Shown here: piece after piece, positions 1-64,000 of the stretch
Layout of the letters: each line of letters begins with the position of its first letter
Position numbering within the stretch: position 1 is the stretch's first letter
Source of the DNA: Candidatus Methanoperedenaceae archaeon GB37
Lineage (GTDB): Archaea > Halobacteriota > Methanosarcinia > Methanosarcinales > EX4572-44
Reading direction: 5' to 3'
DNA: 64,000 nucleotides
NCBI GenBank assembly: GCA_905171695.1
Contig: LR991653.1
Coordinates: 1,228,957 to 1,292,956, forward strand
Translations under genes and position numbers: made by a program
Notes under the pieces: generated by a model
What the model was told of the DNA's origin: nothing
What the model saw: only the letters and a program-made list of their open reading frames with translations
Database searches by the model: none

Positions 1-2039
1 CAATAGATTCCTTAAGTGCCTATGGTATGACTGCAATAGGTGATGGCATACATCTTGCAACTACAGAACTATTAAACAATGGAAGATCTAATGCAACCCT
101 TGTAGAGATACTGTTGTCAGACGGTTTTTCAAATCAAGGTTCAAATCCTCTTACAAGGGCAAATGAGGCTGCAAATGAAAGCATTACCATCTACACGATT
201 GGGCTTGGAGCTTATGTTGATCCCAGAATGCCACAAATAGCCAATATAACAGGTGGAAAATACTACTATACGCCAAACTCTTCCCAGTTAGAGGAGGTAT
301 ACAAAGAGATATACAGAGAACTGCAGCATAACACCATCCCGCATTATGTGGATGTTGTTGAGGTCACACAGAGATACATCGTGGATGAGGGTTCGTTCAA
401 TGTAGCACCAGATAATGTTAGTACTGACCCAGTAACTGGAGAGACGACGATCATCTGGAATGATGTCGGATCGATAAAAGATGACGATCCAGATTTATCT
501 CCGGATGAGAGGGTCAACTTGACGTTCACTGTCAAGTCTGGGCAGAACGGGCAAAATCTGCCTGTTGATGTTGCTGAAAAAGCGAAGGTATACTACAAGG
601 ATTCAGAGGGTGGAGATGGTGGATCAGTAGATATCCCGCAGGCATATATCAACGTCAACTGCCCACCAGTAGCAGATGCAGACGGTCATTATAGCGTACC
701 TGAAGGCACACTGATAACCTTTAACGCAAGTGGTTCTTATGATCTTGATGGAGATACGCTGCAGTATAGATGGGACTTTGATGACGATGGACTTTGGGAT
801 ACAGCTTGGTCACACAATCAAACAGCTTCGCATACTTGGTGCGATGACCACACAGGAAGAGTAAAAGTGGAAGTATCAGACGGCGTGCTAACGGACAATG
901 ATACAGCATTAGTAACCATTAACAATACAGCACCAACAGTGGATGCTGGATATAACCAGACAGTCAATGAAAACGATATGGTATGTTTCAGTGGAAGCTT
1001 TACAGATCCTGGTTGTGACACATGGACGTATGAATGGGACTTTGGTGATGGCAGCCCAGTTGAGACCGGTACCTGCACACCCGGTACGCCAATTACAGCC
1101 ACACACATCTACACACATCCAGACATCTACACCGCGACGTTAGTGGTGACAGATGATGATGGTGGAGTTGGAAGTGACGATGTCAAAATCAGGGTGAGAC
1201 CGACCATGGGATTGAAATACGTGGACGTAGATAGCGAGGGTAGGATCGTGTATATGCTGAGCAGGTTTGGCGAGGTCTATTATACCACAAGAGAAAATGA
1301 TAACTGGCGAAGGTATGGAATCGGGCCGTGGCAACCACCGATAGGTGAGTATGTGGGCGTCTCAAGTCAGGGTATCAACTGTGTATATATCCTGCGGGAA
1401 GATGGCACTGTTTACTACACACTGAGATCAAACGACAACTGGAGGCAGTATGGTACCGGTACACAACAGCCGTCGGCTGGTAACTATGTGGATCTTACAA
1501 GTGATGGGATCAGAAAAGTCTACATCCTGAGAGATGATGGCACTGTTTACTACACACTGAGATCAAACGACAACTGGAGGCAGTATGGTAGTGGAGCCCC
1601 CCCTCCTGGTAGATACGTGGGCATTGCTGGTGAAAGTGATGAGATCAACTACTATGCATATATTCTGAGGGATGATGGCACGGTCTACTACACAAACAGG
1701 ACTAACGAAAACTGGACACAGTATGGCACTGTAGCACCCCCAGGCGATTATGTAGACATCGTTAGTGACAACATTACGCGGGTTTACATCTTGAGAGATG
1801 ACGGTACGGTCTACTACACAAGTGGGATTGACGAAAACTGGACACAGTATGGTACTGGTTTTCCACAACCACCTGGTCCGGGAGTGTTTGGGTATCAAGC
1901 ACTCAGCAGCGAATGGGTCGAGCAGATGGTAGAGCGAGTGGTGTACATCCTGAATGAGGAAGCAGAAGTATATTACACCTCAAAAATTGATGAAGGATGG
2001 TGTCGATATGGTACTGGTCCACAACAACCACCTACTTAA
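1..2039 (+). CDS. Secreted multidomain protein (5' end outside window): vWA-domain tail, two PKD domains, six ~45-aa tandem repeats
   Basis: The frame of ORF 27..2039 stays open back to nt 3 (IDSLSAYG precedes the first Met), so the gene starts upstream. 'LLSDGFSNQG...ITIYTIGLG' is vWA-like. 'YRWDFDDDG' and 'YEWDFGDGS...TATLVVTDDDG' are PKD hallmarks. Six copies of VYILRDDGTVYYT-x-R-x-N-D/E-NW-x-QYG follow. Confidence 0.8.
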   Translation, partial: IDSLSAYGMTAIGDGIHLATTELLNNGRSNATLVEILLSDGFSNQGSNPLTRANEAANESITIYTIGLGAYVDPRMPQIANITGGKYYYTPNSSQLEEVYKEIYRELQHNTIPHYVDVVEVTQRYIVDEGSFNVAPDNVSTDPVTGETTIIWNDVGSIKDDDPDLSPDERVNLTFTVKSGQNGQNLPVDVAEKAKVYYKDSEGGDGGSVDIPQAYINVNCPPVADADGHYSVPEGTLITFNASGSYDLDGDTLQYRWDFDDDGLWDTAWSHNQTASHTWCDDHTGRVKVEVSDGVLTDNDTALVTINNTAPTVDAGYNQTVNENDMVCFSGSFTDPGCDTWTYEWDFGDGSPVETGTCTPGTPITATHIYTHPDIYTATLVVTDDDGGVGSDDVKIRVRPTMGLKYVDVDSEGRIVYMLSRFGEVYYTTRENDNWRRYGIGPWQPPIGEYVGVSSQGINCVYILREDGTVYYTLRSNDNWRQYGTGTQQPSAGNYVDLTSDGIRKVYILRDDGTVYYTLRSNDNWRQYGSGAPPPGRYVGIAGESDEINYYAYILRDDGTVYYTNRTNENWTQYGTVAPPGDYVDIVSDNITRVYILRDDGTVYYTSGIDENWTQYGTGFPQPPGPGVFGYQALSSEWVEQMVERVVYILNEEAEVYYTSKIDEGWCRYGTGPQQPPT
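1401..1590 (+). repeat. Intragenic tandem repeat: identical 55-nt block at 1401-1455 and 1536-1590 (135-nt period)
   Basis: Both blocks read gatggcactgtttactacacactgagatcaaacgacaactggaggcagtatggta. They encode DGTVYYTLRSNDNWRQYG in adjacent protein repeats. Confidence 0.9.
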
Positions 2040-2071
2040 CCCACCTACCTAATCAGACGGAGAAATCCCTC

Positions 2072-2094
2072 TTTTCTAATTTTTGTTGTTTTTT
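2072..2094 (+). terminator. Oligo-T tract between convergent genes (archaeal-type terminator candidate)
   Basis: cttttctaatttttgttgtttttt lies about 35 nt after the stop of the vWA/PKD gene. Several T4-T6 runs. Confidence 0.35.
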
Positions 2095-2165
2095 CCTTCC
2101 AATTCACAAACAGAATTTTAAAAAGGATTTTTTGCATAACGTGCCGCATGAGAAACCAGCGATCA

Positions 2166-2699
2166 CTACTCATGTCGCCGCACGGCTCCGAGTATCTCCC
2201 TCTTTACCAGTACAAACCATAGCACGAACGGGACTGCCACCCGGCTAACTGACATGAAGATAACAACTGTCTCCCATGCTTCTGAACCACCACAGTACAT
2301 TGGAACGTGAGATGCAAGATCCACAATATGAGCGCAGAAGAGAATAAAGAGACCGATCAAGAGAACCTTCACCCGCCGCATAGGAAGAACCCCTGGCGTT
2401 GCAAGGATTAGAGCAATCAGCGGAACGAGATTAAAGTTTGATAGCTGTGCGTGGCTCTCCATGCCGATGATCACCCCCTGGCAGAGAAAGAATGGTGTTT
2501 CGCTTGCACCCACATTATAACCCATCGCAAGCAGCGTCTTGCCTGTAACAACCTCCACATGATAACCCAAGAGAAGGAGCACGTACTTTGAGACCCATGC
2601 CAAGAGATCGAGGTACTTCTCACCGATCGGTATCCAGACGAGAAAGAGGAGAGCTGTCAGGGCGAGAAACCTGATGAGAAACTTGAGCCTGCCATTCAT
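2166..2699 (-). CDS. Small polytopic membrane protein; looks like an archaeosortase-family paralog lacking the Cys and Arg positions
   Basis: By-eye alignment to the upstream ORF: 'ESHAQLSNFNLVPLIALILATP' against 'ECTAIFGAIVYLSCILAYP', and 'RRVKVLLIGLFILFCAHIVDL' against 'KKVIGIAFGFPALYAINMVRL'. Its start overlaps the upstream stop (ATGA at 2696-2699). Confidence 0.4.
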   Translation of the reverse strand: MNGRLKFLIRFLALTALLFLVWIPIGEKYLDLLAWVSKYVLLLLGYHVEVVTGKTLLAMGYNVGASETPFFLCQGVIIGMESHAQLSNFNLVPLIALILATPGVLPMRRVKVLLIGLFILFCAHIVDLASHVPMYCGGSEAWETVVIFMSVSRVAVPFVLWFVLVKREILGAVRRHE

Positions 2700-3268
2700 C
2701 GTACCACCCGGTCAAGCCAGATGAGCCAGATGATGATCACGAAGACGATGAAGATTGTCTGCCAGAGATACGTGTGCACATACTCGAATGCCTCTGGACT
2801 TGAGACTCCCACAACTGCGAGGACGACGAGCCGCACCATATTGATTGCATAGAGAGCGGGAAACCCGAAAGCGATGCCTATGACCTTCTTCCCGGGATTC
2901 GTTGGGTATGCAAGGATGCATGAGAGGTAGACGATCGCGCCGAAGATTGCAGTACACTCATCGATTATCCTGAGCCCCAAGCCATCGAGAGTCACGTTGT
3001 TTCCATTGACAGTAACATCCATTCCAGAGAGACTGAGCAAAAACCCGAGAACAGACGCTGTTATATCTTCCAGAAAAGAGAAATAATCCATGAAACGATA
3101 AAAAAGAAGATAGAAAACTGTGCAAAAACCGATAAATAGAAGAATGAACCTTATAACATCTCTGTTCTGCTCGATGTAATCGAAGACATCCCCCATGGCA
3201 ATACTCATCTTCATAGAAAAATAAAAAAAGTTGGAGGGATGAAGGTAGGTATTACCTTCTCCTAACAA
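2696..3268 (-). CDS. Small archaeosortase/exosortase-family membrane protein
   Basis: Polytopic protein with the family's three signature positions in order: Cys in 'IIDECTAIFG', Arg in 'YAINMVRLVVL', His in 'EYVHTYLW'. The start may instead be the internal Met at 3214 (MKMSIAMGD), which removes the 17-nt overlap with the cargo gene. Confidence 0.6.
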   Translation of the reverse strand: MLGEGNTYLHPSNFFYFSMKMSIAMGDVFDYIEQNRDVIRFILLFIGFCTVFYLLFYRFMDYFSFLEDITASVLGFLLSLSGMDVTVNGNNVTLDGLGLRIIDECTAIFGAIVYLSCILAYPTNPGKKVIGIAFGFPALYAINMVRLVVLAVVGVSSPEAFEYVHTYLWQTIFIVFVIIIWLIWLDRVVR

Positions 3269-4265
3269 TCATGCCTGCACCGAATATCCCAAGCAAACCG
3301 ATCAGTGCCACGAGTCCGATCGGGCCAATCGCTGGGACTTCCGGACAGGGCGGTACGTGGATCGTGTCGACATCAACACCGGTCAAACCATTGCTGTCTG
3401 TAACCCGCAGTCCAACCGTGTAATCACCAGGCTCTGTCCACGGGGGAGTTGTCGTGCAGCTTGAAGTCTCTTCGTCGTAGACCCCGTCATTATCGAAATC
3501 CCATTCATACTTCACGATCGTGGCACCAGGCTCGTTTGCACGTGACCCGCAACCACTGAGTGTAATAGCTCCAGGAACACAGCCATATCCGCTAAGTACC
3601 GCGGTGGGTGGCAACATGTGATGGTAACATTCTTTGCCGGTGTTATCCTCTGCTCCACCTGCTTGCGTATCTGCCCAGCCCCTGAGGCAATAGTCATCAG
3701 GATCTATATCACAGTTCGTTCCATCAATCGATACGCTGAGTTCAACGGTATGGTAGGGTCCAGGACCTGAGGTTGGTCTGTGTGCTGCAGCAGTAACTGC
3801 TCCCGGGATTTCAGTCGTTCCATCAGCCTGGAAAAGATAAGAATCGCCCTTGCAATAGTTTAAGACATAGTCCACATCGCCATCATTATCGCTGTCTATA
3901 TCAACATAATACTGCTCATAGGAACACTGTGGAGCACCCTCACCAACACCAGGTTTTTCATACTGACTTGATCCGATGTCCGTGTTACTACCATCGTCGT
4001 CGGCATCGCCTGCCACACCATATACATCAATCCTCACGTAGAGCGTATTGCCTTCGATAACTCCCCAGAGCGACGATATGTCATATCCCTCAATGGATAC
4101 GTCACCTTCATCAGGATCAGTGCAATGTATGTCGGGAGTAACTGAACTCCAGTCAGTCGGGTCTCCATCCACGGTTATCATCGCCGCCGCGCTCGATGCC
4201 AGCAACGTGAGAACTGCCATCGCTGCAACAACAGCTATCGGTATTCTTAGTCTTTTAATATTCAT
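3252..4265 (-). CDS. Secreted protein with a PKD domain and a tripartite C-terminal sorting signal (VPxxxP-like motif, TM helix, RRR)
   Basis: N-terminal signal peptide (MNIKRLRIPIAVVAAMAVLTLLASSAAA). PKD motif 'YEWDFDNDGVYD...YTVGLRVTDSNG'. The C-terminus reads 'PEVPAIGPIGLVALIGLLGIFGAGMIVRRR'. Confidence 0.75.
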   Translation of the reverse strand: MNIKRLRIPIAVVAAMAVLTLLASSAAAMITVDGDPTDWSSVTPDIHCTDPDEGDVSIEGYDISSLWGVIEGNTLYVRIDVYGVAGDADDDGSNTDIGSSQYEKPGVGEGAPQCSYEQYYVDIDSDNDGDVDYVLNYCKGDSYLFQADGTTEIPGAVTAAAHRPTSGPGPYHTVELSVSIDGTNCDIDPDDYCLRGWADTQAGGAEDNTGKECYHHMLPPTAVLSGYGCVPGAITLSGCGSRANEPGATIVKYEWDFDNDGVYDEETSSCTTTPPWTEPGDYTVGLRVTDSNGLTGVDVDTIHVPPCPEVPAIGPIGLVALIGLLGIFGAGMIVRRR

Positions 4266-4534
4266 CTTATTCTATTCCTCCTTTCCATTTCTTATTTTAT
4301 ATTCTTATTTTCATGCGTGTACAGATTTCTTATCTGTCATTTACACGTGTATGCTGTTAATCATTAATAAAGCATTAAGAACAACAGGTCAGTACCTAAA
4401 ATACTTCATCTGGAAGAGAGACTCACGTGAAAAGAAGACACGCAAGAAGAGATACCAGACCAAACACCCCCATAGAAAGACGAGAAGGGAGGTACATTGA
4501 AGACCATGACCCCGCAACAACAAATATTACAGAA

Positions 4535-5263
4535 TCACTCTTCACAACACCCAAGCGGATACTTCGCAGAATCTCCCACACGATTCAAAAGCAGAATCAC
4601 ATCACCCATATCGATCCTGCCATCGCAGTTCACATCACCCGTCCGCTCCTCAACTGGATACCCAGCCGGATATCCAACATGGTTCAGGAGGTGTGTTACA
4701 TCACCCATGCCGATCATACCATCACCACCCGGATACGGTGCAACATCACCACAGACTATTACTGCTCCATTAAGAATACAAAACTCTCCATCGGTTACAC
4801 TGTCTGGTACTATAACCTGGGGATTTCCAATAGTTCCGTCGGTCAGCTCGGTAACGGTGAGGTCTAAATCACTGCACTCGCCTGAATCTCCAACCGGGCA
4901 AAACTCAAGTTCTACGAACTTGACAGTTCCTGTTGGACCTGGACTGGCTCCTGTTGCAGCCACCATCGTGAGCGTTCCAACCGGGTTCTCATTGATCGTC
5001 ACACCACCAAGATCGCCGTCAGCAACCTTGCCGTTGTAGTCAACCACCAATGGGTCATAGACGAGTGTCATCGTTGCAGAGCCTATACCCTGAGGATCAT
5101 CAGTCTCGATCATGATAGAGACCGTATCACACTTATCAGACTCCACGTTTACAGGATTGACCAAGACCGATGTTGTTTCATCGGCTGCCACGTTGGTTGC
5201 TACTGATACCAGTAGTATTATAAATATTACCGTTGCGATGGTTGGTATTGTTCTTTTTTTCAT
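4535..5263 (-). CDS. Secreted cohesin-domain plus dockerin-domain protein
   Basis: Signal peptide, then a cohesin-like beta-sandwich segment (TVSIMIETDDPQGIGSATMTLVYDP...TVKFVELEF). The C-terminus has duplicated dockerin Ca-binding segments: 'GDGMIGMGDVTHLLNHV' and the canonical 'GDVNCDGRIDMGDVILLLNRV'. Confidence 0.7.
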   Translation of the reverse strand: MKKRTIPTIATVIFIILLVSVATNVAADETTSVLVNPVNVESDKCDTVSIMIETDDPQGIGSATMTLVYDPLVVDYNGKVADGDLGGVTINENPVGTLTMVAATGASPGPTGTVKFVELEFCPVGDSGECSDLDLTVTELTDGTIGNPQVIVPDSVTDGEFCILNGAVIVCGDVAPYPGGDGMIGMGDVTHLLNHVGYPAGYPVEERTGDVNCDGRIDMGDVILLLNRVGDSAKYPLGCCEE

Positions 5264-5303
5264 TATAGTATCACGTCCGTATGTGGTTATGGAGTGATGG
5301 TAT

Positions 5304-6416
5304 TTAAGGTCTTCTGCTTGTGTTTCTCAGTTCTTCTTGTAGTATCTCTTCTCTGAGTTTCTGGAACCATCCTTCTTCTATTGCGGTCTGTATTTCGTGC
5401 ATGAGTCTCTGGGTGTGGTGGATGTTGTGGATTGTTGCGAGGCGTTGTGCGAGTGGTTCTTTTTGTTTGAAGAGGTGGTGTAGGTAGGCGCGGGTGTGGT
5501 GTTGGCAGGTGTAGCAGGTGCAGTCTTCTTCGAGTGGTCGTTGGTCGTTTCTGTATCTTTGTCGTGTGATGTTTATTCGTTTGTCTCTTGTTGTGATGCT
5601 TGCGTGTCTGGCGTTTCGTGTGGGGTAGGTGCTGTCGAATATGTCTATTCCGGTTGCGATTGCGTTCAGCAGTTCTCGGGTTGAACCGACTCCCATTAGG
5701 TAGCGGGGTTTCTCGCTTGGGAGGAGTGGTGTTGTGTGGTTGAGTGTCTGTTGCATGAGTTCTTTTGGTTCTCCTATTGATAGTCCTCCTATTGCGTATC
5801 CGTCAAACTCGATTTTTGTTAGTTCGTGGGTGTTTTTTTCTCGTAGTTTTGGGTCTGTTCCGCCTTGTATTATTGCGAATAATTGTTGCTTTCTTCCTGG
5901 GTTGTGGGCTTCTTTTGATCGTTCTGCCCATCTGGTTGTGCGGTTGGTTGCTTCTATTATTTCTTCTCGCGTGGCGTTGTGTGGTGGGCAGTGGTCGAGT
6001 ACCATTGCAACGTCGCTATCGAGTTCGTTCTGTATCTTCATGCATAGTTCTGGTGTGTAGGTCTCTTTTCTTCCGTTCTTCAGATCTCTGTATTCGATTC
6101 CGTTCTCTGTTATCTTGAATCTGAAGTCTTTTCTGATTATCTGGAATCCTCCGCTGTCTGTGAATATTTTTTCTTTCCAGTTCATGAAGTTGTGGAGTCC
6201 TCCTGCTCTTCTTATCGCTTCGAAGGCTGTTATGTAGAGGTGGAAGGCGTTTGCTATGATCGTGTCTGTCCGGGTCTCTATGAGTTCTTCGTTGTTGAGT
6301 GTCTTTACGGTGGCTTTGGTTGCAACCGGGATGAAGGCTGGTGTTCTGATGGTTCCGTGTGCTGTCTTTAGCTCTCCAGTCCGTGCTCCATTCTCTTCTG
6401 CGATCAGTTTGAACAT
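5304..6416 (-). CDS. tgt: Queuine/preQ1 tRNA-ribosyltransferase, bacterial-type TGT (no PUA domain)
   Basis: 370 aa. Motifs 'TDSGGFQ', 'LMGVGSTRELLNAIATGIDIFDSTYPTRNARHA' and the zinc motif 'CTCYTCQHHTRAYLHHL' match the bacterial/eukaryal TGT pattern rather than the ArcTGT pattern. Confidence 0.85.
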   Translation of the reverse strand: MFKLIAEENGARTGELKTAHGTIRTPAFIPVATKATVKTLNNEELIETRTDTIIANAFHLYITAFEAIRRAGGLHNFMNWKEKIFTDSGGFQIIRKDFRFKITENGIEYRDLKNGRKETYTPELCMKIQNELDSDVAMVLDHCPPHNATREEIIEATNRTTRWAERSKEAHNPGRKQQLFAIIQGGTDPKLREKNTHELTKIEFDGYAIGGLSIGEPKELMQQTLNHTTPLLPSEKPRYLMGVGSTRELLNAIATGIDIFDSTYPTRNARHASITTRDKRINITRQRYRNDQRPLEEDCTCYTCQHHTRAYLHHLFKQKEPLAQRLATIHNIHHTQRLMHEIQTAIEEGWFQKLREEILQEELRNTSRRP

Positions 6417-6417
6417 A

Positions 6418-7422
6418 TTATTCTTCCCTTGTTATTAGCATGGCGTCTCCAAAGCTGTAGAATCGGTATTTGTGTGCTATTGCAGTTTGATAGGCGTGAA
6501 ATACTCGTTTTATTCCTGCAAAGGCTGAGACCATCATGATGAGGGTTGAGCGCGGGAGGTGGAAGTTTGTTATGAGGGCGTCTGCCTTCGATCTGAAGGT
6601 GTAGGGTGGATGGATGAAGAGGTCGGTGCAACCATTGTAGGCTCTGAGTCTCCCGTTTCTGAACGCGGTTTCGAGTGCTCGGAGTGTCGTGGTTCCGACC
6701 GGTATAAGCCTCCCGATTCTCTCGTTTATGGTCTCTGCGGTCTCCTCTGTTATCGTGACCTCTTCCGGGTGCATCCTGTGCTCGCTCGTCTCATCGGTTC
6801 TGACCGGCATGAATGTACCTGGTCCAACGTGGAGGGTGATCGTTGTGATCACGACGCCCATCTTCCGTATTCTCTGGAGGAGTTCTTCTGTGAAGTGGAG
6901 TCCTGCGGTTGGTGCTGCAATCGATCCCTCGTGTTTGGCATAGACGGTCTGGTACTCGTTCGGGTCAAGAGGTTCTCTCTTGATATAGGGTGGGAGTGGC
7001 ATCTCCCCGTATCTCTCCAAGAGTTCGCGCGGAGGCGTTCTGAACTCGAGGAGCCATCTTCCCTCGCCCAGCCTCTCCACTACTCGCGCGGGCGAGCTCT
7101 TGAAGTGGATTTTCAGGTCTGGCTTGATCTTCCTTCCCTTGAGAAAGCACTCCCAGAGATTACCACTGCCATTGATTTCACGTATCAGGAGTGCCTTCAC
7201 ACGCCCTCCCGTGGGTTTGAATCCAACAAGCCTTGCAGGGATGACCTTCGTGTCGTTCAAGACGAGGACGTCCCCACTCTCGAGGTACTCAGGGAGTTCA
7301 TAGAATCGTTTATGAAGAATCTCCTCTTCTACTATCATCAGTCTGGACGAGTCTCTCGGGCTTGCAGGTCTCTGTGCTATGAGATCTCCTGGGAGGTCGT
7401 ACTCGAATCTGGATACGTTCAT
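6418..7422 (-). CDS. queA: S-adenosylmethionine:tRNA ribosyltransferase-isomerase
   Basis: 'FEYDLPGDLIAQRPASPRDSSRLM', 'PPYI', 'HVGPGTF.PV' and 'VGTTTLRALE' are QueA hallmarks. Start taken at MNVSRFEY (7422); the tracked ORF extends to 7506 and would overlap hisA. Its stop lies 1 nt from the tgt start. Confidence 0.85.
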   Translation of the reverse strand: MNVSRFEYDLPGDLIAQRPASPRDSSRLMIVEEEILHKRFYELPEYLESGDVLVLNDTKVIPARLVGFKPTGGRVKALLIREINGSGNLWECFLKGRKIKPDLKIHFKSSPARVVERLGEGRWLLEFRTPPRELLERYGEMPLPPYIKREPLDPNEYQTVYAKHEGSIAAPTAGLHFTEELLQRIRKMGVVITTITLHVGPGTFMPVRTDETSEHRMHPEEVTITEETAETINERIGRLIPVGTTTLRALETAFRNGRLRAYNGCTDLFIHPPYTFRSKADALITNFHLPRSTLIMMVSAFAGIKRVFHAYQTAIAHKYRFYSFGDAMLITREE

Positions 7423-7436
7423 CCTCACACCGCCAT

Positions 7437-8159
7437 TCAGACCTTCATCGCATCCTCGAGGCTGAATCGTTCGAGGTAGAGTGCTGTGCCGACCACAACA
7501 CCACACACTCCACTCTCCTTGAGGATTGCAACGTCTTCGAGCGTTGTGATACCGCCCGATCCGATCACAGGTATTCTGACCGCTCTCACAAGCTCTGCAG
7601 TGGGTTCTGGACGAACGCCCTGGAGCATGCCCTCGGTCTCAATGTTGGTGAATAGTATGCTCCCTGCGCCGAGCCTCTCGAACTCCCGCGCGTACTCGGT
7701 CGGGGTGAGACTCGTCTTCTCTCTCCACCCATGGGTTGTGACCTTACCATCTCTTGCATCGAGTGCCACTGTTATGTGCCTCTTTCCGAACTCGTCTGAG
7801 AGATCTCGTACAAACTCTGGGTTTTGGATCGCAGCAGTTCCGATTATCACACGCTCAACCCCTATCTCAAGAAGGCTTGTGACATCAGCGTGCGTCCGAA
7901 TCCCACCGCCCACCTGGACCTCCACACCACCACTCCTTCTAATGATCTCATCGACGAGGTCCTTGTTTTCCCGCACGCCGCCTATCGCACCGTCAAGATC
8001 GATTATGTGAAGTGCCTCTGCGCCCTCTTCGACCCATCTCATTGCAACCCCTACTGGATCTTCTATCGAGACCCGTGTTCTCGTGGGAACGCCCTGCACG
8101 AGCTGAACACAGCGTCCATTCTTCAGATCAACGGCAGGAATTACCTTGAAGATACTCAA
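7437..8159 (-). CDS. hisA: ProFAR isomerase (histidine biosynthesis)
   Basis: 'IPAVDLKNGRCVQLVQG', 'HIIDLDGA', 'VQVGGGIR' and 'VIGSGGI' are a typical HisA (beta/alpha)8 pattern. Confidence 0.9.
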   Translation of the reverse strand: MSIFKVIPAVDLKNGRCVQLVQGVPTRTRVSIEDPVGVAMRWVEEGAEALHIIDLDGAIGGVRENKDLVDEIIRRSGGVEVQVGGGIRTHADVTSLLEIGVERVIIGTAAIQNPEFVRDLSDEFGKRHITVALDARDGKVTTHGWREKTSLTPTEYAREFERLGAGSILFTNIETEGMLQGVRPEPTAELVRAVRIPVIGSGGITTLEDVAILKESGVCGVVVGTALYLERFSLEDAMKV

Positions 8160-8851
8160 TCTCTCTTTAACACCTCTACACTCTCGTCTCTCTTCCCAAC
8201 GTAGACCTCTCCAACATCTGTGAAGATGCCATGTTCAACCACACCGACACAGGACGAAAGCTCTCCTGAGAGCACATCGGGTGATTCGATCACGCCAAAA
8301 TCAACATCGAGGATGAAGTTACCATTATCGGTTATAACAGGTCCATCCTTTCTGAGAGCCGTCCGAAGAGTCGGTCTTCCACCAAGCGATTTCACCTCTC
8401 TAATAACGATCGAGAGCGCCGCGGGAATAACTTCGATCGGGACGGGATGGTCGAGGCGTTCTACGAGCTTCCCTTCATCAACGGCGATCACAAACCGCTT
8501 TGAAGAGGATGCAACGATCTTTTCGAGAGTGTGAGCCGCACCCCCGCCTTTGATCGCGTTGAAGTGCGCGTCCACCTGGTCAGCACCGTCAATTGCAATA
8601 TCGAGAGATGGATTCTCGTCAAGTGTCGTGAGCGGTATTCCATGCCTGATTGCGAGAAATCGAGACTGGTACGATGTGGGCACGCCGAGAATCTCAAGAC
8701 CAGACTCAACCATCTTCCCAAGCTCTTCAATCGCACATGCGATCGTTGAACCTGTGCCGATACCCACCACGTCACCAGCAGTAACAAGGTGTGCTACACG
8801 CTTCCCAACGATCCTCTTCTCAACAGTTATCTCGCGGCTTCGTTCGAGCAT
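8156..8851 (-). CDS. rpiA: Ribose-5-phosphate isomerase A
   Basis: 'VVGIGTGSTIACAIEELG', 'IDGADQVD' and 'KGGGAAHTLEK'. 4-nt overlap with hisA. Confidence 0.9.
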   Translation of the reverse strand: MLERSREITVEKRIVGKRVAHLVTAGDVVGIGTGSTIACAIEELGKMVESGLEILGVPTSYQSRFLAIRHGIPLTTLDENPSLDIAIDGADQVDAHFNAIKGGGAAHTLEKIVASSSKRFVIAVDEGKLVERLDHPVPIEVIPAALSIVIREVKSLGGRPTLRTALRKDGPVITDNGNFILDVDFGVIESPDVLSGELSSCVGVVEHGIFTDVGEVYVGKRDESVEVLKRD

Positions 8852-8924
8852 CTCTCAAGACCTACAGACACTACAACGGATAAAGATTACTGAAGAGACC
8901 CTTCAAACTCCTATGTTATCGTGT

Positions 8925-9070
8925 GGCGAATATGCGAAGTCGTTCCCGAAGGGAACGATTTGGGTGAGCGAAGTGCAACGAGCGAACCATATATTCGCCT
9001 GTTAGCCGACCCGACCGAAGCGGAGCGAAGGGAGAGTGCAACGAGTTCGAAGTGAGCGAAGCGAACGGAG
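8925..9070. repeat. Unassigned non-coding element with a long-range inverted repeat, an internal hairpin and three GAGCGAAG...CGAA motif copies
   Basis: ggcgaatatg (8925-8934) pairs with catatattcgcc (8988-8999). Hairpin tcgttccc-gaa-gggaacga at 8940-8958. gagcgaag-type motifs start at 8966, 9023 and 9054. Confidence 0.5.
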
Positions 9071-9414
9071 AAGTTTCCAATTCTCCTGAACCACCAGGGC
9101 TTGGCGTAGTTTTCAATAACGAACTGATTCTTCCATTCTTAATATTTATCACTCTCTCTATCTTCGACTATCGGCAATCCAATCCTACTTAAGAAGAAAG
9201 AAAATCTGTGCGACAGGTCTTCTCTAAACAATTGTCTTAAACTTGCAAGATAGTGCCCATTTTCTTTAGCAAAGTAGATGACATCTCTTGGAATAGTATA
9301 ATAATGCTTAAAATCAAGTACTAAATTCCAATATTCCCAAATAATTAGGCACTAGCAAAATAAATTCTCCCCATAAGCTCTCTTTTTCCAGGAAAAAGCA
9401 AGTATTGTATTACG

Positions 9415-10428
9415 TGCTGTGTTGAATAACTTTTAAGTTTCCTTCCTGTATTTCTCATTTGCAGGAGGGATGATTGGGATGCAGAGTAAGAGAAATTGGA
9501 AGGAATATAATGAAAAACTTGTGCGGAGGGGAGAACTCTATATCTCATTGGATTTCCTTGAGAACTGGGATGAAGAATTAAATAGGATGAATGAGGGGAA
9601 GGTTGGCAGACCTTTCAGGTTTCCTCGAACCTTTATGTGTTTTCTAGCTTTCTTGCATGTAGCTTTCCTTCCATTAAGACAAATGGAAGGATTTTTGAGG
9701 AAATTATCAGAATATATACCTGAGTTAAAGGTAGCTGATTATTCCACTGTTTGTAAGAGGTTGAGGAAACTAGACTTTGAACTCTCTAGTAATCTTGGAG
9801 AAGATCTTGTAGTTGCAATAGATTCGTCTGGTATGAAGATAACGAATAGAGGAGAGTGGATCAGAGATAAATGGAAAGACGAGAAAGGGTTGGATTAAGG
9901 TTCATATTGCTATAGACGTTAAAACAAGGAAACTCTTAGCCTTAAAGATAACAGATGAAAGAACAGGTGATGGAAAGATGTTAAAACCTCTGGTAAAGCA
10001 AATTAAAGGAAGAGGTGGAGAGATAACTAGGGTATATGGTGATGGAGGTTATGATAGCAGAGAGAATTTCAATTATCTCGCTGAAAATAATGTAGAACCA
10101 GTGATCAAGATAAGAAGTAACTCTTCAACAAAGTCAAGAGGCTCTCCATCCAGAGCTAAGAGAGTAAGAGAACCCAAAAGAGTTAGGTCATGAAAGATGG
10201 AAAGATAAATACAGGTATGGCTGCAGATGGACAACAGAGAGTTTCTTCTCTGGTGTTAAAAGAGTATTTGGTGAAACATGCAGAGCAAGATCTCCAGAAG
10301 CCTTGTTTCAAGAAGTAAAGATGAAATTCATCTTCTACAACATGCTCATAAGTGTTTAAACTTACATTCTCAGAGAAACAATTACCTGAAGATATACCCC
10401 ATCCAGCTAATTGTTCAACACAGCAGCA
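9415..10428 (+). mobile_element. IS5-family-like insertion sequence, copy A (1014 bp, inactivated)
   Basis: Terminal inverted repeats tgctgtgttgaa...ttcaacacagca. 5-bp direct duplication TTACG at 9410-9414 and 10429-10433. Near-identical to copy B in inverse orientation. Confidence 0.85.
9470..10359 (+). pseudogene. IS5-like transposase, frameshifted by a 1-nt insertion near 9878
   Basis: Copy A reads atggaaaGacgag where copy B reads atggaaaacgag. This breaks the 240-aa ORF into 9470..9898 and 9978..10193. Confidence 0.85.
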
Positions 10429-10469
10429 TTACGGAAAAATATTTATATTATAATGCCTAATTGACCATT

Positions 10470-11867
10470 ATGAGCTTCATCAGATACAAGAAGTTCGGGA
10501 ACAAAGAATATGCTTACGAGGTAACATCTTACTGGGATCCTGAAAAGAAGAAGCCGAGGCAGAAAACAAAGTATCTGGGAGTTGTTGTTGACAAGGAGAA
10601 GAAAATATTCAAGAAAAAGAGTAGAGAGAGGAGAGAGAAGTTAATTCTAGATTTTGGTGATACTTATTTCCTCAACCAGTTCATCAATAGAGTAACATTC
10701 TTTGAGAACATTAAAAAAGATATGTTTCTTCCACTCATCTTCTACCGATTGTGTTATCCATCTGCAATGAGGTATGCAAGGATATGGTATGAGGGCAACA
10801 TAGTCAGGAAGTTCTTTGACGTTGATATAAGTTCACAAAGAATAAGTGAGTTTCTTGAGGAGATTGGTGATGAAAGCATCCAGAGGGGATTCTTCAAAGA
10901 ATACATCAAACAGATAACACCCTCAGAAGGAATAGTAATTGATACAACTGCTCTTCCAAACCAGATAAATATTCCAAGATCAGCATGGGGATGGCATAAC
11001 GAGGAAATAGAGAAACAAATCAAGTTGTTACTTGTTATTGACAGGAGTACATCACTTCCTTTGTTTTTCAGGTATATTGCAGGTAATATTGTTGATGTGT
11101 CAACCCTCAAGGCAACTGTGGAGGAGTTAAAGAAGTATGGTGTATCAAGATACTTCGTCATTCTTGATGCAGGATTCTTCTCTGAAGAGAATATAACGGA
11201 GCTTTACAATGAGGAAATACAGTTCCTGACAAGGCTACCCTCCTTAAGGAAGCTGTACAAGAGGCTTATTCTTGAGGAATCCAGAGAGTTAGAGAGTTAC
11301 AGGAATGCTGTAAGGTATGGGAGAAGAGTACTGTTTGTAAAGCAAAGAGAAGTTGAGTTATTTGGTAAAAGAGTTTATGCTTATGTTGTACTTGATCCTG
11401 AAAGAAAGGGAAGAGAGATGAGAAAAACTCTGCTTAAGGTAATGGATGAGATTGAAGAGGACGGGGAAGAGGAGATGGAATACATTTTGATGAAGAAGGG
11501 GATAATGATTCTCATTTCCTCTTCTGAACCGGATAGAGAGAATGTAATATCTTTGTATTACACAAGACAGATTGCAGAAAAGCTGTTTGGCTTTTCGAAG
11601 GATGATCTGAACCTGCTTCCTCTGAGAGTGCATAAGGAAGAGACGCTGAGGGGCTACCTGTTTCTGCAGTTCGCTTCACTTGTTGTTTATTCACTGCTGA
11701 AGAGAGAATTAGGGAGAGATTACACTGTGGAGGAGGTTCTGCTCACCTTAAGGAATCTGAAGTGTAAGGTGTATGAGGATGAGATTATTGTCCAGGAATT
11801 AACCAAGCAGCAAAGGAAGATTTTTGAGAAGTTTGGTATCATGGTGCCTAAAAGTATGGGAATTTAG
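10470..11867 (+). CDS. IS1634-family transposase
   Basis: N-terminus 'MSFIRYKKFGNKEYAYEVTSYWDPEKKKPRQKTKYLG' is typical of IS1634/IS4-related archaeal transposases. ATG at 10470 preferred over the tracked TTG at 10461. Confidence 0.75.
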   Translation: MSFIRYKKFGNKEYAYEVTSYWDPEKKKPRQKTKYLGVVVDKEKKIFKKKSRERREKLILDFGDTYFLNQFINRVTFFENIKKDMFLPLIFYRLCYPSAMRYARIWYEGNIVRKFFDVDISSQRISEFLEEIGDESIQRGFFKEYIKQITPSEGIVIDTTALPNQINIPRSAWGWHNEEIEKQIKLLLVIDRSTSLPLFFRYIAGNIVDVSTLKATVEELKKYGVSRYFVILDAGFFSEENITELYNEEIQFLTRLPSLRKLYKRLILEESRELESYRNAVRYGRRVLFVKQREVELFGKRVYAYVVLDPERKGREMRKTLLKVMDEIEEDGEEEMEYILMKKGIMILISSSEPDRENVISLYYTRQIAEKLFGFSKDDLNLLPLRVHKEETLRGYLFLQFASLVVYSLLKRELGRDYTVEEVLLTLRNLKCKVYEDEIIVQELTKQQRKIFEKFGIMVPKSMGI

Positions 11868-12097
11868 GAAATTGGGAATTTGATATGGTGGATATCCATC
11901 TAAATAGTGATAGCGATAATTATTTTGAGCTTTAATCTGTTTATATCTTTTACTATTCCACTTCTCGGACCTGTCCACATAAAATTATAAGTGCGGGAGA
12001 CCATCTTTTATTTATGCTGAGGGTAAGGGAAATTGTTGAAGAGTTGAAGGGTGTTTGAGAGGAGTAAGGTGCCTTTTGAGGTTAAGATTTTCGGTAT

Positions 12098-13110
12098 TGC
12101 TGCTGTGTTGAACAATTGGCTGGATGGGGTATATCTTCAGGTAATTGTTTCTCTGAGAATGTAGGCTTAAACACTTATGAGCATGTTGTAGAAGATGAAT
12201 TTCATCTTTACTTCTTGAAATAAAGCTTCTGTAGATCTTGCTCTGCATGTCTCTCCAAATACTCTTTTAACACCAGAGAAGAAACTCTCTGTTGTCCATC
12301 TGCAGCCATACCTGTATTTATCTTTCCATCTTTCATGACCTAACTCTTTTGGGTTCTCTTACTCTCTTAGCTCTGGATGGAGAGCCTCTTGACTTAGTTG
12401 AAGAGTTACTTCTTATCTTGATCACTGGTTCTACATTATTTTCAGCAAGATAATTGAAATTCTCTCTGCTATCATAACCTCCATCACCATATACCCTACT
12501 TATCTCTCCACCTCTTCCTTTAATTTGCTTTACCAGAGGTTTTAACATCTTTCCATCACCTGTTCTTTCATCTGTTATCTTTAAGGCTAAGAGTTTCCTT
12601 GTTTTAACGTCTATAGCAATATGAGCCTTAATCCAACCCTTTCTCGTTTTCCATTTATGTCTGATCCACTCTCCTCTATTCGTTATCTTCATACCAGACG
12701 AATCTATTGCAACTACAAGATCTTCTCCAAGATTACTAGAGAGTTCAAAGTCTAGTTTCCTCAACCTCTTACAAACAGTGGAATAATCAGCTACCTTTAA
12801 CTCAGGTATATATTCTGATAATTTCCTCAAAAATCCTTCCATTTGTCTTAATGGAAGGAAAGCTACATGCAAGAAAGCTAGAAAACACATAAAGGTTCGA
12901 GGAAACCTGAAAGGTCTGCCAACCTTCCCCTCATTCATCCTATTTAATTCTTCATCCCAGTTCTCAAGGAAATCCAATGAGATATAGAGTTCTCCCCTCC
13001 GCACAAGTTTTTCATTATATTCCTTCCAATTTCTCTTACTCTGCATCCCAATCATCCCTCCTGCAAATGAGAAATACAGGAAGGAAACTTAAAAGTTATT
13101 CAACACAGCA
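12098..13110 (-). mobile_element. IS5-family-like insertion sequence, copy B (1013 bp)
   Basis: Same terminal repeats as copy A. 5-bp duplication GGTAT at 12093-12097 and 13111-13115. The uninterrupted target is visible in the MITE copy (cccggtgttgcaacc). Confidence 0.9.
12167..13055 (-). CDS. IS5-like DDE transposase in two overlapping frames (orfA 13055-12333; C-terminal frame continues to 12167)
   Basis: orfA is the 240-aa ORF. The next frame encodes 'ERWKDKYRYGCRWTTESFFSGVKRVFGE', the Y-x-x-R-x-x-x-E signature carrying the catalytic Glu of IS5-type DDE enzymes. Confidence 0.7.
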
Positions 13111-13229
13111 GGTATTGCGACCTGTATTCAGACGTCTTCTCTCGGCTCAGGAGGACTGCCAGAATTCTCTCTCTGAGCTTCATCTGGTCTCTAAAACCTC
13201 TCTTTGGAACAGGGAGGTTTGAAGAGAAA

Positions 13230-13672
13230 ATGCCTGTTGTATCGGAGAAGAAGAGAAGATACCTGATAGCATTAGACGAAACAGTTGTTAAAGCAAATAA
13301 AAAGACATATTATGTATATTCTGCGGTAGATATGGAAAGGAATGAGTTAATCCTGATGAGAGTTTATACAAACAGGAATTGTCTTGTTACAAGGTCCTTC
13401 AGAGAAGTGCTAAGAGTTCTGCGAGAACAAGCCAAGATTCATCGTTGACAAAGCCCCTTGGCTTATAGATGCACTGAAAAGCCTGGATCTGGAATTTGAG
13501 CATCAAACCTTTCGGAGAGAGAAGCCTGGTTGAATCAGTGTTTTCTTCGATAAAGCATAGGACAAAGATATTCTTCTGCTCAATTATCTCTTTTAATCCT
13601 GTTAAAAACTGGAATTTGTTCTGTAAGCTCTTCATGCTTTATTATAATCGGTTGAAGTGGTGTTTATGTTAA
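13230..13672 (+). pseudogene. IS6-family transposase remnant (N-terminally truncated, at least two frameshifts)
   Basis: 'IALDETVVKANKKTYYVYSAVD' is the DET...D motif. The later 'VDKAPWLIDALK' and 'ERSLVESVFSSIKHRTK' lie in other frames. Confidence 0.6.
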
Positions 13673-13824
13673 GTGGACACGTCTCACACCAATCGCCACA
13701 ACAAAATAATTATGAATACCTGATAAGGCTAACGAGGTGATCGAGAGAATAGTAGGTATTTTACGACACCGAGAAGGTTAAAAGGATGAACCACGTGCCA
13801 TAACCAATCAAGGAGTGATATTTT

Positions 13825-15240
13825 ATGAAACGGACGAAGATTGTCTGTACGATCGGTCCTGCGAGTAATGATAGGATGACTCTTTCTCAGATGGTGCGTT
13901 CTGGGATGAATGTGGCACGCCTCAATTTCTCACATGGAACCTATGAGGAGCATCGGGAGACTATCAAGTTGATAGAGAGTGTCTCGGATGAGCTTGGCGT
14001 TCCTGTTGCGGTTCTTCAGGATATTGCAGGACCTAAGATGCGCATCGGCAAGGTTGCGGGTGAGAGGGTCTCTCTCAATGTCGATGATAAGATCACGCTC
14101 ACCACGAGAGATGTTCTTACAACGAGCAAGGTTGTGAGTGTGGATTACCCGATGCTTGCAAGAGAGGTCAGGGCAGGGTCGGCTGTGCTTCTCGCGGATG
14201 GTGCAATCGAGCTCAGAGTTGATAGTGTTTCAGGTGATGAGGTTCATTGTACTGTGGTTGAGGGTGGTGTTCTCACATCGCACAAGGGGGTGAACCTTCC
14301 TGGTGTGAGTATTCAAGCCTCGACGATCGGTGAGAAGGATGTGGATGATATACTGTTTGGTGTGGAGAATGGTGTTGATTTCATTGCGATCTCATTTGTG
14401 AGAGAGCCTGGTGATCTGCAGATGGCACGGGAGATAATAGCTGGTGCTGGAGCAAAGATACCTGTTATTGCTAAGATAGAGCGTCATGAGGCTCTATCGC
14501 GAATTGATGATATTATCAGAGATTCTGACGGTGTTATGGTGGCACGTGGGGATCTGGGTGTGGATATACCGTTCGAAGAGGTTGGTTTGGTCCAGAAGAG
14601 GATAATACGACTCTGCAACGATGCGGGAAAGCCTGTTATCACCGCTACTCAGATGCTACGCTCGATGGTTGAGAAGAACCGCCCCACCCGTGCAGAGATC
14701 ACAGATATCACAAATGCCATCCTCGATGGCACAGATGCCATAATGCTCTCTGAAGAGACTGCAAGCGGTAGGTACCCTGTTCGATCCGTGGACGTTATGT
14801 CGCGCATCGCCAGTGCAACAGAATCCTCTCAAGAGTTCCGAGATCGCGTCCTTAACCACAGGCTCACACCACGCGAGACTGTTCCTGACGTGGTGAGCCA
14901 TGCAGCATGTAACGTTGCAGAGCGGCTCGGCGCCGCTGCCATACTCGCACCGACCGAGACCGGGAGAACGCCATCTCTGATCGCACGATACCGACCCGCA
15001 CCCGAAGTGATCGCTCTGTGCACAAGCAAGCGAGTCTACAGAAGGTTGTGCCTCACATGGGGCATTCAACCTGTGATGATCGAGCCTGTCAGTGAGAGCG
15101 AGGAGTTGCTTCGAAGAGTGGAACTGGTTGCACTGGAAGATGGAGTTCGTGCTGGTGATGTTGTAGTGATCACGGCAGGCACGTCCACTGGCAAGAGCGG
15201 TGGAACGAATTTGATCAAGGTGCATCTGATCGGGTCTTGA
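13825..15240 (+). CDS. pyk: Pyruvate kinase
   Basis: 'MKRTKIVCTIGPAS', 'MNVARLNFSHG', 'IAKIE', 'MVARGDLGV' and 'ATQMLESM-like (ATQMLRSM)'. Confidence 0.9.
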   Translation: MKRTKIVCTIGPASNDRMTLSQMVRSGMNVARLNFSHGTYEEHRETIKLIESVSDELGVPVAVLQDIAGPKMRIGKVAGERVSLNVDDKITLTTRDVLTTSKVVSVDYPMLAREVRAGSAVLLADGAIELRVDSVSGDEVHCTVVEGGVLTSHKGVNLPGVSIQASTIGEKDVDDILFGVENGVDFIAISFVREPGDLQMAREIIAGAGAKIPVIAKIERHEALSRIDDIIRDSDGVMVARGDLGVDIPFEEVGLVQKRIIRLCNDAGKPVITATQMLRSMVEKNRPTRAEITDITNAILDGTDAIMLSEETASGRYPVRSVDVMSRIASATESSQEFRDRVLNHRLTPRETVPDVVSHAACNVAERLGAAAILAPTETGRTPSLIARYRPAPEVIALCTSKRVYRRLCLTWGIQPVMIEPVSESEELLRRVELVALEDGVRAGDVVVITAGTSTGKSGGTNLIKVHLIGS

Positions 15241-15243
15241 AGA

Positions 15244-15328
15244 TGCGAGGGATGGGATTCGAACCCATGAACACCTACGTGACAAGGCCCTCAACCTTGC
15301 GCCTTTGACCTGGCTGGGCAACCCTCGC
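15244..15328 (-). tRNA. tRNA-Leu (anticodon GAG), class II with long variable arm; CCA not encoded
   Basis: Reverse complement GCGAGGGTTGCCCAGCCAGGTCAAAGGCGCAAGGTTGAGGGCCTTG...ATGGGTTCGAATCCCATCCCTCGCA folds as a cloverleaf. Anticodon loop TTGAGGG. Confidence 0.85.
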
Positions 15329-15375
15329 ATAATCGTAGTTCTAATCGTAGTTCTTGTTTTTACTGCTCTTATATC

Positions 15376-16167
15376 TTATTGTAGTGTCTGGAGTCTCTCT
15401 CTGAGTGTCCTTACCTTTCTCTGGAGTATGTTTGCGCTCTGGAGCAGGAGTTCTCTTGCGGTGTAGGAGCCGTCTGTCTCGAAGTTGAAGAGTATCGTTC
15501 TCTCATCTTCTTCAACCTTTATTGCGTCCACCTCGCATACATCCTCACATAATCTGCACAGCGTGCATCTGAGCGGGTCTGTCACAACTATTGTCCCTCC
15601 CTCTGGTTTTAGGATGTCCGGGGCACATTCTTCTACGCAGGCGTTGCACTGGTCGCAGTTGGTTATGGTTATCCTTGGCATGTTCTTGTATCCGCATGCT
15701 ATGCCCGCCTGCCATTTCGCATGGTCTCTTCCAAGTCCTGGTCTTGCTATCGCCTCTAAGAAGAGTTTTTGCCCGTCTTTCAGCTCTATTATCGGTATCT
15801 TTTGATCGGCTGGTACTATTTTTTGGTCTGTTGATATGAGGTCTTCTGAGTAGACGACCTTCGGTCCTTCCGCGTTCAGCACGAGGGAGACCTGGCACTG
15901 GGTGCAACCCTCTCCACCGCAGGAGCACTCACCTGGGATGCTGTAGCTCTCCATATCTGTTTTGAGTGGTATGAGTGCCAGTCGCAGTGCTATCTGTTCG
16001 TCAAAGAGTACTGATGTGTTGTCATAGATGTTTACTTCGTCTATTGCCATGGTTGGAACTTCTGATAGCATTATTCTGCGCAGACTGTTCACAAATGCAT
16101 TGTTTGTGTTTTTCAGTATCAGTTTTGCTTTTTCATCAGTGAGTTCTATCGTCTCCACCTCTATCAT
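15376..16167 (-). CDS. rpoD: DNA-directed RNA polymerase subunit D (Rpo3) with ferredoxin-like 4Fe-4S insertion
   Basis: 'NAFVNSLRRIMLSEVPTMAIDEV' and the Cys clusters 'CDQCNACVEEC' and 'CTLCRLCEDVC'. Start taken at MIEVETIEL (16167), just after the rps11 stop; the tracked ORF runs on to 16332. Confidence 0.85.
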   Translation of the reverse strand: MIEVETIELTDEKAKLILKNTNNAFVNSLRRIMLSEVPTMAIDEVNIYDNTSVLFDEQIALRLALIPLKTDMESYSIPGECSCGGEGCTQCQVSLVLNAEGPKVVYSEDLISTDQKIVPADQKIPIIELKDGQKLFLEAIARPGLGRDHAKWQAGIACGYKNMPRITITNCDQCNACVEECAPDILKPEGGTIVVTDPLRCTLCRLCEDVCEVDAIKVEEDERTILFNFETDGSYTARELLLQSANILQRKVRTLRERLQTLQ

Positions 16168-16186
16168 CGTCTCTGCACCATTCACT

Positions 16187-16567
16187 TCAAACCCGTCTGC
16201 CACGTCGTGAGCGTGTGCCATCGTGTGGTGTTGGTGTGACGTCTTCAATGCGCCCGATCTGAAGTCCTGCTCTTGCAAAGGCTCTGATGGCGGCTTGAGC
16301 GCCCGGACCAGGACTCCTCTGCTTGTTTCCACCAGGCGCTCGCACCTTCACATGAATGCCTGTTATCCCTCTCTCCTTGAGCTTATCTGCAATCTGTGTA
16401 GCCATCTGCATCGCTGTGTACGGCGAGCTCTCGTCACGCGCGGCTTTTGTCACCATACCGCCAGATATCTTCGCTATAGTCTCGGCGCCTGTAATATCTG
16501 TCACCGTTATCAGGGTGTTGTTGAAGGATGCATATACGTGTGCTATGCCCCATTTTCCCTCTGTCAA
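16187..16567 (-). CDS. rps11: 30S ribosomal protein S11
   Basis: '[18 protein letters not shown]' and '[21 protein letters not shown]'. Confidence 0.9.
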
Positions 16568-16571
16568 AGTA

Positions 16572-17144
16572 TCACACCTCCTCTGCTGAGGACGTCATGG
16601 TCAATGCCTGAAGCACCTTCTCTGGTCGTTCAGGGTGATCCTCCCTCTTGATAGGTGACTGTGTATAGTAGTCTATCCGGCTCTCTTCCTCTTTCGTCAC
16701 CATATAACCTGGTATATCTATCTTGCGACCATCCACTGCAATATGCCCATGAACTATGAACTGACGTGCCTGTTTCTTGGTGCGTGCAAGTCCTTGCTTG
16801 TGCACCTGGCTCTGCAACCTTCGATCCAGCACAGCGGTTATATCCAGTGCCATAACATCGTCGAGCGTTCCATCCTCTCTGAGCATACCATACCTCTTCA
16901 GCCGCTTGAGTATGCTATCCGCTTCCCCTCTTATATGATCACTGATCTTGCCCTTTGCACTCTCAGCAAGAAGCCTCATGGCAGCTTGCCTGTATCTCTT
17001 GAGGATGCTATGCGCCTTCCAGACTTCTCTCTTATTTCGAAGCCCGTAGGTCTTCATGAGATCGACCTCGCCCGCTATCCGAGAGGCTTCCCATGGGTGC
17101 TTTGGCGTCTCATAGCTCTTACGATTCTTGCCAGGATATCCCAA
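16572..17144 (-). CDS. rps4: 30S ribosomal protein S4
   Basis: '[17 protein letters not shown]', '[11 protein letters not shown]' and '[18 protein letters not shown]'. Confidence 0.9.
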
Positions 17145-17150
17145 CCATGA

Positions 17151-17612
17151 TCACCTCTTAGTGTGTCGCACGCCAACGACAGCTCCACGCCTTCCAGTCG
17201 ACTTTGTCCGCTGACCACGTACTTTGAGACCTCTCTCATGCCGAATACCCCTATAGGAACGGGTCTTCTTCATCATATTGAGATCTTCCCTCAAGACGAG
17301 CGGAAGATCACTCCCATAGATATGCCTGTCCTCACCAGTCAACACATCCCTCCTCCGGTTCAACATCCATCTCGGAAGGATGGACTCGATCCGCGTAACA
17401 GCATCTTTGAGCCTCTCAACCTCATCCTCTGAGAGGTGACCCATCTTCTTCACAGGATCGATACCGGCGCTGTGAAGAAGAACCCGCGCAGTACGGCGAT
17501 TCACACCCTTCAAACCTGTGAGCGAGTACAAGACCTGTGACTTACCCTCAAGATCAGTACCAGCTATACGAACAATATGTTGAATCTCTTCATCATCAAA
17601 ATTATCAGCCAA
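17151..17612 (-). CDS. rps13: 30S ribosomal protein S13
   Basis: 'IVRIAGTDLEG', 'YRGIRHERGLKVRGQRTKSTGRRG'. Confidence 0.9.
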   Translation of the reverse strand: MADNFDDEEIQHIVRIAGTDLEGKSQVLYSLTGLKGVNRRTARVLLHSAGIDPVKKMGHLSEDEVERLKDAVTRIESILPRWMLNRRRDVLTGEDRHIYGSDLPLVLREDLNMMKKTRSYRGIRHERGLKVRGQRTKSTGRRGAVVGVRHTKR

Positions 17613-17728
17613 GCTTTACTTACCTCCAGATGAGGTTTAGCCCCGCAAGACCGCGAAGCGCCCCTCTATAAAGGGCATAAACATCATCCCACATACACGA
17701 CTCATAATAGATAAGCCTTTGCCAGAGT

Positions 17729-20700
17729 TTATTCTTTGTTCTCTCTGTGGTATTCTTGGAGTGATTTTATGTTGATTTTCCCGAGTTTCATGGCTATTAT
17801 GGCGTTTGCTGCTGCCTGAGCTGCTTGGATTGTTGTTATGTATGGTATTTTGTAGTCTACGGCTGCGCGGCGTATCTGGTATCCGTCGCTTCTTGATTGT
17901 CTGCTTGTGGGGGTGTTTATTATCAGTTGTATCTTGTTCTCCTGTATGAGGTTTATGATGTTTGGTTCGCCTTCGCTCACCTTCTTTACCACTTCTGTCT
18001 CTATGCCTCTTTCGTGTAGGTACTCTGCTGTGCCCCGGGTGCATATCAGGTGGAGTCCTGCTCCCTGCATCTTCTGTGCGATTGGGGCGAGGTCTTTTCG
18101 GTCTTCTCTCTGTATTGATATGAAGACTGTGCCTCTTAGTGGTAGTTCGTTCTCGGCGCTTCTCTCTGCTTTGAAGAATGCGCGTGCAAAGTCGTTGTCT
18201 ATTCCCATGACTTCTCCGGTGCTCTTCATCTCTGGGCGTAGGAGCGGGTCTGCTCCGGGTAGGCGGTCGAATGGTAGTAGTACTTCTTTTACTGAGACGT
18301 TCTTTGGTATGATCTCTCTTGTGTATCCGAGGTCGTGGAGGCTGTGTCCCATTATCACCTTTGCTGCTATTTTGGCGAGTGGTAGTCCTGTTGCTTTTGA
18401 TACGAATGGTATGGTTCGGCTTGATCTTGGGTTTGCCTCGAGTACGTAGACTTCATCGTCTTTGTATGCCATCTGGAGGTTGATTAAGCCTTTTACGTTA
18501 AGTGCTAGTGCTATTCTCTCAACGTACATTCGGACTTTGTCGAGTATGTGGGGTGGTATGTTCTGTGGTGGTATGACGCAGGCTGAGTCGCCTGAGTGGA
18601 TGCCTGCTTCTTCTGTGTGTTCCATTATGGCTCCGATCAGCACGTTCTTGCCGTCGCATACTGCGTCAACATCGATCTCGATTGCGGAGTCGAGGAACTT
18701 GTCGATCAGGACTGGGTGTTTGCTTGAGACTCGGACTGCCTCTTTTATGTATCGTGATAGTTCTCCTTCGTCGTAGATGATCTCCATGGCGCGTCCTCCG
18801 AGGACGTAGGATGGTCGTACGAGGACTGGGTAGCCGATTCGACGTGCTTTTTCGTATGCCTCTCTCGGGTTGGTTGCGGTTGCGCCTTCTGGTTGTGGGA
18901 TCTTGAGTGAGGTGAGGAGCTTGTTGAATAGTTCCCGGTCTTCTGCTATGTTCATGTCTCTTGGTGTTGTACCGAGTATTCTTGTCTGGAGGTCGTTTCG
19001 TCGCTTCAGTTCCTCTTCGAGTGGTAATGCGAGGTTTATCGATGTCTGTCCGCCGAACTGTACGATTACGCCGTAGGGGTGTTCTTCTTCTATCACGTTC
19101 ATCACGTCTTCGAGTGTGAGTGGTTCGAAGAAGAGTTTGTCAGAGGTGTCGTAATCCGTTGATACGGTCTCAGGGTTGTTGTTGATGATGTGTGTCTCGA
19201 TCTTCTCCTCTCGCAGGGCTGTTACTGCGTGAACGGTGCAGTAGTCAAACTCTATTCCCTGTCCGATCCGTATGGGGCCTGAGCCAAGGATGAGGACCTT
19301 CTTCTGACTGCTCTCTCTTGTCTCTGTCTCGTCTTCGTATGTAGAGTAATAGTATGGTGTTGCTGCTGCAAACTCTGCTGCGCAGGTGTCAACCATCTTG
19401 TAGGTTGGAAGTACGCCCATCTCTCTGCGAAGATCATTTATCTCTTCTCTCTTCATGCCTCTCAGTTCTGCTATTCGTTCATCTGTGAATCCGAGTCGCT
19501 TCGCCTCTCTCAGTAGCTCGATCGTTAACTCTCTCTTCTTCAATCGTTCCTCGGTCTCGATTATGTTCTGGATCTTCTGTATGAAGAATGGGTCGATCGC
19601 TGTTAGTCTGCTGATCTCCTCGATCTCGATTCCCCTCTGGAGCGCCTGGTATATGGCGAATAATCGCTCGTGGGTTGGATTCTTGAGTGCATCGATCAAC
19701 TCTTCCTCGTTCCAGTCCCCATACCCGAAGTCCATCTCGGTATCGAGTGATCGTATCGCTTTCTGGAGTGATTCTTCGATCGTGCGCCCTATCGCCATAA
19801 CCTCGCCTGTTGACTTCATCGCAGTTGTCAGGTGTTTGTCTGCTGTTGTGAACTTGTCGAAGGGCCAGCGTGGAATCTTCACGACCGTGTAGTCGATCGT
19901 CGGCTCGAATGAGGCAGGGGTCTTCTTCGTGACATCGTTCACGATCTCGTCAAGTGCAAGCCCGATTGCGATCTTTGCAGTTACGCGCGCGATCGGATAC
20001 CCTGTTGCCTTCGATGCGAGGGCAGATGACCTTGAGACACGGGGGTTGACCTCAACTACCCGGTACTCTCCGTCCTTCACCGCGAACTGGATGTTGCATC
20101 CACCTTCGATTCCGAGGCGGCGTATGATCTTTATCGATGCGCTTCGAAGCATCTGGTGTTCGCGATCGGTCAGGGTCTGGGACGGCGTGACAACGATCGA
20201 CTCCCCGGTGTGAATCCCCATCGGATCGATGTTCTCCATGTTGCATACCACAATACATGTATCGTTTCTGTCACGCATGACCTCGTACTCGAACTCCTTC
20301 CATCCGAGCACGCTCTCCTCGATCAGGACCTGATGGATCCGTGAGCGCTTGAGTCCGACCTCTGTTATACTCCTGAGTTCATCGAGTGTGCGGGCGATTC
20401 CACCACCGGTACCGCCGAGCGTGTAGGCTGGGCGGATGATCAGGGGCAGTCCGAGTTCTTCTACCAGTTCTTCTGCCTCTCCAACCGATGTCACTGCCCT
20501 GCTTCTCGGAACAGGCTCACCGATCTCCATCATTGCGCGCTTGAAGAGGTCACGGTCCTCTGCATCATGGATCGCATGAAGGGGGGTTCCGAGGAGAGCC
20601 ACACCGTACTTCTCAAGCACTCCCATCTCGGCAAGCTCGCTAACGACGTTCAAGCCTGTCTGCCCGCCAAGTCCTGCGATGACACCGTCAGGGCGTTCTC

Positions 20701-20938
20701 TCTCGATTATCCGTGCGACAACATCGGGTTTGATCGGTTCGATATAGACTGCGTCTGCCATATCGGGATCGGTCATGATGGTTGCTGGATTTGAGTTCAC
20801 AAGCACCACCTGAACCCCTTCTTCGCGAAGAGAGCGACATGCCTGTGAGCCTGAGAAATCAAACTCTGCAGCCTGTCCTATCAGGATCGGACCTGAACCG
20901 ATCAGGAGCACCTTCTCGATATCGCTTCGCCTTGGCAC
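17729..20938 (-). CDS. carB: Carbamoyl-phosphate synthase large subunit
   Basis: 1069 aa. Duplicated ATP-grasp halves ('VLLIGSGPILIGQAAEFDFSG' and 'VLILGSGPIRIGQGIEFDYC') and a C-terminal MGS-like domain. Confidence 0.95.
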   Translation of the reverse strand: MPRRSDIEKVLLIGSGPILIGQAAEFDFSGSQACRSLREEGVQVVLVNSNPATIMTDPDMADAVYIEPIKPDVVARIIERERPDGVIAGLGGQTGLNVVSELAEMGVLEKYGVALLGTPLHAIHDAEDRDLFKRAMMEIGEPVPRSRAVTSVGEAEELVEELGLPLIIRPAYTLGGTGGGIARTLDELRSITEVGLKRSRIHQVLIEESVLGWKEFEYEVMRDRNDTCIVVCNMENIDPMGIHTGESIVVTPSQTLTDREHQMLRSASIKIIRRLGIEGGCNIQFAVKDGEYRVVEVNPRVSRSSALASKATGYPIARVTAKIAIGLALDEIVNDVTKKTPASFEPTIDYTVVKIPRWPFDKFTTADKHLTTAMKSTGEVMAIGRTIEESLQKAIRSLDTEMDFGYGDWNEEELIDALKNPTHERLFAIYQALQRGIEIEEISRLTAIDPFFIQKIQNIIETEERLKKRELTIELLREAKRLGFTDERIAELRGMKREEINDLRREMGVLPTYKMVDTCAAEFAAATPYYYSTYEDETETRESSQKKVLILGSGPIRIGQGIEFDYCTVHAVTALREEKIETHIINNNPETVSTDYDTSDKLFFEPLTLEDVMNVIEEEHPYGVIVQFGGQTSINLALPLEEELKRRNDLQTRILGTTPRDMNIAEDRELFNKLLTSLKIPQPEGATATNPREAYEKARRIGYPVLVRPSYVLGGRAMEIIYDEGELSRYIKEAVRVSSKHPVLIDKFLDSAIEIDVDAVCDGKNVLIGAIMEHTEEAGIHSGDSACVIPPQNIPPHILDKVRMYVERIALALNVKGLINLQMAYKDDEVYVLEANPRSSRTIPFVSKATGLPLAKIAAKVIMGHSLHDLGYTREIIPKNVSVKEVLLPFDRLPGADPLLRPEMKSTGEVMGIDNDFARAFFKAERSAENELPLRGTVFISIQREDRKDLAPIAQKMQGAGLHLICTRGTAEYLHERGIETEVVKKVSEGEPNIINLIQENKIQLIINTPTSRQSRSDGYQIRRAAVDYKIPYITTIQAAQAAANAIIAMKLGKINIKSLQEYHRENKE

Positions 20939-20942
20939 CTCT

Positions 20943-22019
20943 TCACCTCACCATCCGAACGATCCGATCGAAGAAGAATGCCTCTGTGTCCCATGGACCC
21001 GGGTGCGCCTCTGGGTGGTACTGAACAGAGAGGATGTCAAGATAATTATGGGCAATGCCCTCAACCGTTCCATCGTTGAGATTACGCTGGGTCACCCTGA
21101 GATCGGCCCCTTCAAGAGAGTCGGAGTCCACTGCAAACCCATGATTCTGAGACGTTATGTGTACAATGCCGCTCTCAAGGTCCTTAACAGGTTGATTAGC
21201 GCCGCGATGCCCAAACTTGAGCTTGTACGTCTCGGCACCAAGCCCGAGTGCAATCACCTGATTACCGAGACAGATCCCGAAGATCGGAACGATACCAGCG
21301 AGCTTCGAGACCAGAGTGATAGCATCCCTCGCACGCAAGGGGTCTCCAGGACCGTTTGAGATGAGAATGGCATCAGGCTTCAGATCGAGTACCTCATCTG
21401 GCTTTGTGGTGGCTGGGACGACCGTTATATTCACCCGACGCCTCGCAAGGCTTGAGAGAATACTCTTTTTGACTCCGAGATCGATCACAACAAAGTGCGG
21501 TTCACCACGATCGCCATCGATTCTGTAGGGGTATTTACAGGTCACACTCGAGATCAAGTCGATCTCGCTTATCACCGGATGCTCTCGTGCAAGCCGGATC
21601 GCCTCCTCGCCATCGGACGAGCCGACGATGAGCGCTGCACGCATCGCACCACTCTCCCGCGTCTTGATCGTCAGCATCCGCGTATCAACACCGAGAATAC
21701 CAGATCGCCCCTCTCTCTTCACGAACTCCACAATGCTCTCTCTTGACAACCGATGCGATGGATGGAGGCACGCCTCACGAACGACGAGAGCCAGAGCCTT
21801 CATGCCATCAGACTGAAACGCCTCGCCACTGACGCCATAATTCCCGATAAGAGGATACGTGAAGATGAGAATCTGACCGGCATACGAAGGATCTGTGAGA
21901 GCCTCCTCGTAACCAGTGTACTGTGTCGTGAAGACGAGTTCACCACAGACAGCACCCCCCTCGCCAAAACCTCTTCCTCTGACAACAGTTCCGTCTTCAA
22001 GTCCCAAGACCGCATCCAT
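20943..22019 (-). CDS. carA: Carbamoyl-phosphate synthase small (glutaminase) subunit
   Basis: 'FTTQYTGYEEALTDPSY' and the GATase triad region 'PIFGICLGNQ' and 'VQYHPEA'. Confidence 0.95.
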   Translation of the reverse strand: MDAVLGLEDGTVVRGRGFGEGGAVCGELVFTTQYTGYEEALTDPSYAGQILIFTYPLIGNYGVSGEAFQSDGMKALALVVREACLHPSHRLSRESIVEFVKREGRSGILGVDTRMLTIKTRESGAMRAALIVGSSDGEEAIRLAREHPVISEIDLISSVTCKYPYRIDGDRGEPHFVVIDLGVKKSILSSLARRRVNITVVPATTKPDEVLDLKPDAILISNGPGDPLRARDAITLVSKLAGIVPIFGICLGNQVIALGLGAETYKLKFGHRGANQPVKDLESGIVHITSQNHGFAVDSDSLEGADLRVTQRNLNDGTVEGIAHNYLDILSVQYHPEAHPGPWDTEAFFFDRIVRMVR

Positions 22020-22157
22020 CTGTGATCAGACACCCAACGCGTATCTGGATAATATACTTAACGAGAGTTCAGCCACTCTTCGATTGGGACCTCTGGGATC
22101 ACCCCCTAGCCCAACCATCCGATACCACCCGATCTCTTGAGGCTTTTCTCCCGGCTC

Positions 22158-22382
22158 TCATTCATCCCTCGCCAACTTGTTCTGGTGAAGAGTTTTTTTG
22201 TATACTCTGTGCTCACGTTTCACAGTTATTGGGAGAACTCCCCTCTGCAGTTCTTCCAGTGCAATGTCGACCGGTTCTCCTTTGGCGTCCTTGATCAATA
22301 TTGGTGCACCCATTGCGATCTGGAGTGCACGGGCACCAACGATTCTCGCACGTTCGTATCGTGTATATTCATCTAAGTCCAA
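22158..22382 (-). CDS. rpoK: DNA-directed RNA polymerase subunit K (Rpo6)
   Basis: '[22 protein letters not shown]'. Confidence 0.8.
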
Positions 22383-22479
22383 CCGATCACCTCTTCAAAA
22401 AGAGATCCTATAATCAATTCTGGCATGATAGTCATCTCTCTCATCAATTATTCTGGAAAAGTGTTCTCATTAGTCGAGG

Positions 22480-22554
22480 TGGGGTTGCTGAGATTCGAAC
22501 TCAGGTCACAGCGTCCCGAACGCTGAAGGATCGTCCAGGCTACCCTACAACCCC
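22480..22554 (-). tRNA. tRNA-Pro (anticodon CGG); CCA not encoded
   Basis: Reverse complement GGGGTTGTAGGGTAGCCTGGACGATCCTTCAGCGTTCGGGACGCTGTGACCTGAGTTCGAATCTCAGCAACCCCA. Anticodon loop TTCGGGA. Confidence 0.85.
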
Positions 22555-22556
22555 CT

Positions 22557-22748
22557 CTACTGATACGGTGAGAGTACATCTACAAGCTCAACATGGGTTA
22601 AGAGCATCCGGCGACAGCAGTATCGGTCAACTCCCAGGTCGTCAAGCACTCGACCAGCATCCTCACCATCACCATCAACGCGCCTCTTATACTCGTCCCA
22701 GACGCTTCCAATGACCTTGCCACAGGTAAAACACCTAACAGGTATCAT
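22557..22748 (-). CDS. rpoN: DNA-directed RNA polymerase subunit N (Rpo10)
   Basis: '[14 protein letters not shown]' and '[12 protein letters not shown]'. Confidence 0.9.
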
Positions 22749-22757
22749 CGATCCAGT

Positions 22758-23186
22758 TCACCTATATGATTTCTGCCTCCTGGCTCTCGCACCACGACCC
22801 CCGAAGTTCTTCGGCTCAGTCTGACGAGAATCATTAACAAGAAGACTCCTATCATACTCCAGTAATGCATCCTTGAACCCGAGGTCACCTGTCCATTCCA
22901 CCAGCCCCTTAGAGATAGCAGTCCGCACAGCACCTGCCTGACCCATCACACCACCACCTCTGACAACAACATCGATATCTATTCCATTGAGTATCGAATC
23001 ATCATCAGAGAACTCCCTGAAGAGTATGAAAGGCTCGCTCATCTTCAACCTGGCAAGCTCAGGCTCAACGATCTCAAGCGGAACCTTATTAATCCTGACA
23101 CGCCCTTTCCCCTCTTTAAAGGTGGCACGTGCTATTGCAGTCTTCTTCTTACCAGAAGTATTGATTATCTTAACCAAATATACCAT
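22758..23186 (-). CDS. rps9: 30S ribosomal protein S9
   Basis: '[10 protein letters not shown]', '[14 protein letters not shown]' and '[24 protein letters not shown]'. Confidence 0.9.
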
Positions 23187-23199
23187 TCCCTCCTATTCT

Positions 23200-23628
23200 T
23201 CAGAACTTACCGCCCAGCTTTCTGCACAATTCACCAAGCTCGATATACTTACTGGTGCTGAGACGCATAATGGATGCATCATCGAGCACATGCATCTCCT
23301 CACCCCTGAGCTCGTCTGGCACGCCAACATAGACCTTGAGTCTCGAGAGAGCATCCCTGCCACGCTGCCGCTTGTACGGCAACATGCCCCGAACCGTGCG
23401 CTTAAGCAACCTGTCAGGCCGCCTCGGATAGTAGGGACCCTTCTCTTTAATGCCACGCTTACGTGACTGAAGGTAATCGGCAAAGGTCTTAACCTTCGAA
23501 CCAGAGACGATTGCACGCTCAGCATTCACAAGAGCGATCGTCTCGCCATCCAGTAAGCGCTTCGCAACAATACTTGAGAGACGCCCCAGTATAAGCCCAG
23601 AAGAATCAATAACTGTCAATCTCATCAC
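23200..23628 (-). CDS. rpl13: 50S ribosomal protein L13
   Basis: '[21 protein letters not shown]', '[16 protein letters not shown]'. Confidence 0.9.
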
Positions 23629-23993
23629 ACCATAATCTTAACACCACTGCCCTTGGGTTCAGCCACCATCAACTCCCAGATAGAGATACAGCTACCACCA
23701 GCACCAAGAATCTTATCACGCGCACCTGCACTGAAATTGAGGGCTGCAACCCGCACGGAATGCTCGATAGACCCAGCACCCAGAACCTTGCCAGGAACAA
23801 CCACTGTTTCACCCTCCACAGTATACCTGTTGATCTTCCCGATATTAACCTCAGCAAAACGACGAGTGGGACGCTCAAACCTCTTCGCAAGAGCCCGCCA
23901 GAGAGAGACACCCTCCAATCGAGACTTCATCTTCAACTCATCAATCAAACGAACCAGATTCGGATCTGTCTTACGCACAACACTCTTACTCAT
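23625..23993 (-). CDS. rpl18e: 50S ribosomal protein L18e
   Basis: '[14 protein letters not shown]', '[11 protein letters not shown]'. Start taken at MSKSVVRK (23993). Confidence 0.8.
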
Positions 23994-24138
23994 AAAACTG
24001 CCCTCAAATGCCACGACCACGGCTGACTCACGCAAACTTGCTCACGTTCGGTTGAAACAACAACCATACGCCACAAGGGCTACACCAGATAAAACGCACC
24101 AAACATACACCTGCTACTACATAAGTATTTTGTTGACG

Positions 24139-25170
24139 CTATTTTTCAAGATCTAGAGGGGTGTGGATGAACGCTGTGATACCCACCGCGTCTGTTAACA
24201 GTATGTTTGCTCGTACGAGTAGTGCGAATGTGAACCCTGTTGTGGGTGAGATTCCAAGGAGGCTCAGTGCGATAACCGTCCCACTCTCCATTATCCCAAG
24301 CCCAGCGGGCGTGGCTGGCAAGAACATAAGCGTGGTTAGTAGAGGGTGGAGCAGGAAGAATTCGAGATAGGTCACCGAGAGGTCAATCGCTCTTCCGATC
24401 AGATACCACTGGAGTCCACTTATGATCCAGCCCACCATATAGAGTGCTACGATGATCTTGATATTCTTTCGTATCCTGATACTTGAGCCCTTGAAAGTGA
24501 GAAACTGTTCATTGAACCTCTTAAGCACCGGTATCCTGCCAAACAATCTACCAGTATAGCTCTCATCAAGCCACGCCACTCCAAGCATCAGCCCTCCGAG
24601 AAGTACGAGCAGAGAGATCGCAACCCAGAGAGTGAGACTCGTGAGATGGGTGATCTTCACTTTAACGATGAGGTAGATTATGGCTGCGAGCGCACCTCCA
24701 ACCTTCAGCAGAAACTCAAGTCCCTGCGGCGCAAAGATACACGCCATCGCATCAGACGCACGCACCCCTCCAATCCTCTTCAAAAAGACCGGCGTCAAAA
24801 AGTAGCCGCTTCGACCAGGCGTAACATCCCCAATAAGCATCCCACCAAGATGCGAGACAAGCACCCGCAGATACCCAACCCCATAACCTATCTCCTGCAA
24901 AAGATAGAAGAGTCGATATGAGAGGACCGCATCAAGCGTGAAGTACGAAAGAGCAGCAAGCGCAAAGTACGTGATCCTTGTCTTCGCAATGAGAGACAGA
25001 ATCTCATCAACCTCAAGCCTGCAGACCACTATGTAAACCATCAGCAAAAGACCGATCAACACCTGAAAAGCAAGATATAAGTAGGCATTCTTAGAACGAG
25101 GCACTGCCATCATCTCACTGTAAAGTGAATCAATTCTTATTAAAAGATGGTGTTCATCATTTCGATGCAT
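24139..25170 (-). CDS. Polytopic membrane protein, flippase-like / LPG-synthase TM-domain family (UPF0104-like)
   Basis: About 8 predicted TM helices and a 'GDVTPGRSGYFLTP' motif reminiscent of that family. Assignment from memory of the family pattern only. Confidence 0.45.
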   Translation of the reverse strand: MHRNDEHHLLIRIDSLYSEMMAVPRSKNAYLYLAFQVLIGLLLMVYIVVCRLEVDEILSLIAKTRITYFALAALSYFTLDAVLSYRLFYLLQEIGYGVGYLRVLVSHLGGMLIGDVTPGRSGYFLTPVFLKRIGGVRASDAMACIFAPQGLEFLLKVGGALAAIIYLIVKVKITHLTSLTLWVAISLLVLLGGLMLGVAWLDESYTGRLFGRIPVLKRFNEQFLTFKGSSIRIRKNIKIIVALYMVGWIISGLQWYLIGRAIDLSVTYLEFFLLHPLLTTLMFLPATPAGLGIMESGTVIALSLLGISPTTGFTFALLVRANILLTDAVGITAFIHTPLDLEK

Positions 25171-25288
25171 AGCTTAATTATGGAGCCAGATCATAGATCT
25201 CTGTCAAGAGAGAGTGAGTAAGGATAACTTATTAACTGATAACCGATGAAAAGTAGGAGAGTAGCGATTGGAAAAGAGTGGAAGAGTC

Positions 25289-25747
25289 ATGGATGAGATG
25301 GACGAGAAGGTGTTGAGGTTGGTTCAGGATGGAATTATGATAGTTCCGCGGCCGTTTGAGGTTGTTGGGAGGAAGCTTGGTATCGGGGAGGATGAGGTTC
25401 TCGAGCGGATTCATGGTATGATCGAGTCGGGTGTTATCCGTAGGTTCAGTGCATCGATCGGGCATCGTGCGATCGGGATTCTTGCAAATGGGATGTGTGT
25501 CTGGAATGTGCCTGATCACCGTGTGGAGGAGGTAGGGAGAGTGATGGCTGGCTTTGAAGAGGTTACGCACTGTTACGAGCGACCCAGACGTCCTGGCTGG
25601 CAATACAACATGTATACCATGATCCACGGCTATACGAGAAGAGAGTGTGAAGAGGTGGCAAGGAGGATCTCTGAGGCTGTTGGGGTGAGAGATTATACTA
25701 TACTCTTCAGTGAGCGTGAGTTCAAGAAGACCGGTGTGAGAGTGTGA
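25289..25747 (+). CDS. Siroheme decarboxylase subunit (AhbA/AhbB, NirD/H-like)
   Basis: Lrp/AsnC-like N-terminus 'VLRLVQDGIMIVPRPFEVVGRKLGIGEDEVLERI', then 'RRFSASIGHRAIG..ANGMCVWNVP' and 'THCYERP'. ATG at 25289 preferred over the tracked TTG at 25268. Confidence 0.7.
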   Translation: MDEMDEKVLRLVQDGIMIVPRPFEVVGRKLGIGEDEVLERIHGMIESGVIRRFSASIGHRAIGILANGMCVWNVPDHRVEEVGRVMAGFEEVTHCYERPRRPGWQYNMYTMIHGYTRRECEEVARRISEAVGVRDYTILFSEREFKKTGVRV

Positions 25748-25751
25748 GACT

Positions 25752-26402
25752 TTGAGCAGACATCTCCCCCTCTTCATAGATCTTAGCGATCGAAAAGTCG
25801 TGATCTTCGGGGGTGGTAGTGTCGGTGAGCGAAAAGCAACCTTATTTTCAAAGCATGCGAAGGTGGTTGTTGTCAGTAGAGAGTTCACCGATGGGTTGAA
25901 GAATCTCGAGGGTCGTGTCGATCTGGTTCAGGTTGATGAGATCAGAGAAGAGGTCGTGCGATCGTGGGTTGAAGGTGCCTTTCTTGTTATTCCTGCTACG
26001 AGCAGCGCTACTTTGAATAGGATGATTGCACGGGTTGCAGTCTCGGAGAGGGCACTTGTCAACAGCGTGGACGAGGTATCAGAGGTTATCGTTCCATCAA
26101 TAATCGACTATGGTGAGATAACCATAGCAATATCCACGAGTGCGTCAAGCCCTGCACTCTCAAGGTACATCCGTGAAAAGCTTGAAAGAGTGATCACACC
26201 CGAGTTTGTAGAGATGGCACGGCTTCAGAAGGAACTGCGAAGAATCCTGAAAAGAGACGTTAAAAGCCAGAGAGAGCGAAGAGAGATACTCTGGGAGGTT
26301 TTAAACGATGACGCTATCTGGGAAGCACTCAAAGAATCCCACGAAAAGGCATGGAGACTCGCAAAGAGATACGTAACGAAGAGAGACGTGGCAGGATCTT
26401 GA
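25752..26402 (+). CDS. sirC: Precorrin-2 dehydrogenase / sirohydrochlorin ferrochelatase (siroheme synthase N-terminal type)
   Basis: 'LPLFIDLSDRKVVIFGGGSVGERKA' Rossmann start typical of CysG-N/SirC/Met8. TTG start. Confidence 0.7.
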   Translation: MSRHLPLFIDLSDRKVVIFGGGSVGERKATLFSKHAKVVVVSREFTDGLKNLEGRVDLVQVDEIREEVVRSWVEGAFLVIPATSSATLNRMIARVAVSERALVNSVDEVSEVIVPSIIDYGEITIAISTSASSPALSRYIREKLERVITPEFVEMARLQKELRRILKRDVKSQRERREILWEVLNDDAIWEALKESHEKAWRLAKRYVTKRDVAGS

Positions 26403-26407
26403 AGACC

Positions 26408-28225
26408 TCACCATCTTGCTACGTGCCTGAGGTCTATTGCGATGCCCCGCTTCGATTGAGTCATCTCTTCTCCGCTCATCTTGGCTCTTCCGACTGCGAG
26501 GATCTTCTTGTTTGTTATCAGCACTTCGTCGCCTGGGCGGATCATGGGGTCGGCGTGGATTATTCCGGGTGCGAGGATCGTGCCTCTGGGTGTGAATTCG
26601 TCGATCTTTACTCTGTAGTTCTCCAGTTCTATCATCCGTTTTGCTCCGTCGATTGTCAGTGCGAGTGTGCCGTATTGTGGCACGAGTGTTGCGAGTTGTT
26701 CTTTCTTGTGGTGTGCCTGGTATCTGGGGTATGGTGCTCTTACTGTGGCGTCAGGTGGTATGAGTATGCTTCCGGTTCCTCTTCCGAACTGGTAGTCTGC
26801 AATTGCTCGCATCATCTCTTTTTTTGCTTCTTCTGGGCTTCGCCTGGGTGTTTCTGGTTTCAGCGTGGATTTGATCTCTCGCTCTAGTTTTTCGAGTGAG
26901 TCGCTCGATGTTGGGTCGTTTTCTGCCGTGAATTTGATCGGTTGTGAGAGTTTCTCGCTCACTTCTCTGCAGATCTCCTTGTATGCGCCTGTCACGTGTG
27001 CAATTATTGTTTTATAGTGGTGTTGTGTAAGGTAGTTTGATAGGCATTCTATGGCAAACTTCTCTTCCTCAGAGTTCCAGTTTCCTGTGACGGGTGTGTC
27101 GTAGTGGGCTGCTGGGTATGTGAGTTCGAGTTCGCGCGGGACTATGCCGAGTGGGGATGTGATCATCACTTCATGGATGTAACCTGTGAGTCTCCTGAGT
27201 CTGCGGCGTATCTTCCGGTGAGACGGTGATGTTGAGTATGGTTTATGGCTCGAGCATGGTAGGAGGAGGAGGATATCGAGTTCTGGTGGCGTGTATCTAT
27301 CCTTGACTCGTTCTGCAAATCGCTGCACTTCGACACGCTTCAGACTCTCTCCTGTGCAGGCGTTGAGCCGTGCAGATCGTATTATGGGCGTCCGTTTCTC
27401 AAGGTACGTGTGCTCGTAATCGAAGTGCTGGAGGCTTGCGGTCTGCCATGGCTCCACCCTGCATGTGCTCTCGATGTAATCCCGAAGCTGCCCTCTTCTG
27501 ATGAGCTCTCTTATGAGGGTCATCTCCTCGTCCATCTTTGCACGGTTATGCTCTTCAAGGAGTCTACCACGCTCTTTCTTCGAGAGTGTGAGAATCGATT
27601 GTGGCGTCTGATCGGTGCAGACCTCGCATCGGCAGGGCAGTTCTCTCAGGCTCTGGATGGATATGCTCCCAGATCGTGTGAAGTACCTGTCCTGGTATGC
27701 GCTGATTATCGCCTGGGTGTAATCGACGATGTCAACGCCTGCGTAGATTAAGAGTGCGAGGTTGTAGGAGTTTGCGAGTGCGGGGGTGTAAAGAGCACTA
27801 TCATACGGTATCTCCTCCCTTACCCGTATGATGGATGATGTGAATGCTCGCTGGTTTCCCATGAGATCTGCCGCAGAGCCAAGTATGTAAAGAGAGAATC
27901 CATCTGGAATCACCCCCTTTGGGTGTATCACAACACCTGGTGTTATGGAGTTGCTCGGCTTGATCGGTTCGATCACTTCCCGTGATTCATCGATCACCTC
28001 GATCGGTGTTCTGAAGGGCATCGGAAGATAGGGAAGCGCCTTGAAAGAGGAAAGGCTCTCGTTCTGGCTCTCTTCATCGCTCCAGACGCGCCTCCCTCCA
28101 ATCTCAGATGCGTCGATGACACAGGGAGTGCGAAGCCTCTTTTTTTCAGCTTGAAGCTCCCCGATTCGGGCAGCACCGTCCCGATCGATCACTTCAAAGT
28201 GTGGCAAGTGTGTCCCATTCTTCAT
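26408..28225 (-). CDS. arcS: Archaeosine synthase (TgtA2-type) with C-terminal PUA domain
   Basis: Degenerate TGT-like N-terminal domain, 'PCRCEVC', the ArcS signature 'PCSSHKPYSTSPSH' (PC-x3-KPY-x2-S-x2-H), and a PUA-like end 'GDEVLITNKKILAVGRAKMSGEEM'. Confidence 0.8.
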   Translation of the reverse strand: MKNGTHLPHFEVIDRDGAARIGELQAEKKRLRTPCVIDASEIGGRRVWSDEESQNESLSSFKALPYLPMPFRTPIEVIDESREVIEPIKPSNSITPGVVIHPKGVIPDGFSLYILGSAADLMGNQRAFTSSIIRVREEIPYDSALYTPALANSYNLALLIYAGVDIVDYTQAIISAYQDRYFTRSGSISIQSLRELPCRCEVCTDQTPQSILTLSKKERGRLLEEHNRAKMDEEMTLIRELIRRGQLRDYIESTCRVEPWQTASLQHFDYEHTYLEKRTPIIRSARLNACTGESLKRVEVQRFAERVKDRYTPPELDILLLLPCSSHKPYSTSPSHRKIRRRLRRLTGYIHEVMITSPLGIVPRELELTYPAAHYDTPVTGNWNSEEEKFAIECLSNYLTQHHYKTIIAHVTGAYKEICREVSEKLSQPIKFTAENDPTSSDSLEKLEREIKSTLKPETPRRSPEEAKKEMMRAIADYQFGRGTGSILIPPDATVRAPYPRYQAHHKKEQLATLVPQYGTLALTIDGAKRMIELENYRVKIDEFTPRGTILAPGIIHADPMIRPGDEVLITNKKILAVGRAKMSGEEMTQSKRGIAIDLRHVARW

Positions 28226-28432
28226 GGATAGTCTTCCCCACCCATTCTAAATTCAACAAACTTTTTATCTACTCCATCCATACCAGAATACCTCTAATAA
28301 ATCCTCATAAATATCATCACAAGCAACAAAACTTCAAAATTCTTTTCCAACTAAAATTTCCCAATTTTCTAAATCATACAACCCTTTTATGTCCATCGCT
28401 CATAGGGTTCTGAATGGTAAGGATTGTAAGGG

Positions 28433-28828
28433 GACGTGTCCACTTAACATAGACGCCACCTCAACCGATTATAATAAAGCATAAATAGCTTACATAACAA
28501 ATTCCAGTTTTTAACAGGATTAAAAGAACTAATTGAGCAAAAAAATATCTTTATCCTATGTTTTAGTCTTACATGAAATCTTTTGGGTGGATTTCTCTTC
28601 AAACTTCCCTTTTTCCAAAGAGAGGTTTTAGAGACCGGATGAAGCCAGAGAGAGAATTCCGGCAGTCCTTCTCACAGAAGACATCTGAATACAGGTTGCA
28701 ACACCGGGAATCTTAACCGCAAAGGCACCTTACTCCTCTCAAACACCCTCAACTCTTCGACAATCTCCCTTACCTTCAGCATAAATAAAAAATAGTTTCC
28801 CGTATTTATAATCTGATGTGGACGGGTC
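28433..28828 (-). mobile_element. MITE (~396 bp): internally deleted derivative of the IS6-like element at 11968-13683
   Basis: Terminal inverted repeats gacgtgtccac / gtggacgggtc. Its reverse complement is collinear with both arms of the 12-13.7 kb element, with the transposase region missing. Confidence 0.7.
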
Positions 28829-28935
28829 TACCACCTTGAAGGTAACTTATTAATAGTTTGAAGTAGCTTTCTTGGGTCTACCGTAGTAGACCAGAGTTGG
28901 TCGATTGGATGATCTCACTACGGAGGGTTTCTTTA

Positions 28936-29577
28936 ATGGTATCGATGGAGATTGTTAACGCGGTGAGGAGGGCTCTGGAGGATTCGCCTCCGAGGGGTTT
29001 TGAAGAGTCTGTGGATCTGGCGATAAACCTCAGAGATGTGGATCTTACCCAGCCTCAGAACAGGATTGATGAAGAGGTACTCCTTCCGCATGGTAGAGGA
29101 CGGCCTGTGAAGGTTGCAGTTTTCGGGCGTGGTGATGTGGCGCAGAGGGCAAAGGATGCTGGTGCAGATTATGTCTTTGACGAGGAAGGGATAAAGGGTC
29201 TTGGAGAGGATCCTCACATAGCGCGCAACCTTGCAAACGAGGTTGACTTCTTCATATCGGAGACTGTTTATATGCCACTTATTGGAAGAATGCTTGGACG
29301 TGTGCTTGGACCTCGTGGAAAGATGCCTATGCCACTCACGCCTGATAAAGATGTTACAGAGCTTGTGAAACGTGCTCGTAGCGCGATCAGGGTGCGCTCG
29401 AAGGATCGGCCAACGTTTCATGTCTCGATAGGACGGCGGAAGATGGATCCTGTGCTGCTTGCAGAGAATGTGGAATCGGTGATAACACGGATCGAACAAC
29501 GGCTTGATCGTGGAAGACAGAACATACGCTCGGTCTATGTGAAGACGACGATGGGTCCCGCTGTGAAGGTGATGTGA
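28936..29577 (+). CDS. rpl1: 50S ribosomal protein L1
   Basis: 'FEESVDLAINLRDVD', 'LPHGRG', 'LGPRGKMP' and 'TMGPAVKV'. GGAGGG lies 8 nt upstream of the ATG at 28936. ATG 28945 is also possible; the tracked start at 28897 is unlikely. Confidence 0.9.
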   Translation: MVSMEIVNAVRRALEDSPPRGFEESVDLAINLRDVDLTQPQNRIDEEVLLPHGRGRPVKVAVFGRGDVAQRAKDAGADYVFDEEGIKGLGEDPHIARNLANEVDFFISETVYMPLIGRMLGRVLGPRGKMPMPLTPDKDVTELVKRARSAIRVRSKDRPTFHVSIGRRKMDPVLLAENVESVITRIEQRLDRGRQNIRSVYVKTTMGPAVKVM

Positions 29578-29578
29578 G

Positions 29579-30625
29579 ATGGTGGTTGAACACCGCAGTA
29601 ATGAAATACCCCGGTGGAAGAGGGATGAGGTGGAGGAGATAAAAGAGAAGATAGCCTCCTATCCGGTCGTGGGGATTGTTTCGATGGCTGACATACCTGC
29701 AAAACAGCTGCAGAAGATACGAAGAAGTCTTCGTGAAATTGCAGTACTCAAGATGTCGAGAAACACGCTCATAAAGCGAGCCATTGAAAATTCTGATGAT
29801 GAAAATATAATAAATCTTAAGGATTTTGTCTCTTTACAGACAGCTCTCATCTTCACAAAGGAAAATCCTTTCAAGCTCTATAGGATACTTGAAGATACCA
29901 AATCCCCTGCTCCGATCCGAGCCGGAGCGATCACACCAACCGATATCATAGTTGAAAAGGGACCCACATCATTCCCACCTGGACCGATCGTGGGCGAACT
30001 CCAGAACGCAGGGATACCTGCTGCAATCGAGAGTGGAAAGGTGGTGATCAGAGAGAGAAAGACCGTCGCAAAGGCAGGAGAAGCAGTACCAGCAGGTCTT
30101 GCGTCGATGCTCGCACGACTCGAGATATACCCACTCCTGATCGGACTTGACCTGCGAGCAGCATACGAAGACGGTCTCATATTCAAGCCAGAAGAACTTA
30201 AAATCGATGAAAAAGCATACGCAGAGAGGTTCGCAGAGGCGGAAGAGTCAGCCTTCAACCTATCGGTAAATATAGCATACCCGACAAGAAGAACGATCGC
30301 CACAATCCTCAATATAGCAGCAGAATCGGCGAGGAACCTCGCGATAAACGCCTGTATCATAACACCAGAGACGGTGGGAAGACTCCTCGGAGTTGCACAC
30401 CAAGAGATGCTCTCACTCGCATCCGAGTTACTGAAGAGGGATGAAAGCTCTCTTGGCAGTGAACTAAAAGATGCACTCACAACAGTTCCCACTGGAGGAC
30501 GTGGGGCAACCGATGTGAGAGAAGCAGAGAGAGAAGAAGCGGAAGAAGAGACCGAAAAAGAGAAGAAAGAAGAGGAAGAAGGCGAAGAGAGCGGTATGGA
30601 AGGACTCGGCGCACTATTCGGCTAA
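29579..30625 (+). CDS. rpl10: 50S ribosomal stalk protein L10 (P0)
   Basis: 'IPRWKRDEVEEIKEKI' and the acidic tail ending 'GLGALFG'. Confidence 0.9.
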   Translation: MVVEHRSNEIPRWKRDEVEEIKEKIASYPVVGIVSMADIPAKQLQKIRRSLREIAVLKMSRNTLIKRAIENSDDENIINLKDFVSLQTALIFTKENPFKLYRILEDTKSPAPIRAGAITPTDIIVEKGPTSFPPGPIVGELQNAGIPAAIESGKVVIRERKTVAKAGEAVPAGLASMLARLEIYPLLIGLDLRAAYEDGLIFKPEELKIDEKAYAERFAEAEESAFNLSVNIAYPTRRTIATILNIAAESARNLAINACIITPETVGRLLGVAHQEMLSLASELLKRDESSLGSELKDALTTVPTGGRGATDVREAEREEAEEETEKEKKEEEEGEESGMEGLGALFG

Positions 30626-30681
30626 CAATAATCAGAACAAGGAGATTATATGACTTTAACGGAAAAAATAGGTGAGTAAGA

Positions 30682-31002
30682 ATGGAATATGTATATGCAG
30701 CGCTCTTATTGCACAAAGCAGGAAAAGAGATAACGGAAGATGCGATCGGCGCAATCATAAGTGCCGCAGGAATGGATGTTGACAGCGTGCGCGCAAAAGC
30801 ACTCGTGGCAGCACTCGACGGCGTGGATATCGAGGAAGCGATCTCAAAGACTGCTATCGCAGCACCGGTCGCAGCCACACCACCACCTGAAGCTGCGCCT
30901 GAAGAGGCACCTCTTGAGGCAGAAGAAGAGAAGAAAGAAGAGGAGAAAAAGGAAGAAGAGGAAGAGAGCGGGGTAGAAGGACTCGGCGCACTATTCGGAT
31001 AA
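30682..31002 (+). CDS. rpl12: 50S ribosomal stalk protein L12 (P1)
   Basis: '[19 protein letters not shown]' and a tail '[25 protein letters not shown]'. Confidence 0.9.
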
Positions 31003-31132
31003 AAAGAGAGACCGCTGTACCAAAAACGATAACAGTCCCTCCACTCCTCTACTGAGGCACTGAGGTAGTCTCACAACCGAGTTCAATGGCGCTGAACCGA
31101 TGCTGTGAACTGATGCTGATCTCTCTCAGGCG

Positions 31133-32125
31133 ATGAGGCTTGATGCTCTTGTAGTCTCTCTCAGGGATGGGGAGGTTGCGCGGAGACGGCTGATCGAACT
31201 CGACCTCTTACATCGGGGTGTGAAGGTAAAGCGTGACGAGAAGCACCTCTATCTTCCGCTGAGATCTCTACCACAGGATAGCTCGTCTCTACCAGATCAC
31301 AGGATAGAGTCCATAGAGTTCGAGGAGGTCTCGAGGGTTGAGAGTGTTAAGGAGATCCTTGGATATGCACCCTCCTTTGACGTGATCGGTGATATTGCGA
31401 TACTCGGTGCCTCATCAGAGGATCCGCTGGCTGAGGCAGATGCCATACTCAGGTCACATAAGCATATCCGCGCAATCTTCCAGGCAAGAACGCCCATCAG
31501 AGGCGAGTTCAGAACCCGGGGTCTGACCCATCTACGGGGAGAGAAGAGGACCACAACCACGTATCGCGAGCATGGACTCTCATATCGACTTGACGTGAGC
31601 GAGGTCTACTTCACACCGAGACTTGGAACCGAGAGGGAGAGAGTGGCAGAGAGGATAAAGAGTGGTGTGGTTCTGGACATCTTTGCAGGGATTGGACCGT
31701 TCAGCATCCTGATAGGAAAGAGACACCCTGAAGTGAAGGTCATCGCAGTGGAGAAGAACAGGTCTGCAGTCCGGTACCTGAAAGAGAACATCAGAGCGAA
31801 CAATATAGAGAACGTTCACCCGGTCCTTGGAGATTCGATGATGCTTCCCGCAACGGGTGATAGTGCCGATAATGTGATCATGAATCTGCCGCATGACGCA
31901 GAGAAGTTTCTCGGCGAGGCCTTGAGAGTGATACGGAGTGGTGGCATCATCTACTACTATGATATCACTCCAGAGGACAATCTGTACCAGGAAAGCATTG
32001 AAGCGATCCAAGAGGCAGCAGTCGATGCTGGGTTCAGGGTGGAGGTATTGAGAGAGCGTGTGGTCCGATCGTACTCACCACGCCACTACAACACCTGCAT
32101 AGAGGCACGGGTGCATAAAACCTGA
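31133..32125 (+). CDS. trm5: tRNA methyltransferase of the Trm5/TYW2 (Met-10) family
   Basis: 'YFTPRLGTERERV', the SAM motif 'VLDIFAGIGPFSI' and 'NLPH'. Confidence 0.7.
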   Translation: MRLDALVVSLRDGEVARRRLIELDLLHRGVKVKRDEKHLYLPLRSLPQDSSSLPDHRIESIEFEEVSRVESVKEILGYAPSFDVIGDIAILGASSEDPLAEADAILRSHKHIRAIFQARTPIRGEFRTRGLTHLRGEKRTTTTYREHGLSYRLDVSEVYFTPRLGTERERVAERIKSGVVLDIFAGIGPFSILIGKRHPEVKVIAVEKNRSAVRYLKENIRANNIENVHPVLGDSMMLPATGDSADNVIMNLPHDAEKFLGEALRVIRSGGIIYYYDITPEDNLYQESIEAIQEAAVDAGFRVEVLRERVVRSYSPRHYNTCIEARVHKT

Positions 32126-32139
32126 GAAAGAGAGGCGTC

Positions 32140-32814
32140 TCACTCTTCGATTACGTACTCAAAGACGAGCTCTGCTGCGATAAAGAATATGATATCATAG
32201 GCAGCAAGCAACTGCAACTCTCCCATGATCGATGCAAACCCGTCTCCACCCAGTATCTTCGATGTTGCCGTGACCGATGAGAGGATCACAGGCGTTATCA
32301 CAGGGAATATGATCACAGGCAGGAGTATCTCCCGTGTACGAGTATTCACCGTGAGAGCTGAGAGAAGTGTGCCAACAAAGACAAAACCGAGCGTTCCAAG
32401 GAGCATCACCAGCGCAAGAGATGGTAGCTCACTGATGGTATAATTGAAGAGAACGATGAACAATGGCACTGTTACAAGCTCAACCATGAAGATCAGAACC
32501 GCGCTGGAGACCACCTTGCCAGTGAAGATACTCGTTCTCTCAACAGGACAGAGCCTCAACCCCTCAAGACATCCCTCCTCACTCTCACCAGAAAAGGACC
32601 TCCCCAGCCCGAGCATACCTGTGAAGATGAACGAGATCCAGAGAACGCCAGGCGCAACAAGTGTGATCAGATCATGATCGCCAAGAACCTCGTTGAACGC
32701 AAAACTGAAGACGATCATAACCAGCAGAGTGAAGACAATCATCGAGTTCAGCATCTCTTTCGTGCGAAACTCTGCCTTAAGATCCTTCCACGCGATATAA
32801 AATGCGTGCTTCAC
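32140..32814 (-). CDS. ccmB: Heme exporter permease CcmB (cytochrome c maturation)
   Basis: Six-TM protein starting 'AWKDLKAEFRTKEMLNSMIVF'. Overlaps the upstream ATPase gene by 4 nt. Confidence 0.7.
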   Translation of the reverse strand: MKHAFYIAWKDLKAEFRTKEMLNSMIVFTLLVMIVFSFAFNEVLGDHDLITLVAPGVLWISFIFTGMLGLGRSFSGESEEGCLEGLRLCPVERTSIFTGKVVSSAVLIFMVELVTVPLFIVLFNYTISELPSLALVMLLGTLGFVFVGTLLSALTVNTRTREILLPVIIFPVITPVILSSVTATSKILGGDGFASIMGELQLLAAYDIIFFIAAELVFEYVIEE

Positions 32815-33524
32815 GAACGATCACCAACCAGCTCTTCATAGATGGCACGATACTCCTCAACACTCCCGATCTCACTCCGTCTCACATCATGCACAAACCC
32901 CCCATCCTTCATTATGAGAAGACGATCAGAGAACCTGAGCCCATGCTCAATATCATGCGAGACCATGATCCTCGTAACACCTCTCGAGTCAAACTCCTGA
33001 ATAATCCTGTCAAGGATACTGGATGCATGAAGGTCAAGCCCAGTATACGGCTCATCCAATAGGAGAATCTTCGGCTCGTGAAGAATTGCACGTGCAATCG
33101 AGAGTCGCTGCTTCATCCCACGCGAGAACGTGGCAACCCGATCATCCTTATAATACTCCAGCCCCACCAGGCGTATGACCTCACGAACACGCTCTGCACG
33201 ATTGGAAAGATCATACATCCGCGCATAGAAAACAAGGTTCTCCACCGCAGTGAGATCACGATAGAGATACGTATCATGCGATATGACACCAATGCGACGA
33301 CGCACCTCAACAGGACTCTTCCGCACATCAAAACCGTCAACCACCACACTACCACTCGTCGAAGAAAGAAGCGTTGAAAGAATCTTCAAAAGTGTCGTCT
33401 TACCCGCACCATTCGGACCAAAGATCGTGAGCAACTCACCCTCAACAACCTCGAGACTCAGATCCACAATAACCTGAGAGGGACCAAAAGACTTGTTCAA
33501 GTGCTCAATCGAGATAAGTGTCAT
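32811..33524 (-). CDS. ccmA: ABC ATPase CcmA-like (heme export)
   Basis: Walker A 'GPNGAGKTT', signature 'FSRGMKQRL', Walker B 'LLLDEP'. Start taken at MTLISIEHL (33524). Confidence 0.7.
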   Translation of the reverse strand: MTLISIEHLNKSFGPSQVIVDLSLEVVEGELLTIFGPNGAGKTTLLKILSTLLSSTSGSVVVDGFDVRKSPVEVRRRIGVISHDTYLYRDLTAVENLVFYARMYDLSNRAERVREVIRLVGLEYYKDDRVATFSRGMKQRLSIARAILHEPKILLLDEPYTGLDLHASSILDRIIQEFDSRGVTRIMVSHDIEHGLRFSDRLLIMKDGGFVHDVRRSEIGSVEEYRAIYEELVGDRS

Positions 33525-34324
33525 CACAGCAGAAGTAACGAGACAAAGATATATAAGAATAAGCCGTGTACAGCGGAACTGGGACATAGTTACTTCACTC
33601 TGGCTGCTATCAGACTCTGGCACAATGTCTTTGCAACCAGGGTGAAGTAACTATGTCTTAATTCCGGGAGGGTTTAAATAAATATGAATAAACCTGTTGC
33701 AGTACGTATTCAATGGCCTCTGCATGGTTGTTGTGCTGGTGCTTGGCAGAGGAGAACAACACAACCACGGATGGAGACGAGACAAATCTCACAGAAACGC
33801 CCGCTCTGCCACCGGAGACCGAGAGTGATGGTGACTTCAGAGCCGACCAGCGAGCAGTGAGGATGAGACAAAAGACGTGTCACCACCATCAACCATCTTC
33901 TCGGTAGTCGCAATCGCTTTCGTTGCACTGATATTTGAAATCGATAAGAAAGTAAAGTTACAGGAAGGGATGTCTTGGATGATATCTCCTGGATAGATCT
34001 TCTGAAGGCTGAAAACTCCTAGGTTGAGAAGAGAGCTCCCTGATAGAGTTTATACCTGCATATTTATACTTGCATACTGGATATTCTTGGATGGGAGAGG
34101 GTCTCTGGAGGAATACCTAATTGTCGTTTTAACGCCAGATGCTTATCTCTCCATCTCGAACTCTGAGTAACCACCAGATTTTTATGTAAAAATGATGATT
34201 ATGAGCATAATAATGAAAAATGTTCTGTTGGCATGCGATTCTACCCCGCAAGCAGAGAGATACACCCCCAAAGAAGACGAGATAGCGGGATTTGAGAAGT
34301 GACGTGCGTAAATTTTGATGAATG

Positions 34325-35152
34325 TTATATATAACGTCTGATCCATATTAGTGTGAATAATAAACCGCCTATTGAAGAAAATAGAGGTTTCGAAAGTGTG
34401 TTGTGTGTATGGAGATAAGATGTCTGAATCGTTCCATTGTTATATATTCCCTTTATTGACACACAGTCCCCTGTTTTAAGTTTTTTTTCAGTTAGTATTT
34501 CAAAATATTTTCCATATATTGTGATGTAAGGTCTATTATCAATAACTACAACAGGGAGGTTAAACAGATCTACTGCAACGTCATTCTTAAAATTGGAATC
34601 TTGAACAAATTTAGAGTATCCAGTATTATCATTTACAAAATTTTCTGTTGACAATGGTATGGTGAAAGCCAATAAAAGCAGTATAAGTGCTATGGTCATA
34701 TTATTTTTATTTGTAAAACCAAAAAAAATTGTTGCTTTTTCATGATTGTATCTAATTAGGTATATTATAAGTATCAAGATAGATAATGCTGATAGACCAA
34801 CTCCCATAAAATCTTCCTGCCAAAATAACCCATAGGATAATTGATCGTAAGTTAGAGGATACAATAATAACTGTCTATGTCCTTTTTGTAGTAAATCTAA
34901 TGTTATATGGCTCATTGCACCAATGGCAAGAAGAGAGAATGATTTTTTAGGCTGGCTGCTTACGCTAGCGATGCTGGAAGAGAGTAGTAATGCAATGAAA
35001 GGTGTGTGAAGTGACAGAAAATATGGGTATGTTGTCATTGGATCTACATCAAAAATACTAACCAGATACATACCAACCCACGCAACATCCGGTAATAAAC
35101 CTCCAAGCAGAACCAGATGCTTATCATTTGCCTTAATGGTTATTGCGATCAA
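34325..35152 (-). CDS. Membrane protein, possibly a membrane-bound metal-dependent hydrolase (DUF457-like) with an extra C-terminal domain
   Basis: TM helices carrying His/Asp ('LHTPF', 'MSHITLDLL'). TTG start. The in-frame upstream sequence IPDWAVHLAIAL has no start codon, so the N-terminus is uncertain. Confidence 0.35.
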   Translation of the reverse strand: MIAITIKANDKHLVLLGGLLPDVAWVGMYLVSIFDVDPMTTYPYFLSLHTPFIALLLSSSIASVSSQPKKSFSLLAIGAMSHITLDLLQKGHRQLLLYPLTYDQLSYGLFWQEDFMGVGLSALSILILIIYLIRYNHEKATIFFGFTNKNNMTIALILLLLAFTIPLSTENFVNDNTGYSKFVQDSNFKNDVAVDLFNLPVVVIDNRPYITIYGKYFEILTEKKLKTGDCVSIKGIYNNGTIQTSYLHTHNTLSKPLFSSIGGLLFTLIWIRRYI

Positions 35153-35448
35153 TAATGCTATAGCAAGATGAACGGCCCAATCTGGAATTTAGATCACCTT
35201 CTCACCGGGGTTGTAAAGTTATTGGGTGTTGGCGTTGTTTCGGCCTGGTTATGTATTTAAGTCTCATGTCTGCTTTTCTGGGTCTGGACACACGAAAGAA
35301 CTCAGAGTTTTGGCATAACACCCAACAAGTTGACAGTCCCTTCTCACCGAAAACTATAAAGAGTAGATATCTCATAATAATCATAATAGTGTAATGTCTG
35401 TAAGGTTTTGCAGTCCTTATAAATGTTTGCATTGGAGAGGAAAAAATA

Positions 35449-36477
35449 ATGAGAATATTAGTAACAGGTGGTTGTGGATTTATCGGATCACATGTTTGTG
35501 AATATTACATAAACAAAGGTGCACAAGTTATAGCTTTCGACAATATGACAAAACACGAATTATCCAGAACTGGATATTCAGCAGATGCTGCCAGAGATTA
35601 TACCATTAATTTCTTGAAAAAAAGTGGAGTTGATTTTTTCGAAGGAGATATTTGCAATTCAGATGAATTAAATAAAGCTGCCAGAGATTGCGATTATATT
35701 GTCCATACTGCGGCGCAGCCAGCAATGACGATCAGTATTGAAGCTCCAAATTTAGATTTTAATACAAATCTTGTCGGAACATTCAATGTTTTAGAAACTG
35801 CAAGAAAATTCGATATACCCATTGTCTCCTGTGCCACTATTCATGTATATGGTAATAAAATAAATGAAACATTAAAAGAAGCTGATACCAGATATATCCG
35901 AAATCCTCCCACCATAAATGAAGATCATCCAACGGCAGAAGGAATTATCACACCGCTCCATGCATCAAAAAGTTGCGGAGATTTATACATAAAAGCTTAT
36001 GTTGATACCTATGGCTTAGAAGCTGCAAGCTATCGTTTGACAGGGTTATACGGTCCTCGCCAGTTTGGAGGAGAAGATCACGGATGGGTAGCCAATTTCA
36101 CAATCCGCAATTTATTAGAAAAACCCATTACCATCTATGGTACTGGAAAACAAGTCAGAGACATATTATTCGCTTCAGACGTAGTAGAAGCATTTCATGC
36201 ATTTTACAAGGCAAGAAAACCTGGAATATATAATATAGGAGGTGGGATAGATCACTCAATCTCATTAATAGAATGCATACAAACCATAGAGAAAATCACA
36301 GGAAAGAAATCAAATATTCAATATTCCGAGGGACGGCTGGGCGACTTGCTTTACTTCGTTTGTGACACAACAAAAGCGGAGGAAAATCTCGGATGGAAAC
36401 CAAAAACACCCCCAGAAAAAGGCATCTCTCTACTTGCCGCCTGGGTTAAAGATAACATAACGTTGTTTCGAGGATGA
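35449..36477 (+). CDS. NAD-dependent nucleotide-sugar epimerase/dehydratase (extended SDR)
   Basis: 'ILVTGGCGFIGSH' and the catalytic 'SKSCGDLYIKAY' (S...YxxxK). Confidence 0.85.
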   Translation: MRILVTGGCGFIGSHVCEYYINKGAQVIAFDNMTKHELSRTGYSADAARDYTINFLKKSGVDFFEGDICNSDELNKAARDCDYIVHTAAQPAMTISIEAPNLDFNTNLVGTFNVLETARKFDIPIVSCATIHVYGNKINETLKEADTRYIRNPPTINEDHPTAEGIITPLHASKSCGDLYIKAYVDTYGLEAASYRLTGLYGPRQFGGEDHGWVANFTIRNLLEKPITIYGTGKQVRDILFASDVVEAFHAFYKARKPGIYNIGGGIDHSISLIECIQTIEKITGKKSNIQYSEGRLGDLLYFVCDTTKAEENLGWKPKTPPEKGISLLAAWVKDNITLFRG

Positions 36478-36484
36478 AAATATT

Positions 36485-37270
36485 ATGAAGGCGTTAATTC
36501 TTGCTGGCGGAAGGGGAAAACGACTTGAAGGGGTATCACAAGCCATTAACAAGTGCATGTTGAATCTGGGAGGAAAACCTATAATTGAACACAACCTCGA
36601 TAATGCTGTCAACGCAGGCGTTGATGAAATAGTAATTGTTGTCGGCTATAAAGCTGAAGATGTCATAAACAGATACGGCATTAACTACCGCGGAAAAACA
36701 ATAAAATACGTCATTCAACAGGAACAAAAAGGACTTGTTCATGCCATCGAATGCGCTGCAGATGCATTAGATGGTGAAGACTTTTTCCTCATGCTGGGAG
36801 ATGAACTTCTAATAAATCCAAAACATCACCCTATGATAGATTTATTTAGAAGTGATGGTTTGTTTGGAGTATGCGGAGTGTTTGTTCAGAAGAACAGGGC
36901 TTTAATAAGCAAAACCTACACACTCGTGGAAGATGGAGAACACAGAATATACAGGCTTATAGAAAAACCAAGAAAAGCGCTAAACGACTTAATGGGAACA
37001 GGAAATTGCATATTTAAAAATGAAATATTGTCATACATCGGTCGCACACCTATAAATCAAGAACGTGGTGAAAAAGAGCTTCCAGATCTGATCCAATGTG
37101 CAATCGACGAGGGAAATGTTGTTAAATCGTGTTTAATATGTGACAATTATTTTAACGTAAATTCAGACGATGATCTGAGAGAAGCTGAAAATTGCCTTAA
37201 TTATAGAACACCACGGATTAAGTTAAGTCTATCAAAGGGAGAAAAATATGGTAAAAATAAGAGAAGGTAG
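36485..37270 (+). CDS. Sugar-phosphate nucleotidyltransferase
   Basis: 'ALILAGGRGKRL' and 'LGDELL', a GT-A-like NTP-transferase fold pattern. Confidence 0.8.
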   Translation: MKALILAGGRGKRLEGVSQAINKCMLNLGGKPIIEHNLDNAVNAGVDEIVIVVGYKAEDVINRYGINYRGKTIKYVIQQEQKGLVHAIECAADALDGEDFFLMLGDELLINPKHHPMIDLFRSDGLFGVCGVFVQKNRALISKTYTLVEDGEHRIYRLIEKPRKALNDLMGTGNCIFKNEILSYIGRTPINQERGEKELPDLIQCAIDEGNVVKSCLICDNYFNVNSDDDLREAENCLNYRTPRIKLSLSKGEKYGKNKRR

Positions 37271-38531
37271 CTTAATGAACAAAATTACTGATTCAATCCT
37301 TCCAGCGGACCACGCTATCTCTGCAGAAATGCTTGGAATCCGTGGATTGGTTTCTATGATACTGAAAGCTGGGTGGAGATATCGGCGAACGGTATGGTAT
37401 TTATTAAAAAAGAGGGGGATTAAAGCGGTGTATAATTTTTTTTATACTAAAATTTTTGTGCCAACTGGTGAGGGCAGTGGAGAATTAGCATACTACTTTA
37501 TAGGCCCTCTAATTCGCCGTTTTCCCCGTCTTGCACCCTATCCGTCATATATCGAAATAGAGATCACAACAAGATGCAACAAAAAATGCATAATGTGTGA
37601 ACACACATATTGGAAAGAATCAATCGATAACATATCGTATGAGGAGTTTATACAACTTGCAGACCAATTCCCTAACTTAAGATGGATAAATCTCACTGGT
37701 GAAGGTGAGCCGTTTTTAAACAAAGACTTCCTAAATATATTAGAGTATCTAACAGAGAAAGAGGTAATGGTTTATTTTGGGGATAGCTTTGATTTAATTG
37801 ATGAGACTGTCGCCAAGAAATTAGTTGATTTAGATATAGCTGGTATTTATGTTTCAATGGATGCTGCAACAAAGGAGACTTATGAGAAAATTAAGGTTGG
37901 TTGCAATTTCGAAAGATCTGTGAAAAATATCAAAAGACTTGTTGAGTTAAAGAAAGCAAAAGGCTCTCCTTTACCAGAACTGTGCTTTAGATATATAATC
38001 ACAACTTTAAATTACCATGAAATTCCAAAATTTGTTGAACTTGTACGAACTTTTGGCAATATGCATGAGCTCGGAGATGGGAGCAAAATTCACTTCATTG
38101 GATTATTGGTGTTTCCTGAAATCCGACAATACTACTTACCAGATATTCCAGAAAAAATTCAGAGAGAGGCCATAAAGAAAAAGGAAGAAATTGAAGATGG
38201 TGTCGAGGTCATATTCTCACATACAGAACCAAAAAGGTACCCCTCTATTAATCGCTGCTTAGCTTGGATGGAACCATATATAATGATGAAAGGTTATGTG
38301 TTGCCTTGTTGCGCTGTAATGATGTCTAATAACCGTGACTTCCTCAGAGAACACAGTTTTGGTAACCTGTTTGAAAAACCATTTAAAGAGATATGGAACT
38401 CTGAAAGATACCGAAAGTTCAGAGAGACAGTAAATAAACCTGATGCTAAAGTGCCCTTGCTCTGTAAAGGATGCAGAGCATACGATACTAAAGAAAGGGA
38501 AGAGAAATATGGGGTAGATATAGAACTATAA
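37248..38531 (+). CDS. Radical SAM enzyme with C-terminal SPASM-like Cys cluster
   Basis: 'IEITTRCNKKCIMCEH' (CxxxCxxC). C-terminal 'CLAWMEPYIMMKGYVLPCCAV' and 'LCKGCRAY'. Start may be 37275 (MNKITDS), just past the upstream stop. Confidence 0.75.
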   Translation: MVKIREGSLMNKITDSILPADHAISAEMLGIRGLVSMILKAGWRYRRTVWYLLKKRGIKAVYNFFYTKIFVPTGEGSGELAYYFIGPLIRRFPRLAPYPSYIEIEITTRCNKKCIMCEHTYWKESIDNISYEEFIQLADQFPNLRWINLTGEGEPFLNKDFLNILEYLTEKEVMVYFGDSFDLIDETVAKKLVDLDIAGIYVSMDAATKETYEKIKVGCNFERSVKNIKRLVELKKAKGSPLPELCFRYIITTLNYHEIPKFVELVRTFGNMHELGDGSKIHFIGLLVFPEIRQYYLPDIPEKIQREAIKKKEEIEDGVEVIFSHTEPKRYPSINRCLAWMEPYIMMKGYVLPCCAVMMSNNRDFLREHSFGNLFEKPFKEIWNSERYRKFRETVNKPDAKVPLLCKGCRAYDTKEREEKYGVDIEL

Positions 38532-38548
38532 ACCACCGGGGGCGCCTC

Positions 38549-39718
38549 ATGAAAGTAATGATAATACATCATCAGATGGGTGTTTATGGTGGAGCTGAAA
38601 CGCTTGTAACAAAACTATCTACGTATCTTACAAACAAGGGAATTGAAAATGCTATATTGGCGCTTTCAAAGCCACCAGAAGCAGTTGAAGAATGTAATGA
38701 CCTTCAAATAATAACTCCAAATCAAAGCTTTGAATATAAGAATTGGAGTGTCAGTTTTTCTGATGCCATACAATTAGTTAATGAAGTCCTTGCACTTCGA
38801 AAGCTATACAGGGAACATGTCGATAAATTCGACTTAGTAAACGTCCATAATTTCCCTGCAATCTGGTCAATTTTCCCCAAGCGTAAACCCTGTGTTTGGA
38901 TGTGCAATGAACCTCCTGATTTATGGTATGATTCTGATAACAACCATTCGAGTCAGATGAAAGTGCTGCGGGCTGCATTTCTATCAGTAAACAAATTCAT
39001 GGTTAACAGATACATAGATTCCATCTGCGTTTCAGATAAGTTCAACGCCAAACGAGCCTTTACACGATACAATAAACAACCTGAAATAATCCCCTATGGA
39101 ATAGAATACGAACTATTTTCAAAAGGGGATAGTAATAGAGCCATATCAATGTTTGGTCTTGATGATAGTTTCATATTACTTCAAGTTGGAATAATATCTA
39201 AATCCAAAAACCAATTAGCGTCAGTCAAAGCTGTTGAAGAACTAAGAAAACATATTCCAAATATCAAGCTGGTTCTGGCAGGGTTAAATGATAATGGACC
39301 TTACGATAAAATGATCAAGGAATATGTCAACAACAAAGGGTTACAAGAATGTGTAATTTTCACAGGACATCAACACAAAGAAGTACTCAGAGATTTGTAC
39401 CATGCATGTGATATCGCATTATTTCCCATCAAAACACAGGGCGGGTGGTTATCACCTTTCGAAGCACTAAGCGCTTCCAAACCCATAATCGTATCTACTG
39501 AGATGACAGCAGCCGATATTATAGCAAGAGAAAGAATAGGTGTAGTAACAGATAACATCGTTAAAGCTGTTCTAGAGATACATAACAATCCAAATCCTTT
39601 TCATATCATGGCTGGGAAAGGCAGACGTTTTGTCGCCGAGAATCTATCGTGGGATAAATTCTGTCAAAACATGTTAACCGTATTTGAAAATACATTGGCA
39701 CAAAGAACGAACATGTGA
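38549..39718 (+). CDS. GT4-family glycosyltransferase
   Basis: GT-B pattern with a C-terminal 'FPIKTQGGWLSPFEALSASKPIIVS' (E-x7-E-like region). Confidence 0.8.
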   Translation: MKVMIIHHQMGVYGGAETLVTKLSTYLTNKGIENAILALSKPPEAVEECNDLQIITPNQSFEYKNWSVSFSDAIQLVNEVLALRKLYREHVDKFDLVNVHNFPAIWSIFPKRKPCVWMCNEPPDLWYDSDNNHSSQMKVLRAAFLSVNKFMVNRYIDSICVSDKFNAKRAFTRYNKQPEIIPYGIEYELFSKGDSNRAISMFGLDDSFILLQVGIISKSKNQLASVKAVEELRKHIPNIKLVLAGLNDNGPYDKMIKEYVNNKGLQECVIFTGHQHKEVLRDLYHACDIALFPIKTQGGWLSPFEALSASKPIIVSTEMTAADIIARERIGVVTDNIVKAVLEIHNNPNPFHIMAGKGRRFVAENLSWDKFCQNMLTVFENTLAQRTNM

Positions 39719-39728
39719 GGGGGGACAC

Positions 39729-40856
39729 GTGAAAATTTTAGTTTTAAACTGGCAAGATATAAAAAATCCTAATGCAGGTGGGGTTGAAGTCCATCTACAT
39801 GAGATATTCAGAAGAATTGTCAAAGAACATGAAGTTTTATTAATTTCATCAAGATTTAAAGGTTGTAAAAAAAGTGAAACTATCGATGGAATCAAAGTAA
39901 TCAGAATTGGAAATAAATATTTTTTTAACTTTTCTGCTTTTTTTTACTATATAAGAAAACTGAAATCTGAACATTTTGATGTTATTGTCGATGACTATAG
40001 CAAATTACCACTTTTCACACCTCTTTACATCAGGAAAAAACCACTGGTAACAATAATGCATGGAACTTTTGAACGTGGGGAGATGTTATTCAAAAGTCTT
40101 TCGCCGCCAATAGCCGCTTTTGCATATCTCTTAGAGAGATTGGTACCTTTTGTTTATAAAGACGTCCCGATACTAACAGCAACTAATGGACTCAGTTTAA
40201 AAGAGAAACTCTTAACATTAGGAATATCAGAACAAAATATTAACTTAATTCCCGCTGGTGTTGATGATACTTTATACAAGCCAAAAACAAAAGCAGATGA
40301 GAAACCTTTAGTTTTATACTTTGGGCGGGTTACAAAATATAAGCAGATAGATCACCTGATTCAAAGTTTTAAAATTACTAAAGAGGAGATACCCGATGCT
40401 AAATTGATAATAGCAGGGAGAGGAAATTATAAGGAGCTTAGAGAACTTGTTGAAAAATTGGATTTGGCAAACTCTGTCAATTTAGTGGGAGAAACATCTG
40501 AAGAAGAAAAGGTTAGATTACTCCAAAAGGCATGGATATTGGTTATACCATCAATGAATGAAGGGTGGGGTTTTGTAGTGACAGAAGCAAATGCCTGCGG
40601 GACTCCTGTGATTGGATATGATATCCCTGGTCTAAAAGATTCAATAAAAAACGGTGAAACAGGTTTACTTGTTCCTTATGGAGATATAGAGAAGCTGGCA
40701 GAGACAATGAGTAGCGTACTGAAGGATGCAAAGTTAAGGGAAAAACTTGGTCACAATGCTTTGAAATGGGCATCAAACTTCAACTGGGATAAGTCTTCAG
40801 AGAAATTCATAACAAAATTAGAAGAAATAGCAAATTCAGAAGGTGTGATTTTATGA
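39729..40856 (+). CDS. GT4-family glycosyltransferase
   Basis: 'ILVLNWQDIKNPNAGGVEVH' and 'PSMNEGWGFVVTEANACGTPVIGYDIPGLKDSI'. GTG at 39729 preferred, because the tracked TTG at 39684 overlaps the previous gene. Confidence 0.8.
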   Translation: MKILVLNWQDIKNPNAGGVEVHLHEIFRRIVKEHEVLLISSRFKGCKKSETIDGIKVIRIGNKYFFNFSAFFYYIRKLKSEHFDVIVDDYSKLPLFTPLYIRKKPLVTIMHGTFERGEMLFKSLSPPIAAFAYLLERLVPFVYKDVPILTATNGLSLKEKLLTLGISEQNINLIPAGVDDTLYKPKTKADEKPLVLYFGRVTKYKQIDHLIQSFKITKEEIPDAKLIIAGRGNYKELRELVEKLDLANSVNLVGETSEEEKVRLLQKAWILVIPSMNEGWGFVVTEANACGTPVIGYDIPGLKDSIKNGETGLLVPYGDIEKLAETMSSVLKDAKLREKLGHNALKWASNFNWDKSSEKFITKLEEIANSEGVIL

Positions 40857-41078
40857 TAAAGTTTGCTTTAATTGAGTCAAATTACGGCAGCGCACCCAAT
40901 CGCAGAGCTGCGGGACATGATTCGTGCCACTGCTTAGTCGTCGGGTTAGCAATTGAACCATCAGTGTTCATAATGCACCAACGCTTAAAAAATTTCGTCC
41001 TTAACTTTGTCCCAACACAGCAAAACTGGGGGGTATAGTAATCAAATTAACGAAATGGAGAAGTCAAAGGTAATATCC

Positions 41079-42554
41079 ATGAAAGTCCTCTTAATTCAAC
41101 CGCCAATGATAATTTACCCAGGAGATATTCCCTCCGTAGTTCCACCTTTAGGCTTAGCATATATGGCTGCTGTCTTAGAAAGAGAGGGTGTTAAGACAAA
41201 AATAATTGATGCTGTAGCTGATGGTTGGAGGCACTCGCGGCTATTTGAGGATAAACCTTCTCACTATGGGCTTGGTTGGACCGAAATTGAATCGATTATT
41301 CAAAAAGAAAGTCCAGATATAGCTGCCATCAGCTGCCTCTTTTCCAGTCAGGCAAAAAATGCTCATAAAGTTGCTGAAATCATCCGTCGTGTTGATAAAG
41401 ATATCGTTACCATAATGGGTGGGGCACATCCATCTGCATTACCTGAATTAGTATTAGCAGATCCTAATGTGGACGTGGTGGTGATTGGGGAAGGGGAGGC
41501 TACAGTGCTTGAGTTGACTAAAAAACTTGAGTCAAAAAATGTTCAGCTCAACGAAATAGAGGGAATAGCCTATCGAGACAAAACTAATAGAGTGAGAATT
41601 AATCCATATAGGCCGTTAATTTCTAATTTAGATGAGCTTCCTTTTCCAGCGCGCCACTTACTACCAATGGAGGAGTATTTTAGCGCCCCTGCATGGCATT
41701 GTAGAGTTGTCAAACACCGTCGTTTCACTAGCATGATAACCAGCAGAGGTTGCCCGGGGAAGTGTACTTTCTGCTCGATTCGCACTGTGTGGGGGCGAAT
41801 ATGGAGATCAAGATCGCCCGAAAGTGTTGTAGATGAAATAGAATTTCTTGTTGAAAAATACCGTATAAAAGAAATACATTTTGAGGATGATAGCATTACT
41901 CTAAATCCAAAGAGAATGGAGAAAATCTGTAATGAAATAATCACCCGTAGGCTTGATATTTACTGGACAACCCCTAATGGGGTTAAAATAACAACCTTAG
42001 ACAAATCACTGTTGAGAGTGATGAGAAAATCTGGCTGCTACAGACTTCACTTTGGAATTGAGCATGGAGACTCTGAATTCAGAGATAAAATTATAAAAAA
42101 ACCGATATCAATTGAACATGCTAGAAAAATTATTAAATGGGCAGAAGAAATAGGCATATGGACAGATGGCTTTTTTATCATCGGACTGCCGGGTGAAACC
42201 GAGGAAACAGTAAGTAGCACGATAGAATTTGCTAAGGAGTTAGATTTATCTACTGCAAATTTTTTCGTGGCAAGCCCCTATCCTGGCACAGAGCTATATA
42301 AGACATCACTGGAACATGGGTATATACCACAGGATATGGACTGGACCGATATGAGAACCAGTAATCCTGTTCTTAACACTGAAACTTTTAATTCTGAACG
42401 TCTTCAGGCATGGCAACAAAAAGCATACCGTGAATTCCTTTTGTATCGATTACGGAAGGAGATTAATCCACTTAAGATGTTAAAAAGAATCAAAAATATA
42501 AAAGACTTCGATGATTTAAAGTTCTTGCTTGAAATTGTTAAGAATGCTCTATAG
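41079..42554 (+). CDS. B12-binding-domain radical SAM enzyme (class B type)
   Basis: N-terminal 'MKVLLIQPP...PPLGLAYMAAVLE' (cobalamin-binding-domain pattern), then 'SRGCPGKCTFCS' (CxxxCxxC). ATG 41055 is an alternative start. Confidence 0.8.
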   Translation: MKVLLIQPPMIIYPGDIPSVVPPLGLAYMAAVLEREGVKTKIIDAVADGWRHSRLFEDKPSHYGLGWTEIESIIQKESPDIAAISCLFSSQAKNAHKVAEIIRRVDKDIVTIMGGAHPSALPELVLADPNVDVVVIGEGEATVLELTKKLESKNVQLNEIEGIAYRDKTNRVRINPYRPLISNLDELPFPARHLLPMEEYFSAPAWHCRVVKHRRFTSMITSRGCPGKCTFCSIRTVWGRIWRSRSPESVVDEIEFLVEKYRIKEIHFEDDSITLNPKRMEKICNEIITRRLDIYWTTPNGVKITTLDKSLLRVMRKSGCYRLHFGIEHGDSEFRDKIIKKPISIEHARKIIKWAEEIGIWTDGFFIIGLPGETEETVSSTIEFAKELDLSTANFFVASPYPGTELYKTSLEHGYIPQDMDWTDMRTSNPVLNTETFNSERLQAWQQKAYREFLLYRLRKEINPLKMLKRIKNIKDFDDLKFLLEIVKNAL

Positions 42555-42839
42555 AGACAGATTAACCAAACATAGAAAGTTAATAAGGAGACCGATTAGA
42601 AATGGGTTATATTAAAAATAACGAGCAGCGTCGTGAAGCTAAGTAATTGGAGAGATTAGAAAGGAATGAAGAACTTTCAAATCGACATTTTTTTGGGTAC
42701 TGCTGTATTGTACCATCTCCTTAATGTCAATGCGGTGATGAAGAAGCGAATAGAGCCGCTAAGATCCTGCGGAATAGTATTACTCGGTGTCAAAGTGGCA
42801 GAGGAATACAACAGATAAGCCAATTAGGGAGGTGAAAAA

Positions 42840-45800
42840 ATGCGACACGGTGAACTCTTTATGAAATTACTTATCAAAACATCTCCATTTCTGCTTATTT
42901 CGGTTGTTTCAGTGGCAGTTCTATGTAAGGTCTTGTTTACAGATGGTTTGATAATGTGTGGGGATCTGATATTCCCACTATGTTCTGTAGATAGATATCT
43001 CTCTTGCTACACTTATCCTTTATGGAGCCAGTATGGCAGTTTTTCAGCATTTTTTGGACTTACTCGTCTTCCTATTGTAGCATTTGTAGTTGCAATAGCC
43101 TCAGTTCTATGTGTTTCCATGGAAACTGTAGCTAAAGCACATTTGTTGGGGATTCTTATTTTGACAGGTTTATCAATGTTCTATGCAGCAAACATGTTGT
43201 TAAAGGAGTATGGAAAAGACGAAAAAGTCACATTTATCGCCGCCATGATTGGTGCTTTGATCTACATGCTAAATCCTTGGTCACTAATTCGCGTTAGTCA
43301 TATCTGGTTGTTAGTAGGCTATGCCCTTGCTCCGCTGATTTTAGTATTTTTTGTGAAGGCATTAAAAAACAACGAAATGAAGTATTTTATTGCAGTTGCG
43401 TTGTTATGGGCTCTTAGTTCAGCTAGCTTAGTTTATGCAATATTGATAGGAATTTTGATACTAAGCTGGCTTGTATTTTCGACAGTCTTGCATGCTACAA
43501 CTATAACAAAACCAGAGGTATTAAATAATGTAAAATCAACAACCTTTACAGTATTACTTTGTTTGATCTTGAGTGCTTTCTGGATTGTCCCTTATATACT
43601 TAGTTTTGCCAGCCCAGAGACTGTATATTCTGGTATCAAAATAACTGATGACAGCATTGACTTATTCAGTAGAAATAGCAATGTATTGAATGTAGTTAGA
43701 GTCATGGGTTATTGGTTTAGAGAAGTGAATTATTGGCCTTATTCTCAGGTACTGTATCTCCATTGGCTACTCGCAAGCTTTATTTTACCGTTATTCGCAT
43801 TTAGTTCTTTATTATTGAATTATAATAATAAATATGTTCTATATTTTTCGATAATGGGGCTTTTTTTTATTTTTATGGCTAAAGGAACACAGAATCCAGC
43901 TTCTTCGGCTTATGGATGGTTGATATTTAATGTCCCTTTTTTTGAAGTTTTCCGGGACCCAAATAAGTGGGAAGGTCCATTAATCCTTGTTTTTTGTTTT
44001 CTTATAAGTTTTACTATCCAGAAGATATTGCAAACAGGATTGAAAAAGTCTCACATGAATTGGAAAAAATCAACATTAGTATTGTTTATTTTTGCTCTCT
44101 CTTTTATTTTGTTTATTGCACCATCTGTAAATGGTTGGTTTGGCGATAAATATGTTCCCCTTAAAATGCCTGAAGAATATTATATGGTAAATAATTGGCT
44201 GGCAAACCAAAATGGTGATTTTAAAGTTTCTTGGCTGCCACCATACAACGGTAGAGGAACCACTTGGGGTAGTCCTATCACAGGTCCGTTTGAAATCTTA
44301 TCATCCAATAGACCGACCATTGGGAATATTCACCCTATGACCCCATTCACTGCTCATTATTATGAATATATCTATTCTGAATCCCTGTTGACTAATAAAA
44401 CAGTATATTTCGGTAAATATCTCAGCATTTTAGGCAGCCGCTACATACTATTTCATGACGACATCGTAAGGGCTGAAGAAGAGGCAAAAATTGCCATTGC
44501 AAATTTGAAAAGCCAGAAAGATTTAGAATTTGTAAAAAAGGACGGTTTCATATACATTTTCAAAAATAAAAACAATAATTCACAGGTTTTTATACCATCT
44601 CAAAACTTTATAGTTGGTGGAGATCTAAATATTGCAACTTCATTAAATGTTATTGATGCATTTGATCCAAGTTCATCTGGTCTGCTTTACACAGATCAAG
44701 TCAAGGTAAAAAACTACCCAGAGGTTGATGGAATTATTTTCAACTCAAAAAATGAGATAAATGATATAGCTTTTGCTCAGATAGATGATCAATACTTTAT
44801 AGCTCCGTCTACTTATACAAATCGCTTTAGTCCTACTGAAGTTTGGTCAACCACTGGCTTAAATGATGATTGGATAGCTTATTTTAGGTTTAAATCCTTA
44901 ACAAATCCTTGGGAGTTTGATTACAATAAAGGCATTGCTATTTCAGATGTAAGTGGCTCATCTTCTCCCCATACGCTTGTTATTCCTGTGAATATTCAAA
45001 AAAGTGATACTTATGAGTTATATGCCAGAGTGCTTGAAAATCCAGATGGTGGAAAGCTGACAGTGTCATTTGATGGGGAGTCTTTCGATATAGTTACTGT
45101 GGATAAAGCGAGCAATTTTGTCTGGAAAAAAATTGGTACATTTAATTTAAGTGGGGGAGAACATTCTATGGTTTTAGTAAATAATAATGGATTTAATGCT
45201 GTTAATGTTTTCGCATTGATGCCGCAGGAAATGGCAGAGAGATACTTTGATAATGCGTGGAATTTTGTAAAAGGGAAAAAAATTATATATTTTTTAGAGG
45301 GAGAAAGCGATTTTGATTCTGGGATTGTTTCAGATCGTTTTGGAGGTGAGGCAAGCCAGGGCAGGGTAGTAATATTGCAAGAAAAAGCAACGACCAGTAT
45401 CAACATCCTCCGGAATTCATCTTATAAGGTAGCAATAAGAGCCTTTGTATGTCCTGACAATAATCCTTTGATATTAGAAATCAGTGATAAAAAATTTGAA
45501 GTAAATCTTACTGATAAAGAAGGAAAATTAAAATGGATTTATTTAGATCCCATATTCCTTCAAAAAGGGCAGCATAGTTTGCAAATCTTACCAGAGGGGG
45601 AGACAATAATAGATTCATTGGTGGTATATTCTACAACAAATAGTGATGAAACTATAAACGACGTCTTTAAACATCCAAGAAGTGCTACAATATTATCTTA
45701 TAAGGAGATAGATCCAACTAAATATGTCATCCATGTAAATAGTCAAGAACCGTTCATGCTTGCTTTTACAGAAGCTTATGATCCGTTATGGAGGGCATAT

Positions 45801-46004
45801 GTCAATGATGAAGAAATTAAACCACTACCGTTGTATTCCATTATAAATGGCTTCTGGATAAATAAAACCGGGGAATATGATGTGGAAATAGCGTATAAAC
45901 CACAAGAATTCTTCTACATTGGAGCAACAATTTCTTCAGTTGCAATCATCGTCTGTATAGGATTTTTAATCTTTAATTGGAGAAAGACATTTAGGAGGAG
46001 ATAA
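42840..46004 (+). CDS. Giant polytopic membrane protein (about 12+ N-terminal TM helices, large extracytoplasmic domain, C-terminal TM anchor); GT-C-like glycosyltransferase candidate
   Basis: First-loop 'GDLIFP' acidic motif, 'FRDPNKWEG', 'EEYYMVNNWLANQNGDFKVSWLP'. No WWDxG oligosaccharyltransferase motif seen. GGGAGG lies 8 nt upstream of the ATG. Confidence 0.55.
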   Translation: MRHGELFMKLLIKTSPFLLISVVSVAVLCKVLFTDGLIMCGDLIFPLCSVDRYLSCYTYPLWSQYGSFSAFFGLTRLPIVAFVVAIASVLCVSMETVAKAHLLGILILTGLSMFYAANMLLKEYGKDEKVTFIAAMIGALIYMLNPWSLIRVSHIWLLVGYALAPLILVFFVKALKNNEMKYFIAVALLWALSSASLVYAILIGILILSWLVFSTVLHATTITKPEVLNNVKSTTFTVLLCLILSAFWIVPYILSFASPETVYSGIKITDDSIDLFSRNSNVLNVVRVMGYWFREVNYWPYSQVLYLHWLLASFILPLFAFSSLLLNYNNKYVLYFSIMGLFFIFMAKGTQNPASSAYGWLIFNVPFFEVFRDPNKWEGPLILVFCFLISFTIQKILQTGLKKSHMNWKKSTLVLFIFALSFILFIAPSVNGWFGDKYVPLKMPEEYYMVNNWLANQNGDFKVSWLPPYNGRGTTWGSPITGPFEILSSNRPTIGNIHPMTPFTAHYYEYIYSESLLTNKTVYFGKYLSILGSRYILFHDDIVRAEEEAKIAIANLKSQKDLEFVKKDGFIYIFKNKNNNSQVFIPSQNFIVGGDLNIATSLNVIDAFDPSSSGLLYTDQVKVKNYPEVDGIIFNSKNEINDIAFAQIDDQYFIAPSTYTNRFSPTEVWSTTGLNDDWIAYFRFKSLTNPWEFDYNKGIAISDVSGSSSPHTLVIPVNIQKSDTYELYARVLENPDGGKLTVSFDGESFDIVTVDKASNFVWKKIGTFNLSGGEHSMVLVNNNGFNAVNVFALMPQEMAERYFDNAWNFVKGKKIIYFLEGESDFDSGIVSDRFGGEASQGRVVILQEKATTSINILRNSSYKVAIRAFVCPDNNPLILEISDKKFEVNLTDKEGKLKWIYLDPIFLQKGQHSLQILPEGETIIDSLVVYSTTNSDETINDVFKHPRSATILSYKEIDPTKYVIHVNSQEPFMLAFTEAYDPLWRAYVNDEEIKPLPLYSIINGFWINKTGEYDVEIAYKPQEFFYIGATISSVAIIVCIGFLIFNWRKTFRRR

Positions 46005-46008
46005 TTTC

Positions 46009-47973
46009 ATGTCACGGGAAATAAGTGGAAAGACTCTGATTGTCCGTACTGTCATATTAATGATGATATTGTTAACAAACCTTGTTTTGACTGAGGCATC
46101 TGAGCTTGGAACCAATTTGGTGAATAATCCCTCTTTTGAAGAAGGATGGAATATCACTTCAGATTCGCCATCAGGCTGGACAAAGCCCGATCCACATTGG
46201 AAAGGGACTCTTTCTACAGATAGTTATACTGGTAACTATAGTTACAGTTTAACTACTAAAACCACGGGTGGTTGGAGTGGAGTGCTCAGCAATTCAATAG
46301 AAGTTAAAGAGAATAAAACATATTTTGTAAGAACTCACATGAAATGTGAGAATGTTAAAGCATCTCATATTAAAATAGAAAAATTCGATTCAGATAATAA
46401 TGAGTGGCTTGAATTGATACAAGTACCCGGCGGACAGGATGGCACTTTTGGCTGGACAGAATACTATGCTTTTATCGAAATCCCTGAAGATATTACCAAA
46501 ATCCGCTTCATCCTAAACGCCGGCTACGTTGACAACAAAGATGCTGGCAATGCTACGACGTGGTTTGATGATATTGAGTTTATTGACCCTGTGGTGGTAA
46601 ATCCTGTAAGATACGAGACTGAACTCTCTTTAAACATGGGTGAGAGCTGGCAGATTAGCGATGATCTTGCTCTCTTTCTTGATGATGTGACACGGGAGAG
46701 CGTGGTTATGTCTTTAATTTACAGAGGTTATCCTCTTGTGAGTCAGGTGGTGAATAAGGGTGAATACACTACATTCGAATACGGGGGTGATGAGCTTCTG
46801 GTCTTCAGGCTTGATGATGTTTTCAACGCCACAGGTGCAGAAAAAGCGTGGCTTGGAGAGGTGCTGGCGGGGAGTGTCTCTTCTGATGATGTTGTGGCGC
46901 CAAAGCTTGATATTACTGTAAGCTCGCCTGAGTATGCTTATAAGGGGGAGGTTGTTCCTGTGAATGTGAGCGTGGTGAACCGTGGGGAGCAGGGGTTCAG
47001 TGGTGGTGTTGAGGTTGTTGTTACGCTTGGTGGAGGGCATAGGGTCTCTCTTGGCGAGCACCTGGTGCTTGCTCCTGGTGAGGGGAATAAGTGGCTTCTT
47101 GCGGTGGATGCACCTGAAAAGCCTGATGAATACACGGTTGTTGGCGTGCTCAGGACAGGGTATGCGAGTATCAGGGACGAAGACGTGGTGGTGGTTAAGG
47201 TGCTGAATCCTGCCGTTACAACCTTCTCCCTTGGTGTTAGAGAGGCGGGTGGGATCAGGGGTCAGCTGACTCTGGGCTCGGCTTTTGCTGATGAGCTTGT
47301 TGACTGGGATCTGCCAGTGAGGGTAGATGTTTACCTGATACTGGAGAAGGGTAAGAAGCCTGTGTACTCGGAGGAGGTGGTTGCGCGGGGCAGGAGTACT
47401 GATTTCTTCATCCCTTATGAGAGATTCTATCAGGGTGATGGGAGATACGTTGTTGTTGCACGTGCTGGAGGAGTGGAGGATAATGAGTATCTTGAGTTGG
47501 TGGGAGTGGACTTTGAGTACGATCCTTCCGAGGAGAGTCTGCCACCTACCATCGATGGTGAAGGTCTTCAAACACAGTTGTTGCTGCTATTCATGGCTCT
47601 CGTTGCAGTATTAACTATTAGAAACCAGTTTTATAGAAATATCATGCCATTAAGGCTTGATCTGGCTTTCATGGGCGGTGGGACAGCGGTTACAGTTCTG
47701 GCTGTACTTTTAAGCCTGAACGACTCTACCATTAGGGGAATAATCCTTTTGAGTGCAGGTATTTTCTTATTTATCCTGAGAAGATACGATGCACGGATGA
47801 GTGGAGTCTTTTCAAAGCACTCTCATCTGCATGATCTTTCAAGCCTCATAGTTATCTTTATGGCAGGCGGATTTTTGATAAACAGTGTTTCGTTAAATAC
47901 AGCCAATCTGCTTGTGATCGGAATACCTGTGGCATACGGGTTTGCACTCGGTCTCAGTGAGAGAATGAGGTGA
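46009..47973 (+). CDS. Surface protein: signal/anchor, CBM-like jelly-roll domain, CARDB-like domain, C-terminal block of about five TM helices
   Basis: 'NLVNNPSFEEGWN...GWTK...WFDDIEF' (CBM4/9-like). 'PEYAYKGEVVPVNVSVVNRGEQ' (CARDB-like). Hydrophobic segments from 'LLLLFMALVAVLTI' onward. Confidence 0.6.
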   Translation: MSREISGKTLIVRTVILMMILLTNLVLTEASELGTNLVNNPSFEEGWNITSDSPSGWTKPDPHWKGTLSTDSYTGNYSYSLTTKTTGGWSGVLSNSIEVKENKTYFVRTHMKCENVKASHIKIEKFDSDNNEWLELIQVPGGQDGTFGWTEYYAFIEIPEDITKIRFILNAGYVDNKDAGNATTWFDDIEFIDPVVVNPVRYETELSLNMGESWQISDDLALFLDDVTRESVVMSLIYRGYPLVSQVVNKGEYTTFEYGGDELLVFRLDDVFNATGAEKAWLGEVLAGSVSSDDVVAPKLDITVSSPEYAYKGEVVPVNVSVVNRGEQGFSGGVEVVVTLGGGHRVSLGEHLVLAPGEGNKWLLAVDAPEKPDEYTVVGVLRTGYASIRDEDVVVVKVLNPAVTTFSLGVREAGGIRGQLTLGSAFADELVDWDLPVRVDVYLILEKGKKPVYSEEVVARGRSTDFFIPYERFYQGDGRYVVVARAGGVEDNEYLELVGVDFEYDPSEESLPPTIDGEGLQTQLLLLFMALVAVLTIRNQFYRNIMPLRLDLAFMGGGTAVTVLAVLLSLNDSTIRGIILLSAGIFLFILRRYDARMSGVFSKHSHLHDLSSLIVIFMAGGFLINSVSLNTANLLVIGIPVAYGFALGLSERMR

Positions 47974-48033
47974 TGCTCAGGGGTTTCATCTCTTGAATAA
48001 TGTTTATATCTCTTTGGAGGTATAGGATGTAAT

Positions 48034-48564
48034 ATGGAGAAGAGAGCAGAGGTTGTAATACATGGCAGGGTTCAGAAAGCTGGTTTCAGGGATTTGATTG
48101 ATGAAGCGGCTTTTAATCTGAATCTCAATGGGTATGTTAAGAATGATCGAGATGGTACGGTGCGGGTTACATGTGAAGGAAGGGATGAGAGCATCAGGGA
48201 GTTTCTTGAAGAGATCAATATACAGCAGTACCCGATTCGCGTGGAAAAGATCGATGTAGAATACCTTGAACCAACCCACGAGTTCAAGACATTCGAGATC
48301 ATCAGAGAAGAAGACATGACCGCAGCGACCTTTGAGAGAATGGACATGGCTGCAAGGTATATGAGAGAGATGAACACCAATCTCAGCCAGAAGATCGATG
48401 GACTCGGAGAGAGACTCGAGAACAAAATGGACGAGAATACAGTGAAGATTACAGGAGAGATTCATGCTCTACGAGATGATTTCAGGTCTCTTTTTGATCA
48501 GAGGCTTTCAAGAGTTGAGAATGATCTGGCTGAAATAAAAGCAAAGATTGCTGCGCTTAACTGA
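48034..48564 (+). CDS. Acylphosphatase-like domain fused to a C-terminal coiled coil
   Basis: 'VVIHGRVQKAGFRDL' and 'GYVKNDRDGTVRV' match the acylphosphatase P-loop Arg and Asn. Residues from about 95 to 176 are heptad-like and charged. Confidence 0.6.
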   Translation: MEKRAEVVIHGRVQKAGFRDLIDEAAFNLNLNGYVKNDRDGTVRVTCEGRDESIREFLEEINIQQYPIRVEKIDVEYLEPTHEFKTFEIIREEDMTAATFERMDMAARYMREMNTNLSQKIDGLGERLENKMDENTVKITGEIHALRDDFRSLFDQRLSRVENDLAEIKAKIAALN

Positions 48565-48631
48565 TTCTGCCGTTACCCTGTTTAGATGCAGGTTTTGTGC
48601 ATGAAAACGATGTGAAGAGTGGTGAACGTGT

Positions 48632-49108
48632 ATGGTAGAAGAGTCATCGGGTAAAAAGGTTGAGATTGCTGAGAAGTGGCCTCTATCCAATTACCCGATA
48701 TTACTGGCGTTGATACTTCTCGTTGCAACAGCTATATCATTGGGGGTTGGGGAGAGTGAGGCTTATGCGAATCAGCTGGCTATCTATGCATATTTTTTGC
48801 TGGCTGTCGGTGTTGCAGTACGGTTCTTTGAGCTTGTACTGCCTGAGAGGGTGGTTCAGAGACTGAAGATAAATAGTTCCAAGATAAAAAGTGGGAGGGA
48901 TGTTTCAAAGAGTGCGGATAAACTTGATTTTTTTACTGATGTCACGAGGAATGTTCTCTTTTCAATGCTTGCTTTCTTCATTATAGCTATCAGTTATGGT
49001 GCTTTGGTTGATTGGTTCTTTGTGAGGGGATTTGTTAAGGAGTTGGGTTATGTTATTGTGGTATTTCTCGTGTTGCATCTTCTTTTGAAGTATGGGGTTA
49101 AAATGTGA
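48632..49108 (+). CDS. Small membrane protein (about four TM helices), function unknown
   Basis: Hydrophobic segments; its stop overlaps the GTG start of the next gene (atgtga at 49103-49108). Confidence 0.5.
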   Translation: MVEESSGKKVEIAEKWPLSNYPILLALILLVATAISLGVGESEAYANQLAIYAYFLLAVGVAVRFFELVLPERVVQRLKINSSKIKSGRDVSKSADKLDFFTDVTRNVLFSMLAFFIIAISYGALVDWFFVRGFVKELGYVIVVFLVLHLLLKYGVKM

Positions 49109-51117
49109 AGATCTTCAGTTTGAAGAGTTATGGTATATCCTGTTTTGCAGTATTTTTCTATCTTTTCATCTCTTTTCTCATTCTATTTTATTTTAAAGGA
49201 AATTATATATTAACGTTGGATATGGTCTTCCCGTGTAAAAATTCTTTTGAAGAGTACTTTTATGGTTTCAGTCCTCCTGTTTGGGGCGGAACTCTGCCCA
49301 TACACGCAACTATGAAGTTCTCCAGCATAATGCCTGCATGGTTGCTGCAGAGAATTTACCTCTCTTTAATCATACTTCTCGCTGGAATCTCTATGCATCT
49401 CCTGGTGAAGACAGAGTCTTCCGCTCCAAAGTACTTTGCAGGCATCCTTTATGCCGTGAATCCGTTTGTCTATGTGAGATTTCTTGCAGGGCACTGGTTC
49501 ATCCTGCTTGCCTATTCAATCATGCCCTTTGCAGTTAAATCCTTTATCGATCTGCTTGAAGACGGGAAGAGGAGGAATATTTTAAAGTCCCTCTTCCTGA
49601 CGACCCTCGTAGGTGCCATCAATTCCCATATTCTTGTCCTCTTGTCTCTATTATACGTGGTTTTGGCGGCTTTTAAGTTGTACCATGTAAAGAGCGAAGT
49701 GGGTGCTGTAAAAAGACTGCTTGCCTCTCTATCCATACTTGTAGTGCTATACCTCTTGCTCAACCTATACTGGCTCCTCCCTCTACTCACTGCAGACGCA
49801 ACGTTGATACACCAGATATCAGAGGCTGACATGTATCTATTCGCCACAAAGACCTCAGCCTTCAATGCGGTCTTCACGATCGCAAGCATGTATGGGTTCT
49901 GGCGAGGCGGGTATCTCTATCCACAGGACTTTATTCCCCACTGGTATCTCTTCTTTCTCTTCATCCTTTTCTTGGCAGTGCACGGATTTATCAGCAATTG
50001 CAGGAGTAAGACTCTCAGCCTGCCTGTGAGATCCTTTGCAGTAGTTGCAGTGATTGCAGTGGTCCTGGGTTCTGGTGTGTATGGACCGTTCCATTCATTC
50101 TTTGAACTCTTATTTAACAACATATTCTTCTTTAGGGGTCTGAGAGATTCTCACAAGTTTGCCGCGCTTCTCGCCTTTTCATACTCATACCTCGGGGCGC
50201 TTGGGGTCTATGAATTTGAAAAGATAGCGCGCAGCGCCAGTATCACTGATTCATACAGGAAAATAGGTGCGCTGGCAGTCGTTCTCTTGGCACTGATAAC
50301 ACCTTTTCTTTACTCTTTCACGATCTTCAACGGCTTCTGGGGACAGATGAATACTACGGACTACCCGGACGACTGGTATCAGGTTAATGAATTACTTAAT
50401 CGGGATGATGAAGATTTTAACGTGCTTTTCCTCCCATGGCACGCATACATGGACTTCAAGTGGATTCCTAATACCCAGAAGAGGGTTGTGAATCCTGCTT
50501 CAGGCTTCTTCGAGAAGCCTGTGATTCAAGGGTGGAATATGGAGTCAGGGGGCATATACTCCCAATCCACCAACCCGGCTCAGCGCTACGTAGAATCTTT
50601 GCTGTATAATAGAAGTAATATAACCAGTTTTGGTGAGAAGATGGTTATTTTAGATGTGAAATACGTGCTTTTGACAAAGGAAGTAGATTACGATGAATAT
50701 TTCTTTCTGTTCAACCAGACTGACTTAGAACTGATAAAAGAGACTGAAAATTTCTACGTGTTCAAAAATAATCATACTGTCTCTCGATTTTACCGTTCGC
50801 CTACCCCTGTCACTCTTGAATCCTGGAGAGAACCCGATTTTGTCGAGTCTCTAACACCTATCAGCTACAAAGAAAACTCTCCTGTTAAATTCGATGTGCG
50901 AGGAGAGAGTGGCTTCATCGTCTTCGTTCCACCGAACCTGGACTCTCGATACTGGGAATTCGAGGGCACGCCCTCTCATCTGGACGGCTTTTATGCGGTT
51001 TATCCGGCTGGTGAGGGATCCATTTACTACACTCGGTTCAATATATGCCTCATCGGGTATCTTCTCTCACTTCTCACGCTGATAGGTATTTTAGGAACTC
51101 TCAATCATTGGATCTGA
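49105..51117 (+). CDS. Polytopic membrane protein paralogous to 42840..46004; GT-C-like candidate
   Basis: Shares 'LDMVFP' (against GDLIFP), 'LRDSHKFAA' (against FRDPNKWEG), 'DDWYQVNELLNRDDEDFNVLFLP' (against EEYYMVNNWLANQNGDFKVSWLP) and a C-terminal TM anchor. Confidence 0.55.
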   Translation: MKIFSLKSYGISCFAVFFYLFISFLILFYFKGNYILTLDMVFPCKNSFEEYFYGFSPPVWGGTLPIHATMKFSSIMPAWLLQRIYLSLIILLAGISMHLLVKTESSAPKYFAGILYAVNPFVYVRFLAGHWFILLAYSIMPFAVKSFIDLLEDGKRRNILKSLFLTTLVGAINSHILVLLSLLYVVLAAFKLYHVKSEVGAVKRLLASLSILVVLYLLLNLYWLLPLLTADATLIHQISEADMYLFATKTSAFNAVFTIASMYGFWRGGYLYPQDFIPHWYLFFLFILFLAVHGFISNCRSKTLSLPVRSFAVVAVIAVVLGSGVYGPFHSFFELLFNNIFFFRGLRDSHKFAALLAFSYSYLGALGVYEFEKIARSASITDSYRKIGALAVVLLALITPFLYSFTIFNGFWGQMNTTDYPDDWYQVNELLNRDDEDFNVLFLPWHAYMDFKWIPNTQKRVVNPASGFFEKPVIQGWNMESGGIYSQSTNPAQRYVESLLYNRSNITSFGEKMVILDVKYVLLTKEVDYDEYFFLFNQTDLELIKETENFYVFKNNHTVSRFYRSPTPVTLESWREPDFVESLTPISYKENSPVKFDVRGESGFIVFVPPNLDSRYWEFEGTPSHLDGFYAVYPAGEGSIYYTRFNICLIGYLLSLLTLIGILGTLNHWI

Positions 51118-51880
51118 GTGCCCCGAAGAAGAGGCACTCGTCTCTCGGTATCAGAGGGATCTCTTGGGCCTCTCCATCCCCCCGGTCTCTCATGTATAGC
51201 CCTGTGCCTCTTGCAATGACCGCTGGCACTCCTTCGCTTGCCTCTCCCATCAGGAGTTGTGCAGCGCTTGCAAGGTTGTCTGCGATCGCTCTCTGCGTGA
51301 TTCTGAGTGGCTTGCCATAGAGATCTCTTCTGCCACGGGCATCTTCCACTGGTTCTATCCCACTGCATCCAAGTGCAACCCCGATCGTTCCGAGTCGGAG
51401 GGGCTGTGTGCGACTATCACTTATGATAACAGCACACCTGCACCCATAGTGCTCTTCAAGAGCGCTTCGTATCTCTCTAGCACTCGCTGTTGGGTTGAGG
51501 GGCATCAACGTGACATGTCCCTCTGGCGCGTTCGAGGAGTCAATCCCGGTATTCGGTGATAGAACGCCCCGTGTGATCGTGAGCACGACGCCCGGTACAC
51601 CGCCGATTATCTCGTCAGCCTCTCTCAGTATGAGCTCCATCTCGCGTGGTTCGATCATGTACTTCTCAGCGAGCCTCAAAGCCTCCTCGGTGGGCGTTAC
51701 GCTGCTCAGGTCAACGAGTCGCCCCTCGGTCGTTGCAACAGCCGACTCTGCGATTATGAAGATGTCGCCATCCTCTGGTGTGATGCGCTCCTTCTCCATC
51801 GATCCTATGAGAGCGTCAGAGATCCTGTCCTCTGGGGTTAGGATTGGTGTTCTCACCGGGATAAAGACCAATTGCTGCAT
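51101..51880 (-). CDS. cofE: Coenzyme F420-0:L-glutamate ligase
   Basis: 'PEDGDIFIIAESAVATTEGR' and 'AVIISDSRTQPLRLGTIGVALG'. Confidence 0.85.
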   Translation of the reverse strand: MQQLVFIPVRTPILTPEDRISDALIGSMEKERITPEDGDIFIIAESAVATTEGRLVDLSSVTPTEEALRLAEKYMIEPREMELILREADEIIGGVPGVVLTITRGVLSPNTGIDSSNAPEGHVTLMPLNPTASAREIRSALEEHYGCRCAVIISDSRTQPLRLGTIGVALGCSGIEPVEDARGRRDLYGKPLRITQRAIADNLASAAQLLMGEASEGVPAVIARGTGLYMRDRGDGEAQEIPLIPRDECLFFGALRSND

Positions 51881-51886
51881 AAATCC

Positions 51887-53122
51887 TTAGAGGTACTCTT
51901 TTAATCGTAGAATTGCACAGTACTCTCCACACATGCTGCAGATGCCACCAGTCTCCCTGCGCATCTCCTCTGGTCTTCGAGGCTCGATCGCATGCGAGAG
52001 CTGCCCACTCCAATCGAGCATACTTCTCTTAACTGCAAGTCTGCGATCCCTATCTGATGGCATGTACTTGATGCTGTCACCGATATGGGCTGCTATCCTG
52101 AAAGCCGTTAAACCTTCTCTCACGTCTTCCACGCCTGGGAGGCAGATGTGCTCGGCAGGTGTTACTGCACAGAGATAATCAGCCCCGGCTCCACTTGCGA
52201 GAGCTGCCCCGATACTTGCCGCAATATGGTCATATCCAACCGCCACATCGGTTGGCAAGGGGCCTGCAACGAAGAGTGGGCGATCCGCGACCTCTTTATG
52301 GTATCGCACAGACTCTGGTATGAGTGCTGGCGCCACATGCCCGCCCATACCCTCGATTATCACCTGCACACCTGCTTTGTTTGCCTCCTCTGCAAGCCGT
52401 GCATTGAGCTCCAGCTCCTCTCTCTGCAAGCAATCGGGCATGTCATGAACACATCCGCTTCGAAGACTGTTTCCGAGAGATAATACCACATCCCTCTCAC
52501 GAAGGATCTCGAGTATCTCGTCGAAGTGCTCAAGAAACGGGTTATCTCTATTATTCTTCAGCATGCAAAGACTCGTGAGACTACCACCCTTCGATACCAT
52601 GGTAAGGATTCGTCTGCTCTTCTTCAACTTCAGGACCAGCTCTCGCGTGATTGTATGGATCACGATCGAGCTCACACCAGACCTGACATCCTCCTCTATC
52701 CGCGAGAGTATATCCCTATCTCTCATCGTCCATCCATTCTCAGCCACACACTGATAAATCGGAACTGTTGTGAGTGGAATCGTGGTGCTGGCGAGGATCT
52801 GGCGTCGTATCTCCTCGAGATCTCCACCCATCGAGAGATCTGTTATGGTATCTGCAGAATAAGCCTCTGCAACCCTTGCCTTCTCAACCTCGAGATCGGT
52901 CTCTCTCGATGCTGTGGATGTTCCGATGTTGACATTGACCTTTGTCCGAAGCCCCTTCCCAATGCCGCAGACGCCTCTCCTGCCTCCCTTGCGAGTCATG
53001 ATGACGGTTCTGCCACTTGCAATATCAGATCTGAGGAGTTCTGGCTCGATCTCTTCTTCCATTGCAACTCTCTTCATCTCTCCTGTAACGATGCCATCGG
53101 TTGCAGACTCTATCTGTGTCAA
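51887..53122 (-). CDS. thiC: Phosphomethylpyrimidine synthase
   Basis: 'TITDLSMGGD', 'IEGMGGH' and the C-terminal 'CSMCGEYCA'. Start taken at the TTG at 53122 ((M)TQIESATDGIVTGEM). The tracked extension to 53305 runs through a tRNA gene. Confidence 0.85.
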   Translation of the reverse strand: MTQIESATDGIVTGEMKRVAMEEEIEPELLRSDIASGRTVIMTRKGGRRGVCGIGKGLRTKVNVNIGTSTASRETDLEVEKARVAEAYSADTITDLSMGGDLEEIRRQILASTTIPLTTVPIYQCVAENGWTMRDRDILSRIEEDVRSGVSSIVIHTITRELVLKLKKSRRILTMVSKGGSLTSLCMLKNNRDNPFLEHFDEILEILRERDVVLSLGNSLRSGCVHDMPDCLQREELELNARLAEEANKAGVQVIIEGMGGHVAPALIPESVRYHKEVADRPLFVAGPLPTDVAVGYDHIAASIGAALASGAGADYLCAVTPAEHICLPGVEDVREGLTAFRIAAHIGDSIKYMPSDRDRRLAVKRSMLDWSGQLSHAIEPRRPEEMRRETGGICSMCGEYCAILRLKEYL

Positions 53123-53209
53123 GATGAACGCTCCATAACTCTTCCAAACCTGCTGTTTTATTACGATACGCTTAAATTCGATGAAAGCGATCTCTTCGGC
53201 TGTCACAGA

Positions 53210-53283
<74 letters not shown>

Positions 53284-53311
53284 TCATGGATAGTTCGCCT
53301 TTCAATCACTT

Positions 53312-54481
53312 TTATCTCTTCACCACCTTCTTCACAAGTTCAGCCAGGCGATCCGAGTTCAGTTCCTGCTTCCTCTCCCGACACTCTTTTATGACGTCGA
53401 CGAGTTCGCATAACTGATCCCGCGAGAGGTCGTGGTATCCCATGTGCTTCAGCACTCCAAGGAGCGCTCTTCTCCCGGTATGCTTTCCAAGTATGAAGCT
53501 CCGCTCTGCACCTATCAGCTCTGGCGGATAAGCCTCGTAAGTGATAGGATTCTCGAGTATGGCCGCGACGTGTATGCCTGACTCGTGTGCAAATGCATTT
53601 CTACCAACTATCGACTTGTTCGATGCAACCTTCACACCCGAGCACTCCTCAACGAGTCTGGAGAGGCTTGTGAGCCTCGATAGATCGTACTTATCGATCC
53701 CGTGCTCGAGGCGGAGTGCAAGGAGAACCTCTTCGAGCGCTGCATTACCACTCCGCTCACCTATGCCGTTTACCGTGGTATGCAACTGTTTCACTCCCGC
53801 TTCTGCTGCTGTGATCGTGTTTGCAGTTGCCATCCCGAGATCGTCGTGGCAGTGAATGCATAACTCGCTCTTTCTCACACTATCTTTGATCTCACTGACG
53901 AGGTACTCTGTGGTGGCTGGCGTGAGAATGCCGACCGTGTCTGCAATGCTCACATAATCTGCGCCACGCGCCTCTGCCGCGAGGAATATATCCTTCAACC
54001 TGGGTATGGGGGTACGGGTTGCATCCTCTGCTGCAAACCGAACCACGACACCATGCGACTTGGCATACTCAAGGGTATCAAGCGCTCTCTCCCGCACGGT
54101 CTCATACCTCGAGTGATACTTGTACTCGATATGGATATCTGAGGTTGCGATGAAGATACTGATGATGTCAACGTCACAATCGAGTGCTATCTCCACATCC
54201 TCTCTCTTCGAACGTGCAAGAGAGCAGATCTTGGCATCAAGTCCGAGCTGTGCGACTCGCTTTATGGTCTCCTTCTCAACACTGGAGACGACCGGAAAAC
54301 CTGCTTCGATGATCTCAACACCGATCTCGTCAAGCCGCTCTGCAAGCCTGATCTTCTCATCCATTGTGAACGCAGCCCCAGGAGTCTGCTCACCATCCCG
54401 GAGCGTAACATCACAGATCTCAACCTCAGGTGGCCTTCGCCCGATGGAATCATAGTAGATATTCTTTGAGAGGAGATCCAT
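53312..54481 (-). CDS. aksA: Homocitrate synthase-type enzyme (short LeuA/NifV/AksA family, no regulatory domain); probable coenzyme B biosynthesis
   Basis: 'ICDVTLRDGEQTPG' and 'HCHDDLGMATANT'. 389 aa, so it lacks the LeuA C-terminal domain. Confidence 0.7.
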   Translation of the reverse strand: MDLLSKNIYYDSIGRRPPEVEICDVTLRDGEQTPGAAFTMDEKIRLAERLDEIGVEIIEAGFPVVSSVEKETIKRVAQLGLDAKICSLARSKREDVEIALDCDVDIISIFIATSDIHIEYKYHSRYETVRERALDTLEYAKSHGVVVRFAAEDATRTPIPRLKDIFLAAEARGADYVSIADTVGILTPATTEYLVSEIKDSVRKSELCIHCHDDLGMATANTITAAEAGVKQLHTTVNGIGERSGNAALEEVLLALRLEHGIDKYDLSRLTSLSRLVEECSGVKVASNKSIVGRNAFAHESGIHVAAILENPITYEAYPPELIGAERSFILGKHTGRRALLGVLKHMGYHDLSRDQLCELVDVIKECRERKQELNSDRLAELVKKVVKR

Positions 54482-54512
54482 AAGAGGAGAACTACAAGGA
54501 TAACTGGATACT

Positions 54513-55016
54513 TCAACGCTCGAAGAGTTCGGTATCGATCACACTATCCAGCACGTAATCAAAATCGATATGATCATACCAGCCTGCTCGCTCAAAGATC
54601 CCCATGAAACAGAGGCCTATAACAAGCCCATTGCCACCAGTTATCGTTTCAACGAGCCTCGCCACTTCAACTGGGTCGACACCGATCTTCGGCATCGCAA
54701 GCCCGCCGAGTACCGCGACGGTATCGCCATGAAAATCAACCTCGCGTCCAAGCTGCATCCCCTGTGGAGTTGGGACGATCTCCCGTGCATGCTCGAGATC
54801 AAGACCAGCGACAAAGACCATCTCCTTTCCAGAGTCTCTGAGAGCATACGCCAGAAGCTCGGCAAAGGGGGTGCAGAAACCGATCGAACCGACGAAGACT
54901 ATCCGCTTAGAATCCTTCACAAGCTCCCTGAAGGGTATCATCATGCCGGCAAGTGCAGGCTGCTTCGAAACAGATCTCATCACAACAATCCTCCAAGACC
55001 AGCCATCTCCTATCAC
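54513..55016 (-). CDS. Conserved archaeal hypothetical protein (possibly DUF2124/COG4029-like)
   Basis: 'RIVFVGSIGFCTPFAELLAYALRD'. Family name recalled from memory and unverified. The start could be an internal Met. Confidence 0.4.
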   Translation of the reverse strand: MIGDGWSWRIVVMRSVSKQPALAGMMIPFRELVKDSKRIVFVGSIGFCTPFAELLAYALRDSGKEMVFVAGLDLEHAREIVPTPQGMQLGREVDFHGDTVAVLGGLAMPKIGVDPVEVARLVETITGGNGLVIGLCFMGIFERAGWYDHIDFDYVLDSVIDTELFER

Positions 55017-55143
55017 ACCATCAATATATGAAGTTATCGAAAAAGATGGATTACGATCTATTCCAGAGTGCCGAGAAAACCAGTAAGTATATCAAGCAGA
55101 AAAACAACTCGGAAGATTATAACATTGAAGCAGGTATGTAACT

Positions 55144-55848
55144 ATGAAGTTGCTCGTAAGCCCGATTAATGTCGAGGAGGCACAGATCGCTGTAGAAGGC
55201 GGTGCAGATATCATCGATGTGAAGAATCCGAGGGAAGGGTCGCTCGGTGCGAACTTTCCATGGGTCATCAAGAGTGTCAGGGATGCTGTGAAAGAACCAT
55301 TGAGCGCTACAATTGGCGATTTTAACTTCAGACCAGGGACTGCTTCTCTCGCTGCACTCGGCGCTGCCGTCTCCGGCGCAGATTATATAAAAATTGGATT
55401 ATTTGATATTCAGACGCGAGAACAGGCATATAAAATGGCAGAGAGCGTTACAAAATCAGTTAAAGAATACGATCCAAATAAGAAGGTAGTAATAGCTGGA
55501 TATTCTGATTATAAGCGAATAAATTCCATATCGGTATTTGAACTGCCCGCTGTAGCAGGCGATGTCGGCGCCGACGTGGTGATGATGGATACAGGCATCA
55601 AAGACGGGAGTTCAACCTTTGAGTTCCTGAGAGATGAAGAGATCAGCGAGTTCGTTGACCTCGCGCGCCAGCACGGGATTCAAACAGCGCTTGCAGGATC
55701 TCTCAGATTCGAGGACATCGATGCACTCAACGAGATAAATCCTGACATAATCGGTGTGCGTGGATGCGTCTGTGGCGGCGATCGCAGCGCTTCAATCAAG
55801 CTCGAACTTGTGAGAGAACTTAAAAACTCCTTGAACGGATCCCAATAG
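55144..55848 (+). CDS. mfnB: (5-formylfuran-3-yl)methyl phosphate synthase (methanofuran biosynthesis)
   Basis: 'MKLLVSPINVEEAQIAVEGGADIIDVKNPREGSLGA', a DUF556/MfnB pattern. Confidence 0.8.
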   Translation: MKLLVSPINVEEAQIAVEGGADIIDVKNPREGSLGANFPWVIKSVRDAVKEPLSATIGDFNFRPGTASLAALGAAVSGADYIKIGLFDIQTREQAYKMAESVTKSVKEYDPNKKVVIAGYSDYKRINSISVFELPAVAGDVGADVVMMDTGIKDGSSTFEFLRDEEISEFVDLARQHGIQTALAGSLRFEDIDALNEINPDIIGVRGCVCGGDRSASIKLELVRELKNSLNGSQ

Positions 55849-55885
55849 TCCCCCCGGTAGTGCCCACTCATTAGTGCCCACTCAT

Positions 55886-57544
55886 TTAAGAGGGGCATCC
55901 GTTCTCCTTCCAGCCACGTAGCGCGTAGTATCTATCGAGTTCTTCTTCAAATCCAGCTGGTTTCATTATCTCTGGCAGCGTGTCATCCTCACGGTTGAAG
56001 CCTCGCTTGCAGTTGAACTCTCGTTCCATCTGAACGATCCTACTCCCCAGTCTCTGCATGTATTCCTCGCTAGCGTCTCCTGTAATCTTTGACAAGACCT
56101 TCAGGTAGTCTTCGAGTGTGTAGAACCTGACTGAGAACTTACAGAGCGAGATCGAGTCGAGTACCGCGTTTCTGTTCTCGTTGTATATTACCCGCTCTGC
56201 CTTTCCACTTATATTGTTTCTCCCAGGGTCTCCGTACTCTTCGATGTACTCCATGCTGTAGAGGTGATCGGCGCCGCGGTTCGATACCGCGTAGGAGAGC
56301 CCCTGCCCTGCTGCCCCACGAGCGTCGTGTCCAGGGAGGTCCATGCCCTTCACGGTGTAGGATGGGACTCTGCATCTCTCTGCGAAAGCTCTGGCGCCGC
56401 AAGCAAGTTCTGCACCGATCCCCTCCCTTTTAGCTATCAATTCAATCACTTCGTGCACCTTCTCGCCATCACCCCACTCGATCTCGTACTGAACGCGCCC
56501 ATTCTCACTTGCCTCCATCAAAGTCGCGATTGCAGCACCTGTCGATAGCGTGTCAAGCCCATATCTGTTGCAGAGGTAATTTGATTTTATGATGTCGTCA
56601 AGGTCGTTTACACAGAGGTTCGATCCGAAGCTCATCAGTGTCTCGTACTCTGGCCCCTCTGTTATTATCCCGTGCTTCTTGCTCTTTGTCACTCGCTTAC
56701 ATGCAATGAGACAACTGTGACAGGTGCTCCGGTTGATCGTGTACTCGCGGAGTGCCTCGCCGTTTATCATCTTAGCATCTTCGTAGACGGTTGTTGAGTA
56801 GTTTCTGGTTGGGAGTGCATTGTTATCATTTGCTACCTGAAGAATGCTCGATGTTCCCATCAACTTCAGACCTGCAACACCGTCAACGACCTTCTTCCAG
56901 AGGCCTGCCTCGATATCACGATACTGGTCTGATGGAATCGATGTGTTACCGGTTGCAACGATCGCTTTCAGGTTCTTGCTGCCCATCACAGCGCCGAGTC
57001 CGCCACGACCGAACGCTCGATGGAGCTGTGTCATGATATTTGCAAAGTAGACACCTCGCTCCCCCGCGGTGCCTATGACAAGGATATTTCGAAAGCGCAC
57101 CTTGCACTCCATCTTCAATCTCATCGTGGTGCTGAAGACGTCAGATCCCCAGAGGTGGGAAGCGTCTCGAAACTCGACACCACTCTCATCGATCCATAGA
57201 TAGAGTGGTGAGGATGCTCGTCCCTCGATTATCACACCACTGTAGCCTGTGCGGAGAAGTTCGCACCCGAAGTTCCCACCCGCGTTGGAGCTGAAGATAG
57301 TCTCTGTGAGTGGTGAGATGCTCGTTGTGCTGTGGCGAGCAGAGAATGGAATTGAGGAGCCTGTGAGCGCACCTGGGGTGAATATCAGTTTGTTCTCCTG
57401 GTGGAGAGGCTCTACGCTCGGCTCAACCTCCCTCGTGAAGAGAGCTACACCGAGACCTCTGCCACCAATAAACGACGAAACCTCAGGATCGACCTCTTCA
57501 ACATCACCAGTCTCTCTCCTAAGATTCACACGCAGGATCTTCAT
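55886..57544 (-). CDS. aor: Aldehyde:ferredoxin oxidoreductase family (tungstopterin) enzyme
   Basis: 'MKILRVNL...GGRGLG' N-terminus, [4Fe-4S] ligand motif 'CHSCLIAC' and 'GLDTLSTG'. Start taken at 57544. Confidence 0.85.
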   Translation of the reverse strand: MKILRVNLRRETGDVEEVDPEVSSFIGGRGLGVALFTREVEPSVEPLHQENKLIFTPGALTGSSIPFSARHSTTSISPLTETIFSSNAGGNFGCELLRTGYSGVIIEGRASSPLYLWIDESGVEFRDASHLWGSDVFSTTMRLKMECKVRFRNILVIGTAGERGVYFANIMTQLHRAFGRGGLGAVMGSKNLKAIVATGNTSIPSDQYRDIEAGLWKKVVDGVAGLKLMGTSSILQVANDNNALPTRNYSTTVYEDAKMINGEALREYTINRSTCHSCLIACKRVTKSKKHGIITEGPEYETLMSFGSNLCVNDLDDIIKSNYLCNRYGLDTLSTGAAIATLMEASENGRVQYEIEWGDGEKVHEVIELIAKREGIGAELACGARAFAERCRVPSYTVKGMDLPGHDARGAAGQGLSYAVSNRGADHLYSMEYIEEYGDPGRNNISGKAERVIYNENRNAVLDSISLCKFSVRFYTLEDYLKVLSKITGDASEEYMQRLGSRIVQMEREFNCKRGFNREDDTLPEIMKPAGFEEELDRYYALRGWKENGCPS

Positions 57545-57604
57545 AGTATACTCAGGTTTGGGTGTTGAATTATATATGCTTATTCTATTCAACGGGGATG
57601 TCAA

Positions 57605-57933
57605 CTCGTTTGGGTGTTATCTCAGAGCCGAGATTTTTCCAGAATATAAGCTTATTGGTTGTGTTCTCTTCTTTGGTCTCAGACGTTTAAAATATATCAA
57701 AATATATCAGAGATAAATAAATATTTTTAAAAAATATTGTATCTTTATAACGGTTTATCATGATCAAAGCAAAAAACTTAAATACAAACAGCATCTCATA
57801 TCCACCATTGAGGATTGTGATGGTGAATGATGGTACACAGAAACGAGTACTCTATAGGATGAGTATTGAGTATTCTGTGAATTGTGTACCAGAACCTGAG
57901 ACATTCTCAAAAAATATGGAGGAACGAATATAA
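57605..57933. promoter_or_regulatory. Divergent AT-rich promoter/leader region between aor and mcrB
   Basis: Tandem aaatatatca x2 (57691-57710), near-palindrome aatatttttaaaaaatatt (about 57719-57738), TATA-like ctttataa (57743-57750), and GGAGG 10 nt upstream of the mcrB ATG. No transcription start can be assigned. Confidence 0.4.
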
Positions 57934-59337
57934 ATGGCCTATCTAACAGAAAAAATAGATCTATACGGGGACAATGGTAAGGTGCTGGAATCAGACATTC
58001 CACTCGAAGCTGTAACACCAGTGCAGAACCCCGCTGTAAGAGAGCTTGCAAGCATCTTCAAGCGTTCCGTTGCAGTGAACCTTGGAGGAGCACAGAAAGC
58101 CCTCTCAACTGGACACTATGCCAACGAGTATATACACTTTCCAGATATACCGAACAAAGATAAACTTGGAATAAAGAGTTCTCCCGGTGGCAAATACCCA
58201 CCAAAGTCGGTTAAAGTACGAACCATGGACCTGCCACTCGTAGACGATGCAGATGACATCGCGGCACGGCTCAAAGAGAGACTCCAGGTCAACCCTGACG
58301 ATGGAACAGAAGTCAGAGTAATGAAGAAGGGGAACGTGCTCTACGTCAAGATCTCGGAGCAGCTTGCAAATACAGGTGTCGAGTACACAACGGCACTCAC
58401 AACAACTGCACAGGCAATGACCGATCTTGTGATGGAGAAGTACGATCTCGACTTCCACGCTTCCCCACTCGTCCACTGTGCATTCTATGGACGATACCCA
58501 CAGACATACGAGTTCATGGGCGGAAACGTGATCTCACTACTTGCCGCAAGCTGTGCAAATGAGGGACCAGGATTCGCCATGCGAAACATTATGGCAAACC
58601 ATATTGTGGCAGCAACAAGGAAGAGAACTCTGGAAGCTGTCGCTCTGAGCTCAACGCTGGAAGCCATTGGTCATGTTGAGATGGGTGATGCAATCGGCAG
58701 GTGGAGACGGTGGCAGGCACTCGTGCATGCATGCCAGGGACTGAACGCAAACAATGTGGTCTACGACCTTGTGAAGGAAGCCGGCCATGGCTGCACAGGT
58801 GATGTTGTTGCAGCAACCGTCGGAAGAGCACTTGAAGATGGAATCATATCTGTAAAGAAGACACTGCCATCTGGCTACAAGTTCTACACAGCAAACGATC
58901 CCTCGATGTGGAACGCCTATGTATGCGCAGGACTCGTTGCAGCAGTTATAGTCAACCAAGGTGCGGCACGAGCGGCACAGGGTGTATCATCAACACTGCT
59001 CTACTTCAACGACCTGATCGAGCACGAGACAGGACTACCCCACGCAGGCTATGGTGATGGCATGGGTAATGGTGTAAGCTTCTCGTTCTTCAGCCACGCT
59101 ATATATGGTGGCGGAAGCCCCGGTATCTTCAGCGGCAACCACATCGTGACCCGCCACTCCAAGGGATTCGCAATACCCGTCATCGCAGCGGCGGTATCTC
59201 TCGATAGCGGCACAGCGGTCTATGGGCCTGAGGCAACATCAGGACTCGTAGGAGATATCTTTGGCGAAGTGGACCTTATACGCAGGCCAATGGAAGCGAT
59301 CGCAAGTGCAGCAGCAGAGATAAAGGACAAGTTCTGA
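57934..59337 (+). CDS. mcrB: Methyl/alkyl-coenzyme M reductase beta subunit
   Basis: 'GRYPQTYEFMGGN', 'NQGAARAAQGVSSTLLYFNDLIEHETGLP' and 'FFSHAIYGGGSPGIFSGNHIVTRHSKGFAIP'. Confidence 0.9.
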   Translation: MAYLTEKIDLYGDNGKVLESDIPLEAVTPVQNPAVRELASIFKRSVAVNLGGAQKALSTGHYANEYIHFPDIPNKDKLGIKSSPGGKYPPKSVKVRTMDLPLVDDADDIAARLKERLQVNPDDGTEVRVMKKGNVLYVKISEQLANTGVEYTTALTTTAQAMTDLVMEKYDLDFHASPLVHCAFYGRYPQTYEFMGGNVISLLAASCANEGPGFAMRNIMANHIVAATRKRTLEAVALSSTLEAIGHVEMGDAIGRWRRWQALVHACQGLNANNVVYDLVKEAGHGCTGDVVAATVGRALEDGIISVKKTLPSGYKFYTANDPSMWNAYVCAGLVAAVIVNQGAARAAQGVSSTLLYFNDLIEHETGLPHAGYGDGMGNGVSFSFFSHAIYGGGSPGIFSGNHIVTRHSKGFAIPVIAAAVSLDSGTAVYGPEATSGLVGDIFGEVDLIRRPMEAIASAAAEIKDKF

Positions 59338-59351
59338 AGAGGTGAAGAAGA

Positions 59352-60152
59352 ATGGTATATCAAAGACAATTTCTCCCAGCAGACGATAGAGTCACAAAAA
59401 ACAGAAAGAAAGTGGTGGATCCAAGCGTTAAATTGGAGAAGATCCGAACACTTTCCGATAAGGACTTCCTGACCCTGATAGGACACCGACATCTCGGTGA
59501 AGCATACAGGTCAGTGAACCCACCACTTGCCGAGATCGGCGAGCCAGAGGATCCAATAAGAGAGCTTGTACCACCTACCGAAGGTGCAAAGGCAGGAGAC
59601 AGGGTGTGCACAATCATCATGACAGACTCGGTCTACAACCCACCGATCGCACACTACACCAGGGCATGGATGTACCACAATAGATTCAGAGGTATCGACA
59701 ACGGTGTCTACTCTGGACGAGTGACACTTGAGATGCGTGAGCGTGACCTTGAAGAGGCATGCAGGACCCTCTTCGAGACAGAGATCTGCGATGCGTCAAG
59801 GGATCAAGTCAGACAGTACACCTGCACAGGCCACAGCTGCAGGCTTGACCCAGACGGTATGATGTTTGATCCCATAGAGCGATGCATTATGTCAGGTGGT
59901 AACGTTGTCTACCAGAAAGACAGCTTCGGAAATCCTGTGGATACACCAATCAATATGGGCAAACCATTATCAGAGGAAGAACTCATAGAGAGAACGGTTG
60001 TATACAGGACGGATCGTGGTGAGCCGATGACACGCGAGGGCGATCCAGGAGCGCCAGATGAAGAGGTCAGAGAAGCACTCCAGTGGAGCCGCAGAATCCA
60101 GTGGCTCAGAATGCTCGGGAACATGGTTCCTGACAAGATAAAGGGAATGTAA
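59352..60152 (+). CDS. mcrG: Methyl/alkyl-coenzyme M reductase gamma subunit
   Basis: 'GAKAGDRV', 'MRERDLEE' and 'GHSCRLDPDGMMFD'. Confidence 0.9.
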   Translation: MVYQRQFLPADDRVTKNRKKVVDPSVKLEKIRTLSDKDFLTLIGHRHLGEAYRSVNPPLAEIGEPEDPIRELVPPTEGAKAGDRVCTIIMTDSVYNPPIAHYTRAWMYHNRFRGIDNGVYSGRVTLEMRERDLEEACRTLFETEICDASRDQVRQYTCTGHSCRLDPDGMMFDPIERCIMSGGNVVYQKDSFGNPVDTPINMGKPLSEEELIERTVVYRTDRGEPMTREGDPGAPDEEVREALQWSRRIQWLRMLGNMVPDKIKGM

Positions 60153-60166
60153 AGAGGTGAAATGAA

Positions 60167-61954
60167 ATGGTAAAATATCCAAAGCAATTGTTCTTAGAGA
60201 GCAAGAACTCAAAGATGAACTCGATAGAGATGAAATATGGTCAGGATCCAGCGATCAACAGAGCCGAGTTCCACGTATACGGTGGCGTAAGGCAGAGTAA
60301 GAGGAAATCAGAGGCATGGGAAGCAGCAAAGAGAATCACAAAAGAGCGCGGCATACCCAACTACAACCCCGATCTCCACCTGAAGGGCGCTCAGATGGGA
60401 CAGAAGGTCCTGCAGACCTACAGGATAACAGGTCTTGACCGCGAGTGGGCAGGTGGCGAGGACACACCCGCACACAAGGGATGGAAGCCAGGCACAGATA
60501 TCGCCGGGCTTGAAATGGATGACCTCAACTACGAGAACAACCCTGCAATGCAGCAGTGCTACGACGATATGCGAAGAACCGCCATCAATGGCCTTAGCAT
60601 TGCACACGAAACGATAGAGCGCAGATTCGGAAAAGAGGTCACGCCTGAGACGATCAACCTCTACTTTGAGATGCTCAACCACAACATCGGCGCAGGTGCG
60701 ATCATGATGGAGCACACAGCAGAGACAAACCCAGAACTGGTGAAAGACAGCTATGCCAAGTGCTTCACAGGAAACGATGAACTGGCAGACGCACTCGACC
60801 AGCGCTTCTTAATCGACATCAACAAGATGTTTCCGAAGTACCAGGCGGATCAGATCAAGGCAGAGGTTGGAGACAGAATCTTCCAGGTGGCACGCATACC
60901 CACGATGGCAGTACGCACATCAGACGGTGGACTATCACGTGCATGGGTAGGACAGCAGGCAAGCCTTGCCTTCCTCTGTGCATATGATATTCCAGCAGGC
61001 GATGCCGTTACAAGCGACTTCGTCTTCACAATCAAGCACGGTGATGTGGTCTTCATGGGAACACAGCTACCGTACAGGCGTGCCCAGCGGAACAACTCGG
61101 CAGGCGGTATTGCACTCGGATACTACTCAGACTGCAACCAGACAAGCCGCACGCCAGAGGCACTCGAAGGGCTTGACGGCGGAATTGACCCAGTAAAGGT
61201 CATAGTCGAAGCACTCACACCAGGATGCGTCATAACAGACCAGGGATGGCTGCACAACTATTTGGCAGGCGGATCATCAGGCTGGTCAAACTACATAATC
61301 TCAGTCTACACCGATGAGGTGCTCGAAGACTACGGATACCACGGCGCAATCTATGCAATGGACAAATGGAAGTGCGGAGTCGGCGAGGTCCCGAACACCT
61401 ACGAGAACATGATGACAATCGCTGAAGAGGTCTCACGATGGAGTCAGAAGAACTATGACGAGTACCCAGGACTTATGGAGGCACACTTCGGCGGCAGCCA
61501 GAGATACTCGATACAAGCAGCAGCATCTGGTGCGGCAGTCGGCGCAATGACAGGCGACCCTGACCTCGGCAACGCAGCGTGGCACTACAACACACCACTC
61601 TGCAAGGAACACTACCTCAGACTCGGATTCTACGGACACGACCTACAGGATCAGCAGAACATGGGACACACATACTCCTATCGCTCAGACCAAGGCATAC
61701 CATACGAACTCAAAGGGCCAAACTATCCAGACTTTGCAATGAACGTCGGGCACATGGGCGGATACATCGGAATCATCGCAGGAGCAGCACACGCACGTGG
61801 TGCAGCATACTCGACAAACCCGATCATCAAGGCAGCCTTTGCAGACCCCAACCTCCAGTTCGACTTCAGGTACCCACGCAGAGAGTTCGGAATCGGTGGA
61901 CTACGCCAGTTCATGCCAGCAGGCGAACGCGACGCAGTAATCCCACCACATTAA
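60167..61954 (+). CDS. mcrA: Methyl/alkyl-coenzyme M reductase alpha subunit, divergent
   Basis: 'GKEVTPETINLYFEMLNH', 'HFGGSQR', 'LGFYGHDLQDQ', 'GPNYPDFAMNVGH' and 'PAGERD'. Confidence 0.9.
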   Translation: MVKYPKQLFLESKNSKMNSIEMKYGQDPAINRAEFHVYGGVRQSKRKSEAWEAAKRITKERGIPNYNPDLHLKGAQMGQKVLQTYRITGLDREWAGGEDTPAHKGWKPGTDIAGLEMDDLNYENNPAMQQCYDDMRRTAINGLSIAHETIERRFGKEVTPETINLYFEMLNHNIGAGAIMMEHTAETNPELVKDSYAKCFTGNDELADALDQRFLIDINKMFPKYQADQIKAEVGDRIFQVARIPTMAVRTSDGGLSRAWVGQQASLAFLCAYDIPAGDAVTSDFVFTIKHGDVVFMGTQLPYRRAQRNNSAGGIALGYYSDCNQTSRTPEALEGLDGGIDPVKVIVEALTPGCVITDQGWLHNYLAGGSSGWSNYIISVYTDEVLEDYGYHGAIYAMDKWKCGVGEVPNTYENMMTIAEEVSRWSQKNYDEYPGLMEAHFGGSQRYSIQAAASGAAVGAMTGDPDLGNAAWHYNTPLCKEHYLRLGFYGHDLQDQQNMGHTYSYRSDQGIPYELKGPNYPDFAMNVGHMGGYIGIIAGAAHARGAAYSTNPIIKAAFADPNLQFDFRYPRREFGIGGLRQFMPAGERDAVIPPH

Positions 61955-61978
61955 ACAAACAAGACAAAAGAGAATACA

Positions 61979-62012
61979 GAGAGCAGAAAAACCTGCTCTC
62001 CTCTCACTTTTT
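61979..62012 (+). terminator. Hairpin plus T-run downstream of mcrA
   Basis: gagagcag-aaaaac-ctgctctc (perfect 8-bp stem, 61979-62000), followed by ttttt at 62008-62012. Confidence 0.5.
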
Positions 62013-62045
62013 CTATTACCACACCTATTTGATCTTTACTCATCG

Positions 62046-62195
62046 TTAGACCCTCTCGCCATTTTTCAACTGATTTTCCATAAAAATCTCAAACTGCCTT
62101 GAAATAATCAACCCTCTTTCTTTACAATATTTTCTGAATTTTTCATATAGTTTAGCATTAGCTTTTAAAGTTATATTTTTAGTTTTGTTTTTCAT
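62046..62195 (-). CDS. 49-aa ribbon-helix-helix (CopG/Arc-like) DNA-binding protein; below the ORF-track length cut-off
   Basis: My own translation is MKNKTKNITLKANAKLYEKFRKYCKERGLIISRQFEIFMENQLKNGERV. The pattern is a beta-strand (NITLKA), helix, G-x-S turn, helix. Confidence 0.6.
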   Translation of the reverse strand: MKNKTKNITLKANAKLYEKFRKYCKERGLIISRQFEIFMENQLKNGERV

Positions 62196-62209
62196 TTTCT
62201 ATCACCATA

Positions 62210-62243
62210 AAGAAATATTTGCACACATTTGTAAATATTTCTT
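62210..62243. promoter_or_regulatory. Perfect 11-bp inverted repeat (aagaaatattt-N12-aaatatttctt) just upstream of the RHH gene; operator/TATA candidate
   Basis: Arms at 62210-62220 and 62233-62243 are exact reverse complements, 15 nt from the RHH start codon. Confidence 0.5.
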
Positions 62244-62400
62244 GCCGAGCCGACGCCGATTGAATATAACTTCATACAACTGCAAACTGCAACCGCTGAA
62301 AATGCATGGAGAGAACGTTAAGAAGAAAAAGTCAGAATGGATGAGGACTCCTGAGCGATCGAGTTCCACCCAATGTGCAGGTAAGTACGACCTCTTCTGA

Positions 62401-62474
62401 TGGGCTCGCGGAGATTCGAACTCCGGACCTTCGCCGTGTGAAGGCGATGTCATAACCAGCTAGACCACGAGCCC
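62401..62474 (-). tRNA. tRNA-Val (anticodon CAC); CCA not encoded
   Basis: Reverse complement GGGCTCGTGGTCTAGCTGGTTATGACATCGCCTTCACACGGCGAAGGTCCGGAGTTCGAATCTCCGCGAGCCCA. Confidence 0.85.
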
Positions 62475-62567
62475 AACACCGCGACCCAAATCTACCCTAC
62501 AATCAATATTAAGCCTATCGGTCTCTCTCAATAAGATTAATAACCTCTCAGCCCTTCATCAGGCTGC

Positions 62568-63035
62568 ATGCGATACACGTTATCCACGGATACACTCACG
62601 GTTACTGTAACACTCGACCACAGCATCGTCAAAAAGGTCACACTAAGAGAAGCCGACCAGAGTGTGGAGGATGTGGTGGAGAGTGGAGTTGACCTCCTCG
62701 ATGAGATCAGCGCTTACCTCAACGGGGGAAGAGTTGATTTCTCGAGATACGCCGTTGACCTTGAAGGACTCACAGACTTTCAGAGAAGGGTGCTTGGAAA
62801 GGTAAGGCAGATACCCTACGGCGTAGTCGTGACGTACGGAACGCTTGCGAGAGAGCTGCAGACGTCACCAAGAGCGATCGGCAACGCATTATCGAGAAAC
62901 CCGGCACCGATAGTGATTCCATGTCATCGTGTTATCGGCAAGCACGGAATCGGTGGCTTCACGAGTGGCGTAGCGATAAAAGAACACCTACTCCAGATCG
63001 AAGGCATCAGTATCGATCCATCCTCAAACAAGTGA
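62568..63035 (+). CDS. ogt: Methylated-DNA-protein-cysteine methyltransferase
   Basis: Active-site 'IPCHRVIG' and 'YGTLARELQTSPRAIGNAL'. Confidence 0.85.
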   Translation: MRYTLSTDTLTVTVTLDHSIVKKVTLREADQSVEDVVESGVDLLDEISAYLNGGRVDFSRYAVDLEGLTDFQRRVLGKVRQIPYGVVVTYGTLARELQTSPRAIGNALSRNPAPIVIPCHRVIGKHGIGGFTSGVAIKEHLLQIEGISIDPSSNK

Positions 63036-63074
63036 TATACTGGCAGCTCGCAGGGATAAAAAAGAGGTCTTGAG

Positions 63075-63147
63075 CGGGCGTGAAGGGATTCGAACCCCTG
63101 ACCTACAGCTTAGGAGGCTGCCGCCATATCCACTAGGCCACACGCCC
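63075..63147 (-). tRNA. tRNA-Arg (anticodon CCT)
   Basis: Reverse complement GGGCGTGTGGCCTAGTGGATATGGCGGCAGCCTCCTAAGCTGTAGGTCAGGGGTTCGAATCCCTTCACGCCCG. Anticodon loop CTCCTAA. Confidence 0.85.
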
Positions 63148-63171
63148 AGATGCACTCAACAAACACCTGAC

Positions 63172-63999
63172 TCATATTAAGCTTGTCGGGGCCATAACAT
63201 ACAGCAACGAGACGAATACCGCTGCAGCAGCGGTTGACGCAAGATTCACACCGTTGTTCGTGAGAATTCCCCGCTGCTGGAGCGTCGCACCGAAGAGACT
63301 GTCAAGATTTGCGCCGAAGACACCCCCAACCGTTATCAAAGATATATATAGCGGGTGGAGTGGTACGAGACCGATCACGAGAGCGAAGACCGCCAAGAGA
63401 AGGGCGCCTCCGAGTGATGCTGCCTCACCCAAGAGTGTCACACCACCATCCGTGCCAGGTCTCGTTCTCCTGAGCGTGGTTATCATCAACGGAGCGCTCT
63501 TTGATGTCTGCCCGATCTCGCTTGCAAGGGTATCGGCGAGTGCTGTTGCAAGTGATGCAAGGTATGCAACGAGTATGACCTCGCTGTGCACTGGAATAGC
63601 GTGGTGCGCCACTGCAAGGCTTGCAGCTGGAAGAGCGTTCGAAAAGACGTTTCGGTATCCACGAACTCCGCTCTTTTCCTCCCCAACCCCCATTGATGCC
63701 TTGAAGTCGTATCTGTACCTCGTGAATCCGCTACCCACTGCAAAGAATAGTACGAGTGCGAGGAACCATCGCAGATCTGTGAATACTATGATCAGCATCC
63801 CGAGAAGTGCTGCTGTGATCATGGCGCTCACATCTGCCATCTCCTTCTTGTACGCCACGTAGCTTATGAGGAGTGAGAGAGCGATCGCTGCTATAATCGT
63901 CTCTATCGATGGCGCGTATCCGATGCTTGCAAAGAGCCAGATGCTCATAGTTGTGCCGACTACTCCGGTGTAGTCGTTCTCACGATGCGGTATGACCAT
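63172..63999 (-). CDS. DUF92/TMEM19-type polytopic membrane protein (start at or beyond the window edge)
   Basis: 'GGVFGANLDSLFGATLQ' near the C-terminus is typical of the DUF92 family. The first Met codon sits at 63999-63997, 1 nt from the window end. Confidence 0.55.
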   Translation of the reverse strand: MVIPHRENDYTGVVGTTMSIWLFASIGYAPSIETIIAAIALSLLISYVAYKKEMADVSAMITAALLGMLIIVFTDLRWFLALVLFFAVGSGFTRYRYDFKASMGVGEEKSGVRGYRNVFSNALPAASLAVAHHAIPVHSEVILVAYLASLATALADTLASEIGQTSKSAPLMITTLRRTRPGTDGGVTLLGEAASLGGALLLAVFALVIGLVPLHPLYISLITVGGVFGANLDSLFGATLQQRGILTNNGVNLASTAAAAVFVSLLYVMAPTSLI

Positions 64000-64000
64000 G

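Follow-up and report, generated by a model that had tools for sequence, protein, structure and literature searches.

Candidatus Ethanoperedens thermophilum aor_2 and the ethyl-coenzyme M reductase operon as divergent neighbours with probably separate promoters

The aldehyde:ferredoxin oxidoreductase (AOR) gene aor_2 and the ethyl-coenzyme M reductase (ECR) genes of Candidatus Ethanoperedens thermophilum are back-to-back neighbours, probably served by separate promoters, the AOR probably being an accessory enzyme and not the indispensable one that converts ethyl-CoM to acetyl-CoA. The way in which alkyl-CoM is turned into acyl-CoA is the chief step of alkane oxidation by archaea still to be solved, and AOR is the candidate most often cited for it. 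The locus was analysed in a stretch of 64,000 nucleotides (the window) of a genome of 1,922,745 bp with a GC content of 46.5%. Its genes are as follows.

55886..57544, minus strand: aor_2 (FHEFKHOI_01408), a stand-alone, monocistronic AOR-family gene of 552 codons for amino acids
57934-59337, plus strand: mcrB
59352-60152, plus strand: mcrG
60167-61954, plus strand: mcrA
57934..61954, plus strand: mcrB-mcrG-mcrA together, the ECR, with full-length matches to PDB 7B1S

ORF and domain calls confirmed that aor_2 and mcrB are divergent. The Mcr subunits matched 7B1S_A, B and C over their full length (1406.7, 1052.9 and 618.5 bits), and the score of the alpha subunit, 1406.7 bits, matched the self score of 1406.3 bits; 7B1S and 7B2C are the ECR structures of Ca. 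Ethanoperedens thermophilum. The locus is the published aor_2/ECR site of this organism and is not new: aor_2 is FHEFKHOI_01408 and the adjoining mcrBGA genes are FHEFKHOI_01410-01412 (Hahn et al. 2020, mBio, PMC7175092), with identical gene lengths and order and no DNA difference. The same study described aor copies that share an operon with methanogenesis genes or lie near them, and put AOR forward for the missing ethyl-to-acetyl steps (PMC7175092); the candidacy of AOR for the alkyl-CoM to acyl steps, named in the original prediction, was thus already in print for this very organism. Our reading differs from the published account in that the 7,928 RPKM quoted for aor belongs to mcrB, that the two genes adjoin each other in this genus only, and that the promoters are separate.

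In order to evaluate the aor_2 product, we compared it with Pfam and with solved structures. The gene has 1659 nt, in agreement with the length given in Table S3 of Hahn et al. 2020, and faces mfnB, whose end is at 55848, in convergent orientation. The protein carries AFOR_N (residues 2-199, 242 bits, E 4.6e-72) and AFOR_C (residues 224-552, 343 bits, E 2.2e-102), and its best solved relative is the tungsten AOR of Pyrococcus furiosus, 1AOR (phmmer, E 1.5e-116), with which it shares both Pfam domains and an end-to-end alignment. In this alignment all four [4Fe-4S] cysteines of the CxxCxxxC...C pattern (P. furiosus Cys288, 291, 295 and 494) and the equivalents of the catalytic Glu313 and His448 are kept, as is the second pterin motif DxxGxC, which reads DSISLC; the first pterin motif is NRYGLD, with Asn in place of Asp338 (residue numbers were counted by hand on the printed alignment). 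The aor_2 protein falls short of 1AOR by about 50 residues; it shows several small deletions, and the last ~16 residues are absent. The catalytic subunit of AorABC from Aromatoleum aromaticum (PDB 8C0Z) belongs to the same family (E 4.8e-94); unlike AorABC, aor_2 has no adjoining gene for a ferredoxin-like or flavin/F420 subunit. The aor_3 copy of the source genome has a poly-ferredoxin gene on one side and an FrhB-like gene on the other. Judged by its sequence, aor_2 is an AOR-family member with its cofactor ligands kept, and the label "tungsten-type" attached to it in the original prediction is beyond the reach of such data; for Ca. Ethanoperedens thermophilum, it is the Fwd enzyme that has been found to contain tungsten (PMC11493965).

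It appears highly improbable that Ca. Ethanoperedens thermophilum carries aor_2 as a decaying paralog without function. Its 552 aa against ~605 aa for classical AORs, the loss of Asp338 and the fact that its ortholog in one sister-genus genome (G002) is a pseudogene with the 5' third wrecked would fit such decay. However, the short length is common to a whole clade of ~550-aa AORs to which aor_2 belongs, the frame is open with the cluster cysteines, Glu313 and His448 in place, identity to the intact orthologs of the genus is 84%, and the transcript reaches ~920 RPKM. When 35 further genomes from the order were examined, 31 yielded AOR-family genes; beyond the family, the closest relatives of aor_2 show at most 53% identity, and those with a named source are labelled Methanosarcinales and Thermoplasmata MAGs.

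A control region shared by the two divergent genes had been proposed as the basis of a co-regulated two-module unit. The spacer (57545-57933) measures 389 bp and has a GC content of 32.4%, against 46.5% for the genome. It was aligned among Ethanoperedens lineages, namely the source genome (G000), the genome G001 and the metagenome contig L035, a metagenome scan for homologous loci having given 3 loci, and with the sister-genus genomes G002-G005. Its features are listed below.

57570..57577, minus strand: putative aor_2 TATA-like box, ATATATAA, at a distance of 26-33 nt ahead of the ATG
57558-57566 and 57610-57618, plus strand: direct copies of TTGGGTGTT that bracket this box
57583..57626, plus strand: homologue of a repeat end, resembling one end of a ~140 bp repeat
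57627..57725: spacer middle, poorly conserved, where a 38-nt indel and a tandem AAATATATCA x2 (57690-57709) are located
57726..57790, plus strand: predicted mcr (ecr) promoter and leader-start block, nearly invariant across the family
57760..57933, plus strand: mcr 5' leader, transcribed, annotated as a 174-nt hypothetical CDS (FHEFKHOI_01409)

On the mcr side, the promoter block reads, in order, AAAAATATTG, TTTATAA at 57744-57750, GGTTTATCATG and CTTAAATACA, and would contain the TATA box and the start site of the operon. It is nearly invariant in six of six family genomes and also in contig L035; four of the six are the sister-genus genomes, in which no aor lies upstream of mcr. Tried as a regulon motif, the 21-mer of this promoter came close to matching at a single other site, in front of a kinase-like gene that is unrelated. 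The leader contains a hairpin at 57831-57891 and a GGAGG at 57918-57922, folds with a z of -3.3, and its upstream helix shows 2 covarying pairs. FHEFKHOI_01409 was rejected as a real gene because an 11-nt deletion breaks its frame in G001 and because conservation is at the level of nucleotides, not of codons. A search of the spacer and the leader against Rfam gave no match, the single match being a tRNA at 62401-62474.

On the aor side, the block TTGGGTGTTGAATTATATA that encloses the putative TATA-like box is invariant in three Ethanoperedens lineages and has no alignable equivalent in the sister genus. No GGAGG precedes the ATG of aor_2, and its mRNA is probably near-leaderless, since the box stands only ~26-33 nt from the start codon. 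Both copies of TTGGGTGTT are kept in L035, and one of them has a single mismatch in G001. Although five copies occur in the window against 0.44 expected, the motif is not enriched genome-wide (20 matches versus ~23 for permuted motifs), which ruled it out as a shared regulon motif. The segment 57583..57626 aligned to the ~140 bp repeat, of which three full copies lie elsewhere in the genome, with local scores of 41-52, shuffled sequences reaching at most 27-30; the repeat element itself had no match in Rfam.

The small A/T features named in the original prediction were found again, namely a tandem aaatatatca x2 at 57690-57709 and the near-palindrome AATATTTTT-A-AAAAATATT at 57720-57738. The tandem 10-mer was found in this genome only and is missing in two other Ethanoperedens lineages, a 10-nt duplication in the spacer being unique to the source genome; in the palindrome the right arm is conserved and the left arm is not. 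These features are no evidence of function. Relative to G001 and L035, the alignments also placed a 38-nt indel in the spacer middle.

The spacer is thus organised as two separate conserved promoter blocks ~170 bp apart, with indels between them. Neither a cis-element common to both promoters nor overlapping core promoters were found in the spacer alignments of the Ethanoperedens lineages, and nothing on the mcr side corresponds to the repeats of the aor side. This organisation, together with the conservation of the mcr promoter and leader in a sister genus where aor_2 is not beside mcr, argues against a shared control region.

Transcript levels point the same way. Later papers back AOR by its "high expression" in Ca. 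Ethanoperedens (PMC10811742; PMC10322722). Raw-count/RPKM ratios revealed that the rows of the whole-genome sheet of Table S3 (Hahn et al. 2020) are off by two at this locus. The value of 7,928 RPKM quoted for aor is that of mcrB, and the values that fit the length of aor_2 are 916, 924 and 954 RPKM in one growth condition. Corrected values are 4,549-5,197 RPKM for the mcr leader, 6,653-7,928 for mcrB and 9,790-12,352 for mcrA; at steady state, in this one growth condition, the aor_2 transcript is 7-13 times below those of the reductase genes. With ~920 RPKM, aor_2 still belongs to roughly the top 15% of ~107 genes sampled, and both aor_2 and ECR are transcribed during growth on ethane. The published high expression of aor_2 appears to be the product of a shifted supplementary table.

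The linkage of aor_2 with mcr in relatives was then considered, as conservation of the adjacency had been proposed as a check. It held within the genus and failed at the level of the family: the divergent pair is kept in three Ethanoperedens lineages, G001 and the contigs L034 and L035 all retaining it, and not in the four sister-genus genomes G002-G005, which are 56-82% complete MAGs. Within the genus the following block is intact.

55893..62017: syntenic block aor_2-mcrBGA, 6.1 kb

By blastn, it shows 84-86% identity to G001 and L035 over exactly that range, while both flanks of the G001 and L035 blocks map elsewhere in G000 and the spacer shows no break. In L035 a fer4-aor_3 cluster comes directly after aor_2, and therefore two AOR genes flank ECR there. 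In the sister genus, aor_2 lies on other contigs, followed by ccmE, and no aor was found within 2.8-7.8 kb upstream of mcrB in G002-G005; in G003, which is 78% complete, aor_2 was not found. A DDE transposase fragment lies directly upstream of mcrB in G002.

Survival of the block despite rearranged flanks may reflect selection for linkage, and its edges, which enclose exactly four genes in three lineages, are what such selection would give. Alternatively, the adjacency could be a neutral by-product of mobile-element rearrangement in the Ethanoperedens ancestor, with aor_2 serving general aldehyde/acid redox housekeeping that has nothing to do with ethane catabolism. We regard this explanation as possible and hold it tentatively: it agrees with the remnant of a repeat-family end near the aor_2 promoter, the transposase fragment in G002, the varying flanks, the decay of aor_2 in G002 and the labelling of short-clade AORs of 47-53% identity as Methanosarcinales or Thermoplasmata MAGs, but it accounts less readily for the exact block edges and for an intact aor_2 with its catalytic residues kept and a transcript well above the sampled median.

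The reading first proposed makes aor_2 and ECR the two modules of a single co-regulated catabolic unit, with ethane activation coupled through one divergent control region to AOR-catalysed oxidation of an ethyl-CoM-derived intermediate. It seems unlikely, and the data support it only weakly. An intact divergent block in three lineages with differing flanks, a second AOR gene beside it in L035, transcription of both partners on ethane and the AOR hypothesis already in the literature all speak for it. Against it stand the absence of a conserved element common to the two promoter sides and the variable spacer middle, the same mcr promoter and leader without aor_2 in the sister genus, where the aor_2 ortholog lies apart from mcr, is a pseudogene or was not found, and the 7-13 fold transcript gap, the apparent parity being an artefact of the row shift. 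AOR genes beside ACR-type mcrA in other genomes were also considered as support for coupling and rejected: an AOR lies within 3.5 kb in two of ten other genomes with ACR-type mcrA, against ~0.7 cases expected by chance, a figure that we estimated ourselves on the basis of copy numbers and genome sizes, and in both cases (G259:C6 and G302:C290) there are intervening genes and the paralogs are other than aor_2.

In the reading that we prefer, of neighbours with separate promoters, the ECR operon would be read rightwards from the family-conserved promoter block 57726-57790, giving a transcript with a non-coding leader of ~160-180 nt followed by a GGAGG ribosome-binding site. aor_2 would be read leftwards as a single-gene transcript from its own TATA-like box, flanked by aor-specific repeats, and would encode an accessory ferredoxin-linked aldehyde/acid oxidoreductase. 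The stronger candidate for the conversion of ethyl-CoM to acetyl-CoA would then be aor_1. Like the aor_2 locus, the aor_1 cluster (mtrH-mer-aor_1-DUF2193-small ORFs) places an AOR paralog of an ethane oxidiser next to genes of the methanogenesis pathway; aor_1 runs in the same direction as its neighbours, whereas aor_2 is divergent from its neighbour and linked to it within the genus only. Across the family, aor_1 shows 85-91% identity with the mtrH-mer-aor_1-DUF2193 synteny kept, and aor_2 is the least conserved AOR. The corrected expression of aor_1 is 4,290-5,278 RPKM, and that of aor_2 is 4.5-6 times lower.

In a further proposal, ECR of Ethanoperedens belongs with one AOR gene or two (aor_2 and, in some lineages, fer4-aor_3) to a selected catabolic island whose AOR acts directly on the ethyl-CoM-derived intermediate. 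We consider this quite unlikely; if true, the AOR of the island would be the missing step from alkyl-CoM to acyl-CoA.

Together, these results reweigh the candidacy of AOR for this step in Ca. Ethanoperedens. The mcr-adjacent copy is expressed at ~920 and not 7,928 RPKM, the higher figure being a table artefact, and is the one least conserved, while aor_1, which shares its place beside mer/mtr with a DUF2193 gene, combines conservation with high expression. Since the high expression of aor_2 is artefactual and its conservation the weakest, aor_1 and the aor_3 complex are better first biochemical targets.

The reductase locus of Ca. Ethanoperedens thermophilum lies in a closed genome (G000; 1,922,745 bp, 46.5% GC), of which the window spans G000:C1:1228957-1292956, and is laid out as follows in window coordinates.

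55886-57544, minus strand: aor_2, an aldehyde:ferredoxin oxidoreductase (AOR) gene; 552-aa product carrying AFOR_N and AFOR_C
57545-57933: aor_2-mcrB spacer, 389 bp, 32.4% GC
57934-59337, plus strand: mcrB
59352-60152, plus strand: mcrG
60167-61954, plus strand: mcrA

These ORFs, domains and base composition confirm the original observation that an AOR gene and mcrB diverge from an AT-rich spacer. Along their whole lengths, McrA, McrB and McrG match the "ethyl-coenzyme M reductase" (ECR) of PDB 7B1S/7B2C, chains A, B and C respectively; the alpha subunit McrA scores against this structure as it does against itself. The genome carries four AFOR_N-bearing genes and one mcrA. The lengths of locus tags FHEFKHOI_01403-01413 (Hahn et al. 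2020) agree with the genes around aor_2-mcr; the locus is real, but it has already been published (Hahn et al. 2020). The idea of AOR as a candidate for the alkyl-CoM-to-acyl steps is likewise in print for this organism: AOR was proposed for ethyl-to-acetyl conversion by Hahn et al. 2020 (PMC7175092), who noted that the aor copies sit near methanogenesis genes or in operons with them and quoted "RPKM aor = 3,805 and 7,928", and PMC10322722 and PMC10811742 repeated the proposal, citing high expression.

The divergent pair is kept in the same-genus genome G001 (aor_2 84% identical) and in the Ethanoperedens metagenome contigs L034 and L035. In blastn comparisons, the conserved block runs precisely from 55893 to 62017 of the window. 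What follows mcrA in G001 and L035 is found 142 kb away in G000. On the aor side, G000 continues into mfnB, G001 into a NurA-like region and L035 into fer4-aor_3; aor_2 and mcrBGA have stayed together through several rearrangements. Contig L035 (JGI Ga0209013_10003256, 3582-10445) represents a third Ethanoperedens-like lineage. It reads mcrA-mcrG-mcrB leftwards, then aor_2, fer4 and aor_3 rightwards, ending inside aor_3, so that two AOR genes flank ECR in this lineage. In G000 the locus adjoins the cofactor genes cofE, thiC, aksA-like, DUF2124 and mfnB (51101-55848); none of them turned up in the equivalent flanks obtained from G001 and L035, which makes this neighbourhood specific to G000.

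Adjacency across relatives stops at the genus. In the sister genus (four MAGs, 56-82% complete, McrA ~70% identical), the aor_2 ortholog (73% identical) lies on other contigs than mcr, with ccmE downstream, and no aor was found in the 2.8-7.8 kb upstream of mcrB. The ortholog was not found in the MAG G003, and in G002 the first ~130 codons of the gene are interrupted by stops and a frameshift. G002 also carries a DDE_3 transposase fragment ~470 bp upstream of mcrB (L032:6964-7350, G002:C14). The DNA ahead of the reductase genes seems prone to rearrangement.

The spacer was aligned with G001 and L035. Its features, and the related repeats, are listed below.

57558-57576: invariant aor-side block TTGGGTGTTGAATTATATA
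57610: second TTGGGTGTT copy, aor side
57690-57709: tandem aaatatatca x2, a 10-nt duplication unique to G000
57720-57738: palindrome AATATTTTT-A-AAAAATATT, only the right arm conserved
35208-35340; G000:C1:1315658-1315806 and 1409905-1410042: ~140-bp repeat family (partial copies at 412236 and 1845673)

The tandem repeat and near-palindrome originally described are therefore both present. With the TTGGGTGTTGAATTATATA block, a TATA-like box comes to lie 26-33 nt ahead of the aor_2 ATG, and no Shine-Dalgarno motif is present; this suggests a near-leaderless aor_2 mRNA. The middle of the spacer (57627-57725) is variable, and 38 nt present in G001 and L035 are missing from it in G000. The mcr-side block 57726-57790 is nearly invariant in the three sequences; four sister-genus genomes conserve both it and the ribosome-binding region, and their aor_2 upstream regions could not be aligned with that of G000. 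This anatomy indicates two distinct promoters, ~170 bp apart, of which only the mcr promoter is ancient.

The mcr leader (57755-57933) is conserved in two genera and is transcribed (RPKM 4,549-5,197 for 57760-57933). Within it, a long, stable hairpin at 57831-57891 (z = -3.3) is retained, with G-U changes and a loop that varies, and a helix farther upstream shows two covarying pairs. A possible role of the leader is to govern how stable the ECR mRNA is or how it is translated. The leader ORF annotated at 57760-57933 was rejected, its frame being broken in G001. On the aor side, the spacer holds one end-like remnant of the ~140-bp repeat: positions 57583-57626 show significant similarity to one end of this element, which has three full copies elsewhere in G000. 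The repeat has imperfect terminal inverted repeats containing TTGGGTGTT / AACACCCAA, no match in Rfam and a fold only slightly more stable than those of shuffled sequences (z = -1.9); a MITE-like element and a small RNA are both possible identities.

Published expression values required correction. Table S3 (whole-genome sheet) lists aor_2 (1,659 nt) with raw 11,282 and RPKM 6,652.58, exactly the values of mcrB in the paper's own summary sheet. Since RPKM is raw reads divided by gene length (kb) and million mapped reads, the raw/RPKM ratio gives the gene length used. In all three replicates, over 15 consecutive rows (tags 01399-01415, window genes 51101-62100), this length belongs to the gene listed two rows further down; the offset is one row at tags 00595-00601 (aor_1 locus). 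Because the shifted numbers also appear in the main text, the offset originates in the source table itself. The RPKM values fitting aor_2 (1,659 nt) are 916, 924 and 954, against corrected values of 6,653-7,928 for mcrB, 5,846-7,535 for mcrG, 9,790-12,352 for mcrA and 4,549-5,197 for the 174-nt "hypothetical CDS" 57760-57933. The quoted 7,928 is thus mcrB, replicate 2, and, by our arithmetic with the one-row shift, 3,805 fits mer (996 nt; 3,185-3,805). The same arithmetic gives 4,290-5,278 for aor_1, ~6,830 for the DUF2193 gene and ~14,950 for the 276-nt ORF FHEFKHOI_00597. Transcription of aor_2 is 7-13 times lower than that of the ECR genes, and still roughly in the top 15% among ~107 genes sampled from Table S3. 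Gene-by-gene reuse of this sheet leads to wrong values being taken. The co-regulated unit originally proposed is weakly supported: it stands as genus-level linkage only, and promoter anatomy, the sister-genus state and corrected expression contradict it.

The best solved relative of aor_2 is P. furiosus AOR (1AOR, E 1.5e-116), with end-to-end alignment. aor_2 retains equivalents of Cys288, 291, 295 and 494 (4Fe-4S ligands), of Glu313 and His448, and of the DxxGxC motif; Asp338 is replaced by Asn. Because mfnB is convergent with it, aor_2 is a single-gene unit without a partner-subunit gene. Identity to close homologs is 98, 85, 84, 76 and 73%, and the next ones (≤53%) belong to a clade of ~550-aa proteins; where a source is named in that clade, the label is Methanosarcinales or Thermoplasmata MAG. 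Of 35 other same-order genomes, 31 yielded AOR-family genes. For AOR near mcrA, the search covered ten genomes of the phylum whose mcrA is divergent and ACR-like: two have a paralog ≤3.5 kb away, with other genes between, neither an aor_2 ortholog, and ~0.7 such cases are expected by chance (1-14 AOR and 1-7 mcrA copies per genome). One genome with ACR-like mcrA, G302, holds seven mcrA-like and thirteen AOR genes; on one strand of G302:C290 (L043:4099-11740) lie AOR, acylphosphatase, a 424-aa ORF without Pfam match, a divergent mcrA-like gene, a 172-aa ORF and a B12-radical SAM gene.

For a role in ethane oxidation, aor_1 is a better candidate than aor_2. Both genera keep the gene order mtrH-mer-aor_1-DUF2193, with 85-91% identity. 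In G000 the cluster, with a 527-aa DUF2193 protein and a small ORF, occupies L037:3948-10098 (G000:C1:509900-516100), and it occurs likewise at loci L039, L040 and L041. The DUF2193 family is archaeal and uncharacterised, and its gene here ranks with the most highly transcribed ones. The third paralog, aor_3 (600 aa; L038:4090-7401, G000:C1:1872090-1875400), has sister-genus best matches only ~50% identical. On one side of it is a gene for a 156-aa poly-ferredoxin, on the other an FrhB/FdhB-like gene (344 aa), the start of which overlaps the aor_3 stop. This cluster resembles a multi-subunit AOR, one with a possible F420 link, and an F420-linked aor_3 would match the reports of F420-coupled CODH and Fwd in Ca. 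Ethanoperedens thermophilum.

Follow-up and report, generated by a model that had tools for sequence, protein, structure and literature searches.

An mcrBGA operon assigned to the ethyl-coenzyme M reductase of Candidatus Ethanoperedens thermophilum

The 64,000-nt stretch of archaeal DNA analysed here (the window) carries a compact operon for the three subunits of an enzyme of the methyl-coenzyme M reductase (MCR) superfamily, and the question is whether this enzyme activates methane or a larger alkane. The initial annotation had proposed a divergent alkyl-CoM reductase of an alkane oxidiser, encoded by a BGA-only operon; this proposal is borne out, with proteins identical to a crystallised ethyl-CoM reductase (ECR). 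ECR enables archaea to consume ethane anaerobically and provides a model for the adaptation of the methane-forming enzyme to larger alkanes.

Organization of the mcrBGA operon

The operon comprises, on the plus strand, the genes mcrB for the ECR beta subunit (57934-59337; 467 aa, 1404 nt; FHEFKHOI_01410), mcrG for the gamma subunit (59352-60152; 266 aa, 801 nt; FHEFKHOI_01411), and mcrA for the alpha subunit (60167-61954; 595 aa, 1788 nt; FHEFKHOI_01412). Their products match the Pfam domains MCR_beta_N and MCR_beta (E 1e-48 and 2e-111), MCR_gamma (E 2.5e-80), and MCR_alpha_N and MCR_alpha (E 1e-91 and 2e-29), respectively. The scores are all far above the Pfam gathering scores and the subunit assignments are far beyond chance; the presence of alpha, beta and gamma domains in three co-encoded subunits places the locus in the MCR/ACR superfamily.

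The order B-G-A and two 14-nt spacers (59338-59351 and 60153-60166, plus strand) had been read before and were confirmed from the ORFs and by direct reading of the sequence, as were separate GGAGG/GAGGTG ribosome-binding sites for all three genes: GAGGTG is located in both spacers about 8 nt upstream of the ATG of mcrG and mcrA, and GGAGG 11-15 nt upstream of the ATG of mcrB. Translation of each of mcrB, mcrG and mcrA would be driven by its own site.

Since the spacers are only 14 nt long, there is no room for mcrD or mcrC between mcrB and mcrG, and neither gene is found there, as it would be in the methanogen-type mcrBDCGA or mcrBDGA layout. The absence of both genes from the window, as initially annotated, also holds: none of the 72 ORFs scanned in the 64 kb, which include all ORFs of at least 55 aa from otherwise unannotated stretches, matches MCR_C or MCR_D in Pfam. 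Alkane oxidisers have been described as possessing mcrBGA and lacking mcrD (PMC9584954). In the part of the published supplementary gene table available to us, mcrC is annotated at FHEFKHOI_00813/00814, about 600 genes from mcrBGA; going by this annotation, McrC would be provided in trans from a distant locus, with McrD absent.

Evidence for ethyl-CoM reductase and its alternatives

All residues of McrA (595/595), McrB (467/467) and McrG (266/266) are identical to chains A, B and C, respectively, of PDB entry 7B1S (also 7B2C), which is titled 'Ethyl-Coenzyme M reductase'. The gene order and gene lengths in the window match those of the published E50 gene table (FHEFKHOI_01406-01415) gene for gene, and the GC content of the window (46.1%) is close to that of the published genome (46.5%); the exact McrA protein is also encoded on NCBI assembly GCA_905171675.1. 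No evidence contradicting the identification was found, and we assign a probability of about 0.97 to the reading that the locus encodes the ECR of Ca. Ethanoperedens thermophilum, an (alpha-beta-gamma)2 nickel-F430 enzyme. The operon is thereby already known, as published work on this exact locus covers its genome, transcriptome and metabolite evidence as well as heterologous expression and the crystal structure. Most of the checks proposed in the initial annotation, i.e. phylogeny, mass spectrometry of alkyl-CoM species, substrate tests and a search for mcrC, are likewise covered by the published work (PMC7175092; Hahn et al. 2021 as cited in PMC9081873).

The sequences also display the features reported for ECR. 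As described in PMC9081873, citing Hahn et al. 2021 (Science 373:118), ECR exceeds MCR by 20 kDa through 3 + 1 + 1 insertions, has a Met nickel ligand, alphaTrp373 and dimethyl-F430, carries the modifications N2-methylhistidine and 3-methylisoleucine, and contains a 33 Å hydrophobic ethane tunnel. On this account, the insertions in three subunits, the extra methylated residues, the dimethylated F430 and the Met nickel ligand widen the active site and jointly build the tunnel. In the alpha subunit of the window, IMMEH (residues 179-183) is aligned with canonical VVQEH, which places Met181 at the nickel-ligand position instead of Gln, and residues 367-374 read AGGSSGWS, with Trp373 where the canonical enzymes have Phe (GG-VGF). 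Trp373 is kept in all four aligned GoM-Arc1 sequences; the Met nickel ligand is not clade-wide, since Ca. Argoarchaeum reads LIQEH. In comparison with solved MCRs, the alpha subunit has a longer N-terminus in the alignment and extra residues at about 92-109 and 332-341, with small additions at 370 and 401-402; the beta subunit has an insertion of about 24 aa relative to canonical McrB (about residues 59-91), and the gamma subunit one of about 11 aa (8 + 3) near residues 221-231. The reported pattern of three alpha, one beta and one gamma insertions (PMC9081873) is thus found, with the alpha boundaries taken from our own alignments and not from the authors' definition.

The enlargement is reflected in chain length: 595 aa for alpha against 548-579 aa in all other solved MCR alpha chains, 467 aa for beta against 433-444 aa, and 266 aa for gamma against 246-265 aa in most solved MCRs. 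The earlier statement that all subunits are longer than the textbook enzymes therefore holds for alpha and beta and, in most comparisons, for gamma, but not against the gamma subunit of ANME-1, which has 279 aa. Divergence is also apparent from the NCBIfam equivalog models for canonical methyl-CoM reductase (TIGR03256, TIGR03257 and TIGR03259): McrA scores 613.2 bits against a cut-off of 767.75 for the alpha subunit, McrB scores 514.0 bits against 516.25 for beta, and McrG alone passes its cut-off (243.6 against 172.1 bits). The moderate identity to canonical enzymes estimated by eye in the initial annotation was confirmed for McrA of Methanotorris formicicus (49% across 474 aligned positions, about 45% of full length). 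A canonical placement of McrA, together with adjoining mcrC and mcrD, had been named as the outcome that would speak against an alkyl-CoM reductase; McrA remains below the canonical cut-off and neither gene is adjacent.

The Ethanoperedens genome contains a single MCR with its subunits on one operon, the mcrA gene is expressed at about 9,790 RPKM, and in the McrA phylogeny ECR belongs to a non-canonical, multi-carbon branch; ethyl-CoM was found by mass spectrometry in the source culture, the activity of which (sulfide production) was supported by ethane alone among the substrates (PMC7175092). The E50 ECR has also been produced heterologously in Methanococcus maripaludis (PMC9584954). According to this literature on the identical protein, the enzyme converts ethane to ethyl-CoM, and this first step starts the anaerobic oxidation of ethane, in which a sulfate reducer is the syntrophic partner.

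Three other functions were considered. That the enzyme is an MCR activating methane in an ANME-type methanotroph has next to no probability, even though ANME-1 also possesses mcrBGA with mcrC elsewhere (PMC9584954), and even though the gene context would fit an electron-exporting lifestyle: the ccmAB, heme and aor genes of the initial annotation were recovered as a cytochrome-maturation-like pair of a CcmB-like permease and an ABC ATPase (32140-33623, minus strand), siroheme decarboxylase AhbB (25268-25747), CysG-N/precorrin-2 dehydrogenase (25752-26402) and the aor_2 gene next to the operon. However, ANME-1 MCR (PDB 3SQG) is the lowest-scoring of the 18 solved MCR matches for both alpha (407 bits) and beta (319 bits), compared with 1407 and 1053 bits for ECR, and the culture yielded no methyl-CoM and no sulfide on methane (PMC7175092). 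Both the complete identity with ECR and the substrate tests in the literature already refute this reading. Of the hallmark invoked in the initial annotation, the alkane-oxidiser part stands, in the form of ECR, and the likeness to ANME-1 does not.

The same multi-carbon branch of the McrA phylogeny could accommodate a broader alkyl-CoM reductase that also acts on propane, butane or longer chains, comparable to the ACRs of Syntrophoarchaeum or Methanoliparum. We consider this highly improbable, since ethyl-CoM was the sole alkyl-CoM detected, sulfide was produced from ethane only, fatty-acid oxidation, the pathway required for C3 and longer alkanes, is missing from the organism (PMC7175092), and the dimensions of chamber and tunnel, as described in PMC9081873, suit ethane. 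An ECR working mainly in the reductive direction in vivo, i.e. forming ethane from ethyl-CoM, is equally improbable; isotope probing is reported to indicate a fully reversible pathway, but in the culture growth is by oxidation of ethane with coupled sulfate reduction, and the archaeon itself lacks a reductive pathway (PMC7175092). The literature consulted contains no report of growth of Ethanoperedens with net production of ethane.

Leader, terminator and neighbouring genes

For the transcription of the ethane-activating operon, a putative promoter and 5' leader are predicted at 57720-57933 (plus strand) from the sequence and its conservation in two genomes. An A/T-rich TATA-like box at about 57744-57750 is a candidate promoter element upstream of mcrB, and the DNA from about 57727 to the mcrB ATG is strongly conserved in a second Ethanoperedens-type genome, ex4572_44. 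The genes mcrB, mcrG and mcrA would be co-transcribed from this aor-mcrB intergenic promoter via a conserved leader of about 170-200 nt.

Within the leader, a small ORF of 57 codons (57760-57933, plus strand) is annotated as FHEFKHOI_01409. It has no Pfam match, and its frame is disrupted in the ex4572_44 leader, which differs from that of the window by indels of 3, 11 and 6 nt. A coding function, as a small protein or in place of mcrD, was therefore rejected, and the ORF is probably non-coding; a transcribed leader explains the conserved DNA better, given the missing family match and the broken frame. The region is transcribed together with the operon, as judged from the register-corrected value of about 4,500-5,200 RPKM in the published expression table. 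By RNA folding, the leader contains a stable hairpin (57831-57891, plus strand): the segment 57765-57940 folds with -41.5 kcal/mol (z = -3.3; none of 200 shuffles as stable), and the stem arms are kept in ex4572_44, where the 11-nt deletion is located within the apical part. A search of the window with Rfam at gathering threshold returned tRNAs and nothing else.

Downstream of mcrA, a likely transcription terminator is located at 61978-62012 (plus strand), consisting of the inverted repeat AGAGAGCAG/CTGCTCTCC at 61978-62001 followed by TTTTT at 62008-62012; the hairpin was flagged on the minus strand by the detection program, and the identical stem reads on the plus strand. The transcript would probably end at this hairpin and T-run, about 25-60 nt downstream of mcrA, and homology with the ex4572_44 locus stops at 62017, directly past the putative terminator.

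Divergent from mcrB lies aor_2 (55886-57544, minus strand; 552 aa, 1659 nt; FHEFKHOI_01408), encoding a tungsten-type member of the aldehyde:ferredoxin oxidoreductase family (Pfam AFOR_N and AFOR_C, E 5e-72 and 2.5e-102). [quoted passage not shown] 2020. The block of aor_2 and mcrBGA (about 6.1 kb, 55893-62017) is the sole DNA of the mcr region common to the two Ethanoperedens genomes, which speaks for a functional unit. We nevertheless regard such a unit as doubtful: the mcr genes of Ca. Argoarchaeum have no aor nearby, AOR is unmentioned in the 2024 pathway study, and aor_2 is expressed roughly tenfold below mcrA. The latter value results from a correction, as in the version of the published expression table used here the RPKM values are out of register with the gene names, so that aor_2 has about 920-950 RPKM and not 7,928; the published expression support for aor_2 appears to rest on the misregistered table.

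Two radical SAM genes, for a B12-binding (41007-42554) and a SPASM-type protein (37248-38531), were considered as candidates for the methylation of ECR or F430 and found to be without support. Both belong to a glycosylation island of low GC content at a distance of 16-20 kb, and their products score far below all NCBIfam cut-offs (123 against 360 bits for the MCR glutamine C-methyltransferase model). Besides the heme genes, the window encodes RpoK, RpoN, S9, L13, L18e and HisA; the antisense ORFs in the regions 22-26.4 kb and 7.4-8.2 kb are spurious.

Comparison with known systems

Relative to the ECR of Ca. Ethanoperedens thermophilum E50, the three subunits have no protein differences and the locus layout is identical. 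Among species-representative genomes, the closest locus is that of ex4572_44 ('Methanosarcinales archaeon', a Guaymas Basin MAG), with 95%, 94% and 89% identity for McrA, McrB and McrG, and 85.6% nucleotide identity over 6.16 kb. It shares the B-G-A order, the divergent aor (83% aa identity), leader and terminator, as well as Met181, Trp373 and the insertions, whereas the flanks on both sides of 55893-62017 are unrelated.

Ca. Argoarchaeum ethanivorans (cold-adapted GoM-Arc1), which is also an ethane activator according to the literature, has the same B-G-A order in three loci, and neither mcrC nor mcrD lies within 7-10 kb of its mcr genes. Its subunits are 69% (alpha), 75% (beta) and 56% (gamma) identical to those of the window, and its alpha subunit keeps the insertions REWAGxEDTPAHxGWxPG and GLDGGID as well as Trp373, but has the canonical Gln at the nickel-ligand position in place of Met181 and a C-terminal extension of 16 aa. 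The longer alpha N-terminus of Argoarchaeum in the alignment stems from an untrimmed GTG-started ORF, with similarity beginning at window residue 18. No aor adjoins the mcr genes, and a DDE transposase gene is located directly upstream of mcrB.

The canonical MCRs of methanogens (Methanothermobacter marburgensis, 1HBM; Methanotorris formicicus, 5N28) have the same three-subunit architecture and Pfam domains, with about 49% identity in the McrA core and F430, CoM and CoB site motifs that align throughout. The window subunits are longer by 25-47 aa (alpha) and 23-34 aa (beta), Gln and Phe are replaced by Met181 and Trp373, and the operon is without the mcrD and mcrC of canonical operons; the substrate is methane for canonical MCR and ethane for ECR, the F430 of which is dimethylated, as described in PMC9081873. 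ANME-1 MCR resembles the enzyme of the window in its BGA-only operon with mcrC elsewhere, its modified F430, and its oxidative operation in syntrophy with sulfate reducers (PMC9584954); unlike ECR, it carries a 17^2-methylthio modification of F430 and acts on another substrate, as described in PMC9081873.

Identity of the mcrBGA operon

The genes for three subunits of methyl-coenzyme M reductase (MCR) lie on the + strand exactly where the initial annotation had placed them, i.e. mcrB (57934-59337; 467 aa), mcrG (59352-60152; 266 aa) and mcrA (60167-61954; 595 aa), and the two 14-nt spacers were found to contain GAGGTG each, with GGAGG upstream of mcrB, when the sequence was read. The beta, gamma and alpha domains of MCR were assigned by Pfam (E = 1e-29 to 1e-111). 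Against the NCBI equivalog models for the canonical enzyme, the alpha subunit scored below (613 vs 768 bits), the beta subunit narrowly below (514 vs 516 bits), and the gamma subunit above the cut-off; the Pfam domains together with the misses by alpha and beta therefore identify a genuine but divergent MCR homologue.

In a Protein Data Bank search, the alpha (595/595 residues), beta (467/467 residues) and gamma (266/266 residues) subunits were identical to chains A, B and C, respectively, of 7B1S/7B2C, which carry the title 'Ethyl-Coenzyme M reductase' (ECR), the enzyme of Ca. Ethanoperedens thermophilum strain E50. The proposal of a divergent alkyl-coenzyme M reductase is supported, and the locus is that of an already published, fully characterised enzyme. 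The exact McrA is also encoded on NCBI assembly GCA_905171675.1 and on a contig of more than 1 Mb, with the same neighbours. Gene order and lengths agree with the published E50 gene table from FHEFKHOI_01406 (468 nt) through mfnB (705 nt), aor_2 (1659 nt, reverse), a hypothetical ORF (174 nt), mcrB (1404 nt), mcrG (801 nt) and mcrA (1788 nt) to ogt (468 nt); the GC content is 46.1% in the window vs 46.5% as published.

The E50 genome contains a single MCR with all three subunits on one operon, and its McrA, which shares 69% identity with the Ca. Argoarchaeum protein, branches separately within the non-canonical MCRs; ethane was converted to ethyl-CoM, and neither activity nor alkyl-CoM was obtained with other alkanes (Hahn et al. 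2020, PMC7175092). Methanococcus maripaludis has been used to express this ECR (Shao et al. 2022, PMC9584954).

The lack of mcrC and mcrD from the 64 kb, also part of the initial annotation, was borne out by a Pfam scan, in which 0/72 window ORFs matched MCR_C or MCR_D; the set scanned includes every ORF of at least 55 aa in otherwise unannotated stretches. The portion of the published gene table covered has no 'protein D' entry, and at one Ca. Argoarchaeum ethanivorans locus (L003) McrC, McrD and AOR are likewise missing over 7.5 kb upstream of mcrBGA and over 10 kb downstream. In an operon survey, alkane oxidisers mostly carried mcrBGA or mcrBAG without mcrD, and ANME-1 carried mcrC at a separate locus (PMC9584954). 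Outside the window, mcrC of E50 is listed as two adjacent CDSs of 765 and 183 nt (FHEFKHOI_00813/00814), which may reflect either a real split or an erroneous frameshift from the long-read consensus.

The aor_2-mcrBGA block and its expression

The gene divergent from mcrB, aor_2 (55886-57544, - strand), encodes a protein of the tungsten-type aldehyde:ferredoxin oxidoreductase family. Comparison of the DNA with the corresponding locus of Methanosarcinales archaeon ex4572_44 (L001) gave 85.6% identity over 6.16 kb (window 55893-62017 vs 5679-11802), from the 3' end of aor_2 to just past the predicted mcr terminator; the rest of the about 21.7 kb of that locus had no other match to the window. 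Hence, aor_2 and mcrBGA are kept as a block in a single alignment, unlike the flanks, which differ on both sides between the two Ethanoperedens-type genomes. In Ca. Argoarchaeum, by comparison, mcrBGA alone matches the window, and a DDE transposase gene (6730-7116) is located just upstream of mcrB in L003. In the window, two tRNA genes come after the block, tRNA-Val(cac) (62399-62475, -) and tRNA-Arg (63074-63147, -).

The intergenic region between aor_2 and mcrB (57545-57933, 389 nt) is poorly conserved in L001 near aor and strongly conserved between about 57727 and the start of mcrB. In L001, indels of 3, 11 and 6 nt disrupt the frame of an annotated 57-codon ORF (57760-57933), which also lacks a family match; for these reasons we read it as part of a transcribed leader (57720-57933; about 7500-7725 in L001). 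A stable hairpin (z = -3.3) occupies 57831-57891 of the leader, and mcrA is followed by a hairpin (61978-62001) and TTTTT; the operon promoter (about 57720-57750) and the transcript ends, including the terminator (61978-62012), are putative.

The conserved block is compatible with AOR_2 and ECR being functionally linked, as already suggested by Hahn et al. (2020, PMC7175092), though it is no proof. That the module reflects AOR_2 taking part in converting ethyl-CoM into acetyl-CoA, a step still called uncharacterised in 2024 (PMC11493965), appears unlikely. The expression values for aor bear on the proposed link. The main text of the E50 study gives 'RPKM aor = 3,805 and 7,928' (PMC7175092). 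For each row of the genome-wide sheet of its Table S3 (text copy), we calculated the implied gene length as reads/(RPKM × 1.2079 million); to the nucleotide, this value coincides with the length given for a gene further down the sheet, by two rows in the 014xx region and by one row in the 006xx region. The values beside aor_2 (11,282 reads; 6,653 / 7,928 / 7,389 RPKM) imply a gene of 1,404 nt, and the summary sheet gives these same values to mcrB; a gene of 1,659 nt, as long as aor_2, is implied by 916 / 924 / 954 RPKM. After correction of the register, the value of 3,805 RPKM is that of mer (996 nt), and aor_1 is at about 4,290-5,278 RPKM. The two aor values of the main text are thus those of mer and mcrB, given that the implied lengths fit shifted rows. 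The shift may come from the file-to-text conversion, yet the main-text numbers agree with the shifted reading; a genuine shift would make the aor gene next to mcr moderately rather than highly expressed.

Neighbouring genes and the wider window

At lower coordinates than aor_2, the window encodes cofE (51101-51880, -), thiC (51887-53119, -), tRNA-Val(gac) (53210-53283, +), an aksA-type homocitrate synthase (53312-54481, -), a DUF2124 protein (54513-55016, -) and mfnB (55144-55848, +); downstream of mcrBGA (57934-61954, +) are ogt (62568-63035, +) and a DUF92 protein gene (63172-63999, -). The genomic context first noted for the operon (ccmAB, heme genes and an adjacent aor) is correct: besides aor_2, there are a CcmB-like permease and an ABC ATPase (32140-33623), both of which score below, or narrowly below, the equivalog cut-offs for CcmA and CcmB, a siroheme decarboxylase AhbB (25268-25747, +) and a CysG-N precorrin-2 dehydrogenase (25752-26402, +). 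The latter two represent the siroheme branch of tetrapyrrole synthesis, which supplies both heme and F430.

The thiC gene is full length (Pfam, 480 bits; NCBIfam PRK13352, 475 bits vs a cut-off of 410) and is absent from the published gene table, which lists only thiC_1 and thiC_2, both elsewhere, and lacks FHEFKHOI_01404 and the tRNA tags. Its longest ORF (51887-53305, -) crosses tRNA-Val (53210-53283, +) antisense, so that it was probably lost in an annotation pipeline where CDSs that overlap tRNAs are removed; the true start is likely downstream of 53209. A longest-ORF gene call misses genes at 22158-24035 (-) and 25268-26402 (+), since the spurious opposite-strand ORFs are longer than the genuine genes; the genes so masked are those for RpoK, RpoN, S9, L13, L18e, AhbB and the CysG-N domain protein.

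A cluster of secreted/surface proteins bearing PKD, VWA, cohesin-like and dockerin-like domains (27-5263) adjoins an exosortase/archaeosortase-family membrane protein (2696-3268). Two inverted IS copies (9411-10438 and 12088-13114; about 1,030 bp, 97-100% identical), the left one with its transposase split into two ORFs, bracket a DDE transposase gene of another kind (10461-11867) in a layout that resembles a composite transposon (GC 0.37-0.41 over 9411-13114). A low-GC island at about 34000-46000 (0.34-0.41 vs about 0.50 around) carries surface-glycan genes, i.e. for an epimerase, a nucleotidyl transferase, a SPASM radical SAM protein, two GT4 glycosyltransferases, a B12-binding radical SAM protein and large GT-C (AftD-like) membrane proteins, and was probably acquired horizontally.

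Subunit features and relation to other MCRs

In its crystal structure, ECR exceeds MCR by 20 kDa through three insertions in alpha, one in beta and one in gamma, and has a 33 Å hydrophobic tunnel for ethane, N2-methylhistidine and 3-methylisoleucine as two new modifications, a methionine as nickel ligand, alphaTrp373 and dimethyl-F430, according to those findings of Hahn et al. (2021, Science 373:118) that are relayed in PMC9081873. In the window, Met181 (IMMEH, 179-183; codon 60707-60709) aligns with the canonical nickel-ligand Gln, and Trp373 is found within AGGSSGWS (McrA residues 367-374). Insertions are located at about 92-109 and about 332-340 in alpha, plus minor ones, at residues 59-91 in beta and at residues 221-231 in gamma; an alignment of the window McrA with three relatives from public genomes indicated that the insertions and Trp373 are kept clade-wide. 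At the nickel-ligand position, the canonical Gln (LIQEH) occurs in both Ca. Argoarchaeum McrA (L002 and L003) instead of the Met of Ethanoperedens, hence the Met ligand is not required for ethane activation throughout the clade.

Among solved structures, the next-best matches after ECR are canonical methanogen MCRs (alpha, 536 bits vs 1407 bits for the self-match), with 49% identity of the window McrA to that of Methanotorris formicicus over 474 aligned positions, and the ANME-1 MCR (3SQG) is the farthest solved homologue for both alpha and beta.

Follow-up and report, generated by a model that had tools for sequence, protein, structure and literature searches.

Ethyl-coenzyme M reductase and its setting

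Among the enzymes that activate multi-carbon alkanes anaerobically, ethyl-coenzyme M reductase (ECR) was the first to be defined by a structure. It shows how an enzyme of methanogenesis has been adapted to a larger substrate by widening of the pocket, modification of the cofactor, a dedicated gas tunnel, and new modifications, and it is relevant both to hydrocarbon cycling in the seabed and to the engineering of alkane-to-fuel routes. The crystal structure of ECR from Candidatus Ethanoperedens thermophilum (PDB 7B1S, 7B2C) was reportedly described by Hahn et al. (Science 2021, 373:118). The closed genome of this archaeon comprises 1.92 Mb at 46.5% GC and holds a single mcr operon with three subunit genes (PMC7175092). 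The archaeon grows on ethane alone and forms ethyl-CoM as the product, and none of its catabolic genes is expressed more highly than mcr (PMC7175092).

ECR carries three alpha-subunit insertions, one in beta, and one in gamma, and it contains a 33 Å hydrophobic gas tunnel that was confirmed by xenon (PMC9118554). The entrance of this tunnel is formed by insertions in surface loops of all three subunits (PMC9118554). The methyl-CoM reductases (MCRs) of ANME-2 archaea and methanogens do not have such a tunnel (PMC12413448). The cofactor of ECR is dimethyl-F430, and a methionine is the axial ligand of the nickel in the structure (PMC9118554, PMC9081873). For alkane-fixing homologs, a review describes the enzymatic activity as lacking in vitro validation as of 2022 (PMC9118554). 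A system that expresses the Ca. E. thermophilum ECR heterologously in Methanococcus maripaludis is reported (PMC9584954).

Identity of the gene and its operon

The window (the whole stretch of 64,000 nucleotides that was analyzed) contains an open reading frame of 595 aa at 60167..61954 (+), in which every motif quoted in a preliminary description of this DNA is found. Its product is identical to 7b1s_A over the full length (595/595). The two upstream products match the partner chains equally well, as the protein encoded at 57934..59337 (+) is identical to 7b1s_B (467/467) and the one encoded at 59352..60152 (+) to 7b1s_C (266/266). The entries 7B1S and 7B2C are titled “Ethyl-coenzyme M reductase,” and the products of mcrB, mcrG, and mcrA correspond to chains B, C, and A, respectively. 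P0240 is likewise identical to the 60167-61954 product. With a probability of about 0.97, 60167-61954 encodes the alpha subunit of the Ca. Ethanoperedens thermophilum ECR. The locus itself is already known, its sequence, structure, cofactor, and modifications all being published, and its follow-up yields no new biology.

Domain assignments agree with the three subunits. The alpha product harbors MCR_alpha_N (PF02745, N-terminal, 307.4 bits with a cut-off of 27) and MCR_alpha (PF02249, C-terminal, 103 bits with a cut-off of 25), the beta product harbors MCR_beta_N and MCR_beta, and the gamma product harbors MCR_gamma. The genes follow each other in the order mcrB, mcrG, mcrA on the + strand (57934-61954) with gaps of 14 bp, and mcrB is preceded by the ribosome-binding site GGAGGA (57918-57923, +). 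Neither mcrD nor mcrC was found between the subunit genes (57934-61954); both are part of the MCR I operon of M. marburgensis. No tetrapyrrole methylase gene was detected among the 47 larger open reading frames scanned in the window, which has a GC content of 46.1%. Three further open reading frames overlap mcrA (61579-62049 on the + strand, 60308-60715 and 60850-61095 on the − strand) and were rejected as out-of-frame or antisense shadows, since mcrA is proven by its identity with the crystallized protein. Nothing in the sequence speaks against the ECR identity of 60167-61954.

Alignment and samples

Residues were mapped in a MAFFT alignment of the 60167-61954 product, P0064, 120 homologs, and McrA as translated from three related loci (L001-L003). 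The reference P0064 is an McrA of 550 aa whose positions 1-550 match positions 1-550 of the M. marburgensis MCR I chain (3pot_A/5a0y), and reference residues are given in M. marburgensis numbering. The counts refer to 35 distinct full-length McrA of the GoM-Arc1 clade, which are 67-95% identical overall, and to 114 McrA matches outside this clade. A scan of GTDB genomes with the single alpha protein returned only four close loci, because the scan patterns were very specific. When the representatives of 50%-identity clusters were searched exhaustively, only about a dozen full-length clusters were returned, none of them exceeding 44% identity.

Substrate pocket

In the active-site loop AGGSSGWSNYI (alpha 367-377; 61265..61297, +), Ser370 is inserted and Phe330 is replaced by Trp373; the loop also contains Asn375, Tyr376 (the counterpart of Tyr333), and Ile377. 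In the published structure, the loop of residues 367-374 together with Trp373, Asn375, and Tyr376 is named for its effect on F430 and on the pocket volume (PMC9081873). The shift of the Trp373 loop tilts F430 by 11.4 degrees, the volume of the active site is enlarged, and ethane fits (PMC9081873). Apart from Trp373, the substitutions relative to M. marburgensis comprise His491 for Tyr446, Gln497 for Cys452, Q307/R308/N309/S311 for R273/G274/E275/E277, Phe523 for Tyr478, and Met530 for Gln485. By position in the alignment block, Asp522 and Gly532 replace Asn477 and Glu487. The axial nickel ligand position Gln147 is taken by Met181 (60707..60709, +), and Ala312 by Cys354.

F330, Y446, V328, T331, Q332, and Q147 are each conserved in 114/114 McrA outside the GoM-Arc1 clade. 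Conversely, W373, H491, C354, and the Ser370 insertion each occur in all 35 clade members and in 0/114 of the others, and methionine occupies position 181 in 24 of the 35. Positions that are fixed in 35 members sharing only 67-95% identity and unchanged in 114 canonical sequences point to selection and not to drift.

The preliminary description had been aligned by eye, and its register, including a spacing of 45 residues between Gln400 and Gly445 in both proteins, is borne out by the computed alignment. The replacements that it proposed at Cys452, Tyr446, and Phe330 correspond to Gln497, His491, and Trp373, its one-residue insertion is Ser370, and its reading of RARGENEPGG as RAQRNNSAGG is recovered as Q307/R308/N309/S311. 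None of these substitutions is seen in the 114 canonical McrA, so they are not common in methanogen MCRs. The changed substrate pocket that it deduced is shown by the solved structure of the exact protein; the idea was right but not new. It had also proposed a structural model, a comparison of pocket volumes, and mapping of the modifications by mass spectrometry, all of which are already published. The exchange of Gln147 for Met181, Cys354, the insertions at alpha 333-340 and 402-403, and about 13 N-terminal residues had escaped it, as had the probable new modification site Ile377 inside its GGSSGWSNYIISVYTD segment. The main published active-site differences had nevertheless been recovered by eye from raw DNA.

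Retained positions and modification sites

Seven positions described beforehand as retained are reproduced by MAFFT: H257, R271, Q400, G445, D450, Y333, and N481 of M. marburgensis are equivalent to H291, R305, Q445, G490, D495, Y376, and N526. The core sites for N1-methylhistidine, 5-methylarginine, and thioglycine are thus present, with H291, R305, and G490 aligning to H257, R271, and G445. The alignment places the N1-methylhistidine site at His291 (61037..61039, +) and the 5-methylarginine site at Arg305, which is followed by AQRNNS replacing ARGENE (61079..61099, +), and both modifications are present in 7B1S (PMC9081873). Gln445 (61499..61501, +) aligns with the 2-(S)-methylglutamine site, is listed as modified (PMC9081873), and lines the tunnel (PMC8674909). 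The segment GHDLQDQQ (alpha 490-497; 61634..61657, +) contains the thioglycine site Gly490, His491, the retained Asp495, and Gln497.

In native ECR, the modified canonical sites are restricted to N1-methylhistidine, 5-methylarginine, 2-methylglutamine, and thioglycine (Table 1 of PMC9081873). Didehydroaspartate is listed as absent, and Asp495 is reported to be unmodified (Table 1 of PMC9081873). The earlier statement that most positions of modified residues are kept therefore stands for the sequence, where five of the six M. marburgensis sites are found, but modification is reported for no more than four of these.

Three modifications are specific to ECR, namely a 3-methylisoleucine, an N2-methylhistidine, and a relocated S-methylcysteine, and all three line the tunnel. 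The chemistry of S-methylcysteine is retained in ECR at a different position (PMC12413448). The alignment offers H491, I377, and C354 as candidate residues, all of which are clade-specific. We take S-methylcysteine to be at residue 354 (reportedly the number given by Hahn et al. 2021), 3-methylisoleucine at Ile377, and N2-methylhistidine at His491. In line with conservation, the relocated S-methylcysteine probably corresponds to Cys354 (61226..61228, +; aligned to Ala312; cysteine in 35/35 clade members and 0/114 others), and His491 (35/35 against 0/114) probably carries the N2-methyl group. Clade-specific conservation likewise makes Ile377 the probable 3-methylisoleucine. The residue numbers of the three modifications were not found in the reviews and related papers searched. 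Two of the positions that had been described as changed are indeed changed but are probably new modification sites themselves.

Insertions and the ethane tunnel

Compared to M. marburgensis, the alpha subunit contains insertions of 21 aa (92-112), 8 aa (333-340), 1 aa (Ser370), and 2 aa (402-403), and its N terminus is longer by about 13 residues. Phmmer alignments to the McrA of M. wolfeii and M. formicicus place the large insertions at the same sites. The longest insertion, REWAGGEDTPAHKGWKPGTDI (alpha 92-112; 60440..60502, +), had been estimated at about 20 residues and is a gap in all McrA outside the GoM-Arc1 clade. We infer that this loop is one of those that form the tunnel entrance. 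The 8-residue insertion LEGLDGGI (alpha 333-340; 61163..61186, +) is found in 35/35 sequences of the clade. The beta subunit contains an insertion of 24 aa that is peculiar to the ethane enzyme (beta 71-94; 58144-58215, +), which appears as an offset of +24 against 3pot_B and as a 24-residue gap in the McrB of the related loci L005 and L006. Relative to the same two loci, gamma has extra residues around 228-240.

Reaction and alternative readings

The host, Ca. E. thermophilum, is a thermophile that belongs to the GoM-Arc1 clade and oxidizes ethane syntrophically, its partner being a sulfate reducer. The alpha subunit assembles with beta and gamma, which are encoded immediately upstream, into an (alpha-beta-gamma)2 nickel-F430 enzyme, which would run the reaction of methyl-CoM reductase in reverse on ethane (ethane + CoM-S-S-CoB -> ethyl-S-CoM + HS-CoB). 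The GGSSGW loop, with the inserted Ser370 and Trp373, displaces and tilts the dimethylated F430 and widens the chamber. Met181 takes the place of Gln as the axial ligand of the nickel, and the inner end of the tunnel is lined by Cys, Ile, His, and Gln residues that are methylated. The identity of the sequences, the mapping of the residues, and their conservation within the clade were computed here; the cofactor, the modifications, the tunnel, and the widening of the pocket are taken from published structures and mass spectrometry. That the geometry of the tunnel sets the specificity for ethane is a deduction made in the literature, and the same applies to catalytic turnover in vitro.

It is very improbable that the locus encodes an alkyl-CoM reductase of broader range, with propane, butane, or longer alkanes as further substrates, like the enzymes of Syntrophoarchaeum or Methanoliparia. 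When various short-chain alkanes were offered, only ethyl-CoM was detected, and ethane oxidizers use no other alkane (PMC9118554, PMC9081873). ECR belongs to a divergent, non-canonical branch of MCRs, as such a reductase would, but its tunnel is narrow, and the loops that build it are missing in the enzymes acting on propane, on butane, and on long-chain alkanes (PMC9118554). The GGSSGW loop and the methionine ligand are common to ECR and OFV68676.1 of Ca. Syntrophoarchaeum caldarius, which nevertheless lacks H491, C354, I377, the thioglycine Gly, and the 21-aa insertion.

An ordinary methane-forming or methane-oxidizing MCR, whose odd residues would be neutral lineage drift without effect on the substrate, would fit with both McrA Pfam domains, the 47% identity to M. 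marburgensis McrA, and the mostly kept cofactor-binding and modification positions, but it is effectively refuted by changed positions that are invariant in 35 clade members and never changed in 114 canonical McrA, by the purification and crystallization of the identical protein as an ethane-specialized enzyme, whose pocket is widened and which contains a gas tunnel that ANME-2 and methanogen MCRs lack (PMC12413448), and by a culture that grows on ethane only and makes ethyl-CoM (PMC7175092).

Relatives with short loops

A third GoM-Arc1-type subclade, whose members comprise the McrA proteins P0003, P0005, and P0006 and the loci L005 and L006, keeps Trp373, His491, Cys354, Ile377, and Met181. 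Its alpha insertion has 8 residues compared to 21 in ECR, its beta subunit has 443 aa and no 24-aa insertion, and its gamma insertion is shorter. The genes are arranged as mcrBGA and are directly followed by a tetrapyrrole methylase gene and cfbE. A literature search for the accessions of this subclade found nothing. We consider it rather improbable that this subclade, with its full ECR-type pocket but without most of the loops of the published tunnel entrance, represents an undescribed form. If it did, it would indicate that the widening of the pocket and the mouth of the tunnel evolved separately, and the route of ethane or another small alkane to that pocket would be a different or shorter one.

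Comparison with known systems

M. marburgensis MCR I (5A0Y/3POT) belongs to the same fold family as ECR and has the same set of subunits. It differs by a sequence identity of 47%, by the canonical Phe330, Tyr446, Cys452, and Gln147, by the lack of all alpha insertions of ECR, and by an unmodified F430 and the absence of a gas tunnel.

OFV68676.1 of Ca. Syntrophoarchaeum caldarius (P0121 cluster) is 42% identical. It resembles ECR in the GGSSGW loop, which is likewise longer by one residue and has Trp at the position of Phe330, in the Met axial ligand, and in the Gln at the methylglutamine position (alignment; PMC9118554). In contrast, it contains Ala for the thioglycine Gly, Ser for His491, Gly for Cys354, and Trp at the position of Met480, and the 21-aa insertion is missing.

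The divergent MCR of Ca. Argoarchaeum ethanivorans, also an ECR (locus L003, P0004 cluster), is 69% identical. Both enzymes have the Ser370 insertion, Trp373, His491, Cys354, the full 21-aa and 8-aa insertions in alpha, and a beta subunit of 467 aa with the beta insertion. The Ca. A. ethanivorans enzyme differs by the canonical Gln axial ligand in place of Met181, Val for Ile377, Met for Gln497, and His for Asn526. No AOR gene lies within the L003 flank examined. With the Ca. E. thermophilum ECR (7B1S, 7B2C), finally, everything tested matches and no difference is seen; the window contains that very locus.

Identity and organization of the enzyme

The mcr locus encodes ECR, an ethyl-coenzyme M reductase whose structure has been solved. 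When all PDB chain sequences were searched, the alpha subunit proved identical at every residue (1-595 versus 1-595) to 7b1s_A (also 7b2c), named "Ethyl-Coenzyme M reductase alpha subunit", and the beta and gamma subunits are identical at full length to 7b1s_B and 7b1s_C. The best-matching solved structures after 7b1s are methanogen, ANME-2, and ANME-1 MCRs (E-values 1e-159 to 1e-121). A 15-billion-protein collection holds the identical alpha sequence (P0240). The GC content of the window is 46.1%, and its alpha subunit shares 69% identity with that of a Ca. Argoarchaeum locus (L003). The closed genome of Ca. Ethanoperedens thermophilum measures 1.92 Mb at 46.5% GC; it encodes only one MCR, whose three subunits share an operon and whose alpha subunit is 69% identical to that of Ca. 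Argoarchaeum (PMC7175092). Because the identical alpha subunit, the GC content, and the identity to Argoarchaeum agree with this account, the window is the mcr/ecr locus of Ca. Ethanoperedens thermophilum or an essentially identical strain. Ethane is the sole growth substrate of this archaeon, ethyl-CoM is formed, and mcr is its most highly expressed catabolic gene (PMC7175092).

The genes are arranged in the order B-G-A on the + strand. mcrB (57934-59337, 467 aa, Pfam MCR beta N- and C-terminal domains) and mcrG (59352-60152, 266 aa, Pfam MCR gamma) lie directly 5′ of mcrA (60167-61954, 595 aa, Pfam MCR alpha N- and C-terminal domains), with spacings of 14 bp each and neither mcrD nor mcrC between the subunit genes. 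All Pfam scores of the three products are far above the curated cut-offs. The region upstream of mcrB (57605-57933) is AT-rich, and a ribosome-binding site, GGAGGA, is located 10 bp ahead of the mcrB start codon.

Residue changes in the alpha subunit

Residues were numbered by a MAFFT alignment of the window alpha subunit with P0064 (a 550-aa McrA that matches the M. marburgensis MCR I chain 3pot_A/5a0y from 1-550 to 1-550), 120 homologs, and the McrA translations of loci L001-L003. The preliminary description had aligned the subunit by eye and proposed a changed substrate pocket. All peptides that it quoted are present in the ORF, and each of its residue registers is correct. His257, Arg271, Tyr333, Gln400, Gly445, Asp450, and Asn481 are retained as it had listed them (window His291, Arg305, Tyr376, Gln445, Gly490, Asp495, and Asn526), and Phe330, Tyr446, and Cys452 are replaced by Trp373, His491, and Gln497. 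Further changes affect Arg273, Gly274, Glu275, and Glu277 (Gln307, Arg308, Asn309, and Ser311), Asn477 and Tyr478 (Asp522 and Phe523), and Gln485 and Glu487 (Met530 and Gly532). Missed by eye were Met181 in place of the axial nickel ligand Gln147, Cys354 in place of Ala312, and the insertions other than those at alpha 92-112 and Ser370. Relative to M. marburgensis, the insertions comprise 21 residues at alpha 92-112 (60440-60502), eight at 333-340, one at Ser370, and two at 402-403, and the N-terminal region is longer by about 13 residues. When McrA of M. wolfeii and M. formicicus were aligned independently with phmmer, the large insertions fell at the same sites.

The proposed change of the pocket is supported by the published structure of the identical protein. 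The enzyme is already known in full, and the checks suggested along with the proposal (structural comparison, pocket volume, and mapping of modifications) have all been published. The main lesson is that the by-eye reading of the sequence proved accurate.

Published structure and modifications

ECR is an (αβγ)2 assembly that exceeds canonical MCR by about 20 kDa, the added mass stemming from three insertions in alpha and one each in beta and gamma (PMC9081873, PMC9118554). It carries dimethyl-F430, whose nickel is ligated by a methionine, not a glutamine (PMC9081873, PMC9118554). The cofactor is shifted by the loop alpha 367-374 with Trp373, hydrogen-bonded by Asn375, and clamped by Tyr376 and Phe441, with a ring tilt of 11.4 degrees; the active-site volume is enlarged enough for ethane (PMC9081873). 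A hydrophobic, water-free tunnel of 33 Å, confirmed by xenon gassing, leads from a mouth built by ethanotroph-specific insertions to the active site (PMC9118554). Methyl-Ile, N2-methyl-His, methyl-Cys, and methyl-Gln line its inner end (PMC9118554, PMC8674909), and methanogen, ANME-1, and ANME-2 enzymes have no comparable tunnel (PMC9118554, PMC12413448).

Of the modifications known from M. marburgensis, N1-methyl-His, 5-methyl-Arg, 2-methyl-Gln, and thioglycine are listed for 7B1S at the corresponding sites (PMC9081873). Asp495 is retained yet reported to be unmodified, since didehydro-Asp is listed as absent in 7B1S (PMC9081873). The S-methyl-Cys of ECR occupies a different position than the methanogenic one (PMC12413448). 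This relocation fits the replacement of Cys452 by Gln497 and the clade-specific Cys354. Going by the conservation pattern, Cys354, Ile377, and His491 are the probable sites of the three ECR-specific modifications, S-methyl-Cys, methyl-Ile, and N2-methyl-His.

Neighboring genes

A tungsten-type aldehyde:ferredoxin oxidoreductase (AOR; 55886-57604, −, AFOR_N and AFOR_C) is encoded 330 bp upstream of mcrB in divergent orientation. The adjacency is kept in a related Guaymas MAG (L001, 83% identity); the gene was not found in the examined flanks of the Argoarchaeum loci. Hahn et al. (2020) describe aor genes near methanogenesis genes and propose AOR for the unknown conversion of ethyl to acetyl (PMC7175092), and the position beside mcr matches this still unproven proposal.

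Further upstream, adjoining the mcr locus, a run of cofactor-related genes (51101-55848) encodes the F420 gamma-glutamyl ligase CofE, a radical SAM protein of the ThiC family, a homocitrate-synthase-like protein that may be AksA of the coenzyme B pathway, a DUF2124 protein, and the methanofuran-synthesis enzyme MfnB (4-HFC-P synthase). The ThiC ORF, as called mechanically, overlaps at its 5′ end with a tRNA-Val (53210-53283, +), so the true start probably lies further in.

Elsewhere, a SirC-like NAD_binding_7 protein of the tetrapyrrole/F430 precursor branch (25752-26402, +) and a CcmA/CcmB-like pair for cytochrome c maturation, CcmB and an ABC ATPase (32140-33623, −), fit a syntrophic alkane oxidizer that depends on F430 and uses multihaem cytochromes. 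Bacterial-type queuosine genes, tgt (full-length PF01702) and queA (PF02547), lie side by side in the window, which also encodes a TGT of the archaeosine type that has PUA and C2 domains (5304-7506 and 26408-28225, both −). As QueA is unusual in archaea, horizontal acquisition is possible. A low-GC stretch (0.38-0.39; 10461-13055) contains two ORFs for DDE transposases, of 468 aa on + and 240 aa on −, which are probably insertion-sequence debris.

A surface-glycan biosynthesis cluster occupies a low-GC island at 34300-51100 (GC 0.34-0.39 over ~34-46 kb versus ~0.49 elsewhere). It encodes an epimerase, a nucleotidyl transferase, a radical SAM/SPASM protein, two GT4 glycosyltransferases, a CBM_4_9 protein, a GT-C enzyme, and a 1054-aa ORF (42840-46004) with no Pfam match. 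Its B12-binding radical SAM protein (41007-42554) is of a methylase type that could install C-methylations; the context points to sugar chemistry.

Comparison with related enzymes

The substitutions are not common in bona fide methanogen MCRs: they are fixed or frequent within the GoM-Arc1 clade, to which Ca. Ethanoperedens belongs, and the other aligned McrA largely keep the canonical residues. Among 114 aligned McrA from outside the clade (mainly Methanobacteriales, with Methanococcales, Methanothermus, Methanosuratincola, and Korarchaeia- and Archaeoglobi-type sequences), Gln147, Val328, Phe330, Thr331, Gln332, and Tyr446 are invariant (114/114), and Cys452 is found in 108. Within the clade, the Ser370 insertion, Trp373, Cys354, and His491 occur in all 35 distinct full-length sequences (67-95% overall identity to the window). 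Residues vary at 181 (24 Met, 11 Gln), 377 (24 Ile, 11 Val), 497 (19 Gln, 16 Met), and 526 (18 Asn, 17 His).

A third GoM-Arc1-type subclade (P0003, P0005, and P0006; loci L005, 3869-10842, and L006, 321-7459), for whose accessions no citing paper was found, has alpha subunits of 573-580 aa with 69-74% identity to the window. It shares the pocket residues Trp373, His491, Cys354, Ile377, and Met181 with the window ECR. However, its alpha subunit has only eight of the 21 inserted residues (window 60440-60502), its 443-aa beta subunit lacks the 24-aa insertion (window 58144-58215), and its gamma insertion is shorter (compare window 60033-60071). The mouth of the ECR tunnel is said to be built by the loops that are reduced or missing here (PMC9118554). 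Directly 3′ of mcrA, both loci encode a tetrapyrrole methylase (PF00590), which is a candidate for F430 methylation, together with cfbE; this pair is preceded by ycaO in L006 and followed by a cfbD-like gene in L005.

An alignment was also made of the full-length cluster representatives obtained when 1.84 billion representatives were searched exhaustively with HMMER. In it, the GGSSGW loop together with the Met ligand was found in one further lineage only, the cluster (P0121) that contains OFV68676.1 of Ca. Syntrophoarchaeum caldarius. This protein resembles ECR in both features but lacks His491, Cys354, Ile377, the Gly of the thioglycine site, and the insertion of 21 residues, in agreement with the review of Lemaire and Wagner (PMC9118554). 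Its thioglycine site is occupied by Ala, and the position of Met480 by Trp. Since the loop and the Met ligand are shared with this lineage, the pocket-widening loop is probably older than the specialization on ethane or was exchanged between lineages.
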